From Candidatus Poribacteria bacterium (GTDB lineage Bacteria > Poribacteria > WGA-4E > WGA-3G): 64,000 nt of DNA. The stretch spans positions 548,632-612,631 of the forward strand of contig CBDFHD010000002.1 in the NCBI GenBank assembly GCA_965247285.1. Reading direction: 5' to 3'. Positions 1-64,000 of this stretch are shown piece by piece (within the stretch, counting starts at the first letter, position 1; the number at the start of each line of letters is the position of its first letter). The translations under genes and the position numbers were made by a program. The notes beneath the pieces were generated by a model that was not told where the DNA came from, ran no database searches, and was given only the letters and a program-made list of their open reading frames with translations.

Positions 1-1053
1 CAGACCGGATTTCCAATAGAGGTTAAGCTGTCTGCCCGTTCCTAACAGGTTGGTTTCGCGCGCTTCAAGCACGCCAGTGAGTTGTGGAGCCGCGTCAGCG
101 TCTGAATCTGGTGGGGCATATCCGATAACACCGCTCAGTTGTCCTGTTCGTGCTTCGGTGACTCGCGCGTGGAAATTGATCCTATCTTCTGTTTCACCCG
201 CTTCCAATACATTCGGATTCACTTGATAGAAATACCCCAAATTTCGTAGGCGACGGTAGCTTGTGTCTATGTCACGCTGCTTGAAGTTATCGTTCGGTTT
301 CACGTGAATTTCCCGAAGGACTATCTTAATTTTTGTTTTCTTTAGTCCACTTACCTTGACTTCACCAATCCGGACCTGTGTCCCTTCCCGGATGTGTAAC
401 TCGAAATTGATGGTGCTTGTTTCTGGCAAAAGCTGAATATTCTTAGACTCAATCTCAATTTTTGGGTATCCGTGTTCACTGTACAAAGCTTGGATGCGTT
501 CAATTCCTCGTTCCAATGCCACCTGTGTAAACAGTTTTCCCTCTTTTATACCGAATTGATCTCGAATTTCGGATTCCGAAAAGCGTTGATTACCCGAAAA
601 TGTTAACGTCCCAGTGCGGATCGGTTTGCCTTCAACAATTTCTACTGTGATAGACACAGACGTTTCGCCGTTGACTTGCGCCTCTTCAGAAATCACTGTG
701 ATGTTGGGAGATGTCTCTGCGAATATAAAGCCTTCGTCCCGATAACCTGCTACGATGCGTTCAAATCCTTCTATAATTTCTTCACGAGAATACGGTTTTT
801 CTTCGTTCCATCCGAATAGAGTTATCAGTTTTTTCTCATTGAAATGTGCGTTCCCATTAAAACGGAGTTGGCGAATACGGTAGTGTGAGTGTGTCGTTCC
901 TTCTGTGTCGTCATCTGGTGTTATTGCGTTTTCTGAAGAGGTGCTCTGTTCAGGATCATCTGATCCATACAACAGTGTTTGCGGGTTACTTGCCAGACAA
1001 AGGAGTACACCGCTGAAAAATAGTATGAGTTGTGGTAGTCGGGGGCTATACAT
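1..1053 (-). CDS. Omp85/BamA-family outer membrane protein, N-terminal signal peptide plus POTRA-type repeats; partial, C-terminal part runs off the left window edge
   Basis: Manual minus-strand translation from ATG at 1053 is open to position 1 (more than 350 codons). Begins MYSPRLPQLILFFSGVLLCLASN (signal peptide), followed by POTRA-like repeats (e.g. IRFNGNAHFNEKKL, LTFSGNQRFSESEIRDQFGIKEGKLF, IGEVKVSGLKKTKIKIVLREIHVKPNDNF). Absent from the supplied ORF track because it is edge-truncated. Confidence 0.55.
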   Translation of the reverse strand, partial: MYSPRLPQLILFFSGVLLCLASNPQTLLYGSDDPEQSTSSENAITPDDDTEGTTHSHYRIRQLRFNGNAHFNEKKLITLFGWNEEKPYSREEIIEGFERIVAGYRDEGFIFAETSPNITVISEEAQVNGETSVSITVEIVEGKPIRTGTLTFSGNQRFSESEIRDQFGIKEGKLFTQVALERGIERIQALYSEHGYPKIEIESKNIQLLPETSTINFELHIREGTQVRIGEVKVSGLKKTKIKIVLREIHVKPNDNFKQRDIDTSYRRLRNLGYFYQVNPNVLEAGETEDRINFHARVTEARTGQLSGVIGYAPPDSDADAAPQLTGVLEARETNLLGTGRQLNLYWKSGL

Positions 1054-1227
1054 CTATTCTCTCCATTAGATAAACATCTGTGCCATCGTAAGTAATTTTA
1101 ACATGCACACTGCGCTACAGGCAAATCAGTGCTTCTGCAGATTGTTTCCTACTTACGACAATGTCAACTGCCCAAGCCTAAAGATTTGGGCTTCCAATCC
1201 GTTAACTTAGGTGAAAAAGAAAAAACT

Positions 1228-1262
1228 TGATAAAATTCTGGATTTGTGGTATTATAATGGGT
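1228..1262 (+). promoter_or_regulatory. candidate sigma70-type promoter (TTGATA, 17 nt, TATTAT) upstream of the radical SAM / ABC ATPase pair
   Basis: cttgataaaattctggatttgtggtattataatggg read directly from sequence; about 80 nt upstream of the ATG at 1343. Confidence 0.3.
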
Positions 1263-1342
1263 AGGAGTCGCTAAATTTATAAATTATTCAAAAAAATTGA
1301 CAATATGGGCATGGAAGTTACGCCCACAAGGAGATATATATT

Positions 1343-3325
1343 ATGCCGAATGCCTTATTTGTTTATCCTAAATTCCCGCCATCCTATTGGGGATTTAAGT
1401 ACGCTTTAGAATTTCTTGATAAAAAATCATCGATGCCTCCGCTTGGATTGTTGACGATTGCTGGTATGTTCCCCAAGAATTATAACCTTAAAGTCGTCGA
1501 TATAAACATTGAACCGTTGACGGACGCGCATCTCGAGTGGGCGGATGTAGTGCTGACATCGACAATGATTGTTCAAAAAGACTCTCTTTATGATGTTGCC
1601 GAACGTTGTAATCGAGCAGGAGTCCCTATCATTGCGGGTGGACCGCACCCGACTTCCTACTATGATAATATCAAAGAGGAAACTGATGCTGAGATTAACC
1701 ATTTTCTCTTTGGTGAAGTTGAGGAAATATTTGAAGATTTCTTAACCGATCTTGAAAGTGGCTGTGCGCAGGAAACCTATCGTGAGAAGCGGAAACCGGA
1801 TATCACGATTACACCACCGCCTCGCTACGACCTCATCGATATCAATGCTTATGGGTCAATGGCACTCCAGTTTTCGCGTGGGTGCCCTTTCAATTGCGAG
1901 TTTTGCGACATTACGAAGTTGTTCGGGCGCGTGCCACGCACTAAAAGCAATGAACAGATGCTTGCTGAGTTTGAAATTCTCTATAAACTCGGTTGGGATG
2001 GTGCGATGTTTGTTGTTGATGACAATTTTATCGGTAACAAGCGCGACGCGATGCGTTTACTGCCCGCTGTGCAACAGTGGCAGGAGGAACGTCAATTCCC
2101 ATTTTCGCTCTATACCGAAGCCAGCGTAAATCTCGTGGAAATCCCTGATATGCTCGACGCAATGAGCGGGGCAGGGTTTAACATGGTATTCCTCGGCATT
2201 GAAAGTCCCAATGATGAGGCACTGCTCGGCACCTCCAAAGGACAGAACACCAGTAAAGAGGAAGATGCCGGTAGTTACCTGTTGCGTGCTATTAGGCAGA
2301 TACAGAGCAGGGGGATGGAGGTTACAGGCGGATTTATTATCGGACTTGATGGTGATACTGAGTTTGATTCTCACATCAAGTTTATTCAGGAAGCCGGTAT
2401 ACCAATAGCAATGGCAGGTTTGTTGACTGCTTTGAAAGAGACAGACCTTTGGCATCGATTGAAACAGGAAGATCGGTTGCTTGTGGAATCCACTGGAAAT
2501 AATACCGACATGAGTCTCAATTTTGTTCCAGAAATGCCGCGCGAGGAACTGCTTTCGGAATATCGACGGGTCGTATCAACACTCTACGATCCGACCTTAA
2601 AGAACTATTTTGCGCGGTGTTTGAAGTTGCTTGAGCACATGCCGTATACACCACGCAACGTCCGATCGATTCGGAAGGAAGAATTGAGCGCATTTCTCCT
2701 ATCAGTCCAGCGGCAACTTTTCTCCAAACAGGGATTGGAGTACGCACGATATTTAGTGAAGGTACTCAAAGACTATCCTAAGATGTTCGCGGAAGCCGTG
2801 CGATTGGCGATTATGGGTTACCATTTGGAGAAGACGACGCGTCATACGATCGCTGTTGAGGATTTCAGGAACTTCTTGGCACTTGAGATGGACACGTTTA
2901 AAGAGAAGATTTCGCAGTTTAGCCAAACTCAAGAAGACCGGATGAGTGAGGTTCAAAGCTACTCGCGGCAACTCTTTGCGCGCGTTAAGAAGGAATACGA
3001 TTCGATTCACGAGGATTTTCGATACGCAGCATACAATGCCCTTGCTGGTTTTCAGAAATCGGTGTTCAAGGAATACTTGGACGCGGAACTCAATGCTTTT
3101 AAAGCAACTGTCAGCACTTTCACAAAGGCTCAGACTGAAAGGCTCGGTGAACTCCAAACGTATGTTCACGACCTCTTTACCCGCGTTCGTGCCCAACACG
3201 AACAACTTCACGACGATCTCAAGCTGAACGTCCAAGAAACCTTTGACGCTTTCCGAGACTCCGTCCAACGGCATTTAGAGCAACTTTTCGGTTCTGTCCC
3301 TGTACAGATTGAAGAACTGAATTAG
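1343..3325 (+). CDS. B12-binding radical SAM protein with a long alpha-helical C-terminal extension (DUF4080-like)
   Basis: N-terminal cobalamin-binding-domain pattern, then radical SAM motif region (FSRGCPFNCEFCD = CxxxCxxC), then a charged helical C-terminal region of about 200 aa. Confidence 0.8.
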   Translation: MPNALFVYPKFPPSYWGFKYALEFLDKKSSMPPLGLLTIAGMFPKNYNLKVVDINIEPLTDAHLEWADVVLTSTMIVQKDSLYDVAERCNRAGVPIIAGGPHPTSYYDNIKEETDAEINHFLFGEVEEIFEDFLTDLESGCAQETYREKRKPDITITPPPRYDLIDINAYGSMALQFSRGCPFNCEFCDITKLFGRVPRTKSNEQMLAEFEILYKLGWDGAMFVVDDNFIGNKRDAMRLLPAVQQWQEERQFPFSLYTEASVNLVEIPDMLDAMSGAGFNMVFLGIESPNDEALLGTSKGQNTSKEEDAGSYLLRAIRQIQSRGMEVTGGFIIGLDGDTEFDSHIKFIQEAGIPIAMAGLLTALKETDLWHRLKQEDRLLVESTGNNTDMSLNFVPEMPREELLSEYRRVVSTLYDPTLKNYFARCLKLLEHMPYTPRNVRSIRKEELSAFLLSVQRQLFSKQGLEYARYLVKVLKDYPKMFAEAVRLAIMGYHLEKTTRHTIAVEDFRNFLALEMDTFKEKISQFSQTQEDRMSEVQSYSRQLFARVKKEYDSIHEDFRYAAYNALAGFQKSVFKEYLDAELNAFKATVSTFTKAQTERLGELQTYVHDLFTRVRAQHEQLHDDLKLNVQETFDAFRDSVQRHLEQLFGSVPVQIEELN

Positions 3326-3332
3326 TCAGACC

Positions 3333-4904
3333 ATGGTGTCTATTGAAATAGAGAATCTCGGTTTTACCTATCCGAGTCGTGAGACTCCGACGCTACGCGG
3401 AATTACGACTCGGATTCTTTCTGGGGCGTTTGTTCTACTGACGGGTCCAACAGGGTGCGGCAAGTCGACTTTGCTGCGGACACTCAACGGTTTGATTCCG
3501 CATGCTTCGGCAGGAACGCTCACAGGAACGGTACGTCTTAACGATAAGGACATCGCTACGCAACCCCTCGCGACCACATGTCAACAGGTCGCGCTCCTCT
3601 TCCAAAATCCCGACGATCAACTCTTTTGCACACGAGTTGAAGACGAAATCGCCTTTGGACTCGAAAATCTCGGTTTCCCTTCCGAAGAAATTAAAGAACG
3701 GATCGCTGTTGCCTTGAAACAGGTAGGACTCCCCGATTTTGCGTTACGGGAGATCTCATCGCTTTCTGGCGGTCAAAAACAGCGGGTTGCTCTTGCTGCT
3801 GTCTGTGCGATGCAACCACAAGTCCTGCTGTTAGATGAGCCAACGAGCCATCTTGATCCGTGTGGGGCGCGCGACATCCTCACTATCGTCACGCAGTTGA
3901 ATAGGGAGTTAGGGATAACAGTTGTTTTGGCAACCCATCGAACCAAGGAAGTTGCTCCACTGTGTGACCATGTATGGCTGATGGACGAAGGGAGACTTTA
4001 TCTGGATCTGCCCGAAGCGGAGGCGTTTCAAGACCTCGCTCTATATCAACATTTAGGCGTGCAGGTTCCCAAAACAGAGGCACCTTCAGTAGACGCATCG
4101 CTACCGAATTCGTCATCTTTGTCTCCTAAACGCACTTACAGGACAACATTCGAGACCTCTCTCCTCAGTATCCGCGAACTTCAATTCCGTTATCCGAACA
4201 CCGATAAGGATGCGGTGCATTCACTCTCCTGCGACGTGCCGCGTGGAGAGGTGCTCGCTATCATGGGAGCGAATGGCTCTGGCAAAACCACGTTGATTCG
4301 TCTTATCGCCGGTTTGCTGCGTCCAACGACTGGAAAGGTTGTCATTGCTGGGAAGTCGTCCAGTCGTCCGAAGCTTCATCAATTGGCAGGCAAAATCGGT
4401 ATCGTTTTTCAGGATCCAGATCTATTGCTACAAGCGGAGACGGTTCGCGATGAGGTTGCTTTCGGCCCTAAAAATCTCAAATTCGCTGCACAGATTCTTG
4501 AAGATAGGGTCGATAGAACGCTTGAGCGATTTGACCTACGGGATATTGACTTGGAGGCACCGTATTCACTGTCTCGAGGGCAACGCCAACGGGTTGCTGT
4601 CGCAGCAACTTTTTCACTGCACCCTGAACTTTTCCTTCTCGATGAACCCACCACGGGTCAAGATGCCCAACATCTCCATCAGTTGATGGACGAACTCTGT
4701 GATGAAATCCGGCGCGAGAATAAAACCCTCATTTTCGCAACACACGACACGGAACTTACCTTGAAATACGCCGATCGTGTCCTTTTATTGCGCGACGGTG
4801 AAGTGATTTTCGATGGAGCGCCTGATGCTGCTTTTGCAAATCTCGAACTCCTACAGCAGGCATCGCTTCTCGTGCAGTTCCCGACCGCAGTGAATCCATC
4901 CTAA
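3333..4904 (+). CDS. duplicated (fused tandem) ABC transporter ATP-binding protein, ECF/CbiO type
   Basis: Two Walker A motifs (GPTGCGKST and GANGSGKTT), two ABC signature motifs (LSGGQKQRVALA and LSRGQRQRVAVA), two Walker B motifs (LLLDEPTSHLD and LFLLDEPTTGQD). Starts 8 nt after the radical SAM stop. No transmembrane partner gene follows. Confidence 0.85.
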   Translation: MVSIEIENLGFTYPSRETPTLRGITTRILSGAFVLLTGPTGCGKSTLLRTLNGLIPHASAGTLTGTVRLNDKDIATQPLATTCQQVALLFQNPDDQLFCTRVEDEIAFGLENLGFPSEEIKERIAVALKQVGLPDFALREISSLSGGQKQRVALAAVCAMQPQVLLLDEPTSHLDPCGARDILTIVTQLNRELGITVVLATHRTKEVAPLCDHVWLMDEGRLYLDLPEAEAFQDLALYQHLGVQVPKTEAPSVDASLPNSSSLSPKRTYRTTFETSLLSIRELQFRYPNTDKDAVHSLSCDVPRGEVLAIMGANGSGKTTLIRLIAGLLRPTTGKVVIAGKSSSRPKLHQLAGKIGIVFQDPDLLLQAETVRDEVAFGPKNLKFAAQILEDRVDRTLERFDLRDIDLEAPYSLSRGQRQRVAVAATFSLHPELFLLDEPTTGQDAQHLHQLMDELCDEIRRENKTLIFATHDTELTLKYADRVLLLRDGEVIFDGAPDAAFANLELLQQASLLVQFPTAVNPS

Positions 4905-5132
4905 TCGCTTCGGACCTACCCAAGTCTCTTCCCTTAAGTTGCCAGTTCCATTTAAGGACGGCATGTGTGTCCCTTGTTATCGTATTATTTACATTTTGGT
5001 AAATTCAATTCGCTGTCATGTAGTGTAAACATAGTCTGTCACAGAAACGTTGTAACAGGTTACTTGTTTTTAGGTTAGAGGGTTATATGTAGGGTTTGTA
5101 GGGACAATCCACTTTTTAAAAGGAGAGTAAAA

Positions 5133-5393
5133 GTGCAGTTAAAAAAGAGATGGACTTGCATAGGTTTCTTATTCGTTTTGCTCCCTGTTACCGCCTATGC
5201 TCAAATGGATTTATACGAATTGCAGCAGGGAAGAAAGGAGGCAGGAACGGAACGCAATCGAGCATCTTTTGACTTTGGAGGTCATGTAGGGTTGGATGTT
5301 GAATTGTCACCGGCGGTAAGTGTAAGGGGAGGTTTCGGAGTCTCTTTTACAGATTTCGATAGCGGTTTTAGCATCGGTTTGAATTTTCATTGA
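5133..5393 (+). CDS. small secreted glycine-rich hypothetical protein
   Basis: Signal peptide MQLKKRWTCIGFLFVLLPVTAYAQ. SD-like aaaaggagag upstream. Confidence 0.3.
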   Translation: MQLKKRWTCIGFLFVLLPVTAYAQMDLYELQQGRKEAGTERNRASFDFGGHVGLDVELSPAVSVRGGFGVSFTDFDSGFSIGLNFH

Positions 5394-5516
5394 CGAGGTT
5401 TCCAATTGCGGTAGGTATGAGGTCTTGATGAAATAGATTGCTATACATGTATCTTCGCTAAGCGACTAAACAGTGGAGAACTAATATCTTTGAGAATCCA
5501 CTGAAAAAATTGATTG

Positions 5517-5545
5517 TTTGCTGTGAATAGGGTATAATTACAGCA
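5517..5545 (+). promoter_or_regulatory. candidate sigma70 promoter (TTGATT, 17 nt, TATAAT)
   Basis: ttgattgtttgctgtgaatagggtataat read from sequence, upstream of the 5684 ORF. Confidence 0.3.
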
Positions 5546-5683
5546 CAATTTGAAAATATAAAGCGATAGTAGGACTTAGGCTTTTACTTCCACGATGTTA
5601 ATGTTTCCTGACCCCTTCAATAAAACTGTATCGTTGATTGTAGATTTTCAATTAAATTTGTAATCCGCGAAGGAGAAAATTAA

Positions 5684-6115
5684 GTGAAAATAAACGCAGC
5701 GTTTCATGTTTTAGTTTTTTTCATGGCAGTGCTGACCTTCAGCACGCCTTTTGTTACCATGGCTCAACAGAATTTTGTGCAAGCCGAAGCTGCAACCGCT
5801 GCTGAAGCGGATGCTAATAAAGATATCAGCAAGTTATTATGCTTCAGTGCTGGTTGTGTACTTTCTGCCGTCTTTTTTTTACCAAGTCCGTATGGTTATC
5901 TTTTGCCTCCAGCTGGCATAATTGGGTCATATTCCTATCGACCGGGGCCACCACCTTCGCGATTGATTGGGAAATCACCGGAATATATATCCGCTTATAC
6001 AACAACTTACAAATCAAAAAGAGGAAATATCCAAGCACTATGGACCTCAGCGGGTTGTCTCAGTGGTTGCGTTGTCATTACGGTTGGACTCGGAGCGGCG
6101 GCTGCGACACAGTGA
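5684..6115 (+). CDS. hypothetical secreted/membrane protein
   Basis: Signal-peptide-like N-terminus, a second hydrophobic segment, Gly/Ala-rich C-terminus; no recognisable domain. Confidence 0.3.
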   Translation: MKINAAFHVLVFFMAVLTFSTPFVTMAQQNFVQAEAATAAEADANKDISKLLCFSAGCVLSAVFFLPSPYGYLLPPAGIIGSYSYRPGPPPSRLIGKSPEYISAYTTTYKSKRGNIQALWTSAGCLSGCVVITVGLGAAAATQ

Positions 6116-6138
6116 ACTTGAAAACTGGCGGGTGGTAA

Positions 6139-6891
6139 ATGTCTGCTAACATGCTATTTCTAAAAAAACAGATGTCTAAAATCCTGCAATTTTCCATGAC
6201 GCTTTTATTGACATGCGTCCTCTGTCATGTGCTTCATGCCTCGCCGTTAAAAACCCTCTCCTTAGACTTTACGCGCGAATTGACCGAGAACGACAAAACG
6301 GAGTACATCGCCGGCACACTTCACTACGACGCAAGCGTGGCGCGGGTAGTCGTTGAGGTTGCTGAGCCAATTAAGCAGATAATGGTTGTAAAAGACAAGG
6401 AATTGGAGATCTATTACCCTGTAGAGAAACAGGCGTTCCGTTTTATCTCTGAAGGGCGGATTCCGCTCCCGTTTGTTGAATCCATCGTTCAGTCTACACA
6501 AGCGGAGCATGGGTTGACAGCAGTTGGGTATTCTTTGGAAAAGCACGATATCGTAAACGAGGTTCTCTATAGTTATTGGAGTCCACCTAAGAAAGCGAAA
6601 GACAAACTCGGCACTATTATCTTAGGGATGCAGGATGACAGGCTTATTTCTGCTGAAGTCAAAAATCCGAATGGACATATCATCGCCAGATCGCACTATC
6701 AGAACCACAGCAAGGTCGGGATGAACTATGTCCCAATGATGGTTACCTCCAGTACGTATGGTGAGAAATCTGAAGTCCTTCAATACGAACACATTGTCTA
6801 TAGCAATCCACAGGTGAACGTAAATCCACCAAATCAAATCCTGAATTTCGCAATCCCCGAATCGGTAGAGGTTAAAGAGGTCAAATGGTAA
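6139..6891 (+). CDS. LolA-like / outer-membrane lipoprotein-sorting-like protein (secreted)
   Basis: Signal peptide, about 230-aa beta-rich body with LolA-fold-like pattern; family assignment by recollection only. Confidence 0.4.
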   Translation: MSANMLFLKKQMSKILQFSMTLLLTCVLCHVLHASPLKTLSLDFTRELTENDKTEYIAGTLHYDASVARVVVEVAEPIKQIMVVKDKELEIYYPVEKQAFRFISEGRIPLPFVESIVQSTQAEHGLTAVGYSLEKHDIVNEVLYSYWSPPKKAKDKLGTIILGMQDDRLISAEVKNPNGHIIARSHYQNHSKVGMNYVPMMVTSSTYGEKSEVLQYEHIVYSNPQVNVNPPNQILNFAIPESVEVKEVKW

Positions 6892-7054
6892 ATCGTCTCG
6901 TTTTTTTCTGTGTGTTGTGTTTATCTGGTATTTTCTGTGTTCAACCCGCGTTTTCGGGTGAAGCCTCCGACTTGGCGTTCATCCGAAAAGTCAATCCAAT
7001 TATGAGCCTGAACCACAAGAGGTTGTCCACTTTAATCCGCAGGAAACCTCGGAA

Positions 7055-7312
7055 TTGAAGTTCGTCGCGACAGGATTGATTCGGCTGTACCAGAAATTCG
7101 TCTCCAGTCAAGACGGACCGACATGCAACTTCCAACCGACGTGTTCTCGCTTCGGCATGGCATGTATACAGGAATACGGTGTGATACGCGGTGTTCTACT
7201 TACCGCTGATAGACTCCTTCGATGCAACGGGTCCCAATCGCAGTATTACCATAAAGACAGCGTAACAGGAAAATACATCGACCCAGTTTCAGACTATGCA
7301 ACACTGAAATAG
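7055..7312 (+). CDS. yidD: membrane protein insertion efficiency factor YidD
   Basis: LIRLYQKFVSSQDGPTCNFQPTCSRFGMACIQEYGVIRGVLLTADRLLRCNGS matches the YidD/DUF37 signature. TTG start in the ORF track. Confidence 0.75.
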   Translation: MKFVATGLIRLYQKFVSSQDGPTCNFQPTCSRFGMACIQEYGVIRGVLLTADRLLRCNGSQSQYYHKDSVTGKYIDPVSDYATLK

Positions 7313-7357
7313 TCAAGAAGTTGGATTTCACAGCGTTCAACGCAACCTACGAACTAT

Positions 7358-8242
7358 ATGAACACTTCGCAAGTAGCCAAATTTCTGCTCGTAATCCTCC
7401 TCACTATTACCCTTATGCCCTTTGCAGCCGCTGAAGAATCCATTGAATATTATACCCCCGAAAACGTCCGCAAATTTGCCGATTTTCTGTATGAACAGGG
7501 CGACTATCTCCGAGCTGCGGGTGAATATCAACGTTATCTCTTTTATCAGCCGCAAGAAAGCGGGCAGATGCGCTATAGAATCGCCCTCTGTTATCGTTTT
7601 GCCGGTCAAACTGAGCAAGCCATCCAGAATTTTCAGGCACTTTTACGGACGCATCCCGAAGGGCAGTTTGTAAGTCGCTCCTATTATCAAATCGGTGCTA
7701 CCTATTTTCTGACGGATCAGTTTGAGCAGTCTGCGCGATTTCTGCGTGAGGCATTACCACACATAATAGATACACGACAACACGCTGAAGCCGAGCAGCT
7801 GATTGGACTCTCTTATCTGATGCAAAAGCGATGGTCTGAAGCAGGTGAGGTTTTTAAAACGTTGCAGGGATCGAAGGCGGCTTCGGTCAGCCAAAAGGCG
7901 ATAGTGTATCACAATTTTGCAGAAGCGGGTGCACATCTGCCTACCCGTAGTCCGTTTTTGGCTGGAATTCTTTCTACAATTGTTCCTGGGGCTGGACGGC
8001 TCTATACGGGCAGGCTCGGCGATGCGTTTACATCTCTGTTCACTGTTACTTTAACAGGCTGGCAGGCTTACGACGGTTTCCGGAGAGATGGGCTTTCGTC
8101 GGTGAAGGGGTGGACGTTAGGCACGCTCAGCGGTATCTTCTATGTCGGCAACATCTACGGCTCGGTGATTTCAGTTCGCGTTTACAATCGCCACATAGCG
8201 GACGAGTTCTTGACAACACTATCTGTAGAATTACCGTATTGA
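7358..8242 (+). CDS. secreted TPR-repeat protein with C-terminal TM2-like membrane domain
   Basis: Signal peptide, TPR-like repeats, C-terminal GILSTIVPGAGRLYTGRLGDAF...GIFYVGNIYG resembling a TM2 domain. Paralog of the 22421..23287 protein. Confidence 0.6.
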   Translation: MNTSQVAKFLLVILLTITLMPFAAAEESIEYYTPENVRKFADFLYEQGDYLRAAGEYQRYLFYQPQESGQMRYRIALCYRFAGQTEQAIQNFQALLRTHPEGQFVSRSYYQIGATYFLTDQFEQSARFLREALPHIIDTRQHAEAEQLIGLSYLMQKRWSEAGEVFKTLQGSKAASVSQKAIVYHNFAEAGAHLPTRSPFLAGILSTIVPGAGRLYTGRLGDAFTSLFTVTLTGWQAYDGFRRDGLSSVKGWTLGTLSGIFYVGNIYGSVISVRVYNRHIADEFLTTLSVELPY

Positions 8243-8265
8243 TTGAGAAATGCGTGGTACTGCGT

Positions 8266-9276
8266 TCAACGCCTTGCGACAAATTCAGGTTGTGCGACTT
8301 GCATACGGATCGGCGGTAACCCTGCCGCGATGGCTTCAACGTCATCTGTAACCATTCTCCCGATGTCGAAAAGGGCGTGATCGATGGCACCCGCCATGTG
8401 GCAGGTGAGTATCGTATTTTCCGTCTCTCGGACCGGATGATCGGGCGGCGGTGGTTCTTCAGGATAGACATCAATCGTCGCTCGAAATCTGCCGGCATTT
8501 GTCAATTCAAGAAGTGCGTCGAAATCAACAAGATGCGAACGGCTTGCTAAAACAAGTACTGCCCCTTGTTTAATCTGGTTCAGTTTCTCGTAAGTAAGCA
8601 GCTCCCTATTCTCCAGTGTTGGAATCGCTAAAACGAAGGTGACATCGCACGTTTGCAGCAGTTCCTCCAGTCCCATCGGATTTACCCCCTGTTGTTCTAA
8701 ATGTGTGTCAGGGAGCCATGGATCGTAGACGTGGAGTTTACATTTGAAAGGTGCTAACAGCAGTCGCAGTTCCCGTGCGAGGTTTCCATAGCCGATGATA
8801 CCCACCGTTGCATTATAGAGCGTGCAAATGTCGGCTTGTCCATGCCATCCCCATTTCTCTTCACCACGACGCATTCGCCGATCCGCATCGACGATATTCC
8901 GTAGGGAAGCCAGAGCATGTCCCAACGCCATCTCAGCCACCATTTTGGCGAAAGCAGGTGCACAACTCAGCACACGAATACTCCGTCTGAAGCAGGTCTG
9001 GTAATCAACTTGTTCTTTTCTGGGGTGCGCACCGCCTACCTCCATAATAGTCTTCAGATGCGGTGCGGCATTTTCGTCAACGTCGCCGACCCCGTAGCTG
9101 GGAATACCTATCAGAATGGATGCCTCTTTTTTGACTTCGTTCCACGCATCTTCGGGCATCTGCTCGTCCTTACCCCATATTACTTCAACGGTATTCCCGA
9201 GGCGTTGCAAATCTTCTTGTGTGAAAATAGTGTCGAGTTGCCGTACCGGACGCGTATGCAAAATCGCTTTTAACAT
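8266..9276 (-). CDS. D-isomer-specific 2-hydroxyacid dehydrogenase family (NAD-binding)
   Basis: GIIGYGNLARELRLLLAPFKCKLHVYDPW Rossmann motif; catalytic-domain pattern of D-2-hydroxyacid dehydrogenases. Confidence 0.75.
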   Translation of the reverse strand: MLKAILHTRPVRQLDTIFTQEDLQRLGNTVEVIWGKDEQMPEDAWNEVKKEASILIGIPSYGVGDVDENAAPHLKTIMEVGGAHPRKEQVDYQTCFRRSIRVLSCAPAFAKMVAEMALGHALASLRNIVDADRRMRRGEEKWGWHGQADICTLYNATVGIIGYGNLARELRLLLAPFKCKLHVYDPWLPDTHLEQQGVNPMGLEELLQTCDVTFVLAIPTLENRELLTYEKLNQIKQGAVLVLASRSHLVDFDALLELTNAGRFRATIDVYPEEPPPPDHPVRETENTILTCHMAGAIDHALFDIGRMVTDDVEAIAAGLPPIRMQVAQPEFVARR

Positions 9277-9365
9277 TGTTGATCCTTCATTACTCTGTAT
9301 CGGTTTTCAGAAAAATCTCCCCGTCAAAATCTGAAACCTGATGGTGCAGCTGATGCTTACCACTT

Positions 9366-10148
9366 CTATCGCGCAAGATTTGACTTCAGTTTTCCCCATG
9401 TTGTCGTCAACTTGTCCTGAGATTTGACTGCCAGTACCCCTTCGATGCCTTTGTTCATTAATTCCTGAATCTCTTGCTCAGAGCGTGCGATGTTGGAGAT
9501 TCGGACTTCGTCCATCTGTCCTTGTAGAAATGGTCCGGCACCGCGTCCGAGCCACAAGACATCGTTGTTGGGGACGATATTGCCGCCAATTTTGCCTTCG
9601 CCGTCTATAACACCGTTGATATAAATCTTGCCTTCACCTGACTTCCCGTCGTAAGTACCGGCAACGTGCATCCACTTTTTCAGGGGCATTTCTGTTTTAC
9701 CGTGAACGACTGCAGCCCCCCATGCTTGCTTATCCGTAGTCAACCGGACGAGCACCTTCTTGTTATCTCGAGGTCCCACTTTGTAGCTTAACTCTTTCGT
9801 GGCACCTGTCCCGCCAGCGGTTGACCATGCCTCAAGGTAGAGCCACATTTCGACGGTGAGACCCTCAACCAGATCTAAGCTGTCGCTGTCAGGGATTTCT
9901 ACAAAATCCCTCGGACCATTTCCTTCAAAGACAAGCCCGCCACCGGGATTTCCCTCTCCCCGCTTCGGACCCATGAGTTCACCATCGTTTCCGTTACCAG
10001 AGAGGTCCTTGACGGCTTTCCCCGCTCCTGACTCAAAGGTGTAAAGAAGGACGGTGTGTTCATCCTGTGCAAAACTGGGTAGACTTCCGACGGATATTAA
10101 CAAAAAAACTAACATTAACCAACACAAGATATTTATAGCGTTCTGCAT
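9366..10148 (-). CDS. secreted LamG-like jellyroll (Laminin_G_3 / concanavalin A-like) protein
   Basis: Signal peptide; LLYTFESGAGKAVKDLSGNGNDGEL...GLVFEGNG..DFVEIPDS..L is the Laminin_G_3 signature; C-terminus ends ...LAVKSQDKLTTTWGKLKSNLAR. Confidence 0.8.
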   Translation of the reverse strand: MQNAINILCWLMLVFLLISVGSLPSFAQDEHTVLLYTFESGAGKAVKDLSGNGNDGELMGPKRGEGNPGGGLVFEGNGPRDFVEIPDSDSLDLVEGLTVEMWLYLEAWSTAGGTGATKELSYKVGPRDNKKVLVRLTTDKQAWGAAVVHGKTEMPLKKWMHVAGTYDGKSGEGKIYINGVIDGEGKIGGNIVPNNDVLWLGRGAGPFLQGQMDEVRISNIARSEQEIQELMNKGIEGVLAVKSQDKLTTTWGKLKSNLAR

Positions 10149-10450
10149 GATAAAATTTTTCCTCCTTAAGTGTCATTGACATTTTAGCATAGATCGATCC
10201 GACCCACAATCCAAAAATGGGCATACCGTTTTTTCTGAACAAATTTGATGCCGATTTGCCTAATCTAACAAGGGGAGATGGACCAAAAATTTCCAGATGA
10301 AATAAAAAGATATTATCGTAGTTCTTATACCGAATTAACAGAATTGTTTTTGCGTTATCTCTTTTCAGCGTTATACTGGAGTCATGAAAAACACAAAATA
10401 GCGAGTTTCGCCTCATTTTTTCATGGAGACGCTCAAAATTAGGATTTGAC

Positions 10451-12502
10451 ATGCAGTACACATCACAGCAAAATGATTGGTTGGTTCAGCCCTTTTGTCA
10501 ACCTGCTTCAGTAACAGAAACGGACAATCGGCTTATTCTCGGTAATGGTCTCATCCAGCGTACATTCGTCGCTTCACCTAATTTCGCAACGGTCAATTAT
10601 ACCAATCAAATTACGGGTAGTAGTTTTCTCCGTGGCATCAAACCAGAGGCGGTGCTTACGATTGACGGACACCAATTTGAGGTGGGTGGCTTGAAAGGAC
10701 AGCCCGACTACGCCTATCTTGATTCGGATTGGATTGTGGACTTGACGAGTGACCGGAACGCATTTCAATTTCGCGAATATCGAGTCGATGAAACTGAAAT
10801 CCCCTATCCGTGGGTACGCAGGCGTTCTGCTACATCATCAGTATATCCTCCAGAGGGTGTGACACTGACGATTGCGTTCTCACCGCCGCCATCTGTTGAT
10901 TCCCTTCAGGTTTGTGTGCATTATGAACTATACCAAGGCATTCCAGTCCTATCCAAGTGGATCACTATCCGCAATGAGGGGCAAAAACCGATTCAACTTG
11001 ATGCCTTAAGTTGTGAAATCCTTGCGGTCAACGAGCAGGAGAAGCATAGGCTACATGTCGAGAGCAATTATGCCTTCAGTGGAGTGGAAACGACGCAATG
11101 GGGTCCAGATGCGGATTACAAGACGCAAGTCGATTATCACTATCAGATGCCACTGTTGATGACAAGTTGTTATCCACTCGGTCCGGGAATACTTCTTCAA
11201 CCCGGAGAGACTTTCAAGAGTTTTCGCACCTTTGAGATTCTGCATGATAGTGATGCGCGTGAGCGAAAAGGACTCGCACGCCGCAAGATGTATCGCACGG
11301 TCGCGCCACAGGTCACGGAGAATCCAATTCTAATGCACGTTCGGAGTGCTGAGCCGGACCCAGTTCGTTTAGCGATTGATCAATGTGCCGAAGTCGGATT
11401 TGAAATGGTGATTATGACCTTTGGGAGTGGATTCAATATCGAGAGCGAAGACACGGAATACATCGCTACAATGAAGGAATTGACCGATTATGCACACGGG
11501 AAAGGTATTCAACTCGGTGGTTATACGCTGATGTGTGCTTCGCGGAATGTGGGTGAAGACTTCAACTGTATTGACCCAGACACCGGGCAACCCGGAAGTA
11601 AGTTTGGGCAGAGTGCTTGTCTTGCGAGCAGATGGGCAGACGGCTACTTCCAGCGAGTGCTGAATTTCATGGATGCAACCGGAATGGATGTCATAGAGAC
11701 GGATGGTCCTTATCATGGTGACGTCTGTGCGGCAACGACGCACGAATACCATAACGGCTTGGCGGATTCGCAGTTGCGTCAGTGGGAAGCATGCGTTTCT
11801 TTTTACCACGAATGCCGAGCACGCGGTATCTATATCAATTCGCCAGATCGGTATTACCTCAACGGTTCAAACAAATGCGGTATGGGCTATCGCGAAACGA
11901 ATTTCAGCTTGCCCCGCGAGCGGCAAATTCTGATTGCCCGACAGAATATCTACGATGGGACATTTGAAAAGACACCAAGTATGGGCTGGATGTTCGTCCC
12001 GTTGGTAGAGTACCACGGCGGCGGAGAAGCCGCAACGTTTGAGCCGCTTTGCGAACACCTTGATGACTACGAATCACATCTTGCACAAAACTTTGGCAGT
12101 GGTGTGATTGCGTGCTATCGCGGTCCCCGGCTTTTTGATACTGAAGAGACGAAAGCGGTCGTTAAGAAATGGGTTGACTTCTACAAAAAGTATCGCCCAA
12201 TATTGGATTCTGACCTGATTCACGTGCGCCGCCCAGATGGCCGTTCCATTGATTGTGTGCTCCACGCCAACACGCAAATCAGTCCCTGTGGATTAGCAAT
12301 GCTCTATAATCCTACGCGTAGGGTGCAACAGATGACTTTGAAATTACCGCTCTATTATACTGGATTGTCTGAAATTGCCAAAATTCGTGAAGAAGAAGGA
12401 GAACCCAAACGGCACACAATTGACCGGGATTACAACGTTGAGATTCCAATTAAGATGGAAGCAAAGAGCGTTAGCTATCTCGTTATTGACCCTGAAATTT
12501 GA
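10451..12502 (+). CDS. hypothetical protein, possibly a TIM-barrel carbohydrate-active enzyme (no confident family)
   Basis: 683-aa ORF with good coding character and no recognisable catalytic motif. Divergently transcribed from the upstream LamG gene. Confidence 0.3.
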   Translation: MQYTSQQNDWLVQPFCQPASVTETDNRLILGNGLIQRTFVASPNFATVNYTNQITGSSFLRGIKPEAVLTIDGHQFEVGGLKGQPDYAYLDSDWIVDLTSDRNAFQFREYRVDETEIPYPWVRRRSATSSVYPPEGVTLTIAFSPPPSVDSLQVCVHYELYQGIPVLSKWITIRNEGQKPIQLDALSCEILAVNEQEKHRLHVESNYAFSGVETTQWGPDADYKTQVDYHYQMPLLMTSCYPLGPGILLQPGETFKSFRTFEILHDSDARERKGLARRKMYRTVAPQVTENPILMHVRSAEPDPVRLAIDQCAEVGFEMVIMTFGSGFNIESEDTEYIATMKELTDYAHGKGIQLGGYTLMCASRNVGEDFNCIDPDTGQPGSKFGQSACLASRWADGYFQRVLNFMDATGMDVIETDGPYHGDVCAATTHEYHNGLADSQLRQWEACVSFYHECRARGIYINSPDRYYLNGSNKCGMGYRETNFSLPRERQILIARQNIYDGTFEKTPSMGWMFVPLVEYHGGGEAATFEPLCEHLDDYESHLAQNFGSGVIACYRGPRLFDTEETKAVVKKWVDFYKKYRPILDSDLIHVRRPDGRSIDCVLHANTQISPCGLAMLYNPTRRVQQMTLKLPLYYTGLSEIAKIREEEGEPKRHTIDRDYNVEIPIKMEAKSVSYLVIDPEI

Positions 12503-12580
12503 GTCCTCCCTAATTTTCGATACCAGTAGTCCGTGGTGAAAAACAGCGTAATTGGTGATAATTAAACCGTACGTTCACAA

Positions 12581-13369
12581 ATGGAGGTAAAAATGAGAGG
12601 AATCCAATTAGCGAAAGCAATTTTGGTATACGCAACGTTGATCTGCATCAGTTTAATGATTCCAGATCTCAGTTCTGCCAAACTCGATCCGGAAGCACTT
12701 TTGGGAATATGGTTCTTTGATGAAGGTAAAGGCGGTACGGCAAAAGATTCTTCCAAAAATGGCAATGACGGAGAGATTGTTGATCTCCAATGGGCAGATG
12801 GCAAGTTCGACAAAGCCCTAAAGTTTGAGGGTGGAGGTCATGTTGCTGTCGGCGATTTTTCTGACTATAAAGATGAAGTGTCGATCGTTGCTTTGATTCA
12901 AACGCCTGCAGCCCCCGCATGGTCTGACATCATCGTAGGTCCCTGCGGCGACGTTATCTTGACATTGCAGAACCACAAATTAAATTTCGCTGGACAGTGT
13001 GGACAACCGATTCCGCATAACACGTGGTCTGAAACCTTGTTGAACGATGATAAATGGCATCAGATTGCGGGGGTTTATGACGGTAAAACAGTGGAGGTCT
13101 ATGTCGATGGTGAGTTAGAAGCATCTAATGCTGCCGCAGGTCCGTTTATAGCCGGAGCTAAGTATATCGGCTCCAGAGACGACAAGCAGGAGGCTTTCAC
13201 TGGTCTCATTGATGAGATCGCATTTTTCAATGTTGCACTCTCAGAAAATGATGTGAAAGCGATTGCCGACACTGGATTATCTATCGCACTCGGTTTTGCA
13301 GCGGCTTCTCCTCAAGCGAAACTGACCACGGCTTGGGCAAAATTGAAAAGCGGAATGGTAACCCACTAA
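12581..13369 (+). CDS. secreted LamG-like jellyroll protein
   Basis: Signal peptide; LLGIWFFDEGKGGTAKDSSKNGNDGEIVDLQWADGKFDKALKFEGGGHVAV; C-terminus ...AKLTTAWAKLKSGMVTH. Confidence 0.8.
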   Translation: MEVKMRGIQLAKAILVYATLICISLMIPDLSSAKLDPEALLGIWFFDEGKGGTAKDSSKNGNDGEIVDLQWADGKFDKALKFEGGGHVAVGDFSDYKDEVSIVALIQTPAAPAWSDIIVGPCGDVILTLQNHKLNFAGQCGQPIPHNTWSETLLNDDKWHQIAGVYDGKTVEVYVDGELEASNAAAGPFIAGAKYIGSRDDKQEAFTGLIDEIAFFNVALSENDVKAIADTGLSIALGFAAASPQAKLTTAWAKLKSGMVTH

Positions 13370-13439
13370 GGGTGTGAGTTTCGTTATGAGCCAACTCCTT
13401 GACTGCTCCTGTTCCACCAACAGTTGAAGTGATTTTTAT

Positions 13440-13560
13440 AGGACTTACGCACGTTGCTCTTTTGTAGCATAACCTGTTAGGTTGTGCCAAGAAACCGTCT
13501 GCGTTTTTTATACGGTCTCTCTTTCAGGGCGCGGGCGATGCTCAAAATTGCGTAAGTCCT
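13440..13560. mobile_element. MITE-like element, 121 bp, perfect 12-bp terminal inverted repeats AGGACTTACGCA / TGCGTAAGTCCT (family A)
   Basis: Read from sequence; about 97 percent identical to the 57343..57463 copy; intergenic. Confidence 0.7.
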
Positions 13561-13749
13561 GTTTTAGACGCGAATGATACGAGTGTTGGTCCCACCTATC
13601 AATTCTAAATTAGCCTGATTCAGAGCCTACAGAAAAACCTGCGTCGCGAAAAAGACTCTGTCTTTTCTGAACAAATTCATTACTTATTTGCCTAACTTAA
13701 CAGAAAGGTGTATATTCAAAAAATTATCAACTGTTCGCGAGGAAGACGT

Positions 13750-15900
13750 ATGAAACGAAAACATGTTATTATAACCCTTTTCCTGTGTGCACTGGTGTTT
13801 TCATTGGCAGTCGTCCTAAATACTTGGACGCAAGAAGGACTTTCAAAAGAGGAGAAACGGTTCGACCTTGACCGGGATGGTGAACTCAGCGACGCTGAAA
13901 CCACTCTCATGATTCGGGTGATGCGACTTGAAACCCAGAGAGGTACTCAATTCAGCGAGAGCGAGATCCGTCAAATGCAAAGTGGAGAGCGAGATAGATC
14001 TCGCGGAAGAGGTGGGTTCGGTAGAAGGCGAGGTTCTAGGGGACCTTCAGGGCCACGCTTGAATCCGGAGCAGATCGCATTTAAGGATGGGGCAGCGACA
14101 ATCCCCGACCGAGAGACCTTCGAGAAACTGTCGTATCAGGGTTTAGAGGTGCGTATTGACACTCAACTTACCGGAATCGAATTTGTAAAGTTCCAGATTG
14201 AGAATACACATACACAAAACCCACAACTTTATTTTATGAATACGGAAACACATCGGTCGCACGGGAGTTTCATGAATGCTGCTGGTTTGGGACGAGGTCA
14301 AGGACAGATGCGGGGTGTGCTGAGTTACCGCCCACTTTTCGTGGCACCGAACGGTGAACCCGGGGTCTATACCTTTGAGTTTAATCCAAACGATGCATTC
14401 CCGTTTGAAGAGATCAAACTCGCACACGATCTGCTCGTCGCGAAAATGCTGTCGCTGAAGAATCGACTCGGTTATTGTCCGTTGTGGGGAGCGATCGACA
14501 TTTATAATCGCGAAAAGATATACTATGACGCGGCGGAATTTCCCGTATATTTTGAGGACGATCTCTATGCCAACATCGGTTACCTTCCGCTGAATCAAGC
14601 GGCATCATTCGGTCGGCTTCGTGTCTTGGAGGCAGATGAACGTCCCACGGTTCAGGACATCGTTATCTGTAAAACTCTACCTAACGAGATGCCACGAGTT
14701 GCCGGCGTTATCACAGGTGCTCGGCAAACGCCGCTTTCCCATGTCAACCTCCGTGCTATTCAAGACAAAGTCCCTAACGCTTTCATTACTAAGGCGTGGG
14801 AAAACGACGCGATTGCACCGCTTATTGGGAAATACGTCTACTATGGTGTAAACGCCGATGGTTTTGAAATTAGGGAAGCGACACTAAAGGAAGTGGAGAC
14901 CCATTTTGCTGATTTACGTCCGTCAAAAACCCAGAGACCCGAACGTGATCTCTCAGTTACGAAGGTTCTGCGGCTTGACAACATAGGGTTTGCTGACTCG
15001 TCACGTTTTGGTGTGAAAACGGCTAATCTGGCGACGCTCCGCACATTCGGATTCCCTGAAGGTACTGTGCCGAACGGGTTTGGGATACCATTTTATTTTT
15101 ATGATGAATTTATGAAGCACAACGGCTTCTATGAGAGGATTGAGAGTTTGCTCAGAGATCCGGTATTTCAGCGTGAACAGGACACAAAGGAAGCAGAACT
15201 GAAAAAGTTTCGGGTGGAAATCAAGAAGGGTGAAATGCCGGCATGGATGATGGACGCGCTTTCCGATTTACAGAGCGAATATCCTGAAGGAACACCTCTC
15301 CGGTGCCGCTCCAGCACGAACAACGAGGACCTGCCCGGTTTCAGTGGTGCGGGTTTATACGACTCCTTCACGCACCACTCAGACGAGGGGCACTTATCCA
15401 AGTCAATTAAGCAGGTGTTTGCGAGCCTTTGGAATTACCGAGCGTTTGAGGCACGTGATTTTTATCGTATTGACCATATCGCTACTGCTATGGGTGTACT
15501 TGTGCATCCCAATTTTGAAAGCGAATTGGCGAACGGGGTAGCTGTAAGCGATGATGTTGTGTATCAGACGACAGGAAATTATTATCTCAACACCCAAGTT
15601 GGCGAGGACCTCGTGACCAACCCTGAAGAACAATCTGTTCCGGAAGAGATCCTCTTGGATTGGTGGGATAGCAATAACTACCGAGTTGTGACGAGTTCTA
15701 ATCGCACATCCGACAACAAACGGATTCTAACGAGAGAATACTTACGCCAACTCAGTTTCTATCTCGGCACGGTACACAACAAATTCAGTCAGCTCTACAG
15801 GCCCATTTCGCCGACGAAAGTGTTCGCTATGGAGGTTGAATTCAAGATTACAAGCGACGGAAAGCTTCTAATCAAACAGGCGAGACCGTGGGGACAGTGA
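13750..15900 (+). CDS. membrane-anchored PEP/pyruvate-binding-domain (PPDK_N, ATP-grasp-like) protein
   Basis: N-terminal hydrophobic anchor (HVIITLFLCALVFSLAVVLN), EF-hand/dockerin-like loop DLDRDGELSDAE, RGG-rich segment RSRGRGGFGRRRGSRGPSGP, then PPDK_N-like region (IVICKTLPNEMPRVAGVITGARQTPLSHVNLRA...). Start placed at ATG 13750, downstream of the ORF-track start. Confidence 0.5.
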   Translation: MKRKHVIITLFLCALVFSLAVVLNTWTQEGLSKEEKRFDLDRDGELSDAETTLMIRVMRLETQRGTQFSESEIRQMQSGERDRSRGRGGFGRRRGSRGPSGPRLNPEQIAFKDGAATIPDRETFEKLSYQGLEVRIDTQLTGIEFVKFQIENTHTQNPQLYFMNTETHRSHGSFMNAAGLGRGQGQMRGVLSYRPLFVAPNGEPGVYTFEFNPNDAFPFEEIKLAHDLLVAKMLSLKNRLGYCPLWGAIDIYNREKIYYDAAEFPVYFEDDLYANIGYLPLNQAASFGRLRVLEADERPTVQDIVICKTLPNEMPRVAGVITGARQTPLSHVNLRAIQDKVPNAFITKAWENDAIAPLIGKYVYYGVNADGFEIREATLKEVETHFADLRPSKTQRPERDLSVTKVLRLDNIGFADSSRFGVKTANLATLRTFGFPEGTVPNGFGIPFYFYDEFMKHNGFYERIESLLRDPVFQREQDTKEAELKKFRVEIKKGEMPAWMMDALSDLQSEYPEGTPLRCRSSTNNEDLPGFSGAGLYDSFTHHSDEGHLSKSIKQVFASLWNYRAFEARDFYRIDHIATAMGVLVHPNFESELANGVAVSDDVVYQTTGNYYLNTQVGEDLVTNPEEQSVPEEILLDWWDSNNYRVVTSSNRTSDNKRILTREYLRQLSFYLGTVHNKFSQLYRPISPTKVFAMEVEFKITSDGKLLIKQARPWGQ

Positions 15901-15911
15901 GTTTTCAATTT

Positions 15912-16027
15912 AGGGCTTACGCAATTTTCTTATGAACAACGACTACCACACGCCGCTGGCGAGGTTTCAAACAGGGGTGCCTACCCGTTACTGAAAAAGA
16001 GTGCCAGCAAAAGAGGACGTAAGTCCT
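15912..16027. mobile_element. MITE-like element (family A variant) with TIRs AGGGCTTACGCA / ACGTAAGTCCT, carrying the TGAACAACGAC..GCCGCTGGCGAGG core
   Basis: TIRs read from sequence. The core is shared with the 34046..34160 element. Lies between convergent genes. Confidence 0.55.
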
Positions 16028-16037
16028 ATCAATATTG

Positions 16038-16063
16038 ACATGTGCGCTTTGCAGCGCACATGT
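16038..16063. repeat. perfect hairpin (11-bp stem, 4-nt loop) ACATGTGCGCT-TTGC-AGCGCACATGT between convergent genes
   Basis: Read from sequence; no downstream U-tract, so not a canonical intrinsic terminator. Confidence 0.5.
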
Positions 16064-16095
16064 ATCGGTTCTATAAGTTGGTTCAGTGACATGTA

Positions 16096-16845
16096 TCAAT
16101 TGGCTTTGAGTTTACCCCATGTCACCGCGAGCTTATCTGCCGCATCTACGGCGAGGATTGTGTTGAAGCCGGAATTCATAAATTCCTGGATTTCCTTTTG
16201 AGACTTCACCTTGTTGGAAATCCAGAGTTCGTCCATACCACCAATGAAATGAGATGAGCTAGAAGTCCGTCGATATCCAATATCAAGACTGGGTTCTCCT
16301 GTGACGTCAATGACCCCGCCCCCGGCGATTGGACCCCCGTCGTCTTCTTCACCATTGATATAGATAATCGCCTCTTTGCCATCCCATGTTGCGGCGACGT
16401 GACTCCATTCGCCTTCAGCAATCGTAGTTTGTCCGAGAAAATCTTTGACATGATACGTAGTCCAGACGAGTTTCTTTGAACCGTGGAATCCAAATTTCCA
16501 GCCGGCTCCGCCGTCCATCTCTACAATATTTTGCCAATTGTTAATGCCATCAGGGTTTACCCATGCGCCCACACTCATCGGGTCGGTGAGTTCTTTCAAA
16601 GGCGCAGCGTTTTCGATTGTAATAAACGTTCCGCCATCAAATTTAAATGCTTTGTCAAATTCGCCATCAATCCAAGATGCCTTTCCTTCAGCAGTACCAT
16701 CGTTTCCATGGTCTGAGAGGTCGGTGAGCGCGTCTCCTTTTCCCTCGTCAAATGTGGCGAGGAACACAATATCTTTCGGTAGCTCCGCGTATACGCTCCC
16801 AATACAGATTGTTAAAAGTAGGAGTGAATAAATTAAAGTTCGCAT
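16096..16845 (-). CDS. secreted LamG-like jellyroll protein
   Basis: Start moved to internal ATG (16845), which has SD AAGGAG 8 nt upstream and a signal peptide MRTLIYSLLLLTICIGSVYA. Laminin_G_3 signature FLATFDEGKGDALTDLSDHGNDGTAEG. C-terminus ...DKLAVTWGKLKAN. Confidence 0.8.
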   Translation of the reverse strand: MRTLIYSLLLLTICIGSVYAELPKDIVFLATFDEGKGDALTDLSDHGNDGTAEGKASWIDGEFDKAFKFDGGTFITIENAAPLKELTDPMSVGAWVNPDGINNWQNIVEMDGGAGWKFGFHGSKKLVWTTYHVKDFLGQTTIAEGEWSHVAATWDGKEAIIYINGEEDDGGPIAGGGVIDVTGEPSLDIGYRRTSSSSHFIGGMDELWISNKVKSQKEIQEFMNSGFNTILAVDAADKLAVTWGKLKAN

Positions 16846-17068
16846 TTTATAGCTCCTTATGAGGAATTTGCTATTAGCAAAACCTACTGATACCGGATTT
16901 CGGGTTTGGTTAAATGAGGGTATTGGTTCAAGAGTGATGCGAGAATTAGCGTGATACCCCTCTGGATCACGCTGCATCACATTTCAACGGTTATTCGTAA
17001 ATTTGACAAAAATTGTCAATCAAAAAACAAACGCAATCCAAATTTTAGAGGCAAATATGATACCCACT

Positions 17069-19309
17069 TTACGGGTTCCACCAATAGGTTATTTTTCCGA
17101 GAACCGACCAGTCAAGGGGGTCAACACCCCCGTCGCGGGTATCATAGGTCTGATTGAGAACGAGGTAGAAATCGCTGCCCGGACGATAGATGTAGTTGAC
17201 TAAAAAATTCGCAGAGATTATGTCTGTATCGGTACTCCATTGCGTAAACAACTTCGTGAAAAGCGTTGTAGAGAAGGAATAACCGACACGTCCGCCGAAA
17301 GCGTTCGCATCAAATTCTTCATCAGTCAGCGTAATGCGGTTAAATTCGATGAACGGTTCTATACTAAACCGTGCGCTCGGTCTGACAGTCGCCTCTATTG
17401 AGAAACCGCGTCTCGTGCCGCTATAGAACTCCCCAATTTCCACTTGCAGTCGCGCCGTAATCATCCTGCTACTGCTGGTTCGAATTGAGGTCCGAAACGA
17501 AGTAAAATTATAATCCTCGACCGGGATACTAATGTCTTGAATCAGAAACTCCTCGTTCAGATTTTCCGTTGTGTTCTTGAGTTGGAACCCAATGTCGTCA
17601 CCCGTTTCAAACGAAAATCGCGTATCAAAGGTTATCTCTTGGGTTTCCACCTCGTTGTCTTGTGTCAGAATGAGATCGATTTCGGGTCCGATCTGAATCT
17701 CGCGAATGCCAAATTTACCGGGCCACGGGGTGTAGCTGGCATCACCGCGAAAGCGACGGAGGTCTGCCCGTTGAACGAAACCGACTTCCGGATTAAAGTC
17801 CTCACCGATGTCCATGTATGAACCGTTGAGTCGAAACAGATTCGTTCGCCAATCACCCGTCAAGGAGAAGGCGTTGCTCTTTCCAAGGACATCGGTTTCA
17901 AAGGTGCGTGCCCATAACCCTTGGAGATTAATCTCTCGTGTCGGACGGTACGAAAAATCAAGTCCGGTCGTGCGGTTGTATGCATCGGCATCTTGCTTAT
18001 TGACAAGAATCGCGCCGACAGTCGATCCACTTAAGATGTCTCTGTTCACCCGCACCACTGAGTAATTTGTGCGGAGTTCGTTGAATATGTCTGCCTCGGA
18101 TGTCTCCGTCCCATCATCTTCAAATTTATCCGTCAACACATTCAGGATCCCGATACCGTAGGGCCCGATTTTCCCCGTCACTTTACCGCCGCCGAGAAGG
18201 GGAATTGCGCGCTCTTCTGCAAGCCCGATACGGCGGCTATAAAAGAGCAGTAAAGGTGGGGGTATACGGAAACTTGTGCGTGGAATCCCGACATCGAAAA
18301 TACTGGCACCTTCTAAAAAAAATGGACGCTGCTCCGGGAAAAAGAGACTGAAACGGGTGAGGTTCACCTGCTCTTGGTCTGCCTCGACTTGGGCGAAATC
18401 GGTATTAAAGGTCAGATCGGCAGTTAAATTCGGTGTTAAGCCGTACTTGAGGTCCAAGCCAGCTTCAAACACACCCTGAGTTTCTTCAGTTTCTGGCACG
18501 GAACTCATACCCGGTAACACATAAGGTAGCAATTCCAGATGCCTTGATGGAGAAATGCCCTCTAACCCTTCAAGCGTGCCGAAGTAGGCAGTGCGATACT
18601 TCGCCAAGCCACCGTACGTTTTGGGAGCCTCATTCCATGCCGCAATTTCTTGTTTTCTTGCGATTTCGCGTCCGAAATTTACACCCCAGTTCATTACGTC
18701 GCTTTGTTCAAAGCGGAGTTGGCTGAATGGAATTGCGATTTCCACTGTCCAATGGTCTTCGTTAATTCTACAGCGGCACTCCCAAACGATATCCCAGCTG
18801 TGGTTAAGGCTACCACCGCTGTTAGATACTGCCGTGTCTTCTATCCCGCCTACCGGTGTGAAGCGAAAGAAAACGGCATTGCGTCGGTCATTGTAAGTAT
18901 CTAATAGCAGAAACCCGTAGTCGTTGGAACGCAAACCTTCGGAGTCCCGACGCATGTCGTTAGCGACAATCTTGTCCATCTCTGAATCGAAAAAAATAAA
19001 TCCGAAGTACAGTTTTTTGTCATCGTAAAGAATACGTACTTCGGACTGTTCTGTCGCCGGTTCGCCTTGATCGGGTTGGATTTGGTATAATTGGCGGATC
19101 GGTTCTACATTTTGCCAAACAGATTCGTCAAACACCCCATCGACTTTGATTTCCTCAGAGGTGCGGTGTGCTGACATGCGTGGTAACTCCCGTTCGGTCT
19201 GTGCATCGACACTGATAGAAACACATAGCATACACATCCACAGTAGCATTAAAACATTCGCCTTTCGCCAACGTTGTCGAAATTGAAAATCAATAGTGAT
19301 GTATGACAT
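17069..19309 (-). CDS. CBM9-like carbohydrate-binding domain plus DUF5916-family protein (secreted)
   Basis: N-terminal hydrophobic signal; EIKVDGVFDESVWQNVEPI...YDDKKLYFGF is CBM9-like; large beta-rich C-terminal region. SD GGAGG upstream of ATG 19309. Confidence 0.6.
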   Translation of the reverse strand: MSYITIDFQFRQRWRKANVLMLLWMCMLCVSISVDAQTERELPRMSAHRTSEEIKVDGVFDESVWQNVEPIRQLYQIQPDQGEPATEQSEVRILYDDKKLYFGFIFFDSEMDKIVANDMRRDSEGLRSNDYGFLLLDTYNDRRNAVFFRFTPVGGIEDTAVSNSGGSLNHSWDIVWECRCRINEDHWTVEIAIPFSQLRFEQSDVMNWGVNFGREIARKQEIAAWNEAPKTYGGLAKYRTAYFGTLEGLEGISPSRHLELLPYVLPGMSSVPETEETQGVFEAGLDLKYGLTPNLTADLTFNTDFAQVEADQEQVNLTRFSLFFPEQRPFFLEGASIFDVGIPRTSFRIPPPLLLFYSRRIGLAEERAIPLLGGGKVTGKIGPYGIGILNVLTDKFEDDGTETSEADIFNELRTNYSVVRVNRDILSGSTVGAILVNKQDADAYNRTTGLDFSYRPTREINLQGLWARTFETDVLGKSNAFSLTGDWRTNLFRLNGSYMDIGEDFNPEVGFVQRADLRRFRGDASYTPWPGKFGIREIQIGPEIDLILTQDNEVETQEITFDTRFSFETGDDIGFQLKNTTENLNEEFLIQDISIPVEDYNFTSFRTSIRTSSSRMITARLQVEIGEFYSGTRRGFSIEATVRPSARFSIEPFIEFNRITLTDEEFDANAFGGRVGYSFSTTLFTKLFTQWSTDTDIISANFLVNYIYRPGSDFYLVLNQTYDTRDGGVDPLDWSVLGKITYWWNP

Positions 19310-19390
19310 TATGGGTTAGTGCCTCCTTTTTAGGCATTTCTATGTGAAAGGCGGGGTCGAAAACCCCGCCATTGATTGCTTTCTCTGAAA

Positions 19391-19957
19391 TCAGCGATGA
19401 TAGATGCTAACTTCCATACCGTCGCGTCTACCGGGTTGCCGTCTACTTTCAAACCAGTGTGTTTCGGAGTCGTAGTGTGAACGGACATGCTCCAGATAAT
19501 CAGCCATCTGGTCTGCCCTACCGACGTTGTCAGCGACAATCGTTGCTGGATTGGTTAATCGCGACGCTATTGCTTGGAAACATGCAAAATAACCATCTTT
19601 GTTGTTATCAAGGAACAGAAAATCGACGGGATCTTGGATGGTTTTGAGGACTTCTGCAGCGTCTCCGATACGGGAATCGACAAGGTCAGCTACGCCGGCA
19701 TTTTCAAAGTTAGCGCGAGCGCGTTGGGCGTTTGCTGCCTCTATTTCCACTGTTATCAATCTTCCAGTGCCTAAGGTTTTCAACACGCGTAAAATCCACA
19801 ATCCAGAATAACCGATAGCAGTCCCGCACTCTACAATTAGGATAGGCTTCGCATTTTCAACACAACTCGCAAGTAGTTTCGCCTTGTCAGGTCCCAACAT
19901 AGGGACTCGTTCTTCCCTGCACTGTTCCTCGACTTCTTCTAAAACTTGATCAAACAT
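19391..19957 (-). CDS. class I SAM-dependent O-methyltransferase (family 3, caffeoyl-CoA OMT-like)
   Basis: VECGTAIGYSGLWILRVL (SAM-binding motif I) and FLFLDNNKDGY. Confidence 0.75.
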   Translation of the reverse strand: MFDQVLEEVEEQCREERVPMLGPDKAKLLASCVENAKPILIVECGTAIGYSGLWILRVLKTLGTGRLITVEIEAANAQRARANFENAGVADLVDSRIGDAAEVLKTIQDPVDFLFLDNNKDGYFACFQAIASRLTNPATIVADNVGRADQMADYLEHVRSHYDSETHWFESRRQPGRRDGMEVSIYHR

Positions 19958-21168
19958 TAGTGCATCTCCATATTTTCTGTATCTTGCAGACTGGCGATGC
20001 TATAGTCAAATAACGTGTTGCTCATTTTGTGATGATCTTCAAGCGCGTAGTGTTCCAAGAGCGTTTTGGGACCGTGATTCAAGGCAAAAATGCCGTAATC
20101 GTTCCCGTTCGGTGCGCGGGTAATCGAATGGATGTGATCAAGATTATTACCACCACCACCGCCACGTCCACCACCACCGCCTTCGTTGTTGAATTCAATC
20201 CAGACAGCCGGATTGAAAACACGGTAGTAAATCGGATCGTCTGTAGTGGTGCCTCCGATCCAGACGAAATAGGTGTCATTGAGTCCAGCATCGATATCAG
20301 CCATCCAGATGTCGGCAAACTCGGTTTCAAGATTGTAGACATACGTCTTAATCAGGTTCCGAAGGTTTTCTTTTTGGGTGGCGTTCATTTCCGATGCTTT
20401 CACACCGATTCCGACAAAATCGGAATAGTCGTAATTTAAAAACGGGTCTGATGAATTACCCGCACCCACCTGAAGTCCACGACGACCTGTTTGAATCGCT
20501 TTTTCTCTCTGACTGGCATCAAGGCTATTCATTAAGGTAAAAGCGTTGCCCCTTTCATCCTCAAGCACCTCAATGCCGTTGATGGTTGCAGGTTCGGATC
20601 CAATGAAGGCAGGGACAATAGAAACAACATCACCTTGCACCAGAAAGTTGAGTGCTAAATGATGTCCATCTAACTGAAAACCCCACGATCCATCTGTCTC
20701 TGGATTGCCAAATAAAGCAATGTGGTAAGAGTTCGGATCCCAAAAGCCGGGTCTGATTCTGCTGAGGTGCGTTTCAACGTCTTTTGTAATGAGAGAGACT
20801 TTGGTATAGCCGTCGTCACTCAAAAATGCGTCCAAAACTTCATAGAAGAGCGTGAGTTGTTCAGAGGACAACCTCCCAAAACGGACTCCTCCTCGATCAC
20901 CTCCCATACTCGGTGGGAAATTCGTCCAAGAGTAAGATTCTTTGTGTCCGAGTGGGAAAGATGCTGCGTCAAGAAGTTCACTGCTCAATGATGTGCGGAA
21001 ATTGTTCATAACCGCCGCCAAAGCCACAATTGACGGTTTTGTGGAGATTTCAGCGATCCCTTCTGTTTTTTCTGCTTCAACGGTTGGGGTGTCGAAAATA
21101 TTGAGTGTAAGTCCCGCGATACTCAGCGTGGACAGTACAATAAATGTGAGTAGAATCTTGTGTGACAT
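19957..21168 (-). CDS. DUF3500-like secreted protein
   Basis: Start moved to ATG 21168 (SD AAGGA, signal peptide MSHKILLTFIVLSTLSIAGL). GFQLDGHHLALNF resembles the DUF3500 GHHLSLNF motif. Gly-rich tract near the C-terminus. Confidence 0.45.
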   Translation of the reverse strand: MSHKILLTFIVLSTLSIAGLTLNIFDTPTVEAEKTEGIAEISTKPSIVALAAVMNNFRTSLSSELLDAASFPLGHKESYSWTNFPPSMGGDRGGVRFGRLSSEQLTLFYEVLDAFLSDDGYTKVSLITKDVETHLSRIRPGFWDPNSYHIALFGNPETDGSWGFQLDGHHLALNFLVQGDVVSIVPAFIGSEPATINGIEVLEDERGNAFTLMNSLDASQREKAIQTGRRGLQVGAGNSSDPFLNYDYSDFVGIGVKASEMNATQKENLRNLIKTYVYNLETEFADIWMADIDAGLNDTYFVWIGGTTTDDPIYYRVFNPAVWIEFNNEGGGGGRGGGGGNNLDHIHSITRAPNGNDYGIFALNHGPKTLLEHYALEDHHKMSNTLFDYSIASLQDTENMEMH

Positions 21169-21300
21169 GAAAGTCCTTTCGTTTCGGTGTAATTTAATTG
21201 AAGGGGTGCTCAGAATTCCATCTTCCGCACCCCTTAATTTGACACATTGGGGAAGTTTGTGGGTTGCCCGATCCGTGGATTTCCCCTTTTCATTTCTCAA

Positions 21301-21528
21301 TTATTCAAGCGAAAGTTCCACCTCAACCTGCTCTCCATTTCGCAGCAGTTTTACAGGTAAAGTTTTCGTTTGAGGTTCTTCCTGTAGCACGTAGGCGATA
21401 ATACCGCTTTCTGTCAACCGATCGGTTCGGTCCCCGTAAGCGATGACAATGTCGCCGCGTCGGATACCCGCCTTTTGGGCATTGGTTCCTACATTTGAAC
21501 GCCGTTCACCACAATATTCTCCTTTCAA
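21301..21528 (-). pseudogene. isolated PDZ-domain fragment (probable gene remnant)
   Basis: NVGTNAQKAGIRRGDIVIAYGDRTDR...LPVKLLRNGEQVEVELSL is a PDZ core; the 75-aa ORF has no protease domain or signal peptide. Confidence 0.35.
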
Positions 21529-21598
21529 TTATTTGTTAAAATTAATATTTCCAAGGTCAGCGTGTATCTCTATCCTTGAAAGTTGGTGTTCCCGGAGA

Positions 21599-22201
21599 TT
21601 AAAGCGGGAATTTCTCATTAATCAGCATAAGCGGCTTCTGATTTGCGAACACTCGATAGGTGCGACTGATAAACTTTTCGCCTTCAAGGTGTGCGATGGC
21701 GGACGGTAGATCGGTTAGGACCTCGATACCGCACCAGAGTAGCTCACGCCGAGTCTCTAAACCACTGCACCGCAAAAGACCACCTAAACCTTGTTTGTCG
21801 GATTTCAAACCGTTCAAAATGGATGTCGGCAGACGTTGGGGCACAATGAGCGAGTCCGCATAGGTATGTATTATCGGTGATGATTCTTTCTGTGAATGGG
21901 TTTGGAGTACCACTTGCCGTGAGATGACCTCTGCTCCGGTAGGCAGTTGAAGCCATGTATGTTCAGTAGATAGTGTCTGTTTTGCTTGCTGTAGTAAGGC
22001 TACCTCCACCGGTGCGAGTGTATACGCTTCGACAAATCGCGTAACCGTCCCGTCCGTGACGAGCAGCCCTCGTTGGAATGGCGTGAGGCGTGCGAGGTTA
22101 ATTTCTTTTAACGTTGTTGGTTTATCTTCTTGTGCGACAAAGAGTGCTTTCATGCGTGTATTGATGAAGGCTCCTGATTGTGCAATTGTGTCCGTTTTCA
22201 T
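21599..22201 (-). CDS. chorismate lyase-like (UbiC/UTRA fold, DUF98) protein
   Basis: LLVTDGTVTRFVEAYT resembles the UbiC LLxxDGSxTxxLE motif; about 200 aa. Confidence 0.4.
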   Translation of the reverse strand: MKTDTIAQSGAFINTRMKALFVAQEDKPTTLKEINLARLTPFQRGLLVTDGTVTRFVEAYTLAPVEVALLQQAKQTLSTEHTWLQLPTGAEVISRQVVLQTHSQKESSPIIHTYADSLIVPQRLPTSILNGLKSDKQGLGGLLRCSGLETRRELLWCGIEVLTDLPSAIAHLEGEKFISRTYRVFANQKPLMLINEKFPL

Positions 22202-22336
22202 GCTCAGAGTTCTCTTTCTTTTGTAGAAAAATCGTCTTAAATTAAAAGCACATGCAATGTGGAATTCTTTATGTAATTAGACACGCGAATTAGAAAAAGG
22301 TTCGTTTCTGAAAACATGAGAAACTTATTCCTTCTT

Positions 22337-22371
22337 GACGCACGCTATGAGTTGGGGTATACTGTTTCCAC
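22337..22371 (+). promoter_or_regulatory. candidate sigma70 promoter (TTGACG, 17 nt, TATACT)
   Basis: cttgacgcacgctatgagttggggtatactg, about 50 nt upstream of the 22421 start. Confidence 0.35.
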
Positions 22372-22420
22372 TGGTGCGGTTTTAATTAGGCTTGTGTCAG
22401 ATTATTGAGGGACGTTCCGA

Positions 22421-23287
22421 GTGTCCAAAACATTATACTGTTCTGTATCGCTTTTCTTAATCGTCTTATTCTCGCGCTTCTGTGTTTTCACTGCGACTGC
22501 AGATGAGTACCCGCTATCCCTTGGCAAACATCTCTTCGCGCAAGGCAACTACGATGCCGCTATCACCGAGTATAAACGCTTCCTCTTTTTTCATCCAGAT
22601 GATGTCCGTGTTAGTGAAGTATATCACAACATCGGACTTGCCTATAGAGCACAAGGTCTGTGGACAGAAGCAGATACTTCCTTGCGGGCAGCTACACATC
22701 TCGCTACGGATGCCGAAGCAAAATCGGAATACCAACTGGAACTCGCCGTGACACTGATCGCCGCGCAGGACTACGATCTCGCCCGATTGGAATTGATTAA
22801 GGCGATGATGCGAACCTCTTCCGCGCAGCTGTACCGACGCGCACTTTTCTTGCAAGCCGTTGCGTATATCTATCAGTTTCGATGGGAGGATGCCCGCGAA
22901 TCACTGCGAAACTATACTACCGATGAAAGACTGGGCGCGCTCCTTGATGTTGCTACTGAGATACCGCTGAAATCTGATAGACTTGCGAAGGTGTTATCGG
23001 CAATTTTCCCCGGTGCAGGACAGGTCTATGTAGGCGATTGGAGAGATGGGATAAATGCGCTTCTGTTGAACGGTGCGCTCGGTTTTCTCACTGTTGACGC
23101 GGTATTAGATGGACATTATGTAGACGCGGCGTTGTGGGGCGGATTCATTTTCTGGCGTTACTACCGAGGTAACACCTTCCGTGCGGGACAAGCGGCTGAG
23201 CGATTCAACCAGCGAGAATCTCGCAGTGCCGCCGATGCACTCTTGCAGCGACTCCAAGAAATTGTCGGCACGCCTTTAAAGCCATAG
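22421..23287 (+). CDS. secreted TPR-repeat protein with C-terminal TM2-like domain (paralog of 7358..8242)
   Basis: Same architecture and C-terminal motif (FPGAGQVYVGDWRDGINALLLNGALGFLTVDAV) as the 7358..8242 protein. Confidence 0.6.
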   Translation: MSKTLYCSVSLFLIVLFSRFCVFTATADEYPLSLGKHLFAQGNYDAAITEYKRFLFFHPDDVRVSEVYHNIGLAYRAQGLWTEADTSLRAATHLATDAEAKSEYQLELAVTLIAAQDYDLARLELIKAMMRTSSAQLYRRALFLQAVAYIYQFRWEDARESLRNYTTDERLGALLDVATEIPLKSDRLAKVLSAIFPGAGQVYVGDWRDGINALLLNGALGFLTVDAVLDGHYVDAALWGGFIFWRYYRGNTFRAGQAAERFNQRESRSAADALLQRLQEIVGTPLKP

Positions 23288-23393
23288 CGGGACGACAGGT
23301 CTATAGGGGTTTCCCTTGTTTCGCAGGTTTCCTAAAATCATGCTCCCTTTCGTTCAAGAAAACTGCCCCAGAAAAATAAGCCGAAGCATTTAG

Positions 23394-23478
23394 CACGTAA
23401 TGTAATGGAGTGCGGATATACGGAATGGAGCATGGATGCTCCAACCCACCTGACCGAACCGCAAGGAAAATTAAAAAT
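23394..23478 (+). repeat. intergenic leader-family element, copy 1 (GTAATGTAATGGAG loop hairpin ... AACCGCAAGGAAAATTAAAAA)
   Basis: Read from sequence. Its A/T tail contains the stop codon of the minus-strand TRAP gene. Confidence 0.6.
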
Positions 23479-25375
23479 ACGGTTCTGAGCGTTTCTGAAG
23501 GATGTACACAACCGCGACGAGTACTATAGCGATGACGAACGTCCAGATGTTATAGACGTATGCCAGGAACGCCGCAAGCGCAAGCAATATCCACTCATAC
23601 CAGCGCATCTTGCGGACGAAAAAGCCCACCGTTACAATGGAGAAGATAACTGTGCCCACGACAGCCGATACCACAGATAGTGCGTATTCCACCGGTGTGC
23701 CTCCTGTGAACAGGATGTGGGTATACGCAAACAGCAGCGGCATGATATAGAGAAGTTTAGAAAACTTGAAGCATGCCCATCCTGTTTTCCATGGATCGGC
23801 ACGGGCGATAGCTGCGGCTGCGTAAGCTCCCAAGGCGACCGGGGGCGTGATGTTGGAGTCTTGACTCAACCAGAAGATAATGAGGTGTGCAGCAATAATC
23901 GGTATGCCCATCTCTGGGGTTGTCAGGATCGGTACAGCGAGTTCAGAGGTAATCAGGTAGGCGGCAGTCACAGGAATTCCCATACCCAGAACTAAAGATG
24001 CCGCCGCAAGAAACAGAATTGCGATAACCTTGCTATCCTCCGCAACCAACAGCACTAAATTTGGGAATATCCGTCCTAAGCCTGTTAAATCTATAACAGC
24101 AACAATGATGCCGATAGTGCCAACCGCACCGCCAATGGCGATCGAATTCTTTGCCCCGGTCACCATCGCTTCCCAGATACGTTTCGGTGTGAGTCGTGTC
24201 TCTTTTCGGAAATAACTCACCGCAATTGTGGCAAGAATCGCGAAGAATGCCGCCTTATAAGCGGTATAGCCAGCGATTAAGATGCCGACAAGCGTCAGCA
24301 ACGGCAGTAAGTAATACCAACCACTTTTAAGGAGTGGCAGAAGTTTCGGGATTTCTGCGTCTGGTATCCGTTCTATTCCCTGCTTTTTCGCTTCGAAATG
24401 TACCATTACCCAAACGGAAAGGAAATAGAGAATCGCTGGCACGATGGATAAGAGGGCAATTTTACTATAGGGGAGTCCTGTCCGTTCTGCCATGAGAAAC
24501 GCACCTGCTCCCATCACGGGTGGTAGAAATTGCCCGCCTACGGAGGCGGAAGCTTCGACTGCACCAGCGATGTGCGGACGAAAACCGCTCCGTTTCATCA
24601 AGGGGATCGTGAACGTTCCAGTAGCGACTGTGTTTGCAATCGCACTTCCCGCGACAGAGCCAAAAAAACCGGAGGTCATGACCGAAACTTTCGCCGCTCC
24701 GCCAGTTGAACGTCCTGCTATCGACATCGGTAGGTTGATAAAGAATTGACCGACCCCCGATTTCTCCAGAAAAGCTCCGAAGAAGATAAAGAGAATCACG
24801 TACGTCGCCATCACGTTTGCCATGATGCCGAAGACCCCGGCTTGACTGAAAAAACAGTATTCGATAATCCTGCGAGGCGTAAGCCCACGGTGTGAGATGA
24901 CATCCGGCAAAAAACGACCGAAAAGGGCATATAGGATACCGATCACAGCGATAATAGGCAGTGCCCAACCGACCGTCCGACGGCTCACTTCAAAACTAAT
25001 CAGAATCGCGACCGCGCCTACGAAAATATCGAGTTGACTGTAATTGCCTGCCCGATTGGCGAGATTCGGGTACTCTACAATCCAGTAGCCGATGGTGAAG
25101 ATGCTGAGGGCAATCATGCCCAGGTCTATGAGTGATGGACGGGAGGCTGGGGAGTTCTTCCGACATCGGTAAAAGATGCCGATCAGCGCGAAGGTCAGCA
25201 GGAGATAGAAACCGAGATGGAATTGTTCACTGGCACTTCCAAACCCTGCACTGTAGATATAAAAGAGGACGAGGGCAGCTGCACCGAGTTCAAAAATCCA
25301 TTTATATATTTTTTCTAATTCAGTCCGTTGTGTGGTTTCAAAGCCAGCAACTTCTTTTGGTTCAGTCTGTGTCAT
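23471..25375 (-). CDS. TRAP transporter fused permease (DctQ-DctM-like, 4TM plus 12TM fusion)
   Basis: Highly hydrophobic 635-aa multi-pass protein with TRAP large-permease-like pattern. Start moved to ATG 25375 (SD GGAGG 5 nt upstream; MTQTEPKE...). Confidence 0.7.
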   Translation of the reverse strand: MTQTEPKEVAGFETTQRTELEKIYKWIFELGAAALVLFYIYSAGFGSASEQFHLGFYLLLTFALIGIFYRCRKNSPASRPSLIDLGMIALSIFTIGYWIVEYPNLANRAGNYSQLDIFVGAVAILISFEVSRRTVGWALPIIAVIGILYALFGRFLPDVISHRGLTPRRIIEYCFFSQAGVFGIMANVMATYVILFIFFGAFLEKSGVGQFFINLPMSIAGRSTGGAAKVSVMTSGFFGSVAGSAIANTVATGTFTIPLMKRSGFRPHIAGAVEASASVGGQFLPPVMGAGAFLMAERTGLPYSKIALLSIVPAILYFLSVWVMVHFEAKKQGIERIPDAEIPKLLPLLKSGWYYLLPLLTLVGILIAGYTAYKAAFFAILATIAVSYFRKETRLTPKRIWEAMVTGAKNSIAIGGAVGTIGIIVAVIDLTGLGRIFPNLVLLVAEDSKVIAILFLAAASLVLGMGIPVTAAYLITSELAVPILTTPEMGIPIIAAHLIIFWLSQDSNITPPVALGAYAAAAIARADPWKTGWACFKFSKLLYIMPLLFAYTHILFTGGTPVEYALSVVSAVVGTVIFSIVTVGFFVRKMRWYEWILLALAAFLAYVYNIWTFVIAIVLVAVVYILQKRSEPYF

Positions 25376-25493
25376 TTTTCCTCCACTGGGGTATTCCTTC
25401 AATAATTTTACATCAAATTGGCACAGAAGGCAACAGTTTTCAACTGAATAGGGCTATTGAGTTTTCCAGACATGCTTCAAGTCCGCTGGTTTG

Positions 25494-25604
25494 TAGTAAA
25501 GCCCGAAAATATGTGAACATACGGTTTAGGAACTTCCCTTCTCGCTGGCGAGGTTTCTAACCTCGCCCACGCTAATGTGTATAGATAATTATAGGTTTTA
25601 CTAT
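25494..25604. mobile_element. MITE-like element family B (TIRs TAGTAAAGCCC / GGTTTTACTA) carrying the CGCTGGCGAGG hairpin
   Basis: About 80 percent identical to the 34046..34160 element; both ends read from sequence. Confidence 0.55.
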
Positions 25605-25746
25605 ATTGCCCGTTATATACACCTTTAGAACGTGCGATGAATCGCACGACTACAACACATTCGCGCATTGAATACGGATGCTTGCCAAGAAAAGGCAGCT
25701 GTGATAGAATAGCAGTACGTCAACTGACTCAGGGAGGAGACACAAA

Positions 25747-26799
25747 ATGGCAATAGGATTGGGCGTTATTGGGATGAACCCCACGAATATGGGGTCGACT
25801 GCGACACTGTTAAAAGATATACCGGACCTGAAATATGAACTCCGTGGTATCTGCGCGAGGCGTGCAGATGTGCTGGAGAACTACGCCAGCCAAATCGGTG
25901 TGGATTTTTGGACGACAGATTACCGCGAACTCGTACAGCGCGAGGATATTTCTGTCATCGCTATCTATTCCCCCGACCATCTGCACGCCGAACATTGCGT
26001 CGCTGCGATAGAAGCTGGAAAACACGTCATTTGCACTAAACCAATGGTAACCAAATTAGCCGATGCGCAACAGTTAGTGGATCTGGTGCGCGAGCACAAG
26101 GTCAAATTCCTTGTGGGACAGACGATGCGGTTTGATCTCCAGTTTTTGACGATGAAACAGTTCTTCGATGATGGTGATTTAGGCGACATCATGCTGGCAG
26201 ATGCCTATTATGTCCACGACATGCGCGAGGTCTACGATTTCACGCCGTGGCGGCTTCATGAACCGCAAGATTTGATGTTCGGCGGTATTGTGCATCCTGT
26301 TGACCTATTGCGCTGTCTTCTCGGTGATGTAGATGAGGTGCACGCCTATGGGACGAAAGGCTTGCTCACACCGGAATACCCCATAAAGAACAATTTTTTT
26401 CTCAACCTGAAGTTTAAGAGCGGACAGATTGCGAGAGCAATGGGGCTTTACGATGTCGTCCATCCCCCGATGCCGATGCAGCAGATTTCCATTTTCGGAA
26501 GTAAAGGGACGGTAATTGGGGACTTTACGGACAACAAAGAAGGGCACGTCAAGTTGATGCTCGATAAAATGTCCACCAGAGAGCCCTTTGAAGTGACCTG
26601 CTCACCTGAAATAGACACAAGTGTTTATGGGCATGGGCAAACGGTTATCCGATATATGCGCCATTTTCAGCAGTGTCTTGAGGAAGATTTGGAGCCATCG
26701 CCGAATGTGATTGACGGTGCAAAATCTATTGCTGTGGGTGTGGCCGCGTGGGAGTCTATTGAGACGGGACAACCTGTGAAGGTATTCAACGAGTTTTAA
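25747..26799 (+). CDS. Gfo/Idh/MocA family oxidoreductase
   Basis: N-terminal Rossmann fold GLGVIGMN..., characteristic EHC..AIEAGKHVICTKP motif. Confidence 0.8.
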   Translation: MAIGLGVIGMNPTNMGSTATLLKDIPDLKYELRGICARRADVLENYASQIGVDFWTTDYRELVQREDISVIAIYSPDHLHAEHCVAAIEAGKHVICTKPMVTKLADAQQLVDLVREHKVKFLVGQTMRFDLQFLTMKQFFDDGDLGDIMLADAYYVHDMREVYDFTPWRLHEPQDLMFGGIVHPVDLLRCLLGDVDEVHAYGTKGLLTPEYPIKNNFFLNLKFKSGQIARAMGLYDVVHPPMPMQQISIFGSKGTVIGDFTDNKEGHVKLMLDKMSTREPFEVTCSPEIDTSVYGHGQTVIRYMRHFQQCLEEDLEPSPNVIDGAKSIAVGVAAWESIETGQPVKVFNEF

Positions 26800-26891
26800 C
26801 AGTCAGCAATTAGCAATCAGCCATCAGTAAAGCGGCTTCTGAGCAAATCGGAAGTCCGCGTGCTTCTATTTCTTCTGTTAAAGAGAAACCG

Positions 26892-26980
26892 TAGCCTGCA
26901 ACAACGGCGCAGGCGGATATACGGAGAGGCACGTGAGCATCTAAACCCACCTGACTGAACCGCAAGGAAAAATTAAAAAC
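26892..26980 (+). repeat. intergenic leader-family element, copy 2 (GCCTGCAACAACGGCGCAGGC hairpin ... AACCGCAAGGAAAAATTAAAAA)
   Basis: Read from sequence; immediately followed by a near-consensus promoter. Confidence 0.6.
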
Positions 26981-27015
26981 TTGACATTTTGTTTTGCATA
27001 ATATATAATTTAGGT
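26981..27015 (+). promoter_or_regulatory. near-consensus sigma70 promoter TTGACA, 17 nt, TATAAT upstream of the DtxR-family regulator gene
   Basis: cttgacattttgttttgcataatatataat read from sequence. Confidence 0.5.
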
Positions 27016-27157
27016 ATGCCTAAAATAATTTCTCAACATTTCTAACAATCTTGGTACGTAGTGCCTAAAACTGAATGGGTGTAACGCCCATACATTTACT
27101 TACCGCAGCGGGAAAACGAAGTGCATTGTCTGTTCCCTTTGCGGATTGGAAAGAACA

Positions 27158-27817
27158 ATGCTTACACATGCAGCTGAGGATTACCTCAAGTCGATCTACA
27201 AATTGCAAGAGAAGGTCGGTAAAGTTTCGACTGGCATTTTGGCGGAATTCCTCAATGTGAAGCCTGCGTCTGCCACTGGGATGATTAAAAAACTAAAAAC
27301 GATGAAACTGGTGAAACACGAGCGCTATCACGGTGTTACGCTGACGGCTACCGGGAAAGCAATCGCACTCGAAATTATCCGACACCATCGTTTGTTGGAA
27401 CTTTATCTATTCAAGGCACTCGGTGTTCCGTGGGATGGTGTTCACGAAGAAGCCGAGAAATTGGAGCATGTCATTTCAGAAGACGTGGAGGCACGGATGG
27501 ACGAATTTCTCGGATACCCGACTGCCGACCCGCACGGTGCACCGATACCCGATAAAAATGGGGTCGTAACACAGACAGCGTACGTTCCGATGACAGACTT
27601 GTGTAGTGGACAATCCTGCATCGTTGCTGAAGTGAGTGACACCGATTCGGCGATGCTTCGGCATTTAGGAAGTTTCAATCTCTACCCGGGCACAGCATTC
27701 CGAGTGATTGCGGTTGCTCCGTTTGAAGGTCCCTATACTATTGACGTCGCAGGACAGCAGGTCGTTATTGGACGCGAGGTTGCGAAACATATTTTTGTCG
27801 AGGATGTACAGGAATAG
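27158..27817 (+). CDS. DtxR/MntR-family metal-dependent transcriptional regulator with C-terminal FeoA/SH3-like domain
   Basis: HTH region AEDYLKSIYKLQEKVGKVSTGILAEFLNVKPASATGMIKKL, metal-binding/dimerisation region (HHRLLELYL), C-terminal FeoA-like GQSCIVAEVSD. Confidence 0.85.
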   Translation: MLTHAAEDYLKSIYKLQEKVGKVSTGILAEFLNVKPASATGMIKKLKTMKLVKHERYHGVTLTATGKAIALEIIRHHRLLELYLFKALGVPWDGVHEEAEKLEHVISEDVEARMDEFLGYPTADPHGAPIPDKNGVVTQTAYVPMTDLCSGQSCIVAEVSDTDSAMLRHLGSFNLYPGTAFRVIAVAPFEGPYTIDVAGQQVVIGREVAKHIFVEDVQE

Positions 27818-28015
27818 CAGTAGGCTTTCGGTGAGTACCCTTCGACTCCGTTATAAGTGCTAAAGCACGAGTTGATGGTTAAGGTTATGAGAAAACCTTC
27901 TTTGTTCTGTACTGGCGAGGTAACCTCGTCCCCGCGAAGCCAGGCTGGCAGCCGATGGTTTCCGACTGCTATTAAGCTGTGAAGCGCGCTTATTACCACT
28001 AACGGGAGTCTAAAA

Positions 28016-29155
28016 ATGGAACAACAAAAGCAGATTCGACCGGATAATAAAACAACCAAAGTGTGGAAACGCCATTTACAAGATGAAGTTGACGCGAGTT
28101 TCCTTTATAGTGTTTTCGCCGGTCTTGAATCCGATCCGAAGCGAAAAGACATATTAAGTGGACTCGCAGGGGTGGAAAATCGGCATGTAATACGTTGGCG
28201 GGAGATACTCGCTACCTACGATATAAAAGTTAAAAGGCAGCAACCAACATTGAAGGCGAGGTTGATGGCGTGGTATGCTCGCCGCTTTGGTAGTGAATTT
28301 CCACTCTCGCAGATGCTCGGTGAGGAGGCAAATGAAGTCAAAGACTATTTAACACTTCACAGGAACAGCATAAGGAAGGATGTGAAAGAGACCGCGCTTG
28401 ACTTAGCCAAAGAATCCGCGATGCATACAGAGAGTTTGCAGGAACTTACCGGAACGAGTGGCGAGCCGTGGCACAAAACTGAATCTGGAGGGATGGTCGG
28501 CAACATTGTTTATGGGTTTAACGACGGTTTAACGGCGAACTTTGGTTTAGTCGTTGGCATCATCGCTGCGACATCGGATGTCTCCACGATTCTTGTGACA
28601 GGTATCATTGGGACGGTCGCGGATTCACTGTCGATGGGGGCTTCAGGCTACCTTGCCGCGAAAAGTGAACAAGAGGTTTATGATCACGAAATCGAGGTCG
28701 AAAGAGACGAAATTCGCCTCATGCCTGACATTGAGGAGGATGAGTTTGCTCTCATTTATGCAGCCCGCGGCATGCCTTTGGAACAGGCGCGTTCCCTCGC
28801 ACAGGAGGTAATGAGCGATCCTGAAAGAGCACTGGCAGAGAAAATTCAAACCGAGCTTAAAATTGGCGAAGTCTATGCAACCCCGTTTAAAGAGGGCTGG
28901 ATTACAGGAATCGCGACTGCTGTCGGTGCTTTCATTCCTGTCGCTCCATTCCTTTTTACAGAAGGCATATTAGCGATCTGGATTTCGTTCACACTTGCGA
29001 TGATATCCCACTTTGCTGTTGGTGCTACACGGAGTTTCTTCACTGGGCGGGGTTTGTTTCGTAGTGGTATTGACATGTTCGCTGTGGGGCTTGGAGTCGC
29101 AGGGGTTGGCTATCTCGTTGGTAAACTCTTAGAACGCTTCTTTTTGGGGAATTAA
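28016..29155 (+). CDS. MbfA-like membrane-bound ferritin / VIT1-CCC1 family metal exporter (N-terminal erythrin/ferritin-like domain plus C-terminal VIT domain)
   Basis: N-terminal ferritin-like four-helix pattern with Glu/His ligands (LAGVENRHV..., EEANEVKDYLTLH). C-terminal VIT/CCC1 membrane domain (GFNDGLTANFGLVVG, SMGASGYLAAKSEQE). Confidence 0.65.
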   Translation: MEQQKQIRPDNKTTKVWKRHLQDEVDASFLYSVFAGLESDPKRKDILSGLAGVENRHVIRWREILATYDIKVKRQQPTLKARLMAWYARRFGSEFPLSQMLGEEANEVKDYLTLHRNSIRKDVKETALDLAKESAMHTESLQELTGTSGEPWHKTESGGMVGNIVYGFNDGLTANFGLVVGIIAATSDVSTILVTGIIGTVADSLSMGASGYLAAKSEQEVYDHEIEVERDEIRLMPDIEEDEFALIYAARGMPLEQARSLAQEVMSDPERALAEKIQTELKIGEVYATPFKEGWITGIATAVGAFIPVAPFLFTEGILAIWISFTLAMISHFAVGATRSFFTGRGLFRSGIDMFAVGLGVAGVGYLVGKLLERFFLGN

Positions 29156-29158
29156 ATT

Positions 29159-30118
29159 ATGCAAAGAATCTACATATCATTACTGTTAATGTTCATATTT
29201 GTGTATACTGGATGCGATCCAAAACAGCAGCCTGATGCTTCCACAGGAGGTAAACTTCGCATTGTCACAACGATCGGTATGATTACCGATATTGTAAAAA
29301 ATGTTGGTGGTGAACGCGTTGAGGTCACAGGATTGATGGGTCCCGGTGTAGATCCACACCTCTATAAGGCGAGTGCAGGTGATGTCCATAGGTTAACTTC
29401 AGCACAAATCATTTTCTTTAACGGACTGCACCTTGAGTCAAAAATGGGTGATATCCTTGCCAAGATGACAGGAAATACCAAGACTGTTGCCGTAACAGAT
29501 GCCGTTGACCGGAACTTACTGCTAACACCACCGGAATTTGAAGGGCAGTATGACCCGCATGTATGGTTTGACGTAACGCTTTGGATGAGAGCGGTGGGAA
29601 AGGTTCGCGATACCCTGAGTGAATATGATTCGGATAACACGCTCATGTACTGGAGCAATGCCGAACGCTACCTCGCGAAACTCGCGGAACTGCATGAGTA
29701 CGTGAAGGCACAGTCGGCACGCGTGCCATCTGAACAACGCGTACTCGTAACAGCACACGACGCTTTTAACTATTTCGGGAAGGCTTATGGGTTTGAGGTG
29801 CGCGGGCTACTGGGTATTAGCACCGCAACAGAGGCAGGTATTGCTGATGTCCAGGAATTGGCGACCTTTATAGCTGAGCGGCGCATTCCTGCAATCTTTG
29901 TGGAATCCTCTGTTTCGTCAAGGAGTCTTACAGCGGTCCAAGCAGCTGTCAACTCAAAAGGGGTTGATGTAAAAATTGGTGGTGAACTTTTCTCTGATGC
30001 TATGGGAAACAAGGGAACCCCTGAAGGCACTTATATCGGGATGGTTCGCCACAATATTGATACGATTGTGACTGCACTCATTGGGGGAACGTCCGCCAGT
30101 TCTATGGTGGGACCGTGA
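29159..30118 (+). CDS. metal (Mn/Zn/Fe) ABC transporter substrate-binding lipoprotein, TroA/ZnuA/MntC family
   Basis: Lipoprotein signal (VYTGC), cluster 9 substrate-binding-protein pattern (KLRIVTTIGMITDIVKNVGGERVEVTGLMGPGVDPHLY). Confidence 0.8.
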   Translation: MQRIYISLLLMFIFVYTGCDPKQQPDASTGGKLRIVTTIGMITDIVKNVGGERVEVTGLMGPGVDPHLYKASAGDVHRLTSAQIIFFNGLHLESKMGDILAKMTGNTKTVAVTDAVDRNLLLTPPEFEGQYDPHVWFDVTLWMRAVGKVRDTLSEYDSDNTLMYWSNAERYLAKLAELHEYVKAQSARVPSEQRVLVTAHDAFNYFGKAYGFEVRGLLGISTATEAGIADVQELATFIAERRIPAIFVESSVSSRSLTAVQAAVNSKGVDVKIGGELFSDAMGNKGTPEGTYIGMVRHNIDTIVTALIGGTSASSMVGP

Positions 30119-30587
30119 TACTACCCACAACCTAAAGGTTGGGGCTTCGGCTTCATAGCGACTGCGTTCTCACCAGAGGTTTGAACGTCTTATTGCCGCT
30201 CCACCCGCAGGCTCTTATTCCGAATCAGATCGGTTTTATCTGGTTTAGGTCCAGGGTACCCCAGCCTGCAAAATGATAAATGAGGAGGGTAGCGATACAA
30301 GGCGTAGGGTTATTACTCCACAATCGTCTTACATGAACGCTACCTAATAATTGATGTTTTACAAGGTCTCACTTGCAACTCGCCACATACCGTATCACGG
30401 GTAAGGATAGGACTCTACCAAGTGGTAGAGGTGATACTCCTATCCAGCAAGTTACATATAGAATACCATAATTTTAGGTAAATGTCAAGTTTATTTTGGT
30501 TTCCATAAACCCTAAGCCGTCTACATCCCGCAAGCTAAAGCATGGGGATTTGACGGAAGAGCGTTAAGGTGATAGAACAAAGTCCGT

Positions 30588-30675
30588 AGTTCGTAATGAA
30601 ATGGAGAGCGGGTTTCAGAACGGAGCGTCAAAGTTCAAACCCACATTGTTTAACCGCAAGGAATAATTAAATTAC
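30588..30675 (+). repeat. intergenic leader-family element, copy 3, ending directly at the ATG of the ABC ATPase
   Basis: TCGTAATGAAATGGAGAGCGG...TTAACCGCAAGGAATAATTAAATTAC-ATG. Sits within a 557-bp gap that splits the metal-transporter operon. Confidence 0.6.
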
Positions 30676-31416
30676 ATGCAAGCCTCGGAAACGAAAGCCA
30701 TTGAAGTAACGGATCTGACAGTTGCCTATCAAGATCAACCTGTTTTGTGGGATATCGATCTGGATGTGCCACCAAGCGTGCTTTTGGCAATCGTTGGTCC
30801 CAATGGCGCAGGCAAAACTACATTGATTAAGGCGATTTTAGGGTTAGTACGCCCCGCGGCAGGCAACGTCTTGATTTACGGCAAACCTTATGAAGCACAA
30901 CGCCGGATTGTTGGTTATGTCCCGCAACGGGGGAGCGTTGACTGGGATTTTCCAACAAACGTGCTGGATGTCGTCATGATGGGACGTTACGGCGCACTCG
31001 GATGGATGAGACGACCCGGGAAGCAGGAACGGGAACTCGCCATGCATGCGTTGGAGAAGGTTGGTATGGAGGCGTATACCAACCGACAAATTAGTCAACT
31101 CTCCGGCGGACAGCAACAACGTGTTTTCCTCGCTCGTGCCCTTGTTCAAGATGCTACGATATATTTGATGGATGAGCCTTTTCAAGGTGTTGATGCTACC
31201 ACGGAACGCGCGATTGTTACACTCCTTCAGGAATTCCGAGAAAAAGGGAAAACGGTTGTCGTGGTACATCACGATTTACAAACGGTAACGGACTATTTCG
31301 ATTGGGTGATGCTTTTGAACATTCGCCGGATTGCGAGTGGACCTGTTGGTGAAACGTTCACACCTGAAAATTTGCGTACAACTTACGGTGGTCGTGTCGC
31401 GTTTATGACAAAGTAG
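30676..31416 (+). CDS. metal ABC transporter ATP-binding protein (ZnuC/MntB/TroB-like)
   Basis: Walker [10 protein letters not shown], signature [12 protein letters not shown], Walker B IYLMDEP. Confidence 0.85.
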
Positions 31417-31478
31417 TAGGCATACTCCGTATGCCGTAACCAAAGCAGTAGGTGCGCTCTATGTGCCGTTCATAGATC

Positions 31479-32417
31479 ATGGCAAATTTGAGTATTCTTA
31501 TCCATCTTGATTATACGCTCATGATTGTTGCCATCGGTGCTGCCTTGCTGGGTGCTGTAAGCGGATCACTCGGTACCTATGCTGTTTTGCGACGGCAGAG
31601 TCTCCTCGGCGATGCCATCTCACATGCCGCCTTGCCCGGCGTTGCAATCGCATTTCTGCTGACGGGAAGCAAAACGCCTCTGATTCTGGTCCTCGGTGCG
31701 GCACTTGCGGGCTGGCTCGGCACGCTGCTCATTTTAAGTATCGTGAGGCTGACCCGTATCAAATACGATAGCGCGCTTGGAATCGTACTCTCTACCTTTT
31801 TCGGATTTGGTTTAGTGCTGCATACACTAATTCAACGCACGGGCAATGCAAATCAAGCCGGGTTAGATACGTTTCTCTTCGGACAAGCCGCTACGGTCCT
31901 GGAGAGCGATGTCTTGACGATAGGTATACTCGGTGGTGTCGCAATCATCATCATGTTCGTCTTTTGGAAAGAGTTGAAGTTGCTGGTTTTCGATGAGGGT
32001 TTCGCTGCATCGCTTGGGTTCCCAATCCGTGTGCTTGATATTCTGTTGACGAGTCTCCTTGTTATAGCAATCGTTCTCGGTTTGCAAGCTGTCGGTGCCG
32101 TCCTGATGAGTGCGATGTTGGTCGCGCCAGCAGTCGCCGCACGGCAGTGGACAAATAAGCTTAGTCTGATGATGTTTCTCGCCGCATGCTTTGGAGCACT
32201 GGCTGGGGTGAGCGGAACTATTATTAGTAGTAGTGCTTCACGCATCCCGACCGGTCCAACGATTGTGCTGTGTGCAACGGTTGTGGTGGGGCTCTCGATC
32301 GCTTTTGCCCCGAATCGCGGGCTTTTATGGGACTGGCTTCGGCACCAACGAAACAAACAGGGTCTAAAGGTGGCAATGGATCGGTTGTTGAAGCATCCGC
32401 AGCGTGGGAGCGAATAG
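31479..32417 (+). CDS. metal ABC transporter permease (TroC/ZnuB/MntC-like)
   Basis: Multi-pass membrane protein of the ABC-3 permease family. Confidence 0.8.
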   Translation: MANLSILIHLDYTLMIVAIGAALLGAVSGSLGTYAVLRRQSLLGDAISHAALPGVAIAFLLTGSKTPLILVLGAALAGWLGTLLILSIVRLTRIKYDSALGIVLSTFFGFGLVLHTLIQRTGNANQAGLDTFLFGQAATVLESDVLTIGILGGVAIIIMFVFWKELKLLVFDEGFAASLGFPIRVLDILLTSLLVIAIVLGLQAVGAVLMSAMLVAPAVAARQWTNKLSLMMFLAACFGALAGVSGTIISSSASRIPTGPTIVLCATVVVGLSIAFAPNRGLLWDWLRHQRNKQGLKVAMDRLLKHPQRGSE

Positions 32418-32423
32418 GAAAAA

Positions 32424-33533
32424 GTGATACAAGACCATCTTGATATCCAACTCATTGCGATTGTCACAGCGGTGGCGTGTGCTTTGCCGGGTGTGTTCTT
32501 AGTTCTACGGCGGATGACTTTGATGAGCGACGCGATTAGCCACGCGATTCTTCCCGGCATCGTGCTCGCCTTTTTTCTTACAGAGAGTCTGTCATCGCCG
32601 CTCCTAATTCTTGCCGCTGCGGGAACCGGTGTGCTCACTGTTGTTTTCGTTGAATTGCTGCAGCGGACGAAACTGGTGAAAGAGGATGCCGCGATTGGGT
32701 TGACATTCCCTGCTCTTTTCAGCATCGGGGTGATCCTGATTTCCAAATTTGCAGGCAGCGTTCACTTGGATATGGATGCCGTCCTTCTCGGCGAACTTGC
32801 TTACGCCCATTTAAATCGACTGGAGGTCTTCGGATACAATCTCGGTCCCGTTTCTCTGTATGTAATGGGAACGATTCTTCTGCTGAACCTCGCCTTTATT
32901 CTACTATTTTACAAAGAATTGAAGTTAGCAACCTTTGACGCAAGTTTGGCTGCCGCGTTGGGGTTTGCGCCGACGCTTATCCACTACGGTCTGATGACAC
33001 TGGTATCCGTAACAACAGTTGGAGCATTTGACGCTGTTGGGTCGATATTAGTTGTTGCTCTCATCGCTGGACCACCTGCTACCGCTTATCTCATAACAAA
33101 CAGGCTTTCCGTGATGCTCACCCTGAGTGCGGTTATCGGGAGTGTGAATGCTGTGAGTGGTTATTGGGTCGCGTACCTCTTCGATGTCTCTATTGCGGGG
33201 TCGATTGCGACGATGACGCTCCTCGTGTTCGGACTGGTTTTTCTGGTTGTTCCGAGCCGCGGACTTATCGCTATCGCACGTAGGCGGACACGCCAAAAAT
33301 GGGAGTTTGCCCAAACGATGTTAGTGATTCACCTCTTTAATCACGAGGGACTTCCGGAAGCAGAGGCAGAATCAGAGATAGCACACCTTCATGAACATCT
33401 TCGCTGGGATCCGGAATTTGCGACCCATGTCGTAAAATACGCATTGAACAACCGATGTGTCTCTCAAGAGGAGACACTGTTAACGCTAACGGAACACGGA
33501 CGCGCGGTAGCACAGCAGGCACTTGTGCAATAG
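32424..33533 (+). CDS. metal ABC transporter permease (TroD-like) with an approximately 80-aa soluble C-terminal extension
   Basis: ABC-3 permease body plus C-terminal tail IHLFNHEGLPEAEAESEIAHLHEHLRWDPEFATHVVKYALNNRCVSQEETLLTLTEHGRAVAQQ (winged-helix / DtxR-C-like?). Confidence 0.75.
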   Translation: MIQDHLDIQLIAIVTAVACALPGVFLVLRRMTLMSDAISHAILPGIVLAFFLTESLSSPLLILAAAGTGVLTVVFVELLQRTKLVKEDAAIGLTFPALFSIGVILISKFAGSVHLDMDAVLLGELAYAHLNRLEVFGYNLGPVSLYVMGTILLLNLAFILLFYKELKLATFDASLAAALGFAPTLIHYGLMTLVSVTTVGAFDAVGSILVVALIAGPPATAYLITNRLSVMLTLSAVIGSVNAVSGYWVAYLFDVSIAGSIATMTLLVFGLVFLVVPSRGLIAIARRRTRQKWEFAQTMLVIHLFNHEGLPEAEAESEIAHLHEHLRWDPEFATHVVKYALNNRCVSQEETLLTLTEHGRAVAQQALVQ

Positions 33534-33949
33534 CGATAGACTGGTATCCTGAATCAAGAATAGTTTCTTGAGGTATCCTATATATTGTTGAAAAATAAAT
33601 CTGAAAAACATCGTTTTTTGTGGTATCCTATACTAACCCAAGTTGCTACTAACAAGTTTTGAACGTTTCAACAAGGTTTTTAGCACTTCTTCACCCCGGA
33701 GGGGTGCTATGTCTATAGAAAACGGTGCATTTAAGTTATCGCACTCCAGCGGAGTGCTATTGATTCGCAGTGAGAATAAATAGGTGGCAACTTGCGTTAT
33801 ACTATATAACAGGGTCGGGTATGCAGTTTCGGACGAACCTACTTCATAATAAAGATTTGATAACTCTAAGGGATTGGGTTATTTTGTGAACAAAAAAAGA
33901 AGCAAAGCCATACCAAATACGGCGGGTACAGCGTTTTCTACAAAATACC

Positions 33950-34299
33950 ATGATTACAATGACGTATAAAGAATATATCGCTCAAATCGTTTATAGCGAA
34001 GAAGACGGTTGTTTCATCGGAGATCTTGTAGGTATTCGTGATATATAGTAAAGTCCAAAAATATGTGGACAGTTAGTCAGTGAACAACGACCCCACCGCC
34101 GCTGGCGAGGATTGTATCCTCGCCTCTTTAGAGCGTCCAAGTAATTATAGGCTTTACTATAATTAGTTTTCACGGTGATTCTCTTGAAGAGATTCGTACC
34201 GCTTTTGAAGAATCCGTTGATGATTACCTCTTAACGTGTCAAGAATTCAATCGCTCACCACAGAAGCCTGTTTATGCCAAAGAGACGACAGCGGACTGA
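33950..34299 (+). pseudogene. HicB-family (UPF0150) antitoxin gene interrupted by a 115-bp MITE
   Basis: 5' part 33950..34045 encodes MITMTYKEYIAQIVYSEEDGCFIGDLVGIRDI, then TAG formed by the MITE end. 3' part 34168..34299 encodes FHGDSLEEIRTAFEESVDDYLLTCQEFNRSPQKPVYAKETTAD. Together they give the HicB N-domain pattern (..EEDG....DLPG....GDTLEEA...). Confidence 0.6.
34046..34160. mobile_element. MITE-like element family B (TIRs TAGTAAAGTCC / GGCTTTACTA) inserted in the hicB-like gene
   Basis: Carries the TGAACAACGACCCCACCGCCGCTGGCGAGGATTGTATCCTCGCC core hairpin; homologous to 25494..25604. Confidence 0.6.
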
Positions 34300-34314
34300 T
34301 AGGAAAATTAAAAT

Positions 34315-36669
34315 ATGCTCCTTACGATGGGTATGGAAATAAATGGAAAAGCCATGAAACAAATCGGTTGGAAATGGTTTTTAGGAAGCGTTCTCCTTCT
34401 CAATATGGTATGGGTGGCAAGTGCCGATGAAGCCGCACTAAAAAATCCAGATGGCTCATGGAAGTGGACGAATCGGCTTATCCATGAAACCAGTCCTTAT
34501 CTGCTGCTCCATGCACATAACCCCGTAGAGTGGTATGCGTGGGGCGATGAAGCAGTGGAGCGTGCGAAGAAAGAAAATAAGTTAATTTTTCTCTCTGTCG
34601 GATACTCTACATGTTATTGGTGCCACGTCATGGAGCGGGAGGTCTTCTCAAATCCAGAAATTGCCGCTGTGATGAACAAGGACTTTATTAATATCAAGAT
34701 TGATAGAGAAGAACGTCCAGACTTGGACGAAATCTATATGACAGCGACGCAATTACTAATACAGCGCGGCGGATGGCCCAACTCTGTTTTCCTCACCCCT
34801 GATTTAAAGCCGTTTTATGCTGGCACCTATTTCCCACCGACGGATATGCCCGGCAGACCGGGGTTTCCAACGATCCTTGATGCGGTGCATGAAGCATGGG
34901 TAACGCGAGAGGCGGAAGTCATTGAATCCGCAAACCAGATTTTAAAAACTATTGAGTTGGCAACAAGCAGAGGGTTCACGGCACTCACTGCCACACCACT
35001 GGATAGATCGCTTACGACTGCTGCATTGGACTATCTCCGTACGACTTATAGTCACGCCTACGGTGGATTTGGTAGAGCCCCGAAATTCCCAAGTCCTGCC
35101 AATCTTGAATTTTTGCTCAGTGAATACGAGCGAAGATCGGGGTTACAAACCGCTCCCACAGAAGATGAATCGTTGTTAGAAATGGTGACGTATACGCTCG
35201 ATATGATGGCTTACGGTGGGATGTATGACCAGATAGGCGGCGGTTTTCACCGGTATTCTGTTGATGCAAAGTGGCTAATTCCGCATTTTGAGAAGATGCT
35301 TTACGACAACGCACAATTGGCGAAAGTTTATCTCCACGCCTATCAGTTAACACAAGAACCTCGCTATCGGCGTATTGCTGAAGAGATCTTCAGTTTCATT
35401 TTCCGAGAGATGACGGCACCTGAAGGTGGGTTTTACGCTGCTTTAGACGCTGAGACGGATGCCGAAGAGGGGAAGTATTACGTCTGGACTGCCGATGAGA
35501 TTCAGAAAATTCTCGGTAAGAAGAGTACCGCACGTTTTGCTGGTGTTTACGGCGTTGACAAGGGACCTAATTTTGAAGGTAAAAGTGTTCTCTATGTTCC
35601 TAATGGAGCAGCGGCGGAGGATGCGCTCAAGGAAGTAGAATCTGCGCGGGAGAAACTTTTAACGGCACGCTTTGATCGCGAATACCCCTTACTGGACACA
35701 AAAATCATTGTCAATTGGAACGGCTTGATGATAGACGCGCTCGCTTATGGCTATCAGGTGCTTGGTGAGGAGCGATATCTTATCGCTGCGTCAAAAGCTG
35801 CACAGTTTATTCTTGACACCCTGAAAAAACCGAATGGTGAATTGTGCCATGTTTATACTGCTGGTGTCGTAAAACAGGATGTGTATCTTGATGACTACGC
35901 CTTTTTTGTCCGAGGGTTGCTTGGATTGTATCGGGCTACAAGAGAAGAGCAGTGGTTGAATTCAGCGAAAAGACTGACTGATGCGATGATTCAACTTTTT
36001 TGGGCTGACAAAGATGGGGGCTTCTATTACACGAAGGCGGATGCAAAGCATCTTATTGTGCGGACCAAGAAACCTTATGACTCCGCTATTCCGTCTGGCA
36101 ATGCTGTCGCTGTCGCAAATCTTTTGGCATTTGGGACAGATTATCGAGGTTACGCTGAAGAAACCCTGCAGAGTTTCGCTCAATCTATGTCACAAAGCCC
36201 CTCGTCCTTCATGTATATGCATTTTGCTCTTAACCGCTATCTAACCGCAGGAGAAGAAATTGGTGCGGCAACGCCATCAATTTTAAGCGCGACCGCTGAA
36301 GTTAATGCCCAAAACAAAGGAATATACGATGTGATGCTTCAACTCAATATTGCTTCGGGTTGGCACATTAACGCAAACCCCGCGGGGCAAGACAATTTGA
36401 TTCCAACAACGATTACAGTGAACACAGATACCCCGTTAGAAATTGTCGATGTAGCGTATCCGAAAGGGAGATCGGCGCGTTTTGAATTTAGTAGCGAATC
36501 CTTGAATGTTTATGAAGAAAGTCTCACGATTCCGTTGCAGTTAAAACAGAAGCCGAATACGAAGCACGACAAAAACGTCGCAATTATCCTAAAACTCACC
36601 TATCAACTCTGTAATGAAACTGAATGTTTGTTGCCACAGACATTGGATATTCCGTTAGAGGTGCCGTAG
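34315..36669 (+). CDS. thioredoxin-domain protein YyaL/DUF255 family (thioredoxin plus six-hairpin glycosidase-like plus C-terminal domain), secreted
   Basis: [42 protein letters not shown] (DUF255 thioredoxin-like with CxxC). Conserved leader AGGAAAATTAAAAT precedes ATG 34315; signal-peptide logic favours an internal ATG near 34354 as the alternative start. Confidence 0.8.
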
Positions 36670-36842
36670 TTTTTACCTATGAGCAGTGAGGCTCCTTCCG
36701 CAATGGGTGCGATTACAGCGGACACTCCTCACAATTTTCTTGCCAATCAGATTCTCGTTTGATATAATAGAATTTAGTGATCGGTTTTAGAACCCTACCC
36801 AGTTTTATGAGTATACATTTCCAACCTTAAGAGGAACCTTAC

Positions 36843-37673
36843 ATGAAAACCTTTATTTCAATTTGCACCACGCTGCTTTTCCTATTAATGGCGTGTCACG
36901 CTACGTTTGCTGATGTTGTTGAAGATCCTGTGCTCTATCTCGATGCCGCTGACAACCCTGCGCATCCGAAGGCATGGGAGAATCTTGGTACCGAAGGCGG
37001 TGAATTGCTTGTGGCAGACAAGCCAATGGAACTCGAAGAAGGCGAAATTAAAATTCCTGCCCTCGGTGTCAGCGAACCGAATGCGAAGTATTACACAACC
37101 AAGGAATCCCATTCAACTTTTGGCGGTCCGCCACCCAAAAATCCACCACTGTTTTTCGAGGACTGGACATTGGAATTCCTCTGTAGGCGCAACGGCGATT
37201 TTTTTCTTGAGGAGCATCACTTCGCCGGTTTCCAGAACAGTCCAAGAGAAGGCAAGCAGGGAGTTCGGCTGTGGATAGTCGGCGGTCAGAATTTGGACAT
37301 GTCCATCCATGCTGGTGGTTCTAAGCAAGGTGTTCAACCGCTTAACCTCAAACTTGAGGAAGGTGTTTGGACCTGGATAACGGTTGTCGGCACGAATGAT
37401 AAGTCAATTGTAGCGTATCAAGATGGTAAAGAAGTCAGCGAACAAGCCGGTTTTGAATTCGACAAGAGTTTACCAATAGACGACATCTCAATCGGTGCCA
37501 ATTCCTTCGATGAACGCCGTCGAACGTTTAATGGTTCGTTTGCGATTGTCCGCGCTTATGACAAAGCACTATCCGAAGCGGAGGTTAACCAAAACATCTC
37601 TGACACATTTGCTGTTGATCCGGCAGACAAACTTCCAACGGTTTGGGCAAAGGTAAAACGCGACTATCAATAG
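36843..37673 (+). CDS. secreted LamG-like jellyroll protein (divergent member)
   Basis: Signal peptide; concanavalin-like pattern; C-terminus ...DPADKLPTVWAKVKRDYQ carries the family C-terminal motif. Confidence 0.6.
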   Translation: MKTFISICTTLLFLLMACHATFADVVEDPVLYLDAADNPAHPKAWENLGTEGGELLVADKPMELEEGEIKIPALGVSEPNAKYYTTKESHSTFGGPPPKNPPLFFEDWTLEFLCRRNGDFFLEEHHFAGFQNSPREGKQGVRLWIVGGQNLDMSIHAGGSKQGVQPLNLKLEEGVWTWITVVGTNDKSIVAYQDGKEVSEQAGFEFDKSLPIDDISIGANSFDERRRTFNGSFAIVRAYDKALSEAEVNQNISDTFAVDPADKLPTVWAKVKRDYQ

Positions 37674-37943
37674 AATTGCACGTTTACATCCTACTTGTAG
37701 GCGCGACCTCCCGGTCGCGATACATCTTCGCTGGCGAGGTTTTCAACCTCGCTATGCCAACTGTACACGTAACACCGTTCAATACTAATTGATAGAGAGA
37801 ATAAAGATGTCTCAGCCTTCCACTGTTCCTACGCGAGTTCAAGAAACCCGATACCTTGTTTTGGATGATCGCCTCATTGACGAGGCGATCGCGGCGGAAC
37901 TTACCCTTATCAAGCAGCATGTTGAAGATGTCGCATGCTGTTT

Positions 37944-39134
37944 CTACAACGTCCCGGCGTGTGCCCGAATCTTCTGGAACGCATCTAAAATCTGTTGCAT
38001 ATCGTCCGTATCCCCTAAAAACATGGAATGTCCGAAACTGCAGACCTCTTCGCTATAGACGCGTTCTGCCTGTGGGCAATTGAGCGTGCTGTAGTCAATC
38101 GCCTGGTCCCCGAGGTATTTACGCGGTAATCCGAGCTGATCAAACAGTTCGGGATTGCCGAAAGGACCTTCGTTGTAAATGGGTTCACCATGCGCACCGA
38201 CACCACACGAAACGCCTTCTGCGCCGAGTGCTTCTAAGAACCGATCGCGTGAAACACCGCCGAACTCCTCAGAGACAAACCGGAAATCCCAATAGTAGAA
38301 ACACCATCGCGTGGCGCGCGCATCGCGCGGGATCGGGTGGAGTCCGTCTATCGCCTCCATGCCCTTGGAGAGGTATGCGATATTTCGTTCGCGCGTCTCT
38401 ACCTGCTCTTCAAACCGTTCCAATTGATTCAGTAAGAGCGTCGCTTGGAAGTTGGTCATCCGCATGTTCAACTGCGCGAAGCGACCCGCATTTTCTGCGA
38501 GTGTTTCATCGTTTGTGAGTACCATTCCACCTTCGCCGCAGGTAAGTGTCTTTCCCATCTGGAAGCTGAATGCGCCGAGGTGTCCGATTGAGCCAAGTCC
38601 TTTTCCGCGCCATTGTGAACCGTGGGCATGCGCACAGTCCTCAATCACTTTGAGATTGTGTTTGTCAGCGATCTCCATGATCGCGTCCATGTCTGCAGGG
38701 TAGCCGCCGTTATGTACTGGGATAATCGCCCGCGTTCGTGGCGTAATGGCTTTTTCAATTGCATCGGGTGCGATGTTGTAGGTGAGCGGGTCGATGTCAA
38801 CGATGACAGGCACCGCATTGACGCACACAACCGACGTTCCTGTCGCCACGAATGTCAGGGCGGGAACGATGACTTCATCACCCGCGGTAATGCCAGCAGC
38901 CTTTAGTGCGCATTGTAACGCCACAGTCCCGTTTGCGAGTGGAATACCATATTTCGCATCCTGAAACGCCGCGAACTTTTCACCGACTTCATCGACTTTC
39001 TCGCGTCGGTTCCACGCGCCGCTCCGTAGGGTCTCTAAAAGTGCGTTCTCTTCGGTTTCATCAAAAATCGGCCAACTTTTCCCTAAACTGCCTTTAACGA
39101 TGGGTTCACCGCCATTAAGTGCTAACTTTGCCAT
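37944..39134 (-). CDS. DegT/DnrJ/EryC1/StrS-family PLP-dependent (sugar) aminotransferase
   Basis: Fold-type I aminotransferase pattern with conserved PLP-lysine region (FSFQMGKTLTCGEGG). Confidence 0.85.
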   Translation of the reverse strand: MAKLALNGGEPIVKGSLGKSWPIFDETEENALLETLRSGAWNRREKVDEVGEKFAAFQDAKYGIPLANGTVALQCALKAAGITAGDEVIVPALTFVATGTSVVCVNAVPVIVDIDPLTYNIAPDAIEKAITPRTRAIIPVHNGGYPADMDAIMEIADKHNLKVIEDCAHAHGSQWRGKGLGSIGHLGAFSFQMGKTLTCGEGGMVLTNDETLAENAGRFAQLNMRMTNFQATLLLNQLERFEEQVETRERNIAYLSKGMEAIDGLHPIPRDARATRWCFYYWDFRFVSEEFGGVSRDRFLEALGAEGVSCGVGAHGEPIYNEGPFGNPELFDQLGLPRKYLGDQAIDYSTLNCPQAERVYSEEVCSFGHSMFLGDTDDMQQILDAFQKIRAHAGTL

Positions 39135-39312
39135 ATCTCTGTCCCCCTTGCTATGTGCTTCAGTGTTACGGGTGGTTTGATTTTAGCAGTGCTCCCTTTT
39201 TTAGTCAACCTCTTTGATCGCGTTCGTATCATAGTATTTGTAGTATTCTTCTTGCAGATTTCGTCAGGATTCGCTATAGTAATCTTCGGAAACCCGAAAC
39301 GGTGTGTAAACT

Positions 39313-40224
39313 ATGGAATCAATAAATCGAACACTCACAGCAATAGACGGAATCACGGTGGGGCATGCTACCAATTTAACCGCTCGAACAGGGTGTACGG
39401 TTATCCTCTGTCCAGCAGGAGCAACGGCGGGTGTTGATGTGCGCGGTGCTGCACCCGGCACGCGGGAGACGGAAGCACTCCGTCCCGGACGTTTAGTCCA
39501 AAAAGCACACGCGGTACTCCTGACAGGTGGAAGTGCCTTCGGATTAGATGCTGCGGGTGGTGTCGTCCAATATCTTGAGGAAAAGAATGTCGGCTTTCCC
39601 GCAGGTCCCGTTCGTGTGCCGATCGTTCCCGCGGCTGTTATTTTCGATCTGGGGGTTGGCGACGCAAGCATCCGCCCTGACCGAGAGATGGGGTATCAGG
39701 CATGCCTTAACGCTACAGATGAACCCGTAGCGATGGGTGCTGTTGGGGCAGGCACAGGTGCCACCGTCGGTAAAGCCCCCGGCGTTACATCTTCTCCGGG
39801 TGGGGTCGGTTCGGCATGTATGCGTCTCGATTCTGGCTTGATTGTCGCTGCGATCATGGTTGTGAATGCGCTTGGGAATGTTGTGCATCCAAGGACGGGT
39901 GAGATTCTCGCAGGTGGAAAGGAAAACGGTGATTTCGTAGACATTACTGAACGGCTTTTGGATGCAAATTTGGTTCAGGGAACCAACACAACTATCGGTG
40001 TTGTGGCTACAAATGCGACACTTTCCCCCGCAGAGGTTCACCGAGTGGCAGAGATGGCGCACGACGGGATGGCGCGAGCGATTCGTCCTGCACATACTAT
40101 GTTCGATGGGGATACGCTTTTTGCCCTCGCCACAGGATTGCACACTGGAAGCGGTGTAAACGCTGTTGGTATTCTCGCGGCGGAGGTTGTCGCGGAGGCG
40201 ATTGTTAACGCGGTGACCGCTTAA
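39313..40224 (+). CDS. peptidase S58 (DmpA / P1-family aminopeptidase) protein
   Basis: GITVGHATNLTARTGCTVIL and ...TTIGVVATNATLS motifs typical of DmpA/S58. Confidence 0.75.
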   Translation: MESINRTLTAIDGITVGHATNLTARTGCTVILCPAGATAGVDVRGAAPGTRETEALRPGRLVQKAHAVLLTGGSAFGLDAAGGVVQYLEEKNVGFPAGPVRVPIVPAAVIFDLGVGDASIRPDREMGYQACLNATDEPVAMGAVGAGTGATVGKAPGVTSSPGGVGSACMRLDSGLIVAAIMVVNALGNVVHPRTGEILAGGKENGDFVDITERLLDANLVQGTNTTIGVVATNATLSPAEVHRVAEMAHDGMARAIRPAHTMFDGDTLFALATGLHTGSGVNAVGILAAEVVAEAIVNAVTA

Positions 40225-41624
40225 ATCGGTTGCCCTTGCATTGCTTCTGGAATGTCAATATCGAATTCGTTTAGGACTGTCGGGGCAATGTCGTATATGC
40301 TTTTAGCAGGCACGTTTCCGAGTTGTCGCGACCGGGAGGACGCTCCTACAGGGGCGTTTGACGCGGATTTGAAAATAAACATTCCCATCTCTGCATGGTT
40401 GCAATCGTCGGGACCGGTATCGTTTTCGTAGGTATAGATGCTGTTGTATCCGACGCTTCCGACCGAACGCCAAAAGAGGTTACCGAAGTAGACGATGAGA
40501 TCAGGAGCAATGTTTCGGCATTCTCGGTAGACCTCTTCAGGTTTAAAGACCCGTGTGCCGATGTTATGTCCCGCCTCGTCTACAATTGCTTCAAGTTGCA
40601 CCTTCAATTCATCGCGGATGCTGTCGTAATCTTGTGCGCTGACAATCCCGTTAGGTTCTCTGCCTTCAACGTTTATAAAAATTCGCGCGTAATACCCGCC
40701 CTCTCCCCACGCTTTTGTTTTTTCCCAGTCCACTAAATCCGCTGTCCATCGTGTAATTCCTTGCGGTTCGGTTTTAAGTGTCAGATAACCGTGCTTTCGG
40801 AGCCATTCATTGACACAGATACCCCCATCCATCCGTTTTGCGCCGTGATCGGAGACCACCATGACTGTGGTGTTTTCGTCCACACACGCTAACGTCTCTC
40901 CGAGTTCGACATCGAGGGTGTGGTAGTAGTTCCGCATCGTCTCCGAGAATGGCGAGTTCGGCTCATACGCACGGTGTGTTTTGTCCCAAAATCGCCAAAA
41001 GGCGTGGTGAAGCCGATCGGACCCCATTTCAACCATTGTAAAGAGGTCCCAGTCCTTTGTTTCAATCAGATAACGTGCGAGTTTGAAACGTTCGGTGGTC
41101 ATTTTGAGGAGTTGTTGCTCCAGCTCGGCGCGCCGATCCGTGCGAAAATTGGGAATATCGATCATGTAATCGCTGGAGACTTGTGCGATTTCGCGTGTCA
41201 GTCGCCGTGGAAAAGTCCATTGCGAATTGAGATTGGGTGTGAGGAAACTGGTAACCATCCATCCCGGGAACGGTTTCGCTGGGTAGGTGAGTGGCACTCC
41301 CAAAACGACTGATTTCTTTTCTGATTGTCCTAATAGATCCCAGAGTGTCGGCACTTTGACGGCGTGTGAGTTGGCGATGGTGAGCGCATCGTAGGAATAA
41401 TCCTTGCGGTTGCGGAAACCGTAGATGCCGAGTTCACCCGGATCACGGCTGGTCATCATGCACATCCACGCAGGAACGGTGATAGGCGGGATCGTGCTTT
41501 CCAATTCGCCATAGATGCTTTCTTCCATTAAACGACGTGTATTGGGCATATCGTCTTTGAACGCATCAAAGACAAGTTTAGGCTCCGCACAATCCCAACC
41601 GATAATAAGGACCCGTTTCTTCAT
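40221..41624 (-). CDS. alkaline-phosphatase superfamily protein (type I phosphodiesterase / nucleotide pyrophosphatase-like)
   Basis: N-terminal RVLIIGWDCAEP..., metal-ligand-rich core (MVVSDHGA); 3' end overlaps the S58 gene end by 4 nt (convergent). Confidence 0.65.
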   Translation of the reverse strand: MKKRVLIIGWDCAEPKLVFDAFKDDMPNTRRLMEESIYGELESTIPPITVPAWMCMMTSRDPGELGIYGFRNRKDYSYDALTIANSHAVKVPTLWDLLGQSEKKSVVLGVPLTYPAKPFPGWMVTSFLTPNLNSQWTFPRRLTREIAQVSSDYMIDIPNFRTDRRAELEQQLLKMTTERFKLARYLIETKDWDLFTMVEMGSDRLHHAFWRFWDKTHRAYEPNSPFSETMRNYYHTLDVELGETLACVDENTTVMVVSDHGAKRMDGGICVNEWLRKHGYLTLKTEPQGITRWTADLVDWEKTKAWGEGGYYARIFINVEGREPNGIVSAQDYDSIRDELKVQLEAIVDEAGHNIGTRVFKPEEVYRECRNIAPDLIVYFGNLFWRSVGSVGYNSIYTYENDTGPDDCNHAEMGMFIFKSASNAPVGASSRSRQLGNVPAKSIYDIAPTVLNEFDIDIPEAMQGQPI

Positions 41625-41662
41625 ATTTTTAACTATAAAATCTGGTCACCGTTCATTTTAAA

Positions 41663-42463
41663 TCACGGCTTGGTATTGGTATTAACAGGCGATTCGTCGT
41701 TGCTAAGGAACCGCTCAATCGTGTTTCTCGTTGCCGGACGAGTACGGAAATCCGCAACCCATGGTTCACGGAAGTACGCTTGCTTTTCACGCGGTAAAGC
41801 GGACAGAACTTCAGGCGGAATCGGTAGACGGTGCCAATGTGTTGCGAGATGCGCGTAGGCGTTTAGCACTGCCACACGCGGTGTCTCCCGTTGCCACACG
41901 GGACCGGCGTGGCACAGGTTCTCCGTGAAGAAGATTGCACTGCCAGCGGGGCATTCATAGGTCATCAGGAACGGGCTCCGCTTCCCCTCCTCTAACGACA
42001 TGTGGTCAGGATGCATTGGGAAGTTAGATTTGTGACTACCGACTATAAAATGCGTCGCACCATCCTTTTTGGAAATATCTGTCAATTCAAAGACGACGCG
42101 CACCATTCCAGCGTGGATCTGTTCGTTGTTGACGCGATACCCGAAGATCGGATCTGCCTGTTTCGGTCCACCACCGTGGAGTTCACCGTGCCTCTGCCCT
42201 TTTTCGCGCCAGGCAGAGTAGCAGTGCTCTAACCGGATCTCAGGTCCGATAATTTCATGTAGGACATCCAGAACTTTGGGGTGATCAATCAGGACGCTCG
42301 CGGGACCGCCCGGTACGGCACGGTGTTCCGGCGGTAAGGATTCTTTGTTGTGATGTATCCGGTCGATCTGATTAACGATTGCATCTACTTCGTTGCGTTC
42401 AAGGATCGCGGGACGAACGAGGAATCCGGTTAAGTCGAATCGAAATTTTTCTTCATCAGTCAT
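41663..42463 (-). CDS. phytanoyl-CoA dioxygenase (PhyH) family Fe(II)/2OG oxygenase
   Basis: HTDxxxxxxH...H-type ligand pattern, about 266 aa. Confidence 0.6.
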   Translation of the reverse strand: MTDEEKFRFDLTGFLVRPAILERNEVDAIVNQIDRIHHNKESLPPEHRAVPGGPASVLIDHPKVLDVLHEIIGPEIRLEHCYSAWREKGQRHGELHGGGPKQADPIFGYRVNNEQIHAGMVRVVFELTDISKKDGATHFIVGSHKSNFPMHPDHMSLEEGKRSPFLMTYECPAGSAIFFTENLCHAGPVWQRETPRVAVLNAYAHLATHWHRLPIPPEVLSALPREKQAYFREPWVADFRTRPATRNTIERFLSNDESPVNTNTKP

Positions 42464-42538
42464 AGGTTGATAGCTCCTATGTTAGTTTTGTGGTAAAGCA
42501 TAAAATACGTAGATATTTAAAGTCTAATAATTAGAAAA

Positions 42539-43894
42539 TTATGCCCAACGGGGATTTCTTCCACCAAACCGCTGTTCACTGATATTCCACAACTCTGATA
42601 AGCCGAGTTGCCGAATGTGCTCCAGTCCGGGTAGACACGGATCGTTTATCCGAGTTAACCAGCGTTGGAGTTCCGCTTCAAGTTCTGCACGAAGGTCTTG
42701 TGAATCTTCGTCGTCAATGAGATTGTTCAACTGAAACGGATCGTTGTCGTTGTCGTAAAGCAGCCAACCTGTTCCGTCATAGTGGCGTGCGTACGTATAA
42801 CGATGTGTTCGGACACCGCGCCACTCACGAATACCGAAGTTAAAACCTTCACTTCCGTGCAGTGGGACTTCAAGCAGTACGGATTGTGGTTCGTCAATTG
42901 TGTTACCGAGCATCGCTTCTGAGAGATCGATACCTTCCACACCCTCTGGGATCGGCAAATCGCACAGCGATAGCATTGACGGCATAAAATCCACGAGGCT
43001 TAGCAGAGAGTCGCGGGTAACACCGGCTGGAATTCTGCGGGGCCAACGAATCATGAAAGGAATACGACTGGATTCGTCCCACGGACGTTCTTTTCTGACG
43101 TGTCCGTGGCTACCGAGCATATCACCGTGGTCAGACGTGTAGACAAGGATAGTATCGTCAGCGATACCGATTTCGTCGAGTGCACGCATCAAACGTCCGA
43201 GATTTTCATCCAGAGCCGTGATATGCGCGTAGTATCCGGAGAGATCCTCTCGTGTCGCGGGTGTGTCTACAGCATTCGGACGTAATTGAATCTCTTCTGG
43301 CGGATACATCGCTTTGTAGCGTTCTGGGACGTGTTCATACGGGTTGTGTGGCGGTCCCCAGCTCATATAGAAGCAGAAGGGTTCATCGGCATGATCGCGG
43401 CAGTATTCAATGGCTTTATCGGTCTGGAACTCTGGTTCATAGCCGTCAATCTGGAATTGATTTCCGTCAGAGTCGTGATACGGGGCATTGAAGTAATCGT
43501 GGTGGCAATTCCACCCGATCCAATCATCAAAACCGAACCGCATCTCAGGGGTAATGAATTTGTCTCTGGGCATACCGCCGAGGTGCCATTTCCCGATGTA
43601 ACCGGTGGCATAGCCTGATTCTTTGAAAATCTCGGCGATGCCGGTTTCGGTCAGAGGGAGCGGTAGATCGTTGGAGACGGCTTTGTGGTTCAACGGATAT
43701 TTGCCTGTCATCAGGCATCCACGCGCCGGCACACATATCGGGACGTTAGTGAAGGTATTGGGAAAAAACATCCCTTCCTGTGCGAGTTGATCCATCACTG
43801 GAGTCTGCACTTGCGGGTTGCCTGCGCATCCGACATCACATTGGCGATGCTGGTCGCCGAAAACGAAGATTAAATTGGGTTTACGGGTTGACAT
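42539..43894 (-). CDS. sulfatase (formylglycine-dependent arylsulfatase family)
   Basis: Formylglycine motif CVPARGCLMTGKY (C-x-P-x-R), N-terminal PNLIFVFGDQHR, GKWHLG motif. Conserved leader ...CAGGAGCAATCAATTAAAAA-ATG upstream. Confidence 0.85.
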   Translation of the reverse strand: MSTRKPNLIFVFGDQHRQCDVGCAGNPQVQTPVMDQLAQEGMFFPNTFTNVPICVPARGCLMTGKYPLNHKAVSNDLPLPLTETGIAEIFKESGYATGYIGKWHLGGMPRDKFITPEMRFGFDDWIGWNCHHDYFNAPYHDSDGNQFQIDGYEPEFQTDKAIEYCRDHADEPFCFYMSWGPPHNPYEHVPERYKAMYPPEEIQLRPNAVDTPATREDLSGYYAHITALDENLGRLMRALDEIGIADDTILVYTSDHGDMLGSHGHVRKERPWDESSRIPFMIRWPRRIPAGVTRDSLLSLVDFMPSMLSLCDLPIPEGVEGIDLSEAMLGNTIDEPQSVLLEVPLHGSEGFNFGIREWRGVRTHRYTYARHYDGTGWLLYDNDNDPFQLNNLIDDEDSQDLRAELEAELQRWLTRINDPCLPGLEHIRQLGLSELWNISEQRFGGRNPRWA

Positions 43895-43945
43895 TTTTTA
43901 ATTGATTGCTCCTGGACTGCTCTCCATTTCATTACGAGCAGGTTT
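43895..43945 (-). repeat. short leader-family element (CTGCTC-GTAATGAAATGGA-GAGCAG hairpin plus AGGAGCAATCAATTAAAAA) directly 5' of the sulfatase ATG
   Basis: Read from the minus strand; covarying stem relative to copy 47410..47457. Confidence 0.6.
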
Positions 43946-43987
43946 TTGGTTAAACCGCAACGAATTTGCGAACTTGTACACGAACAC

Positions 43988-44077
43988 GAAGCCTGCAACA
44001 ACGGCGCAGGCGGCTCTACATAGAAGCACGTGAAGTCCCCAAACCGCGACACTTAACCGCAAGGTAAAATTAAAAAA
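43988..44077 (+). repeat. leader-family element copy (GCCTGCAACAACGGCGCAGGC ... CTTAACCGCAAGGTAAAATTAAAAAAA)
   Basis: About 80 percent identical to copy 26892..26980. Its A-tract provides the ...FF-stop end of the minus-strand FemAB-like gene. Confidence 0.6.
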
Positions 44078-45107
44078 ACTGCATCCATGTATAAATTTGG
44101 CGAAGTGCGCCCTCACTCTTTGTCCACAATGCTCTTTTCAGCGGTGAAATTACCTTTGTGTAACTGGCGAAATCTGTTCTTATGGCGCGATACTGTTCCT
44201 TATGCGCAATTAACCCTGTGTTCTCTGATGGCGATGCGCCGAAATCTACCCATTCGTATTGTTCACGACACGCCCGTGCGATGATGTGGTGGAAAATCGC
44301 GTTGTTAGGTCGATATTTCAAGAATGCTGGCACAGATGCTTCACACCACAACGTTACGGTCTTATTGAAGCGTAGATAGAGCAATCCTGCGATAACAGTG
44401 CCACGGTATGTAGCGATAGCAAGTTTGGCGATTTTCCGCTGCAGGAGTGTCTGCATAAGTGCCTGCGGTTTCGGCGTGCCACCTAACCGTTTTACTGTCA
44501 TGAGATACATGTCGTAAAAGGTGGATAAAGCCTCTTCACTGTCTGTGTCCGTGACTGTCACACCCGATTTCTCTGCCTTCCTGATCGCGCCCCGTACCCG
44601 TTTGTTATAGGCGTGCCAGAGGGATTCAACATCTCCGTTCGTTTTCAGAAAATGCGTGAAGTGATCTGTGCGTTTGTAGCCCATTTCAACGAATAGATCG
44701 CCGTAAGTCACCATTTGCTTAGGTGTCAGTGTCCAACGAATTTCACACCATCCCTTTGCTGCTGCTGCGGATTCGATGGATGTTATCAGTGATTCAGGGT
44801 TTATTTGCACTGATTCGATGAGGTGTACACCTCCAAATAAGTTCCACGGCATTGAATGCCATAGACGGATGCCCGGTATCGGTTGAAAGACGAAGGCGGG
44901 CAGCCCTCCTATCACTGAGTCATCTTGATTGATGAGTAGGTAAGTCGGGCGTAGGGGTTGGGTAACCCAACCCCTACCAAACGCGCCCGCTAATGCATCT
45001 CGCCACGCGAGACTTTGGAAAGCAGTCGTATCTGGAGATTGCCGAAGAATGGCATCCCATTTATCCTGATTTTGAGGGGTCAAAGAATCTAAGGTGTACA
45101 CATGCAC
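44070..45107 (-). CDS. FemAB-like / GNAT-fold acyltransferase (Acetyltransf_6-type)
   Basis: About 345 aa with the duplicated-GNAT FemAB-like pattern; assignment by recollection. Confidence 0.5.
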   Translation of the reverse strand: MHVYTLDSLTPQNQDKWDAILRQSPDTTAFQSLAWRDALAGAFGRGWVTQPLRPTYLLINQDDSVIGGLPAFVFQPIPGIRLWHSMPWNLFGGVHLIESVQINPESLITSIESAAAAKGWCEIRWTLTPKQMVTYGDLFVEMGYKRTDHFTHFLKTNGDVESLWHAYNKRVRGAIRKAEKSGVTVTDTDSEEALSTFYDMYLMTVKRLGGTPKPQALMQTLLQRKIAKLAIATYRGTVIAGLLYLRFNKTVTLWCEASVPAFLKYRPNNAIFHHIIARACREQYEWVDFGASPSENTGLIAHKEQYRAIRTDFASYTKVISPLKRALWTKSEGALRQIYTWMQFF

Positions 45108-45147
45108 ATCTTGTAGGAGCGAGCTCCAGCTCGCGATTCCTATAGAG

Positions 45148-46086
45148 TTATGCCGCCAGTGCCGCGAACAGTGCCTTGATGTAGCCGACGGAGTAAGCTA
45201 ACCCAACATTGCCTTCTAATTTCGGGATGTGATCGGCGTTGATACATCCGTCAAATCCGACCTTTTGTAATTCTCGGACGATTTTGAAAGCGTTCATATC
45301 ACCATCGTCAAGGAGGACTTCCTCAAACGCTCCTGCTGTTGCAAGGCTACCGCGGACGTTCCGTAGATGAACCATGAAGATACGCCCTTTACGTCCGTAG
45401 TTGTTGATTTCATCAAGAACGATCGCACTACCACCAGCTTCCGCCCGAGTGCCACAACAATAGAGATAGCCAACGTTTCTGCTGGGGAAGGTATCCGTGA
45501 CACGGTGGAAGCCGAGACTGCCGAGGGGTGTGTCCGGGTTCGGCACATCTGACGGATGGACAGCGAGTTTTATGTCGTATTCATCGGCGATAGGTACGAG
45601 TGCTCCGTAAACTTCGGTAAAACGTTTCCACCATTCGTCGAGGGTTTCCATCGTCGGTGTAGCTGGTGGATTTTCGGTTGCGGCACGGCTTTCGCCACGG
45701 GAGGTATAACCGCCCCTATGTACGGATGAATAACGCGTCATTAGATAGTCAAACGTATCGCCCCAAAATCTCTGGCGTGCAATCGGGACACCTGCTTCGG
45801 CGAAGACTCGGAGGGCATGACACGTATTTTCCAGCTCCTTTTCGCCATCAGGCTGCCCTTGCATAAACTTTTCTGTAATGTTCGGGAGCGTCACACGGTT
45901 GATGTCAAGTCCCCAGGAACGGATCCGTTTCTTGATTTTCAACAATTCGTCTAAGTCCGGGTAACCCTGTTCTTCAACTCCAGGAAAGGCATTACCGCCT
46001 CCAAAGTCGATACAGTCTGCACCGAGTTGTGTAACCTGTTTGAGATAGCTATCAGAAAGTCCGCCATCCCAGACTGAAATTTTCAT
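45148..46086 (-). CDS. xylose-isomerase-like TIM-barrel protein, mannonate dehydratase (UxuA)-like
   Basis: Start moved to ATG 46086 (MKISVWDGG...), which has the conserved leader AAGGAAAATTAAAAAG upstream. Confidence 0.45.
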   Translation of the reverse strand: MKISVWDGGLSDSYLKQVTQLGADCIDFGGGNAFPGVEEQGYPDLDELLKIKKRIRSWGLDINRVTLPNITEKFMQGQPDGEKELENTCHALRVFAEAGVPIARQRFWGDTFDYLMTRYSSVHRGGYTSRGESRAATENPPATPTMETLDEWWKRFTEVYGALVPIADEYDIKLAVHPSDVPNPDTPLGSLGFHRVTDTFPSRNVGYLYCCGTRAEAGGSAIVLDEINNYGRKGRIFMVHLRNVRGSLATAGAFEEVLLDDGDMNAFKIVRELQKVGFDGCINADHIPKLEGNVGLAYSVGYIKALFAALAA

Positions 46087-46164
46087 CTTTTTAATTTTCC
46101 TTATGGAAGTGTTAAGAATAGACAACACAGAGAGGATAGGTATTTTTTATAAATCAAAAAACCA

Positions 46165-46250
46165 AACCTGTAATGTAATGGAAGGTGACCTTTAAGAAAG
46201 GCACGTCCCTCTCCAAACTCCCGTTATCTCTCCGCAAGGTATAATTAAAG
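46165..46250 (+). repeat. leader-family element copy (ACCT-GTAATGTAATGGA-AGGT hairpin ... CCGCAAGGTATAATTAAAG)
   Basis: Read from sequence; paired with an opposite-orientation partial copy about 50 bp downstream. Confidence 0.55.
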
Positions 46251-46295
46251 CAGTTCGATGGACGTGCTTAGGAAATTGACATGCCTTTCCATAGA

Positions 46296-46362
46296 GTCGT
46301 CCTCCATTACATTTCGGACTTGCGATCTTTAGTTAATTTTCTAATTTTCCTTGCGGTTTGGT
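46296..46362 (-). repeat. leader-family element, rearranged or opposite-orientation copy (GTCC-GAAATGTAATGGA-GGAC hairpin; CCGCAAGGAAAATTAGAAAATT)
   Basis: Read from the minus strand. Confidence 0.5.
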
Positions 46363-46401
46363 AAAGTAGGTTAGAGCATTGACATTTATCTCCATTTACC
46401 A

Positions 46402-47409
46402 TTAAAGGGGTAACGGAACGGATTGCCCGCTCTCAACAGATTGGTACGCGGCTAATGCGATTTCGGCGGCGGCGCGACCGTCTAAGCCTGTAATGGGGGG
46501 AGACGTGTCGTTACGGATTGCGTCTACGAAGACACGAATCTCTTCTTGAACCGGTGACGGCACCTTTATATCTGCTACTTTAATCTGCCGCCCTTCACCC
46601 TCAAAAGGTTTAATCTGGATGGCTGCATCGCCGCCCCAGATCTGTGGAAAATAGATGGAGCCGCCTTCACAATCGACGCGTCCGCCATACCCACCAGCAG
46701 CGGAGACATGGCTGGAGTGGAGCAAGCCAACTGCTCCGTTTGCAAACTGTAAGGAAGCAAGCACAACATCTGGATAGTCGCTCTTATCTGGTCCGTATTG
46801 TCCGCCGGCGGCATAGACAGCAGTGACATCTCCACAGGTCCAGCGCATAAAGTCAATTTCATGGGCATTGATTTCCATGAGACTCCCACCAGACTTCGCA
46901 CGTTCCAGTCGCCACGGCGTGTGACTGTACCCGCTACGCCACGGTCCGCCGATGCGATGCACCATCATACAGGCGGGTGCCCCGAGTTCACCACTCTGCA
47001 CAATTTCGCGAACAACGGAATGCGTGCCGTGGTAACGACATACCAAACCGATCGTAAGTTTGACACCATTTTCATCTGCGGCGGCAATCATCGCGTCGCA
47101 GGCATCCAATGTAGGTGCCATCGGCTTTTCGGAAAAGACGTGTTTGCCTGCGTTCGCGGCATCAACTGCCATCTGTGAGTGCATAAACGGTGGGGACGCG
47201 ATTAGGACCGCACGAATCCGATCATCGGCGAGTAATTCGTGGTAATCCAGTGTATAGGACGTACCGAGGTCTGTGGCAAGTTTTTCAGCCAGTGCTTCTT
47301 GCACATCACTAACAGAGATAACTTCTATTCCGTCAACGGCGTGTGCGCTGGTGGCAAGGCTTCTGCCCATGCCGCCGCATCCGATAAGGCCAACTCCAAT
47401 CGTTTCCAT
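46402..47409 (-). CDS. Gfo/Idh/MocA family oxidoreductase
   Basis: METIGVGLIGCGGMGRS Rossmann motif; EKPMA motif; conserved leader upstream. Confidence 0.85.
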   Translation of the reverse strand: METIGVGLIGCGGMGRSLATSAHAVDGIEVISVSDVQEALAEKLATDLGTSYTLDYHELLADDRIRAVLIASPPFMHSQMAVDAANAGKHVFSEKPMAPTLDACDAMIAAADENGVKLTIGLVCRYHGTHSVVREIVQSGELGAPACMMVHRIGGPWRSGYSHTPWRLERAKSGGSLMEINAHEIDFMRWTCGDVTAVYAAGGQYGPDKSDYPDVVLASLQFANGAVGLLHSSHVSAAGGYGGRVDCEGGSIYFPQIWGGDAAIQIKPFEGEGRQIKVADIKVPSPVQEEIRVFVDAIRNDTSPPITGLDGRAAAEIALAAYQSVESGQSVPLPL

Positions 47410-47457
47410 TTTTAATTTATCGCTCCTCGGCTGCCCTCCATTTCATTACGGGCAGGT
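47410..47457 (-). repeat. short leader-family element (CTGCCC-GTAATGAAATGGA-GGGCAG hairpin plus AGGAGCGATAAATTAAAA) directly 5' of the Gfo/Idh/MocA ATG
   Basis: Stem covaries with 43895..43945 (CTGCTC/GAGCAG versus CTGCCC/GGGCAG). Confidence 0.6.
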
Positions 47458-47569
47458 TTTCGTCCTTCCTCTCCTGCTTTTTTAAAATTGAGCAGTTCAA
47501 AAACAACTGCATCCAAAACACTAAGCCTGAAACGAAGTGGAAGGGTTTTTGCTTGGGTGTTTCTTCAAC

Positions 47570-47630
47570 GCTATACAGAGGCACGTGAATGCCTAACCAA
47601 CGTTACTTAACCTCAAGGTAAATTAGAAAA
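47570..47630 (+). repeat. leader-family element copy (GGCACGTGAATG ... CTTAACCTCAAGGTAAATTAGAAAATT)
   Basis: Abuts or overlaps the stop of the minus-strand LamG gene. Confidence 0.5.
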
Positions 47631-48530
47631 TTATCTCCGTCTGGCTTTGATATGTCCCCATGTAACGCTCAGGTGGCTTGCAGAAGGACTGACATCAAGC
47701 CCTGTGGCTTCCATGTTGTTCTGGACTTCTGCTGCACTTAGAACGCGATCGTAAATTCGGAATTCGTCGATATATCCCTGAATTGTATCGCAATCGCATC
47801 CATCTGACCGATCCCCGATGCCGAGGAGGAGCCCTCCCTTTGGGATTTTACCGCCCTTCATGGCATACTTTTTTTCGAGTTTTCCATTCACATAGTAGTG
47901 AACCATGTTGCCATCGTAGGTGCCGGTGAGGTGCAGCCACTCTTCAAGTGGAATATCCTCCAGTACATTGTCTTGTGCTGCCACCGTTGATTGACCACCC
48001 GCTCTAATGAAGAAACCGTGCTGGTTATCGTCATCATCGTAATAGAGGCTTACGACTGCGCTGTTCGTTGGCATATCGTCAAGTGAGATAATCCGGTTCC
48101 AACTGTCATCCAAGGCGTTAATATAGACCCAACATTCCAGGGTGATTTCCTCCCAATCACGGTCGATTTTGGGTGGGTTTGAATCTTCAACGAGAAAGCG
48201 GTCAACACTGCCATCAAAAAGAATGCACTCACCGACTTTACAATCGGAGGCGGGTGCGAGTTCGGGATCCCCGTGGACAGCTGCCGCGAGTCCTGACAAG
48301 AGATCTACCGCCTCAGTTTTAATTTTTACTGTGTCTTTGTCGAAGGTCCAATAGGCGACTAAGCCATTTTCAACCGCTCCGATGATTGCCTCGGTGGGTT
48401 GCGCGTTCCATGCAAGGAACGCGATAAGGAGAAGGGCGAATGCGCGTTTGGCATTCGCAAAGACTGTAAAGAACCGTGAATTTTCCACAAAATATCTGCT
48501 CTGAAAACGGGTGCCGTTCTGTAGACGCAT
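47631..48530 (-). CDS. secreted LamG-like jellyroll protein
   Basis: Laminin_G_3-like pattern; C-terminus ...SASHLSVTWGHIKARRR carries the family motif. Confidence 0.7.
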   Translation of the reverse strand: MRLQNGTRFQSRYFVENSRFFTVFANAKRAFALLLIAFLAWNAQPTEAIIGAVENGLVAYWTFDKDTVKIKTEAVDLLSGLAAAVHGDPELAPASDCKVGECILFDGSVDRFLVEDSNPPKIDRDWEEITLECWVYINALDDSWNRIISLDDMPTNSAVVSLYYDDDDNQHGFFIRAGGQSTVAAQDNVLEDIPLEEWLHLTGTYDGNMVHYYVNGKLEKKYAMKGGKIPKGGLLLGIGDRSDGCDCDTIQGYIDEFRIYDRVLSAAEVQNNMEATGLDVSPSASHLSVTWGHIKARRR

Positions 48531-48595
48531 GATTCATTTCCTCCTTCAGAATAGCGGTCAGCAAAGAAAAAAGGGATTTGAACGTTCAATCCGTC

Positions 48596-48660
48596 TTAAC
48601 TTTAACCATCAACTCGACTCCGATATAAGACAACAAAGCACGAGTTGATGGTTAAGTCTG
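48596..48660. repeat. inverted repeat with 15-bp stem TTAACCATCAACTCG ... CGAGTTGATGGTTAA (partial second copy at 27843..27884)
   Basis: Read from sequence; both copies are intergenic. Confidence 0.5.
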
Positions 48661-48681
48661 ATAGCCGACAGCTGAAAGCCA

Positions 48682-50076
48682 TTAAAACGTGTCACGCATG
48701 GCGCGTCTTCGTTGATCCGCGATTTGGCGTTCACGTTCCGCATCAGACTGCTGACCATGGGGTCCAGCACTGAGCGGACGGTATTCGGAGACCTCACTCT
48801 TCCGTTTGAATACTCGGAAGAAATCGAAACGGGTTAAGGTTGGCGGAATATTCCCCGGACACAGCGAATGTAGTCCAACATGTACCGACTTTCCCATGCC
48901 AACATTCGTTTGTCCACAGCTTTTCCACTGAATGCTATCGCTACTGGCGAAAGCCGAGAACTGGTTCCCTCTGCGTTCCATACGTAAGAAAAGTTCACGT
49001 ACATCTCTGAGTCCACTGCCGCGTCCACGTAAGTTAAATGAACGTCCGACGTGGCGTTCAAAACGGACATCACCTCTGAATGCGTGTGGTCCCGAGGTTT
49101 TCTCAAGTCTGAGGAATTGATTGGGATTTTTCCATACCAATAAGCCACCGTGTTCTTTCAGTTCTGGCGAGATTCGCATGCGAGTTTCAATAGCGAAGTC
49201 TCCAACGACTTCCATGAGGAGACGTGGTGCACTCATATCGCCGCTTCTACCGTCCGGACCGTGCCAAAGGTCTTGCCCGGGTTCAGTCTTCATTTCTAAG
49301 TAGCCTTGGCGTTCTGCCCAGGAACCGCCGCCTTTCGGGTCGTCCCATCGCCATTCCGGACGCATACGGTTTCCGATGAACTCATCTTCAAATACCATCT
49401 CTGTGAACTCGCCGGAAGATGCCCATCCTTCAATCTTCACAGCGGAGATAGAATCCCCGAAGTTTTGAGGGAGTAAATGGAGGTTCGGCAACTCCTTCTT
49501 ATATTCCGACGGTTCCATACGGATGGGTAGGGGCATGCCCTCAAAGTCAGGGTGTTCGTAAAAGACGACCTCCGCTCCGTGTGGCGGGAAATCCGGTCCT
49601 TTGGAAATACGGATTGACGAAATCCGGTCTTCAAACCAAGTTCCGCCTTGGGCATCCCGCAGGTTGGCGATGTCGCGCAGGATAGTGATTTTTCTGCCGC
49701 GGAATTCGACGTGTTCGTAGCAATCCACAATCAGGGGGATAGTGCCCCATTCTGGTCCAACCACTTCCAGTGTGGAACCGAAGTTGATTGATGAGATTCT
49801 GTCGGCGAAGTTGTAAGAGGTATCGTGCAGGTTCGGATAAAATCCGGGACCGAGTGCTAATTTTTGACCGTGGAAGTTACCGTGCTGATAAAAGATGACT
49901 TTATAGTTCGGATTCGACGAGAAGTTTGGTCCCTTATACACACGGACAGAAGATATATTGTCTTGAAATCCGATGGTTTGCGTCTGCTGAACAGGCTCCA
50001 CAACATATCCCATTCTGCCCCGGAAGTTTGTGTGTTGGAACACCTCAACAACAAGGCGGGGTATGACGATTGGCAT
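48682..50076 (-). CDS. beta/gamma-crystallin-like repeats plus concanavalin-like (DUF1349/DUF1080-type) domain protein
   Basis: Two crystallin-like Greek-key repeats (YKVIFYQHGNFHGQKLALGPGFY..., VVFYEHPDFEGMPLPI...), then WRWDDPKGGGSWAERQGYLEMKTEPGQDLWHG..APRLLMEV..DFAIETRM. Confidence 0.4.
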   Translation of the reverse strand: MPIVIPRLVVEVFQHTNFRGRMGYVVEPVQQTQTIGFQDNISSVRVYKGPNFSSNPNYKVIFYQHGNFHGQKLALGPGFYPNLHDTSYNFADRISSINFGSTLEVVGPEWGTIPLIVDCYEHVEFRGRKITILRDIANLRDAQGGTWFEDRISSIRISKGPDFPPHGAEVVFYEHPDFEGMPLPIRMEPSEYKKELPNLHLLPQNFGDSISAVKIEGWASSGEFTEMVFEDEFIGNRMRPEWRWDDPKGGGSWAERQGYLEMKTEPGQDLWHGPDGRSGDMSAPRLLMEVVGDFAIETRMRISPELKEHGGLLVWKNPNQFLRLEKTSGPHAFRGDVRFERHVGRSFNLRGRGSGLRDVRELFLRMERRGNQFSAFASSDSIQWKSCGQTNVGMGKSVHVGLHSLCPGNIPPTLTRFDFFRVFKRKSEVSEYRPLSAGPHGQQSDAERERQIADQRRRAMRDTF

Positions 50077-50220
50077 TTTCTTCTCCTTTTATGGAAATTA
50101 TACCAATGATGGCATAATTTGCCTTTACTTTACATTCTTGTAAGCATTGCCTACGTATTCTTTGTGTGTTTTCCGTTGCAACGTGGGAAACCAAAATCAG
50201 TTTCCTATATCTGTTTGTCT

Positions 50221-51318
50221 TTATGTATCACCGAGAATTGCCTCATAAATTTGAGCATATCCACTTCGATCGGATGTGAATACAACATGCTTGCCATCCG
50301 GACTGAAAGACGGATGTGGATGTGTATGCTGTGGTGCGTAAACCTGAATTGGACCAGCGGCATACGGGAACGGTCCGTTCCAATGCTCGCCAATAGACGA
50401 GGCGTTGGGATAGCATAACGTCTGAGGTTCGCCAATACCATCACGTGGATCGAAAATTTGGATACCAATATCTGGGAAGTTAGTGTCTGCTACCATAAGT
50501 GTTCCAGCAGAATTACTAATGGCATGCCATGCGTTGAACGTTGTCACTTGTCGGGCTATTCCGGTATCGGCGTTGATACACCTCACGCCGCGGGGCCAAT
50601 CGACAAAAGCGAGTTCACGCGTTCCTGGGATCCAGGTTTCATGTGTGATCCATTCGTTCTTTTCGACGTTACGGGCATAGAGACGACGGTTACCCGTTCC
50701 GTCGCGATGGATTACCCACACTCGATCAGTAAGGGGACCCGCATAGTAGAGCAGGTTGGAATCGTCGGGACAGAATTGAAGGTGTCCGATACTCTCTCTC
50801 CGCAAGATGATATCGTGCCCGCCGGTGTCTGTGTCTATAATAGCGAGTGCGGATTCTTTACCGATGTTGAATCTGACAGCCCACCATCGATTATCGTGAC
50901 TCAAGGCGGTAGTGCCCATAGCGGCGGCTACCATACCTTCTTCCCGCATCGCCGTTGCTGCGAAATTGACAAGTTCGTGCGCTTCAAGCGTCTCCAAATC
51001 TACTTTCCATCCGCTTGTGCCTGCTGTGAAGTAGACTGCTTTTCCATCGCGCGAGGGATGCACCGACCACTCGGCGAGGTCAGGTCTATCTGTTAATTGG
51101 CGGAGTTCACCCGTGGTGCGTTCTTCTGCGAATATCTGCGGTGTCCCTGTTCGGTATGAGACAAATATGAGCCGTTGCATCGCGTCGTCATACGCAGGTA
51201 TGATGAAGAATGGATGGTGGTGCAGCGCGGATGCAGTCGTCACCTGTCGGATTTGTGTTCCGGTGCGTTGGTCGACAAAGGTTCGAGATTCAGAAGGATG
51301 AACTGTGCCTTTCGCCAT
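50221..51318 (-). CDS. beta-propeller protein, oligogalacturonide-lyase-like / TolB-like
   Basis: Start moved to ATG 51318 (MAKGTVHPSE...), which has the conserved leader CCGCAAGGAAAATTAAAAGA upstream. The ORF-track 5' extension to 51390 is probably not translated. Confidence 0.45.
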   Translation of the reverse strand: MAKGTVHPSESRTFVDQRTGTQIRQVTTASALHHHPFFIIPAYDDAMQRLIFVSYRTGTPQIFAEERTTGELRQLTDRPDLAEWSVHPSRDGKAVYFTAGTSGWKVDLETLEAHELVNFAATAMREEGMVAAAMGTTALSHDNRWWAVRFNIGKESALAIIDTDTGGHDIILRRESIGHLQFCPDDSNLLYYAGPLTDRVWVIHRDGTGNRRLYARNVEKNEWITHETWIPGTRELAFVDWPRGVRCINADTGIARQVTTFNAWHAISNSAGTLMVADTNFPDIGIQIFDPRDGIGEPQTLCYPNASSIGEHWNGPFPYAAGPIQVYAPQHTHPHPSFSPDGKHVVFTSDRSGYAQIYEAILGDT

Positions 51319-51410
51319 TCTTTTAATTTTCCTTGCGGTTAAACGACGTGGTCTGTCTTTGAGCGTCCTTTTCTTAAATCCGTCTTCCATTTCATTTCAG
51401 ACTACGTTTT
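51319..51410 (-). repeat. leader-family element copy providing the 5' leader of the 50221..51318 gene
   Basis: Minus strand reads CGTAGTCTGAAATGAAATGGAAGACGG...CGTTTAACCGCAAGGAAAATTAAAAGA-ATG. Confidence 0.6.
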
Positions 51411-51610
51411 TGTTACTACTTTAATTTGGTTCCTTGATAACGCTGGGTCTCCTATAATTCAGACTACACAGATGCCACCGCTACAGGACTGAAGAGGGAT
51501 ACCTGTTGGAAGCAAAACAGAAACGGAATCCTTACATTGTCCCGTAAGCCTCTATAGGCTTGCATAGGGTCGGCGGGGATGGTGCCCCGCCAGACCAATC
51601 ATTGAATTTC

Positions 51611-52609
51611 TTATTCTTCAAAGGCGGCATCAAAGGCAACAGCAGAAGGTTCAAAATCATAACCCTTGACAGCACCACACGATTCGCGTGCGCCGTGTTC
51701 TCTGTCCATGCCGCTGTCCTCCCACTCAATGGAGAGTGGACCGTCGTATTCCATGTGGTTGAGGGCGCGGATGATTTCTTCGAAGTTAATATTACCACGA
51801 CCGATAGAACGGAAGTCCCAATTTCTCCGGGCATCCCCGAAGTTCAGATGTCCGCCGAATACACCCGATAAGCGGGGTGTATCTGCCCACCAGACATCTT
51901 TCATGTGGACGTGATAAATCCGATCACTCAGTCGTTCAAGGAATGCTACATAGTCAACGCCTTGATAGCCGAGATGGCTTGGGTCGTAGTTAAATCCGAA
52001 CGCTTCTCTACCGTTGACCGCCTCAATGGCACGTTCTGCGGTGACGATGTCAAAGGCAATTTCGGTCGGATGAACTTCGAGTCCAAATTTGACACCGACT
52101 TCATCAAAGACATCGAAAATCGGGTTCCAGCGGTTGGCGAAATCTTCAAAACCGGCATCAATTTGTCCTGGGTCGTTCGGAGGAAAAGAGTACAGAAGAT
52201 GCCATATTGAGCTACCGGTGAAACCGTTGACGACACTTACACCAAGTTTCGCGGCGGCTCGCGCTGTGTTTTTCATCTCTTCGGCGGCGCGTTCTTGAAC
52301 GCCTGCAGGATCTCCGTCACCCCAGATCGCCTCTGACACGATGCCTTGATGTCGGCCGTCAATATTATCGCAGACTGCCTGTCCGACAAGGTGATTACTG
52401 ATTGCCCAAACTTTGAGTCCGTATTTTGCGAGTAGATCGTGTCTGCCTTGGCAGTAACTATCGTCTGTGAGTGCCTTGTCAACTTCAAAATGATCGCCCC
52501 AACAGGCGAGTTCTAAGCCATCATAGCCCCATCCACTCGCTTTTTCTGCTAATGCCTCTAATGTTAAGTCTGCCCATTGGCCTGTAAAGAGTGTTACAGG
52601 TCTTGCCAT
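51611..52609 (-). CDS. sugar phosphate isomerase/epimerase (xylose-isomerase-like TIM barrel)
   Basis: AP-endonuclease-2 / xylose-isomerase-like pattern ([12 protein letters not shown]..., HVHMKD). Confidence 0.75.
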
Positions 52610-52759
52610 AGTGTATCTCCTTCATAATTGCCCCAACTTCGGGGTAATTTCTTGCCTGGTGCTGTATCAACTTTCTTTTTCTGTAGGAGCGAGCTCCAGC
52701 TCGCGAGGCCTACATCACAAATAGAGTTCCAGACACTTGGCAGATAGATAGAACAAAGA

Positions 52760-53590
52760 CTAAGTCTGTTCTTTTAAACGCTCAAGCTCCTCTCGGAGTT
52801 GTGCGATCTCCATTTCCGCTTTCTGGCGTGCCGAGGCTTCCTGTTCAGCGCGTGTTTCAGCCGTTTGTGCGCGTGTGGCTTCCTGTTCAGCGCGTGTTTC
52901 AGCCGTTTGTGCGCGTGTGGCTTCCTGTTCAGCGCGTGTTTCAGCCGTTTCAGCTCGTGCTAATGCTAACTCCGCGTATGCTAATGCTGACTCCGCCGGC
53001 GTTTGCAGCCAATTATCCCCAACCGGATCGTAAATACCTAAACCCACATCACCAACATAGAAATCTAAACCGAGAGCAGTGGAGTGCAGACCCCCATTTG
53101 GACCTGCCGAAATCGGGACATACGAACCATCAACCAAGGTAAAACCCATTATAGGCGACGGTAAATATAGACCCTCCGCATCATACAAGAAATAGTCTTG
53201 GATCCCCAATAAAGCGTAGAGTTCCATCTTGTGACCTAAGTCGTTGCGATAGGTGCTTTTGCTGGAAAACTCCATCACAAAATCAGGTACCTTTCCCTCC
53301 TCCCAGACGAGATACGTCCGTCGGAGTTTCTTACCTAAGCCAAAAGCGACCAGAACATCCGGCGAAACCGATTTACGCGGGTCTCCTTCCACGTAATACA
53401 TGAGTATATCACCAGAGATATAGACCCCTGGATTTTCTTCAAAATGGGTGTCAAGGACTTGTAAAGTCCGCATGAGGATACGCCTGTGAAGGTCGCTGAC
53501 GGCCATGGGTTTTCCATCCTCTTCGGGGTAAAGTTCCGCGTCCTCTGTAGGGGCGTAGGGGATATGATTCCTGTTTCTGTAGGTGTCCAT
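52760..53590 (-). CDS. Uma2-family (DUF820) putative restriction-endonuclease-like protein with repetitive C-terminal tail
   Basis: Start moved to ATG 53590 (SD GGAGGG; MDTYRNRNHIPYAPTEDAELYPEEDGKPMAVSDLHRR...). C-terminus is (AETRAEQEATRAQT)n, then coiled-coil. Confidence 0.6.
   Translation of the reverse strand: MDTYRNRNHIPYAPTEDAELYPEEDGKPMAVSDLHRRILMRTLQVLDTHFEENPGVYISGDILMYYVEGDPRKSVSPDVLVAFGLGKKLRRTYLVWEEGKVPDFVMEFSSKSTYRNDLGHKMELYALLGIQDYFLYDAEGLYLPSPIMGFTLVDGSYVPISAGPNGGLHSTALGLDFYVGDVGLGIYDPVGDNWLQTPAESALAYAELALARAETAETRAEQEATRAQTAETRAEQEATRAQTAETRAEQEASARQKAEMEIAQLREELERLKEQT
52836..52961. repeat. perfect tandem repeat, 42 bp x 3 (third copy diverges at its end), inside the Uma2 C-terminal coding region
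   Basis: GGCTTCCTGTTCAGCGCGTGTTTCAGCCGTTTGTGCGCGTGT repeated; read from sequence. Confidence 0.85.
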
Positions 53591-53660
53591 CAGTGTCCCT
53601 CCCATTTCGTGAGATACCTGAATACACGAGCATTTTGTTCTATATAACCTTACGAAAAGA

Positions 53661-54833
53661 TTATGCCGGCGGCGCATACCTCGCATCGATCCACGCGCGT
53701 TGTTTACCGCTGTCGACAGCCGCATTGATGAAATGTACCCCGCGAGCCCCATCTTGAACGGTTGGAAAATCTGTGTCGAATTCAGTCGGGGTTTCGCCTG
53801 ATATTTTTGCGGCTATTGTCCGCCCTGCGTTTACATAAACATTTGCGAATGCCTCAATGAACGCTTCAGGGTGTCCGAAGGGTATCCGCGAATTGTGTTG
53901 GACGACCTCCGACAGATAATCGTTCCCACGTTTGTAAACATGTTCGGGACCATCTGGAAAACGGACATAGAGGTAGTTCGGATTTTCTTGTTGCCATTCC
54001 AGCGACGCGTCAGTGCCGTAGACACGGATACGCAAATTGTTCTCTTCACCTACCGAGATTTGTGACGCATAAAGTACCCCGCGGACTCCGTTTTCATAGT
54101 GCACGAGTAGGTTTCCATCGTCTTCTAACAAGCGTCCCTCTACAAAAGTGGTCATATCCGCACAGATTTCTTCGATGTCGAGTCCTGTGATATAGTGTGC
54201 CAAATTCTCGGCGTGGGAACCGATGTCCCCGATACACGAGGAGGCACCCGCTTGATTCGGATCGGTACGCCAGACGGCTTGTTTCGCGCCTTCGTTCTCT
54301 AAAAATGTGGCGAGCCAGCCTTGAGGGTATTCTACGACGATTTTGCGAAGTTTTCCGAGTTTTCCGTCTTTCACGAGTTCGCGTGCCTGCTTCACCATCG
54401 GATAGCCTGTGTAGTTGTGTGTGAGCGCAAAAACGACATCGTGTTCTTTGACGAGGCTGCATAGCGTTTCAGCATCGGCGACTGTCGTTGTCATCGGTTT
54501 ATCACAGACGACATGAAACCCGGCTTCAATAAAGGTTTTGGCGACATCGAAATGGATATGGTTCGGTGTCACAATTGAGACGAAGTCAATGCGTTCGCCA
54601 TCGGGTAGCTGACGCTCTTTCTCTGCCATTTCTTGGTAAGACCCGTAGACTCGATTTGCATCGAGGAAGAGTTCAGCACCTTGTTGTCGGGATTTTTCGG
54701 GTGATGATGAAAACGCACCCGCAACGAGTTCAATTTCTCCGTCAAGTGCTGCGGCTTTACGATGGACGGCACCGATAAACGCGTCCGGTCCACCACCTAC
54801 CATGCCGTAACGTATTTTCCTGTTCAGTGGCAT
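53661..54833 (-). CDS. Gfo/Idh/MocA family oxidoreductase
   Basis: IRYGMVGGGPDAFIGAVH Rossmann motif; CDKPM motif. Confidence 0.85.
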   Translation of the reverse strand: MPLNRKIRYGMVGGGPDAFIGAVHRKAAALDGEIELVAGAFSSSPEKSRQQGAELFLDANRVYGSYQEMAEKERQLPDGERIDFVSIVTPNHIHFDVAKTFIEAGFHVVCDKPMTTTVADAETLCSLVKEHDVVFALTHNYTGYPMVKQARELVKDGKLGKLRKIVVEYPQGWLATFLENEGAKQAVWRTDPNQAGASSCIGDIGSHAENLAHYITGLDIEEICADMTTFVEGRLLEDDGNLLVHYENGVRGVLYASQISVGEENNLRIRVYGTDASLEWQQENPNYLYVRFPDGPEHVYKRGNDYLSEVVQHNSRIPFGHPEAFIEAFANVYVNAGRTIAAKISGETPTEFDTDFPTVQDGARGVHFINAAVDSGKQRAWIDARYAPPA

Positions 54834-55427
54834 CTTACGTGTTTTCTCCTTTACTGTGTAATAAATATGGGCTTGTAAGCTTCGCCCTATAAGGATATTT
54901 TGATTCCAAAATACATTATCTCATATTTGAGTGTTTTTTTCAAGATTTTTGTTCAGAAGCATTCAGTTATCAGCACTCAATAAGGTCGCAATAACGGAGC
55001 AGAAGCATTCAGTTCTTCTGTAGGAGGGAACTCCGATTCCCGACAGACTCCAGTAAAGGATAAGAAAATGCTGTGAGCTTCAGAGGATTCAGAGTAAAAT
55101 CTGAAAAGTGGTGGGTTCAAAAAAAGTTGTGAATATAGACAATGACTGGGTTTCGAGTGGTTTTGATAGGAGATTTCTGAAACGCTTACTCTGAAACTTC
55201 AGTTCTTATGGATAACAGATGGGAAAAAAATAATTTTCTGTAAAGTGTAACATTTTTTCAGATGTTCTGAAAGCCTCGCGTTTCTTGTGGTGTATCGTGG
55301 TGTTAACAGTGGTCTGAAAGCACTACAAATATTATACTATATTTATCAATAGTTTTTCAAGATAAAAGTCAGAGCCATTAACATCAGGTAATCCGTGAAG
55401 GGGACGTTTTTTGTTTCACTGCCATAT

Positions 55428-56225
55428 CTAAGAGGGAGTTAGCATTGCGGCTATGTCTTCCGGTAGTTTAATCTCATGTTTCTGCTCAAAGTCGGCAACG
55501 TTTTCATAGTCTTTGCGAAACTGTTCAGTGATGATATTTTCCTGCTTGTCTCTGGCAGTCGTAAGATCTTCTTTGGATTTTTCCCATTCTTGCAAGCGTA
55601 CAAACATCATACCGCGATTGTAGTATGGCTCTGCTAAATCGGGTTTGCGTTCTATCGCCACGTTATAGTCTTTGATGGCACGTTCATACTCGCCTTTTTT
55701 ACTGTAGACATTACCACGATTGTTGTAGGGATGGACAAGGTCAGGTCTCAGTTCTATTGCTTTGGTATAATCTATGATTGCGAGATCATACTCTTCTCTT
55801 TCATAGTAAACAATACCACGGTTGTAATAGGCGTAAGCAAAACTGGGATCAAGTTCTATTGCTGTGTTATAGTCTTTAATAGCAGGCTCTATCTCACCTT
55901 TGAGTTTATAAACTATCCCGCGATTGTTATAGGCTTCTGGCAAATTTGGGTCAAGTCTTATCGCTGTGTTACAATCTTCAAATGCGCGATCATAGTCCTT
56001 TTTCATGCGGTAAGCTGCGCCGCGATTGCTGTATGCCTCGGCATAGTTTTCCTTGCGCCTAATAGCTGTGTTGAAGTCTTCAATAGCGCGGTCAATTTCA
56101 CCTTTATTACCATAAGCGATGCCACGATAGTTATAGGGTGTGGCAAAACTTGGTCTTTCTATAATTAGTTTGGTAAAACGTTGGATGGTGCTATCGTTAG
56201 GATCCTGTACAACTTCGGGCTTCAT
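55428..56225 (-). CDS. TPR-repeat protein (cytoplasmic)
   Basis: Seven or eight canonical 34-aa TPR units (AYxNRGxxYxxKGEYDRAIxDYNxAIxLxP). Confidence 0.85.
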   Translation of the reverse strand: MKPEVVQDPNDSTIQRFTKLIIERPSFATPYNYRGIAYGNKGEIDRAIEDFNTAIRRKENYAEAYSNRGAAYRMKKDYDRAFEDCNTAIRLDPNLPEAYNNRGIVYKLKGEIEPAIKDYNTAIELDPSFAYAYYNRGIVYYEREEYDLAIIDYTKAIELRPDLVHPYNNRGNVYSKKGEYERAIKDYNVAIERKPDLAEPYYNRGMMFVRLQEWEKSKEDLTTARDKQENIITEQFRKDYENVADFEQKHEIKLPEDIAAMLTPS

Positions 56226-56259
56226 GTTTATGTCTCCGTTATGTTTGGTATTGAGTGTA

Positions 56260-56943
56260 TCAAGTCTTCAAAGTATCTTCAATCAACTCCATTTCGGCTT
56301 GATAAATTCCTATAGAGGTTTTCTGGTGGCTGCTCTGGTCTCTAATGAACCCGTGGAGATCGTTGTAGACGGTCTGTGTTGAGATACCGTGCTGTTTTTG
56401 CAGATGATCTAATATCGGTTCTTTGAGCGATTTAGGAATGTCAATGACATCATACTGTCCTGATTCGAGAAAACCTTTGGGAGGTCGAACAAATATGCTT
56501 TTCTGTGTTATGACACGGTTTCTTGGATTCTGTGGTTCCCTAATTTTGTAATCTTCATTTGTCTTTTCAGTTCTTTGAAATAAAATTATCCTGCCGGGTT
56601 TGTCAAGGAAGCCGTCGCATGCGAAGAAAAGGGCTATGTGGTTATCGGTTGTAAAGTCTATTAGATTGGTATGGCCGCCGTAGTGTTGAAGTTCCGTCAA
56701 GATTTCAAAGGGATCTGTTTCGTGGGTATAGTCTTTCGCTGCTTCGAGCATTCGCTCTTGGATGGCTTCTATACCAAACTCCTCTGTCCCAATTTCTTCC
56801 CGGCATTCACGCCACAGGCTTGAAGATACCTTCTCATAATGTTGAGGTTCGCCGCGATAGATGAAGTCACCATCGGCGGTCATTTCTGCTATCCTACCGA
56901 TTATCTCCAAAATCCTGTTCAGTTCGGTTTCTTGTGTGTTCAA
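56260..56943 (-). CDS. FRG-domain protein
   Basis: FIYRGEPQHYEKVSSSLWR ... LQHYGGHTNLIDFTTDNHIALFFA matches the FRG signature (FRGq...L.PS..R ... AQHYG.PT.LLDwT.sp.vAl.FA). Confidence 0.65.
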   Translation of the reverse strand: MNTQETELNRILEIIGRIAEMTADGDFIYRGEPQHYEKVSSSLWRECREEIGTEEFGIEAIQERMLEAAKDYTHETDPFEILTELQHYGGHTNLIDFTTDNHIALFFACDGFLDKPGRIILFQRTEKTNEDYKIREPQNPRNRVITQKSIFVRPPKGFLESGQYDVIDIPKSLKEPILDHLQKQHGISTQTVYNDLHGFIRDQSSHQKTSIGIYQAEMELIEDTLKT

Positions 56944-57036
56944 ACGCTGTTCTCCACGATATGGATTCTTTCCGATATTAAATCATACAAGAAATAGACA
57001 ATCAGCATCGCGTCTAATCCGCGCGGCGCGAATTGA

Positions 57037-57264
57037 TCAGAAGATAAGGTCATCACCGCTTACCTCGGACAAGTCTAATACCGAAGGGTTTTCTGTTTTA
57101 AGTTTCTCAGCATAAATATCGTCCCATGTCTGTTGAGTGTAGGGACGGATTAATATGCCATTGTCTACCCTTTCGATCACGACACACGATTCTAACCCTA
57201 ATTCCTTCACCCAGTCGAGGGGCAATTTGATTTTATGATCAGTCTCTAATGAAAGTGTTTTCAT
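57037..57264 (-). CDS. AbrB/MazE/SpoVT-type swapped-hairpin DNA-binding protein (antitoxin-like)
   Basis: KIKLPLDWVKELGLESCVVIERVDNGILIRP; 75 aa. Confidence 0.45.
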   Translation of the reverse strand: MKTLSLETDHKIKLPLDWVKELGLESCVVIERVDNGILIRPYTQQTWDDIYAEKLKTENPSVLDLSEVSGDDLIF

Positions 57265-57342
57265 AATATCTACCTCTTCCTATAAGCAGTTAGAGAAAGT
57301 ATATCACGACTTGCGGTGAATTCTCAATTGTTTTAGTAGAAT

Positions 57343-57463
57343 AGGACTTACGCACGTTGCTCTTTTGTAGCATAACCTGTTAGGTTGTGTCAAGAAACCG
57401 TCTGCGTTTTTTACACGATCTCTCTTTCAAGGCGCGGGCGATGCTCAAAATTGCGTAAGTCCT
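57343..57463. mobile_element. MITE-like element family A, second copy (perfect 12-bp TIRs AGGACTTACGCA / TGCGTAAGTCCT)
   Basis: About 97 percent identical to 13440..13560. Confidence 0.7.
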
Positions 57464-57487
57464 ATAGAAAATTTCTAATTGACGAAT

Positions 57488-57610
57488 TAGAGATTCGGTG
57501 TTTTTTGTCTGAATCGCAGATTTACGCGGATTGGCTCGGATGACGCGGATTATTGTCTGAATCGCGGATTGTCGCGGATGACGCAGATTTCGCGGATTGA
57601 AGAGGTTATT
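57488..57610. repeat. two GTCTGAATCGC-anchored arrays of degenerate tandem nonamers (CGCGGATTA / ACGCGGATG-like)
   Basis: gtctgaatcgcagatttacgcggattggctcggatgacgcggattatt and gtctgaatcgcggattgtcgcggatgacgcagatttcgcggatt read from sequence. Confidence 0.7.
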
Positions 57611-58030
57611 CTATCGCCGCCATCCACCTGTGGATCCGTGATTGGGTTGTGTGAGAATCAATCTTTTTATTTCTAAGCTTTTCGACCCGAAATTGAGTAA
57701 TAAGCCTATTTCTAAGCGATACGCCTTCAGGTAGTTTAATATCTGTGCCTCATGCACATCTTCCAGGGCAGAGATTGCTTTTAATTCCACCAACACTTCT
57801 CCTGCTACTACAAAATCTGCTCTGCGAGTACCGATTGGCTCTTGGAAATCTTTATAAAAAATATCCTGTTCAATTTCGCGAGCGAATTCCAGCCCTGCTT
57901 TTCTCATTTCTATAGCCAACGCTCGCTGATAAATTACCTCTTGAAAACTGTTACCCATAAACTTATGTACCTCAAATGCAGCTCCAATAATCTTTTGCGT
58001 TATATTCTGATGTTTCAGGTTATTGTTCAT
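57611..58030 (-). CDS. GxxExxY protein (PD-(D/E)XK-like nuclease superfamily)
   Basis: IIGAAFEVHKFMGNSFQEVIYQRALAIEMRKAGL...GTRRADFVV..EVLVELKA matches the GxxExxY family pattern. Confidence 0.7.
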   Translation of the reverse strand: MNNNLKHQNITQKIIGAAFEVHKFMGNSFQEVIYQRALAIEMRKAGLEFAREIEQDIFYKDFQEPIGTRRADFVVAGEVLVELKAISALEDVHEAQILNYLKAYRLEIGLLLNFGSKSLEIKRLILTQPNHGSTGGWRR

Positions 58031-58057
58031 TTATTTGGGGTATCCTTTTATATGTCT

Positions 58058-58362
58058 GAATCGCGGATTACATGGATTACACGGATTGCGCGGATTATTG
58101 ACTTGGCATATCTGAACCTCGCTTTCACAAAAACACATGTCTGAATCAGGGGTGACATGGATTTCTCGGATTTTTTATCCTTGCCCATTCCAAATTTACT
58201 TTCACAAAAGACGTTTGAATCGCATAACACTTAATGAAGAAAAGTCTATACTTTTTTCACCAAGATTGCCTAAAGCGTATTTTACTACAGAGCGGACACG
58301 GATAACGAAAACACAAAAATCCGTGTAATCCGCGCAATCCGCGTAATCCGCGATTCAGACAA
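58058..58362. repeat. GTCTGAATC-anchored GGATTAC(A/G)(C/T) nonamer arrays plus an approximately 80-bp tandem duplicated unit, closed by an inverted copy (58316..58362)
   Basis: gtctgaatcgcggattacatggattacacggattgcgcggattatt ...; second unit gtctgaatcagggg...ctttcacaaaagacg; inverted copy aaatccgtgtaatccgcgcaatccgcgtaatccgcgattcagacaa. Confidence 0.7.
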
Positions 58363-58376
58363 TTTATTCCACCGCA

Positions 58377-58480
58377 CCCTCCACAATCGCAATCTCATCG
58401 GGGGTTAAATCGTATAAGGTGTATACCAGATGGTCAATCTCATTTTCGAGATTGGAAATGTCTACATAGGATTGCCTGTT
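58377..58480 (-). pseudogene. remnant 3' end of a TaqI_C-type methyltransferase gene (encodes ...SYVDISNLENEIDHLVYTLYDLTPDEIAIVEGAVE then stop)
   Basis: Manual minus-strand translation. About 85 percent nt identity to the 3' end and downstream repeat of the 62320..62782 gene (direct repeat 58321..58460 versus 62272..62420). Confidence 0.6.
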
Positions 58481-58516
58481 AGGATAAGCGTTAGGTTTGT
58501 GTATTCGGGGTTTGTT

Positions 58517-58630
58517 GTCAGAATCGCGGATTACCGCGGATTACACGGATTACGCAGATTTTAAGAGTGCCTCTGCTCGTAGTAGCGCGATTCATCGCGG
58601 CTCTTTCTGAATCTCGGATTACGCGGGTTG
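58517..58630. repeat. further GTCAGAATCGCGGATTACCGCGGATTACACGGATTACGCAGATT nonamer array, plus CTGAATCTCGGATTACGCGGG
   Basis: Read from sequence. Confidence 0.7.
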
Positions 58631-58706
58631 GAAATCTGCCATCAGTAATATGTAACCTCTGATATTCCGGTACCAGCGGCGCGAAGTAATTAACTTTCTC
58701 GTCATA

Positions 58707-59663
58707 TCACACTAAACATTTCTCGAACGCTTTGATAAACGAAATTTTGCCTTCACACATTTGTTTCCGAATTCTCAATATTTCCCATGCAGTAGGCAGT
58801 CCCTTCACCACGATTTCTGCGTCGATTTGTAAGCGTAGAAATAATTGATTTAGCTCTTTGATAATATACTCGCGTAGACATGCCTGTGCCCACTTTAATG
58901 TTATGCTTCTATACATACCATAAAATTCATTCCAGTTTTCAGAGTTATAATCTCGTTGGCTCCAGCCCCACCGCTCTGTTGCCCTTGCTATGAAAAGTTT
59001 CGTTTCTTGAGCATAGTGTTTAGTATTAAAGTTTGTGGGCCACTCCTGCACACTTACTGTGTATTTTAAAAAAGATGGAACGAGATCCGGAAACCGTACG
59101 AGTTTCTTGAGCATTGCACGATGCCCCCGGTACCCGCCTAACTTTTCCGGCATTACGATATCCCAGATATCCGTTTCTGTGATACTATCATAGGGTTTGT
59201 CGTGGGGATGACGGTGTGTTTGCGGAAGTATTCGGGTATACCTTCCAAATACCCGCAACAACCACTGATAAGCGAATGCATGCAATCTATATACTCCATT
59301 GTTTTCTTTATCCCAGAAAATCTTGCGGACTGACCGACCTTCCCATACGAGTTCCAAAACAATTGCTTCTACGGCATCACTTAACAATTTCTTCAAGGGC
59401 TGCCGACTATACCGGTTGTACTCATACCTACGAACAAGTGACTCCAAAATTGCTACTACACGAGGTTCATCACTATCTTTACCTTGTATCTCTACAGAAA
59501 AGTTGGGAGCGTGATCTGACTCACCTCCGATCGGCATTATCCCAAGCCGAGCATCTTCTAGGAACATAGATAGATTCAAATTGTGATTGACTTCTTCCCT
59601 AAGTTTGGAAAAGGACTTAGCAACACGCGGTGTTTTCAAACGTTTGTGGGATTTAGGTTTCAT
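58707..59663 (-). CDS. hypothetical protein (318 aa), second gene of the two-gene cassette; no recognisable domain
   Basis: ATG 59663 overlaps the TGA of the upstream 866-aa gene (ATGA), indicating translational coupling. Basic N-terminus MKPKSHKRLKTPRVAKS. Confidence 0.5.
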   Translation of the reverse strand: MKPKSHKRLKTPRVAKSFSKLREEVNHNLNLSMFLEDARLGIMPIGGESDHAPNFSVEIQGKDSDEPRVVAILESLVRRYEYNRYSRQPLKKLLSDAVEAIVLELVWEGRSVRKIFWDKENNGVYRLHAFAYQWLLRVFGRYTRILPQTHRHPHDKPYDSITETDIWDIVMPEKLGGYRGHRAMLKKLVRFPDLVPSFLKYTVSVQEWPTNFNTKHYAQETKLFIARATERWGWSQRDYNSENWNEFYGMYRSITLKWAQACLREYIIKELNQLFLRLQIDAEIVVKGLPTAWEILRIRKQMCEGKISFIKAFEKCLV

Positions 59664-62260
59664 GATCCTTGATGCCTTGTATTATGGTTTTCTTCTCTTC
59701 TAATATCTTCTTCGAGGTCTCTACGATTCCGCTTCCAACCGAAATCAAGATTTTCTCCGACTTCCTGTTGGCGAACGTACTTGGCGATAAAAATGTCAAT
59801 TCCATCATAGGGCATGTAGGGGAAAGGCTGGGATCGTCCAGCGAAAATTCTCACCAAGGCACTTTCGTGTACCGGAACTGTGTCGGGCTCAGGGTCAACA
59901 ATGATACGATTTGGATCGGGCGGGATTTCTTGGCGTTCCACATTCGCCAGAAGTCGTTGTATCATTTGCTTCCATCTGGTCCTATTTATACCACGGTGTT
60001 CAATCTCGAAACCAGATTCGGAGAGCGAGGTAGCTGCTGCAAGAGATTGAAGACGTTGATTTTCTTGTTCTTCGTTGAGGTATTTATCCCATGCTTTCAC
60101 TATGGGTTCCTTCAGGCGTGGTGTTTCGTGATAGTCAGAAAGCAGATACGCGTAGCCACTAATATCCATCAGATCCAAAAGAGGTGCAGCAGCGATTTTT
60201 AAATTATTCAGATTCTGCCAATCAGTTCCCAATTCTTCAGAACGCAGTTTGTCAAACTGTAATAGACTGCCGCCGAAGTAATGACCGAAAATTGTTTCGA
60301 TCAACTCGCAATCATTCTCAACCATAGCGACAAATAACGCTTCTCCAACAGTGTGAAGGAATTGTCCGGCAAAATCTGGATAAGATTCAGGTCTTGATAT
60401 CAAGGAGAGTAGGAGATTTTCTTCGGACATGAGTTTCAAAAGTTCCTTATGTCGCTGCCTGCATTTTTCCACCAGTTCCTCAATATCTAAACTTGGCCAA
60501 GGAATTCCTTCGATCCGCCGGTCAGAATTTAAATCACTCCAAAAATCGTTCAAGGTATCCATGTGGTGATCAAGCTTATTCCAGTACTCTAACTCTCCTG
60601 ATACAATCACTGTCTCCAACCATGGATGTCGTGAGGATTTCGCAATTTCTATCCAATGTTTGTAGAGTTCACATGCCTTTTCACAAAAACTGATTAGTGC
60701 TTTGTGAAGATTCTCCACTTCTTTTTGCACAGTTAGTTCTTGAAGATACCAGGATGCGCTGATGACGTGCCCTTCAACTCTATCCTCAAAAGCTAGTTTT
60801 GGGCGCAGCCATTCAAGTCGTTCCAAGACATGTACTGCGAAACCTGTTCTGTAAATTGACCTTTCTGATTTCCATTTGATGTGATGAATTCGTTGGAGTA
60901 TTGCATCTCGTCTATGAGACTTAATAGTGCTAATGTAGGCCAAAAAAACATTAATTGGCATTGCTGCTAACTGTGTACAAATTTGCATATGTTCCAAGGG
61001 TTCTTCTGTAACAAGGTTATCCTTTTCAGCAAAGATGAATTTTTCACACCATGAAAAAATGTCACTTATCAGGTTGAATGCATATTCAATTTGGTGATCT
61101 GCTGCAAGTAGTCGAACATAAATGTCAAGACGATTTAGCAATTCAATGACTATCGGATAGCGTTTCTCTTCCATATTGATTTCCAAACAACGCCCCACAA
61201 TTGGCAATATTGCAGATTCAATCCATCTGAGGTCGCTTACGGTTTCCGGCTGTAGTCCAGTGGCCGTTTCGTATGCCAAAGATGTCTTTGTATCACTCGT
61301 TCTATACCAATCCGGGTGCACATATTTTTGCCGGTACCACAAACTACCGGTGGGAATTGATTTTTTTATTCTTTCATAATCACATAAAAATACAAGGAGA
61401 TTTTTGCACAGATCTGCGAATGGACGACCATTGAGATACGGTTCTTCGGCCGCTATGTCGGACACAGCGGTTAGGGTATTTATAGTATTTTGGGCGCGCT
61501 GACGGGTATAATTTTGGAACGAAGGATCTAACCAACGATACCCACCCGCCTGCACTTGTCGGTGGTACTGGAATAACTGTTTGAAGAGACGATGTGAGAG
61601 AATTGTGGGATCGAAGAAATAAAAGGCACGAGCACCTAATCGGACAAATCCAATAATCATAACCCCTGCACCTAGTATAAGGAGTGGTATTGCTAATATG
61701 ATCGGTTCAAAACCTGCGGTGTGAAAAGCAAGTAAACACACACCGAAAGAGGTAAGCAAGGCAAGCAAGCGCATGTACACGTTGCCAACTTGTTCTTTGG
61801 CTAGTAAGTCCCGGATGTCATTGGGTAGTCTCGCGTAGATAGCACCACCTATTGTGCTGATGGCAGCATAGTAAAGACCGATGAATATTCCGCCTACCGC
61901 GATCACTGTTTCAAGCAAGGTCCCGTAAGTGCTATCCTCAGGAATAGTGAAGCCTATCTTTGTGAACAAAGGAACACAATAAGGATTAATGCCTTGGAGT
62001 CCGATAGTTATGAAGATCGCCAAGATTAGTTGGCCTAATATAGACCACAATAGAGAAAATAGAGATTTCGTTACTGTACCGCCTTCTCGCACACGGTGTT
62101 TTATTCCGAACAGCGTTCTGTAGGAGAAGAATCCGAGACGCGAAAAAGCGTTTCTGGCCTTCCAGAAGATTCGAGTTTGAGCAAAAGAAAGAAATAGAGT
62201 GTTAAACATCGTTAGTCGTTCATAGAGGCTTCCGAATTGCAGATAAGTCCGAAATGACAC
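59660..62260 (-). CDS. hypothetical large membrane protein (866 aa): N-terminal four or five transmembrane helices plus about 600-aa soluble alpha-helical domain; first gene of the two-gene cassette
   Basis: TM segments LFSLLWSILGQLILAIFITIGL, VIAVGGIFIGLYYAAISTIGGAIYA, LLALLTSFGVCLLAFHTAGF, IILAIPLLILGAGVMIIGFV. No P-loop or nuclease motif seen. Annotated start is GTG at 62260 with no SD; an alternative ATG at 62209 (MFNTLFLSF...) is possible. Confidence 0.5.
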   Translation of the reverse strand: MSFRTYLQFGSLYERLTMFNTLFLSFAQTRIFWKARNAFSRLGFFSYRTLFGIKHRVREGGTVTKSLFSLLWSILGQLILAIFITIGLQGINPYCVPLFTKIGFTIPEDSTYGTLLETVIAVGGIFIGLYYAAISTIGGAIYARLPNDIRDLLAKEQVGNVYMRLLALLTSFGVCLLAFHTAGFEPIILAIPLLILGAGVMIIGFVRLGARAFYFFDPTILSHRLFKQLFQYHRQVQAGGYRWLDPSFQNYTRQRAQNTINTLTAVSDIAAEEPYLNGRPFADLCKNLLVFLCDYERIKKSIPTGSLWYRQKYVHPDWYRTSDTKTSLAYETATGLQPETVSDLRWIESAILPIVGRCLEINMEEKRYPIVIELLNRLDIYVRLLAADHQIEYAFNLISDIFSWCEKFIFAEKDNLVTEEPLEHMQICTQLAAMPINVFLAYISTIKSHRRDAILQRIHHIKWKSERSIYRTGFAVHVLERLEWLRPKLAFEDRVEGHVISASWYLQELTVQKEVENLHKALISFCEKACELYKHWIEIAKSSRHPWLETVIVSGELEYWNKLDHHMDTLNDFWSDLNSDRRIEGIPWPSLDIEELVEKCRQRHKELLKLMSEENLLLSLISRPESYPDFAGQFLHTVGEALFVAMVENDCELIETIFGHYFGGSLLQFDKLRSEELGTDWQNLNNLKIAAAPLLDLMDISGYAYLLSDYHETPRLKEPIVKAWDKYLNEEQENQRLQSLAAATSLSESGFEIEHRGINRTRWKQMIQRLLANVERQEIPPDPNRIIVDPEPDTVPVHESALVRIFAGRSQPFPYMPYDGIDIFIAKYVRQQEVGENLDFGWKRNRRDLEEDIRREENHNTRHQGS

Positions 62261-62271
62261 AGAATCTTAAA

Positions 62272-62315
62272 AATCCGCGTTAATCTGTGTAATCCGCGTA
62301 AATCCGCGATTCAGA
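62272..62315. repeat. inverted GGATTAC-nonamer array / GATTCAGAC anchor downstream of the methyltransferase 3' end (part of direct repeat B)
   Basis: aatccgcgttaatctgtgtaatccgcgtaaatccgcgattcagacaa read from sequence. Confidence 0.7.
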
Positions 62316-62319
62316 CAAT

Positions 62320-62782
62320 TTATTCCACCGCACCCTCCAGAATCGCAATCTCATCGACAGTTAAGTCGTATAAAACGTATACCAATTTATCAATCTCATT
62401 TTCAAGGGTAGAAACGTCCGCGTCTAAGTCAGCGCGTTTGACGTTGAGAATCTGATCGACTAAAGTTGCAACCGAAGTCTGCTCTCCAACTGAACGTGAA
62501 ATTAAGGGTATTGCTAATAAAGGTTGCTTGTCAATTTGATAATTTGTCCCTTGCATTTTTCCCCTATGTTTCAACCAAAAAGTGACAAGCCTTGAATTCA
62601 AGAGCCCCGTCAAGTATTTTAGATTGATTCTTTTCGTCTTAATTAGAAAAAAAGTTTGCGATACATAGCTATCAAAATCAACATAGGTAAATATAGGTCT
62701 TGCCCATTTTCTGACCGATATAATCTTCTCTCCTTGAAAAATAGACTGTTTTCTTGATCTATGCAATCCATAAGGTTTATTA
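62320..62782 (-). CDS. C-terminal TaqI_C-type target-recognition domain of a type IIG restriction-modification / BREX PglX-like N6-adenine methyltransferase (3' piece of a gene disrupted by an IS)
   Basis: KPYGLHRSRKQSIFQGEKIISVRKWARP ... LKYLTGLLNSRLVTFWLKHRG ... LVYVLYDLTVDEIAILEGAVE are TaqI_C hallmarks. After removing the IS and one TA, the reading frame is continuous with the 63826..64000 piece. Confidence 0.6.
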
Positions 62783-63823
62783 GACATTATAACGATTAAA
62801 TTGCAAGTTGTCATTAGTCTATGTTAGAATCTTAAAAAGTATTATTTTTGAGGTAGACCCATGACAAGTTATCAAGACCTAAAGGATAAACCGAAACGAT
62901 TCCATTCTTTGACAGGATACACGCCCGAAGAATTTTCTGCGATCGCTCCCACCTTTTCTAAGTGTTTTTTAGAGTTTGTCGAAACAAACACACTGGATGG
63001 AGAACGCCGAAAAAAACGGAAGTATTGCTCGTATAAAAATAGTTTCTTACCCAGTATTGAGGATAAGCTGCTGTTTATTTTCATTTACCTGCGAAAGGCA
63101 GTGACACAAGATGTGCTCGGTGAACTCTTCGGTGTGTCTCAACCTGTAGCGAATAAATGGATCCACCGACTTTTGCCCATCGTCAATCGTGCTTTGGCAG
63201 CCCTTGGGGAGTTACCATCTCGAGAGCCAGACCCCTCAACTTTTGATACGCCTGGGGATACTTCGTCTGACAATCAAGTTTCAAATCATTTTTTTTCAGG
63301 ATAGCACTGAGCGTCCGATACAACGTCCCAAAGACCCACAAAGACAAAAGGCTTATTATAGTGGTAAAAAGAAACAACATACCCACAAGAATAACTTGGT
63401 CATTGATGCTGCGTGCAAAGTTGTGTTATTGACACCCACTTGTGAAGGCAGAATACATGACAAGCGTATCGCTGATGCCACTCGTTATTGTCTGCCAAAT
63501 GGTAGTACTTTGTTTCAAGATTCGGGTTTTCAAGGATTTAGCCTTCAAGGAATAAACATCATTCAACCGAAAAAGAAACCCAAAGGACGAGACCTCACGC
63601 TTGAAGAAAAAGAGAGGAATCGTCTTATTTCATCCATCCGTGTCCGAGTCGAACATGTGATGAGTGGTATCAAAAGATACCGCATCGTAAAAGATAAGCT
63701 GCGCAACTGGAAAAAAGGGTTTAGTGATTTAGTTATGGAAACATGTTGTGGGTTACACAACTTTAGATTAAACTTCCGACCTTGGTGTTATAAGACGACT
63801 ATTGATTAAACCATTATAATGTC
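62783..63823 (+). mobile_element. IS5-family (DDE_Tnp_4-type) insertion sequence, about 1041 bp, imperfect 20-bp terminal inverted repeats, TA target-site duplication
   Basis: IRL GACATTATAACGATTAAATT (62783..62802) versus IRR reverse complement GACATTATAATGGTTTAATC (63804..63823). Flanking TA at 62781..62782 and 63824..63825. Confidence 0.7.
62861..63809 (+). CDS. IS5-family transposase, two overlapping frames (orfA 62861..63304, orfB 63189..63809), probably joined by a -1 frameshift at a T8 run
   Basis: orfA has a HTH-like N-terminus. orfB has a DDE_Tnp_4-like core (VIDAACKV.., DSGFQG, RVRVEHVMSGIKRYRIV). T8 tract at about 63283..63290, where the frames overlap. Confidence 0.7.
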
Positions 63824-63825
63824 TA

Positions 63826-64000
63826 TTACTAGAAGTGATTACATCTTGGAACTTATCAAGATGTTTTTTTATATTAGGATAATCTTCTATCTTTTTCTTA
63901 TCTTTTTTAAAGCTGGAATCAGTGTAGATTACCCATTTACGGTTTATAGGGTTAGCATAATGACGATTCAATTCTTGGGTTGTATAACAAGGATTTATGA
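63826..64000 (-). CDS. upstream (more N-terminal) piece of the IS-disrupted TaqI_C-domain methyltransferase gene; continues beyond the right window edge
   Basis: Encodes ...NRHYANPINRKWVIYTDSSFKKDKKKIEDYPNIKKHLDKFQDVITSSN, then enters the IS. Frame-continuous with 62320..62782 after IS excision. Confidence 0.5.

Follow-up and report, generated by a model that had tools for sequence, protein, structure and literature searches.

The right end of the 64,000-nt stretch of DNA analysed here (the window), whose host genome is probably that of a Poribacteria sponge symbiont, carries a two-gene cassette, a restriction-modification (RM) gene split by an insertion sequence (IS), an FRG-TPR gene pair, two small genes and a set of repeats (Table 1). 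Bulk GC falls from 0.482 at positions 1–54833 to 0.412 at 54834–64000. At the level of genes, GC is 0.412 in the island (n=7) and 0.490 in the core (n=42; Mann-Whitney p=1e-6), and GC3 is 0.401 and 0.490, respectively, for the same gene sets (Mann-Whitney p=2e-5). The initial annotation described an AT-richer accessory block, which agrees with this significant, non-uniform composition and with the IS, the MITE and the repeats specific to the block. The fall in GC that it placed at about 56.2 kb is real, but the step begins at about 54834, approximately 1.4 kb to the left of 56260, and the TPR gene is therefore part of the low-GC block. A synonymous-codon likelihood does not separate island from core genes (p=0.55).

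Table 1. Features of the low-GC block at the right end of the window.
Feature	Position	Strand	Evidence or remark
AT-rich intergenic gap, left edge of low-GC block	54834–55427	.	GC step
25-nt REP-like motif, one copy	55020–55044		within left-edge gap
TPR-repeat protein, 265 aa, downstream partner of FRG gene	55428–56225	-	Pfam TPR_1 E=5e-54
FRG-domain protein, 227 aa	56260–56943	-	PF08867 E=4e-13; PADLOC PDC-S15 E=4e-22
Small orphan ORF, 75 aa, weak SpoVT/AbrB (MazE-like) similarity	57037–57264	-	PF04014 E=0.004
MITE, 124 bp, 14-bp terminal inverted repeats ATAGGACTTACGCA...TGCGTAAGTCCTAT	57341–57464	.	second copy in window
Island repeat, two tandem copies (head TGTCTGAATCGCGGATT + 9-nt units)	57505–57600	+	
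GxxExxY / PD-(D/E)XK_3 protein, 139 aa, island repeat on both flanks	57611–58030	-	TIGR04256 E=1e-37; PF13366 E=4e-36
309-bp element, 48-nt inverted arms of head-plus-nonamer repeat	58053–58361	.	inverted repeat I1, 85% complementary; two TRF arrays
Relic, last ~32 codons of second type IIG MTase gene	58367–58462	-	translation ends in VDISNLENEIDHLVYTLYDLTPDEIAIVEGAVE and stop; part of direct repeat D1
Island repeat, two copies just downstream of pair, inverted relative to copy upstream of pair	58516–58638	+	
318-aa protein, predicted phage-portal fold; second cassette gene	58707–59663	-	
849-aa protein, four N-terminal TM helices + cytoplasmic all-alpha solenoid; first cassette gene	59660–62209	-	
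Island repeat in gap from MTase stop codon to pair start	62269–62317	-	
TaqI_C specificity domain, 3' part of type IIG RM gene, downstream of IS	62320–62779	-	PF12950 E=1e-10
IS5-family insertion sequence, 1046 bp	62780–63825	+	HTH_Tnp_4 E=2e-12; DDE_Tnp_4 E=3e-29; NF033581; inverted ends I6
Upstream part of same type IIG gene, runs off window end	63826–64000	-	PADLOC REase_MTase_IIG profile positions 1037–1085

The FRG-domain protein, identified as such from the outset, is confirmed by both Pfam and PADLOC. It has an ortholog with 80% identity in L001/L003 (L numbers designate individual related loci), the TPR protein shares 83% identity with the FRG-adjacent TPR gene of L001, and one L001 paralogue is an FRG-TPR fusion. 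The dN/dS values of the FRG and TPR genes are 0.18 and 0.21. The two genes form one module, a PADLOC candidate in which the FRG gene corresponds to PDC-S15. The 75-aa ORF had been called an AbrB/MazE-like antitoxin-type gene, a designation we do not retain: its PF04014 score of 17.5 bits is below the gathering score of 24.7, the toxin partner is absent, and no homolog occurs among 20 related loci. The GxxExxY PD-(D/E)XK-like protein was correctly recognised, as its profile matches indicate, but a homolog was found in none of the related loci. The proposed defence-type content of the block stands for the type IIG RM gene and for the FRG gene as candidate PDC-S15; a defence role of the GxxExxY gene, which has a nuclease fold, is hypothetical.

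Seven copies of the island repeat were observed at 57506–62317 (0.24 chance matches expected per whole window), and they are confined to 57.5–62.3 kb. The nonamer arrays previously seen in the gaps are detected by TRF at four positions, 58064–58097 and 58318–58352, both within the 309-bp element, 58525–58560 and 62271–62308. The gap between the MTase stop and the pair holds the repeat at the same position in L002 and L003. In L003, 12 occurrences of the 25-nt REP-like motif surround a Y1 transposase gene. Two MITE copies had also been reported for the block; one is a genuine MITE, whose second copy (13438–13560; 96.7% identity) lies outside the island, but the other is a relic of the 3' end of a second MTase gene. 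The 118-nt repeat 58345–58462/62301–62418 was rejected as a MITE; it is made up of the repeat head and a duplicate of the 3' end of the MTase gene. The relic has 81% identity to the C-terminus of the resident MTase and 69–76% to the C-termini of L001–L003.

The assignment of the TaqI_C specificity domain to a type IIG methyltransferase and that of the transposable element to the IS5 family both hold. The listed TaqI_C ORF (62320–62814), in which codons 62780–62814 are IS-derived, matches the last ~155 positions of the 1247-position REase_MTase_IIG profile (E value 1.5e-25). Together with the fragment at the window end it forms consecutive stretches of this one profile, and the C-terminal 209 residues of the gene match it through the last position. 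The IS is flanked by a TTA target duplication (62777–62779 and 63826–63828) and contains two frames, orfA (62861–63304) and orfB (63189–63809), which overlap across a T8 run at 63289–63296. Deletion of 62780–63828 in silico yields a single open MTase frame. Because the 1046-bp IS splits the reading frame, the type IIG gene is probably non-functional, and its inactivation was probably recent. As in type IIG enzymes of the Eco57I/MmeI kind with TaqI_C, the product matches the REase_MTase_IIG profile, and its relatives carry Eco57I, N6_Mtase, and TaqI_C domains. It differs from the classical enzymes in being IS-split, with a catalytic body outside the window; moreover, a classical type IIG enzyme is a single polypeptide, whereas four of five syntenic relatives have a separate PLD-SNF2 helicase-nuclease gene before the MTase.

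The gene order in L001/L003, L023, L024, and L025 is PLD-SNF2 helicase, IIG MTase (1160–1270 aa) and cassette; L002 has the MTase and the pair, with the helicase absent within the 10-kb flank. The specificity region of the window MTase has 33–35% identity to these syntenic relatives. By synteny, the rest of the IIG gene and a PLD-SNF2 helicase-nuclease gene would lie just past 64000. The alternative of the initial annotation, namely that the MTase is PglX-like and belongs to a BREX system with its remaining genes beyond 64000, is extremely improbable, as the full-length relatives match PglX weakly (E value 9e-23) but REase_MTase_IIG with E values of 3e-135 to 1.5e-168, and the five syntenic loci contain none of brxA/B/C, pglZ, and brxL, four of them having the PLD-SNF2 helicase upstream instead.

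Of greatest interest here is the cassette, which the initial annotation passed over; it is intact and located directly downstream of the type IIG gene on the same strand. The ATG of the 318-aa gene overlaps the stop of the 849-aa gene, for which the mechanical ORF reaches a GTG at 62260. Neither protein has a family match in Pfam, NCBIfam, PADLOC or PHROGs, and Pfam, PADLOC and fold searches revealed no nuclease, NTPase, other typical defence domain or recognisable effector enzyme in either. The N-terminus of the 849-aa protein contains 9 K/R versus 1 D/E, and its four TM helices are highly conserved. This charge bias and the helices place the solenoid in the cytoplasm, and the product is an inner-membrane protein. 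The solenoid has no enzyme fold, and the fold matches of the 849-aa protein are non-specific. The alignment behind the model of the 318-aa protein is rather shallow (56 sequences; pLDDT of the model 77), and all 50 listed Foldseek matches of the model are portal structures (best probability 1.00; TM about 0.5). A faint Phage_portal match was found in one of 54 distant family members, but profile searches of the PDB returned no portals, so that sequence comparison lends the fold no support. We treat the tailed-phage portal fold of this protein as a prediction. Several characteristics set it apart from portals. Identity to those of HK97, SPP1, lambda (gpB), T4 (gp20), and GTA is 7–12%, with no significant Phage_portal Pfam match, and its 318 aa fall short of the length of most solved portals among its matches (listed chains of 256–692 residues, mostly 360–500). 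In contrast to phage portal genes, it occurs in cellular islands and plasmids without terminase or capsid genes, was not found in phage genome collections, and is always coupled to the 4-TM protein.

The 318-aa family comprises 945 representative clusters, and the cassette is patchily spread over at least eight bacterial phyla or classes, plasmids included. In all 26 loci examined, the 318-aa gene is immediately downstream of the large gene, and dN/dS of 0.16–0.23 indicates purifying selection; the cassette is a self-contained unit. Of 25 distinct loci, 14 have it inside or adjoining a restriction system of the type I, IIG, ISP or Hma kind. These include embedding in type I hsdM/S/R (L004, L010, L011, L012, L013, L015), in type ISP (L008), between HmaA and HmaB (L009), and in IIG systems (the window, L002, L003, L023, L024, L025), although the members of the last set are syntenic and thus not independent observations. 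TIR-TPR, CBASS, or other TIR genes are near the cassette in L014, L023, and L025. About 40% of loci have no adjoining RM system.

PrrC and RloC are defence cassettes embedded in type I RM systems. The embedding principle is experimentally backed for other cassettes (bioRxiv 10.1101/2024.01.29.577857; PMC11411939): TgvAB, a two-gene unit embedded in a type I RM system of V. cholerae, requires both genes (PMC11411939), and HEC/PDC systems are embedded in Hma, BREX, DISARM, and type I loci, HEC-02/03 likewise having two genes, neither of which is dispensable (bioRxiv 10.1101/2024.01.29.577857). The present cassette resembles all of these as a small self-contained unit between subunit genes of type I, Hma or comparable systems in many unrelated hosts that is also found standalone. 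However, it is unrelated to them in sequence, matches no PADLOC v2 model (PDC candidates included), and, where they carry nuclease, ATPase or GmrSD-type domains, is predicted to consist of a membrane solenoid and a portal-fold protein. With a polytopic membrane protein, a soluble partner and no obvious enzyme, it is also like Kiwa (KwaA/KwaB) and the ZorAB core of Zorya, a shared layout that points to the membrane as the site of sensing or blocking. It differs from KwaA/KwaB (DUF4868) and ZorA/B in having no Pfam or PADLOC match, a large solenoid within 849 aa, and a portal-folded partner.

Given its repeated embedding in restriction systems, we infer from genomic context, by 'guilt-by-embedding', that the cassette is an accessory anti-phage system. 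The best explanation of 54.83–64.0 kb as a whole, which we favour with some reserve, is a horizontally shuffled defence island with an RM-embedded candidate defence cassette. Alternatively, the cassette might not be an autonomous defence but serve translocating restriction enzymes as an accessory module. A portal-like ring anchored in the membrane would then capture or thread DNA where it enters and pass it on to the neighbouring enzyme of the type I, ISP, IIG, or Hma system. Portals are DNA-conducting rings, every partner system is helicase- or translocase-based, and the 14 RM-associated loci have the cassette on the same strand as, and directly adjoining, MTase, HsdS or HsdM genes. We nevertheless consider this unlikely: at least seven loci, and also plasmids, carry the cassette without an RM neighbour, the partner systems come from unrelated families, which is the pattern of autonomous embedded cassettes, and the window combines a broken RM gene with an intact cassette. 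Just as doubtful is the view that the two proteins form a conserved membrane complex serving some purpose other than defence, e.g., envelope or stress physiology, and that its proximity to RM genes reflects only the general clustering of accessory genes. The lack of typical defence domains and the housekeeping-like neighbours in L005, L006, L016, L018, L019, and L026 would fit such a role, but nesting between hsdM, hsdS, hsdR or hmaA/hmaB in eight loci goes beyond mere proximity, the patchy distribution across phyla and the carriage on plasmids and in islands argue against it, and frequent inactivation by IS or frameshift is expected of a costly dispensable gene. A presently functionless portal and membrane gene left by a prophage, gene-transfer agent or satellite is very improbable in view of the purifying selection, the constant pairing from Bacillota to Poribacteria, the small size of the portal-like protein, the absence of terminase, capsid, and tail genes next to the cassette (0 of 26 loci), and the lack of any match in 50,697 phage genomes or in IMG/VR (2.9 million viral contigs).

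As an anti-phage system, the cassette may combine a decoy of the portal with an effector in the membrane. We speculate that the portal-fold subunit would mimic the phage portal vertex and engage packaging or assembly proteins, i.e., the terminase motor, scaffold or capsid, while the 849-aa solenoid protein would tether the decoy at the membrane. The conserved TM domain might then either sequester the bound machinery or permeabilise the membrane, leading to aborted infection. Avs4 recognises the portal, and an Avs4-related entry (PDB: 8dgf) is among the Foldseek matches of the 318-aa model. TerI blocks the terminase complex (bioRxiv 10.1101/2025.02.27.640495). The proposed target, portal/terminase-dependent packaging of phage DNA, would be common to all three; Avs4 and TerI bind phage components, whereas here a host protein would itself mimic the portal, and no host-encoded portal mimic in defence was found in the literature searched. 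The cassette, widespread yet unnamed, may represent a new kind of anti-phage defence.

The two genes of the cassette, which encode a large protein of 849 aa and a small protein of 318 aa, define two large protein families that Pfam, NCBIfam, PADLOC and PHROGs leave unnamed. None of these resources (PADLOC in its version 2) returned a match for either protein, and within PADLOC-DB v2.0.0, which includes Kiwa, Zorya and the PDC/HEC candidates, no family was found for either at E<=0.01. A word-indexed search recovered at least 190 homologs of the large protein and at least 100 of the small protein on the same contigs, the nearest named relatives being Candidatus Poribacteria. These homologs identify the ATG at position 62209 as the start codon of the large gene. 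An exhaustive profile search extended the small-protein family to 945 representative clusters, nearly all of 260-335 aa. The loci examined comprise 19 genome loci, the Poribacteria locus L001, four more metagenomic genomes and two plasmids. At every one of them the small gene lies directly downstream of the large gene, usually with an overlap of 1-4 nt, and clustering of the neighbours limited universal conservation to these two genes. The hosts include Poribacteria, Terriglobia, Binatia, Latescibacterota, Gamma-, Alpha- and Betaproteobacteria, Nitrospira and Bacillota. Comparison with the syntenic loci L002 and L003 gives dN/dS values of 0.16-0.18 (large gene) and 0.21-0.23 (small gene). Copies of the pair broken by IS elements or frameshifts occur at L004, L013, L014, L020, L023 and L025 (three, from other Poribacteria genomes, are detailed in the Table). 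Breakage of this kind is common among dispensable, costly genes, and IS attrition of defence genes seems to be common in the Poribacteria lineage. Taken together, the two genes form a unit that is conserved, under selection, mobile and often embedded in restriction systems.

At 14 of the 25 distinct loci the pair lies in or adjoins a methylation-based restriction system, and these systems are of four or five unrelated kinds (Table). It is nested in multi-gene defence systems in several unrelated genomes, as guilt by embedding requires. In the window, L002, L003 and L008 the gene directly ahead of the pair is of type ISP or IIG, and at L023-L025 the pair lies within a few genes of such a gene; in L003, L023, L024 and L025 a PLD-SNF2 helicase-nuclease gene is present upstream of the IIG methyltransferase (MTase). 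In L023, a Poribacteria-type genome, a CBASS system (CD-NTase and a Cap15 TM effector) separates the IIG MTase from the pair, and TIR, PIN and NTase-HEPN genes were observed downstream, so that defence genes of different kinds gather at one and the same place. TIR genes are near the pair in L025 as well as in L023. The B. glumae plasmid carries the pair beside VapBC, between IS66 copies. The same embedding pattern characterizes the cassettes of Payne et al., seven of nine of which, taken from inside Hma systems and tested, gave phage protection (bioRxiv 10.1101/2024.01.29.577857), and TgvAB, which lies inside a type I operon (PMC11411939). The pair differs from PDC candidates of the Payne kind in that it matches no PADLOC v2 model, in a set that includes such PDCs. 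Kiwa, considered for its layout of a membrane protein and a 300-aa protein, was rejected, there being no match to KwaA/KwaB or DUF4868.

Table. Features of the window and of related loci (L001-L026, other loci carrying the pair), with the genomic contexts of the pair
Feature	Locus	Position	Remarks
ORF of 133 codons	window	10060-10461	core region
MITE, second copy	window	13438-13560	96.7% identical; far outside the island
Core gene	window	52760-53752	
Tandem repeat, 42 nt	window	52835-52950	2.8 copies, 100% matches; within the core gene 52760-53752
Oxidoreductase-like gene	window	53661-54833	
Low-GC island	window	54834-64000	
GTAGGAGGGAACTCCGATTCCCGAC motif	window	55020-55044	one copy, left gap of the island
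TPR gene	window	55428-56225	
FRG-domain gene	window	56260-56943	
AbrB/MazE-like ORF	window	57037-57264	
MITE	window	57341-57464	124 bp, 14-bp inverted ends, non-coding
GxxExxY gene	window	57611-58030	
Inverted-repeat element, 309 bp	window	58053-58361	two 48-nt island-repeat arms
Direct repeat D1, 118 nt	window	58345-58462 / 62301-62418	86% identical
Small gene (predicted portal fold)	window	58707-59663 (-)	318 aa
Large gene	window	59660-62209 (-)	849 aa
TaqI_C ORF	window	62320-62814	
MTase, 3' part	window	62320-62779	
IS5-family element	window	62780-63825	
Sigma-70-like site	window	62814-62786 (minus)	ATGACA, 17 nt, TATAAT
T8 run	window	63289-63296	
Short ORF	window	63768-63971	beyond the transposase
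MTase, upstream part	window	63826-64000	
Bracketing repeat heads	window	62317 vs 58604/58516	
Bracketing repeat heads	L002	9886 vs 13679	
Bracketing repeat heads	L003	9900 vs 13595	
FRG-TPR units	L001	11094-18783	four in a row
GTAGGAGGGAACTCCGATTCCCGAC motif	L003	4906-6030 (= L001 2375-3498)	12 copies
CBASS	L023	6339-7829	
Interrupted cassette gene	L013	11020-11995	insertion related to the window's IS5-family element (72% identity)
Interrupted cassette gene	L014	10834-11180	another insertion or frameshift
Interrupted portal-fold gene	L025	10771-11651	IS1-type element
Type I RM, pair between or beside hsdM, hsdS, hsdR	L004, L010, L011, L012, L013, L015		
Type ISP enzyme directly upstream	L008		
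Pair between HmaA helicase and HmaB methylase	L009		
Eco57I-type IIG MTase upstream	window, L002, L003 (=L001), L023, L024, L025		
TIR-TPR gene downstream	L014		
Integrase upstream	L017		
Pnkp/Hen1 RNA-repair gene pair upstream, divergent	L007	5316-9277	Poribacteria MAG
Housekeeping-like neighbours	L005, L006, L016, L018, L019, L026		

The restriction gene adjoining the pair in the window is a type IIG gene split by an IS. Its TaqI_C ORF, in which the initial annotation had recognized the specificity domain of such an enzyme, matches PF12950 (E=1e-10) and, at positions 1090-1245 of 1247, the PADLOC profile REase_MTase_IIG (E=1.5e-25); the short ORF beyond the transposase matches the preceding ~50 positions of the same profile. 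An uninterrupted type IIG frame is absent and is regained only by removing the IS. Deletion of 62780-63828, i.e., the 1046-bp IS together with one copy of the TTA duplication as given by junction reading and deletion tests, yields a single open frame of at least 209 codons to the window end (...KFQDVITSS/KPYGLHRSRK...AILEGAVE-stop). The gene was thus intact before the insertion, and the survival of the MTase frame makes a recent insertion probable; 11 codons at the start of the listed TaqI_C ORF derive from the IS. The portion of the gene that would encode the N6-adenine methyltransferase (Eco57I) domain and the N-terminal nuclease lies past position 64000, and relatives carry Eco57I and N6_Mtase domains. 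Assignment of the element to the IS5 family also holds, since the transposase contains DDE_Tnp_4 (E=3e-29) and HTH_Tnp_4 (E=2e-12) domains, and inverted ends (I6) and the TTA duplication are present. The NF033581 score (73 bits, cutoff 140) is low because the transposase is split over two frames, which overlap across the T8 run and reflect either programmed frameshifting or mutation. In the left end of the IS a sigma-70-like site (11/12 consensus match) points outward to the MTase 3' fragment and the pair, and could drive both after the insertion. Promoter and terminator scans, including the one that gave this site, produced counts not exceeding shuffled expectation and are therefore left out as evidence.

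The specificity region of this MTase shares just 33-35% identity with its counterparts in L001 and L002, while the adjacent pair is 70-88% identical, a difference that fits turnover of the specificity domain. The further suggestion that the enzyme is PglX-like, and hence a BREX methyltransferase, is not supported by gene content: brxA/B/C, pglZ and brxL were found neither in the window, up to its end at 64000, nor in the five syntenic loci (L001/L003, L002, L023, L024 and L025), four of which carry the PLD-SNF2 helicase in place of BREX genes. DISARM was considered for the PLD-SNF2 and MTase backbone after partial DrmD and DrmMI matches, and was rejected because the syntenic loci contain no DrmA or DrmB (DUF1998) genes.

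The surroundings of the pair are rich in repeats. The island repeat, a head TGTCTGAATCGCGGATT followed by 9-nt units, is present in 7 copies between 57506 and 62317 (chance expectation 0.24), with no convincing copy elsewhere in the 64-kb window, and also forms the arms of the 309-bp inverted-repeat element. Two MITE copies had been proposed in the island. One is genuine, and the position of its second copy indicates that the element is dispersed in this genome; the other, direct repeat D1, is not a MITE because it is coding-derived, its left copy translating to the last ~32 residues of a type IIG MTase, a stop codon and the repeat head. The 3' end of the resident MTase and a 3'-end relic of another MTase thus flank the cassette, and these flanking ends are a footprint of past rearrangement at the site. 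Inverted copies of the head bracket the pair ~3.7 kb apart in the window, L002 and L003. The bracketed pair could be a TIR-bounded cargo unit, although the three loci are syntenic and the bracket may simply be inherited. At L014 only the downstream copy of the head was observed. Together with the bracketing repeats, the relic of an MTase end is a record of how such cassettes insert beside restriction genes. As a separate observation, the 25-nt motif GTAGGAGGGAACTCCGATTCCCGAC of the island's left gap recurs in the Poribacteria relative L003, where its copies, often 44 nt apart, flank a Y1 (IS200/IS605-type) transposase gene on both sides, in what looks like a REP/RAYT arrangement.

The block which contains the cassette is compositionally distinct. 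In a 2-kb sliding profile, GC falls from 0.45-0.53 across most of the window to 0.39-0.43 at the right end, and the bulk values are 0.482 for 1-54833 and 0.412 for the remainder. For the seven island genes the mean GC is 0.412 and the mean GC3 0.401, and over the 42 genes upstream both average 0.490 (Mann-Whitney p=1e-6 and 2e-5, respectively). Only GC and GC3 discriminate, since synonymous-codon likelihood does not separate island from core genes (p=0.55). The step coincides with the start of the oxidoreductase-like gene. The AT-richer block of the initial annotation is real, with its edge ~1.4 kb to the left of the proposed 56.2 kb, so that the TPR gene belongs to it. No tRNA that might have served as an integration site is present within the window, and Rfam gave no match over 54-64 kb at E<=0.1. 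In the core region, the 133-codon ORF has a GC of just 0.356, far below its neighbours, and is possibly spurious or a small insert of foreign DNA. The core region also contains a 42-nt tandem repeat without mismatches.

Among the other island genes, the FRG-domain protein (PF08867, 50.5 bits, cutoff 25) is matched by 13 PDC-S15 models of PADLOC (best E=4e-22) and, by membership of the FRG domain, is a candidate defence gene of that family. Adjacent FRG and TPR orthologs, 80% and 83% identical to those of the window, are found in L001/L003 together with a 652-aa paralogue in which FRG is fused to TPR, which argues that FRG plus TPR form one module. The units in L001 (one split, one fused of 652 aa and two adjacent-gene pairs) suggest that the module was tandemly amplified there, the window retaining a single copy. 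The GxxExxY / PD-(D/E)XK_3 protein is strongly confirmed by full-length matches to TIGR04256 (129 bits, cutoff 35) and PF13366 (124 bits, cutoff 22). The AbrB/MazE-like antitoxin did not stand: the ORF scores 17.5 bits for SpoVT/AbrB, below the gathering score of 24.7, and no toxin-family ORF adjoins it, its neighbours being the FRG gene (93 nt downstream) and a repeat-filled gap. A type II toxin-antitoxin system (MazE/AbrB) is supported on neither count. Neither this ORF nor the GxxExxY gene has homologs in the related loci compared. With its edge, split MTase, MITE, antitoxin and PglX assignments corrected, the interpretation of the block as a defence island is largely right. Sponge symbionts are known for an abundance of restriction and defence genes (PMC5649159, PMC5099237), and the island as such is of a kind already known and ordinary in a sponge symbiont.

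The cassette, unlike the island, is out of the ordinary, in that it combines a membrane protein with a protein of predicted viral-portal fold. The AF2 model of the large protein (pLDDT 81, pTM 0.76) is all-alpha. Four long hydrophobic helices lie within residues ~50 to ~197 and precede a helical solenoid of ~650 residues. An N-terminus with 9 K/R and 1 D/E, together with the four TM helices, places the solenoid in the cytoplasm. The TM region is best conserved, the IGLYYA motif, R194 and P201 being invariant down to 34% identity. The model of the small protein (pLDDT 77, pTM 0.77), for which the input alignment contained no phage portals, points to a portal fold (wing/stem/clip core). Among the 50 matches listed by Foldseek, an independent method, there are portal structures exclusively, the best with probability 1.00, E ~2e-4 and TM 0.45-0.55. 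From these models, a portal fold is predicted for the small protein and a 4-TM solenoid for the large one. At the sequence level next to no such signal exists: of 54 distant small-protein members, one touched PF04860 (E=0.003), the small protein of the window has no Pfam or PHROGs match that would assign it to a portal family, and profile searches of both families against PDB chains gave noise only, with no portal.

On balance, and with modest confidence, we favour the reading that the pair is a defence system. A less probable rival makes it an accessory DNA-handling module of the neighbouring translocating restriction enzymes, which accords with its position among restriction genes, and less readily with the loci that have housekeeping-like neighbours. 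Those same neighbours would suit a non-defence membrane complex, likewise less probable; recurrent embedding in restriction systems would not be expected of one. A viral remnant is the least probable of these readings of the pair, with no terminase or capsid neighbours at 26 loci, no match by tblastn of both proteins against 50,697 phage genomes, and none in pattern-seeded scans of 2.9 million viral contigs (seeded with alignments A3 and A5, the diverse alignment A4 being too variable as a seed).

If the pair does act in defence, the small protein might imitate the portal vertex and engage phage terminase or assembly proteins, and its membrane partner would then sequester the engaged proteins or collapse the membrane. 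We regard portal mimicry of this kind, with the membrane partner acting on bound phage proteins, as rather unlikely. Defences acting on packaging already exist, namely TerI (bioRxiv 10.1101/2025.02.27.640495) and the portal-sensing Avs4, whose entry 8dgf is in the Foldseek list of the small protein. A host-encoded portal mimic or portal-like defence protein was not found in the literature searched, which covered sources other than subscription journals. Only tentatively do we entertain a widespread new anti-phage class, in which a miniature portal decoy made by the cell would be tethered to a four-helix membrane protein that sequesters the machinery or triggers membrane failure, the whole being a ~3.7-kb cassette that lodges in RM operons.

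Independently of its mechanism, the cassette is a candidate system that is new, widespread and without a name, and its predicted fold is unusual. Its context signature is of the kind that has guided earlier work to defence systems since validated by experiment. The cassette merits experiments, for which Tardiphaga sp. P9-11, Mangrovimicrobium sediminis, and plasmids of Burkholderia glumae and Paenibacillus lautus are cultivable or plasmid sources. The respective records are NZ_NPKQ01000002 (795-818 kb), NZ_SRLE01000001, NZ_CP021077 (142013-145551) and NZ_CP032413 (216907-220373). Should it prove to be a defence system, it would be the first, by the literature searched, to rely for its working part on a virion structural fold carried by the host. 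In that case it would also become directly testable whether a cell can beat phages through imitation of the portal vertex.

Follow-up and report, generated by a model that had tools for sequence, protein, structure and literature searches.

Arrays of phased GATT units flank GxxExxY genes in several phyla and lie at breakpoints between Poribacteria strains

The window, i.e., the whole 64-kb stretch of Poribacteria DNA that was analyzed, contains eight copies of one short repeat module, all of which lie within 57.5–62.3 kb. They are interspersed with a gene for a GxxExxY protein, two methyltransferase 3′ ends, and a 3.8-kb segment with its cargo, in the following order.

57507–57551, + strand: array, anchor GTCTGAATC plus four units; the outer one of the two found past the GxxExxY stop codon, in ‘R’ orientation relative to this − strand gene, conserved in 10 sister strains
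57555–57598, + strand: array, anchor plus four units; inner end and stop codon of GxxExxY 12 nt apart, also in ‘R’ orientation
57611–58030, − strand: GxxExxY gene, 139 aa (PF13366, E = 3.8e-36; TIGR04256, E = 1e-37); predicted minimal PD-(D/E)XK nuclease fold
58054–58097, + strand: array, anchor plus four units; anchor 23 nt before the ATG of GxxExxY, the ribosome-binding site (RBS) lying in between; right arm of a 307-bp inverted pair
58139–58172, + strand: degenerate array, exact anchor plus decayed units; inside the 307-bp unit
58213: bare anchor-like sequence GTTTGAATC
58360–58318, − strand: array, anchor plus four units; begins 3 nt past the stop codon of the methyltransferase remnant; forms the left arm of the inverted pair of 307 bp
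58361–58462, − strand: methyltransferase 3′ remnant (~100 nt), Eco57I/TaqI_C-type; ortholog of the intact gene end in sister strains L202, L204, and L207 (97% identical to L202)
58517–58560, + strand: array, anchor variant GTCAGAATC plus four units; far end of the 3.8-kb segment, 89% complementary to 62281–62318
58605–58630, + strand: short degenerate array, anchor TTCTGAATC plus two units
58707–62260, − strand: two ORFs of 318 aa and up to 866 aa; cargo of the 3.8-kb segment
62316–62263, − strand: array, anchor plus four to five units; begins 3 nt past the stop codon of the methyltransferase ORF
62320–62777, − strand: C-terminal part of a TaqI_C/Eco57I-type methyltransferase (PF12950, E = 1.1e-10); an allele 81% identical to that of L202

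The GxxExxY protein of the window scores above the curated cut-offs of both families (TIGR04256: 129.1 bits vs. 35; PF13366: 124.4 bits vs. 22). The methyltransferase gene at 62320–62777 is interrupted upstream by an IS5-family element, and the two methyltransferase 3′ ends are 86% identical over 118 nt (58361–58462 vs. 62301–62418). The 3.8-kb segment (58517–62316) is bounded by inverted arrays and is missing from six sister-strain loci compared by BLAST; neither of its two ORFs had a match in Pfam, NCBIfam, or PADLOC. In the defense island, 23–38 nt separate an anchor from the start codon of the cassette gene that follows it, and anchors past a stop codon are 3 nt away from it. The window also holds a separate, true MITE (57342–57464) whose terminal inverted repeats (TIR) are clean and for which both a 5-bp duplication and an empty site are seen. 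Searches for CRISPRs and tRNAs returned nothing, and neither the window nor 20 related loci matched Rfam 15 at gathering score, the only candidate being a chance snoRNA hit (E = 0.94).

The module is ~45 nt long, with a sharp 5′ boundary between TT and GTCTGAATC. It starts with (T)TGTCTGAATC or a one-mismatch variant, followed by 2–5 contiguous degenerate units (usually four, each of 9–10 nt; e.g., GCGGATTAC and ACACGGATT) that have GATT/GGA as their phased core. In 64 kb, GTCTGAATC is present in its exact form seven times, compared to 0.59 occurrences expected, and none of 100 shuffled sequences reached seven. Phased units follow six of the seven exact anchors, and all six are located in the 4.8-kb stretch at 57.5–62.3 kb; the seventh, at position 100, is a chance copy because it has no units behind it. 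Tandem Repeats Finder independently reported a period of 9–10 nt and 3.8–3.9 copies for four of the window arrays. The eight arrays of the original prediction are therefore real, based on the anchor excess over shuffled sequences and the phased units, although their starts needed revision: those on the + strand were 0–4 nt off, the first array 19 nt off, and the positions given for the inverted arrays differ from their low-coordinate ends by 2 nt in one case and 9 nt in the other. The fixed GGATTAC(G/A)C nonamer of the description was not confirmed, the conserved part being a GATT (or GGA) core at 9–10-nt phase. Two further statements, that arrays flank the GxxExxY gene (57555–57598 and 58054–58097) and that inverted copies sit directly past both methyltransferase 3′ ends, agree with the revised coordinates. 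As originally argued, the arrays are not CRISPR repeats, given that the units are 9–10 nt long, contiguous, degenerate, and without spacers. The 307-bp inverted pair (58054–58360) has 48-nt arms (58053–58100 and 58314–58361) that are 85% complementary. The arrays on either side of the window GxxExxY gene share the same orientation, unlike the canonical inverted pair described below.

The predicted structure of GxxExxY (AlphaFold with a diverse alignment, pLDDT 92) is a confident PD-(D/E)XK fold with an intact E...D...ExK motif, comprising the alpha-beta-beta-beta-alpha-beta core and the conserved acidic residues and lysine (D...ExK) of that fold. The catalytic residues are near-invariant in the family, which includes 14,683 clusters at 50% identity (E ≤ 1e-3), and a sequence search of the PDB matched no solved structure. 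We know of no precedent for a 125-aa PD-(D/E)XK protein that acts alone as a transposase or homing enzyme. A relative is carried by two viral contigs only, and a phage origin was rejected on this count. In the one survey that we found to cover the family, multiple transfers are reported and no function is assigned (PMC3424549). The literature that we searched for GxxExxY, PDDEXK_3, TIGR04256, and the motif, which was not exhaustive, contained no account of the arrays.

The relationship between arrays and GxxExxY genes was studied in 80 metagenome loci from many habitats, selected only because the proteins they encode resemble six aligned GxxExxY sequences (57–80% protein identity, GC content 29–61%). 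In the typical architecture, an anchor with about four units lies just before the ATG, and reverse-complemented units with their anchor are found directly after, or overlapping, the stop codon. Using an array profile, we found a match within 200 bp upstream in 61 of 71 loci (60 forward) and within 200 bp downstream in 52 of 73 loci (49 inverted), with neither side matched in 5 of 64. Array density was 2.48 per kb within 250 bp of the gene and 0.145 per kb farther away. A second, less sensitive profile, which was trained only on Poribacteria arrays from a DNA-pattern scan in order to remove circularity, gave 0.68 per kb near the gene and 0.028 per kb away from it (upstream: 18 of 18 forward; downstream: 12 of 15 inverted). 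Array density is thus 17–24 times higher next to the gene according to the two profiles, and a regex detector agrees with these results.

The anchor-to-anchor size of compact units clusters at 468–482 bp. Within the arrays, GATT cores are fixed at +13, +22, +30/31, and +39/40 and the anchor GTCTGAAYC is kept, while the sequence of the units drifts by lineage (ACGGATT, CTGATT, ATGATT, GTTGATT, and AGGATT). Family members of 42–51% identity still carry phased GATT arrays with variant anchors; no arrays were recognizable around ~41% identical members in two distant contexts (L213/L214 and L215). The analysis thus shows that GxxExxY genes from several phyla carry the arrays as conserved, inverted end-modules with a sharp outer boundary, which the original prediction had missed.

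Canonical elements (~470–560 bp) are positioned precisely at host-gene 3′ ends; the host is most commonly a gene for restriction-modification (RM) or for a histidine kinase. A co-directional upstream ORF ends ≤8 nt from the anchor in 31 of 40 loci, and in 18 of them the stop codon is the TGA of GTCTGA. Host genes include HATPase_c histidine kinases (9 of 40), RM genes (~12 of 40; N6_Mtase, Eco57I, HsdR C-terminus, HsdS, Type ISP, and TaqI_C), and, for the remainder, Cas4 and assorted housekeeping genes. HsdR, HsdS, RhuM, and Cas1 were found as downstream neighbors, and no recurring integrase or transposase was present near the metagenome loci. In at least seven loci the host-gene 3′ end is present twice (62–81 bp) and abuts both anchors: one copy finishes at the left anchor, and the other, in which the native C-terminus is retained, begins 0–4 nt past the right anchor. 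It may be that a single old insertion or event gave rise to all of the histidine-kinase loci; the duplication in L160 involves a host gene different from that of the kinase cases. A comparable remnant of a host 3′ end exists in the window (58361–58462). The flanks of ~30 pairs contained no classical short target-site duplication, and the TT and AA next to the anchors are part of the repeat because they are inverted rather than direct.

To place the window arrays among related strains, ten Poribacteria contigs encoding a protein 99% identical to the window GxxExxY were compared. All ten share one block, consisting of an array, 213 nt, an inverted array, the GxxExxY gene, and two further arrays, whereas the genes on the methyltransferase side differ completely between strains (an IS3 element, cNMP-TIR proteins, or a methyltransferase, either alone or with FRG-TPR). 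The region homologous to the window begins 5–8 nt outside the anchor at 58360 in L205, L206, and L208, and at the inner end of the array 58318–58360 in L203. In L202 and L209 it runs past this anchor into the methyltransferase remnant, ending at 58447–58456. The remnant is therefore the leftover of an L202-type gene, since homology with L202 covers it and that with L209 begins within it (58447). Arrays in Poribacteria thus coincide with strain-level breakpoints, and the loss of homology in the ten sister strains at, within, or just past the array 58318–58360 fits the earlier suggestion that cassettes of the RM locus are exchanged at such sites. We obtained no clean empty site of an anchor-to-anchor unit, canonical elements included; the strain breakpoints lie at the anchor or in the array. 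The arrays themselves changed little among the ten strains: L210 has three rather than four units in one array, L205 has a 2-nt indel in another, and one array is replaced in L203.

A pattern scan for GTCTGAATCGCGGATT in one genome per species (596 Gb) yielded at least 120 stretches (914 kb). About 277 chance matches are expected in 596 Gb, and singletons without units are consistent with this number. The matches listed are nearly all from Candidatus Poribacteria MAGs, and real arrays were also found in Latescibacterota, Bacteroidota (including Chitinophagaceae), and Balneolaceae. The motif is therefore dispersed through Poribacteria genomes and present in other phyla, contrary to the locus specificity that had been implied for it. 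Among the listed stretches (914 kb), ~216 arrays were counted, 199 of which are intergenic (~92%). Column statistics of 153 arrays from these stretches showed that the number of units is sharply peaked at four (107 of 153) and that conservation begins abruptly 2 nt before the anchor, with nothing further upstream conserved. The peak at four units, together with the abrupt boundary, indicates a module of defined length rather than a free microsatellite.

Arrays in the listed stretches are preferentially paired tail-to-tail with the anchors outward (30 pairs, 26 of them <380 bp, with favored sizes of ~149 and 295–335 bp), and the window pair 58054–58360 (307 bp) is one such case. Only 13 head-to-head pairs were found, and their sizes are scattered. 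The orientation of arrays relative to genes is mixed, including 67 arrays that are antisense between co-directional genes. All five GxxExxY genes in the 914 kb have arrays within ~140 bp on both sides. Other cargo is flanked as well (TIR-TPR, FRG, and ORFs of unknown function), and long-range array pairs (L055, L057, L077, and the window segment 58517–62316) enclose cargo genes only, with no transposase inside them. Pairs of 149 bp that are 97–99% identical in one Poribacteria genome were considered as proof of autonomous array transposition, and this was rejected: they sit inside a separate 282-bp MITE that has its own inverted ends, and their dispersal is therefore not the doing of the arrays.

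Based on these results, we consider it probable that the arrays are the terminal modules of GxxExxY selfish elements and of derivatives of these elements, with the nuclease binding and cutting the arrays and repair spreading them. The only consistent gene in the element family is GxxExxY, a minimal PD-(D/E)XK nuclease. A canonical element would read 5′-TT GTCTGAAYC, four GATT-phased units, ATG...GxxExxY...stop, four inverted units, and GRTTCAGAC AA-3′. According to this model, GxxExxY subunits would bind in a row along the four phased GATT cores and would cut at or beside the anchor, and host recombination repair of the resulting breaks would copy the element into new gene ends or swap sequence between two arrays. 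Such repair would leave duplicated or remnant host-gene 3′ ends of the kind seen here. In the Poribacteria sponge symbiont, the end-modules would have multiplied as solo and tandem arrays and as gene-less inverted pairs, and would occupy the gene-to-gene junctions of a strain-variable defense island.

An alternative is that the arrays are generic intergenic repeats moved by another enzyme, such as a host recombinase or an unlinked transposase, with GxxExxY as cargo or a hitch-hiker. This would account for the excess of arrays over GxxExxY genes (~40:1 in the listed Poribacteria stretches, with five genes in 914 kb), for the other cargo that they flank, and for the array pair that rides inside a different MITE. 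However, in 80 loci from many lineages GxxExxY is the sole consistent gene between the arrays, without any recurring recombinase or transposase, and the arrays and the protein diverge together while the GATT core is kept. We therefore regard a generic repeat family as unlikely.

The arrays could instead act in RNA, if they formed a stem around the GxxExxY ORF in a read-through transcript that is cut in an RNase III-like manner, as in rRNA intervening sequences, thereby freeing the mRNA of the host operon. The predicted duplex of the arms (about −32 kcal/mol vs. −10 kcal/mol for shuffled arms) and the position of the elements, co-directional within operons and right after host stop codons, speak for this explanation. 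Even so, the arms pair slightly more stably as antisense than as sense RNA (−34 vs. −32 kcal/mol; p = 0.007), mismatches of the G-U type (48) are rarer than those of the A-C type (89), and there is a systematic A-A clash between left units (GATTA) and right units (GATTT). A sense-strand-specific RNA stem was accordingly set aside as unsupported. Together with the mixed orientation of arrays, these three properties of the arms suggest that the constraint on them acts on DNA. Moreover, direct repeats phased at 9 nt are not needed for a stem, many arrays stand alone or share the orientation of their neighbor, and Rfam has no match, so that a role in RNA appears improbable. A CsrA-like GGA sponge or 5′-UTR element was set aside because of the mixed orientation of arrays to genes.

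We give a similarly small chance to the idea that a regulator, perhaps GxxExxY itself as a non-cutting binder, controls neighboring cassette genes by binding to the arrays as operators, insulators, or promoter-terminator modules. Four phased sites do resemble cooperative operator arrays, and the distances of anchors in the island to start codons (23–38 nt upstream) and stop codons (3 nt past) speak for it. Against it, orientation to genes is mixed, as in the 67 antisense arrays, and the catalytic residues of the nuclease are near-invariant. Sharp-ended copies at unrelated host genes and in different phyla also look more like insertion than like regulation. Lastly, slippage-prone contingency tracts that switch expression by length, as had been proposed earlier, can be dismissed as highly improbable, because even though short tandem units lie beside RM genes and L210 differs by one unit, the unit number is held at about four, the units are degenerate rather than identical, the arrays were near-stable across the ten strains with a single change in unit number, and they are located outside coding frames and do not form promoter spacers.

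If the arrays are end-modules of GxxExxY elements, a broader proposal can be made, which we advance tentatively and hold to be possible rather than probable: GxxExxY proteins may be the enzymes of a new class of bacterial mobile elements, in which a stand-alone PD-(D/E)XK nuclease assembles on four helically phased GATT sites per end, which home to the 3′ ends of RM, kinase, and CRISPR-associated genes, and the ends of which, in some lineages such as the sponge-symbiont Poribacteria, seed genome-wide repeat families and drive cassette exchange in defense islands. The presence of conserved, phased, inverted end-modules at GxxExxY genes, placed precisely at the ends of defense and signaling genes, gives PF13366/TIGR04256, one of the large bacterial families listed as of unknown function, a concrete and testable role with a DNA substrate that is now defined. 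It also accounts for a dominant intergenic repeat of Poribacteria genomes and offers a possible mechanism by which strains shuffle their defense cassettes, a process that is little understood in other respects. In annotation, cassette junctions and remnant gene ends can be recognized by the arrays.

Several known systems (MITEs, homing endonucleases, integrons, and Tn7-type elements) each share some features with the GxxExxY arrays and fail others. The ends of Tn7, Mu, Tn402, and IS21 are similar in having 5′-TGT...ACA-3′ termini, several direct sites, and systematic differences between left and right ends, and in Tn7 a PD-(D/E)XK enzyme, TnsA, takes part in end cleavage. However, the sites described here are 9–10 nt rather than 19–22 nt long, there is no DDE partner and no 5-bp duplication, and the element is ten times smaller. 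Integron attC sites also separate promoter-less genes as short modules in a strain-variable array with breakpoints that coincide with the modules, but the GxxExxY arrays lack the attC imperfect palindrome and instead form inverted pairs around a nuclease gene; no integron integrase was found among the neighbors in the 80 loci or among the ORFs scanned at 52.7–63.8 kb of the window. MITEs and insertion sequences share the terminal inverted modules, the short gene-less derivatives (the 307-bp pair and those of ~149 and 295–335 bp), and the intergenic location, but not the absence of a short target-site duplication and of a DDE, HUH, serine, or tyrosine transposase.

Free-standing homing endonuclease genes (the PD-(D/E)XK enzyme I-Ssp6803I; T4 seg/mob) are likewise lone, tiny nuclease genes between or at the ends of conserved genes that have spread across lineages, with host-gene ends rearranged or duplicated beside them, whereas terminal inverted repeat arrays are a property of the GxxExxY elements only in this comparison. 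The precise placement of these elements at conserved gene ends and the duplicated host 3′ ends lend indirect support to a possible homing-type behavior, in which the enzyme would cleave the element-free allele at the insertion site. The closest analogy is the REP/RAYT system, even though repeat anatomy and enzyme fold differ. A REP is an imperfect palindrome that has GTAG at its head, and the RAYT enzymes belong to the HUH/Y1 (IS200-like) type. REP/REPIN sequences and RAYT transposases were reportedly described by Nunvar and colleagues in 2010 and by Bertels and Rainey in 2011. In REP/RAYT systems as in GxxExxY elements, a single small enzyme gene is flanked by cognate repeats that are dispersed intergenically, are far more numerous than the gene, and are found both singly and as inverted doublets, without target duplication. 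In the GxxExxY elements, by contrast, the repeat consists of a non-palindromic anchor with four phased direct units, the enzyme is of the PD-(D/E)XK type, and the canonical unit that contains the gene is located at host 3′ ends.

Among the ten sister-strain loci whose GxxExxY protein is 99% identical to that of the window (L201-L210), the same island position is occupied by TIR, cNMP-binding/CAP12-PCTIR, SNF2/PLD and type IIG genes. Because the defence genes at this one site differ among sister strains, the region at 55428-56943 and in L201-L210 is a hypervariable defence island. Features of the window are as follows.

52835-52950: 42-bp unit repeated perfectly in tandem (2.8 copies, 100% match), within the Uma2-family ORF 52760-53752
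55428-56943: protein with an FRG domain, a match to the PADLOC candidate system PDC-S15, together with TPR proteins
57342-57464: 123-bp MITE; its inverted ends (TAGGACTTACGCA) match perfectly over 13 nt, and its target duplication (TAGAA) is 5 bp long
58707-62260, minus strand: a pair of large ORFs, one of 318 aa and the other of up to 866 aa
62778-63828: insertion sequence of the IS5 family, its inverted ends 35 nt long

The two large ORFs are cargo lying between arrays (modules of about 45 nt that flank GxxExxY genes) within the defence island, and had no Pfam, NCBIfam or PADLOC match and no relative among the fetched loci. Given this array-bounded position in a defence island, the pair may represent new defence genes. 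An HTH_Tnp_4 ORF in the IS5-family element is overlapped by a DDE ORF, and the element as a whole interrupts the TaqI_C/Eco57I-type methyltransferase gene. The 123-bp MITE is an element separate from the arrays; several sister strains share it, and a clean empty site is present in L202, L204, L207 and L208. The L207 locus also contains a 161-bp tandem duplication (5784-5978) that spans the array, the RBS and the GxxExxY gene as far as nt 110, with GTAAT microhomology between gene and array at its junction; the duplication may be genuine or may have arisen in assembly.

Additional repeat families make up a mosaic in the intergenic DNA of Poribacteria (L070 1400-4200, and L030, L035, L064 and L096, stretches from the anchor-motif genome scan):

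hairpins GGGACTGGGTTYCCCTGTCC
motifs CCCAGCGGGGCGACATGT
modules GGGTGTGTAAAG...TTGTCAC, immediately 5' of many anchors
variant array family with anchor GTCTGAACC and units AGGAAAGAC
282-bp MITE with ends ATGAAGATTAAnnnATTAATTCGGTAATT

In some GxxExxY family members (P0122, P0123, P0157-P0163 and others; locus L216), two GxxExxY domains are fused in tandem as duplicates within one protein of 250-290 aa, and the existence of these fusions hints that the functional unit is a dimer or larger. Among the 80 metagenome loci selected by protein similarity (L121-L200), the ORFs beside GxxExxY elements include one Cas4 gene upstream and two Cas1 genes downstream, the upstream and downstream ORFs having been tallied as separate sets. 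A survey of RTs likewise described a GxxExxY gene adjoining a CRISPR-associated RT (bioRxiv 10.1101/2021.01.26.428298).
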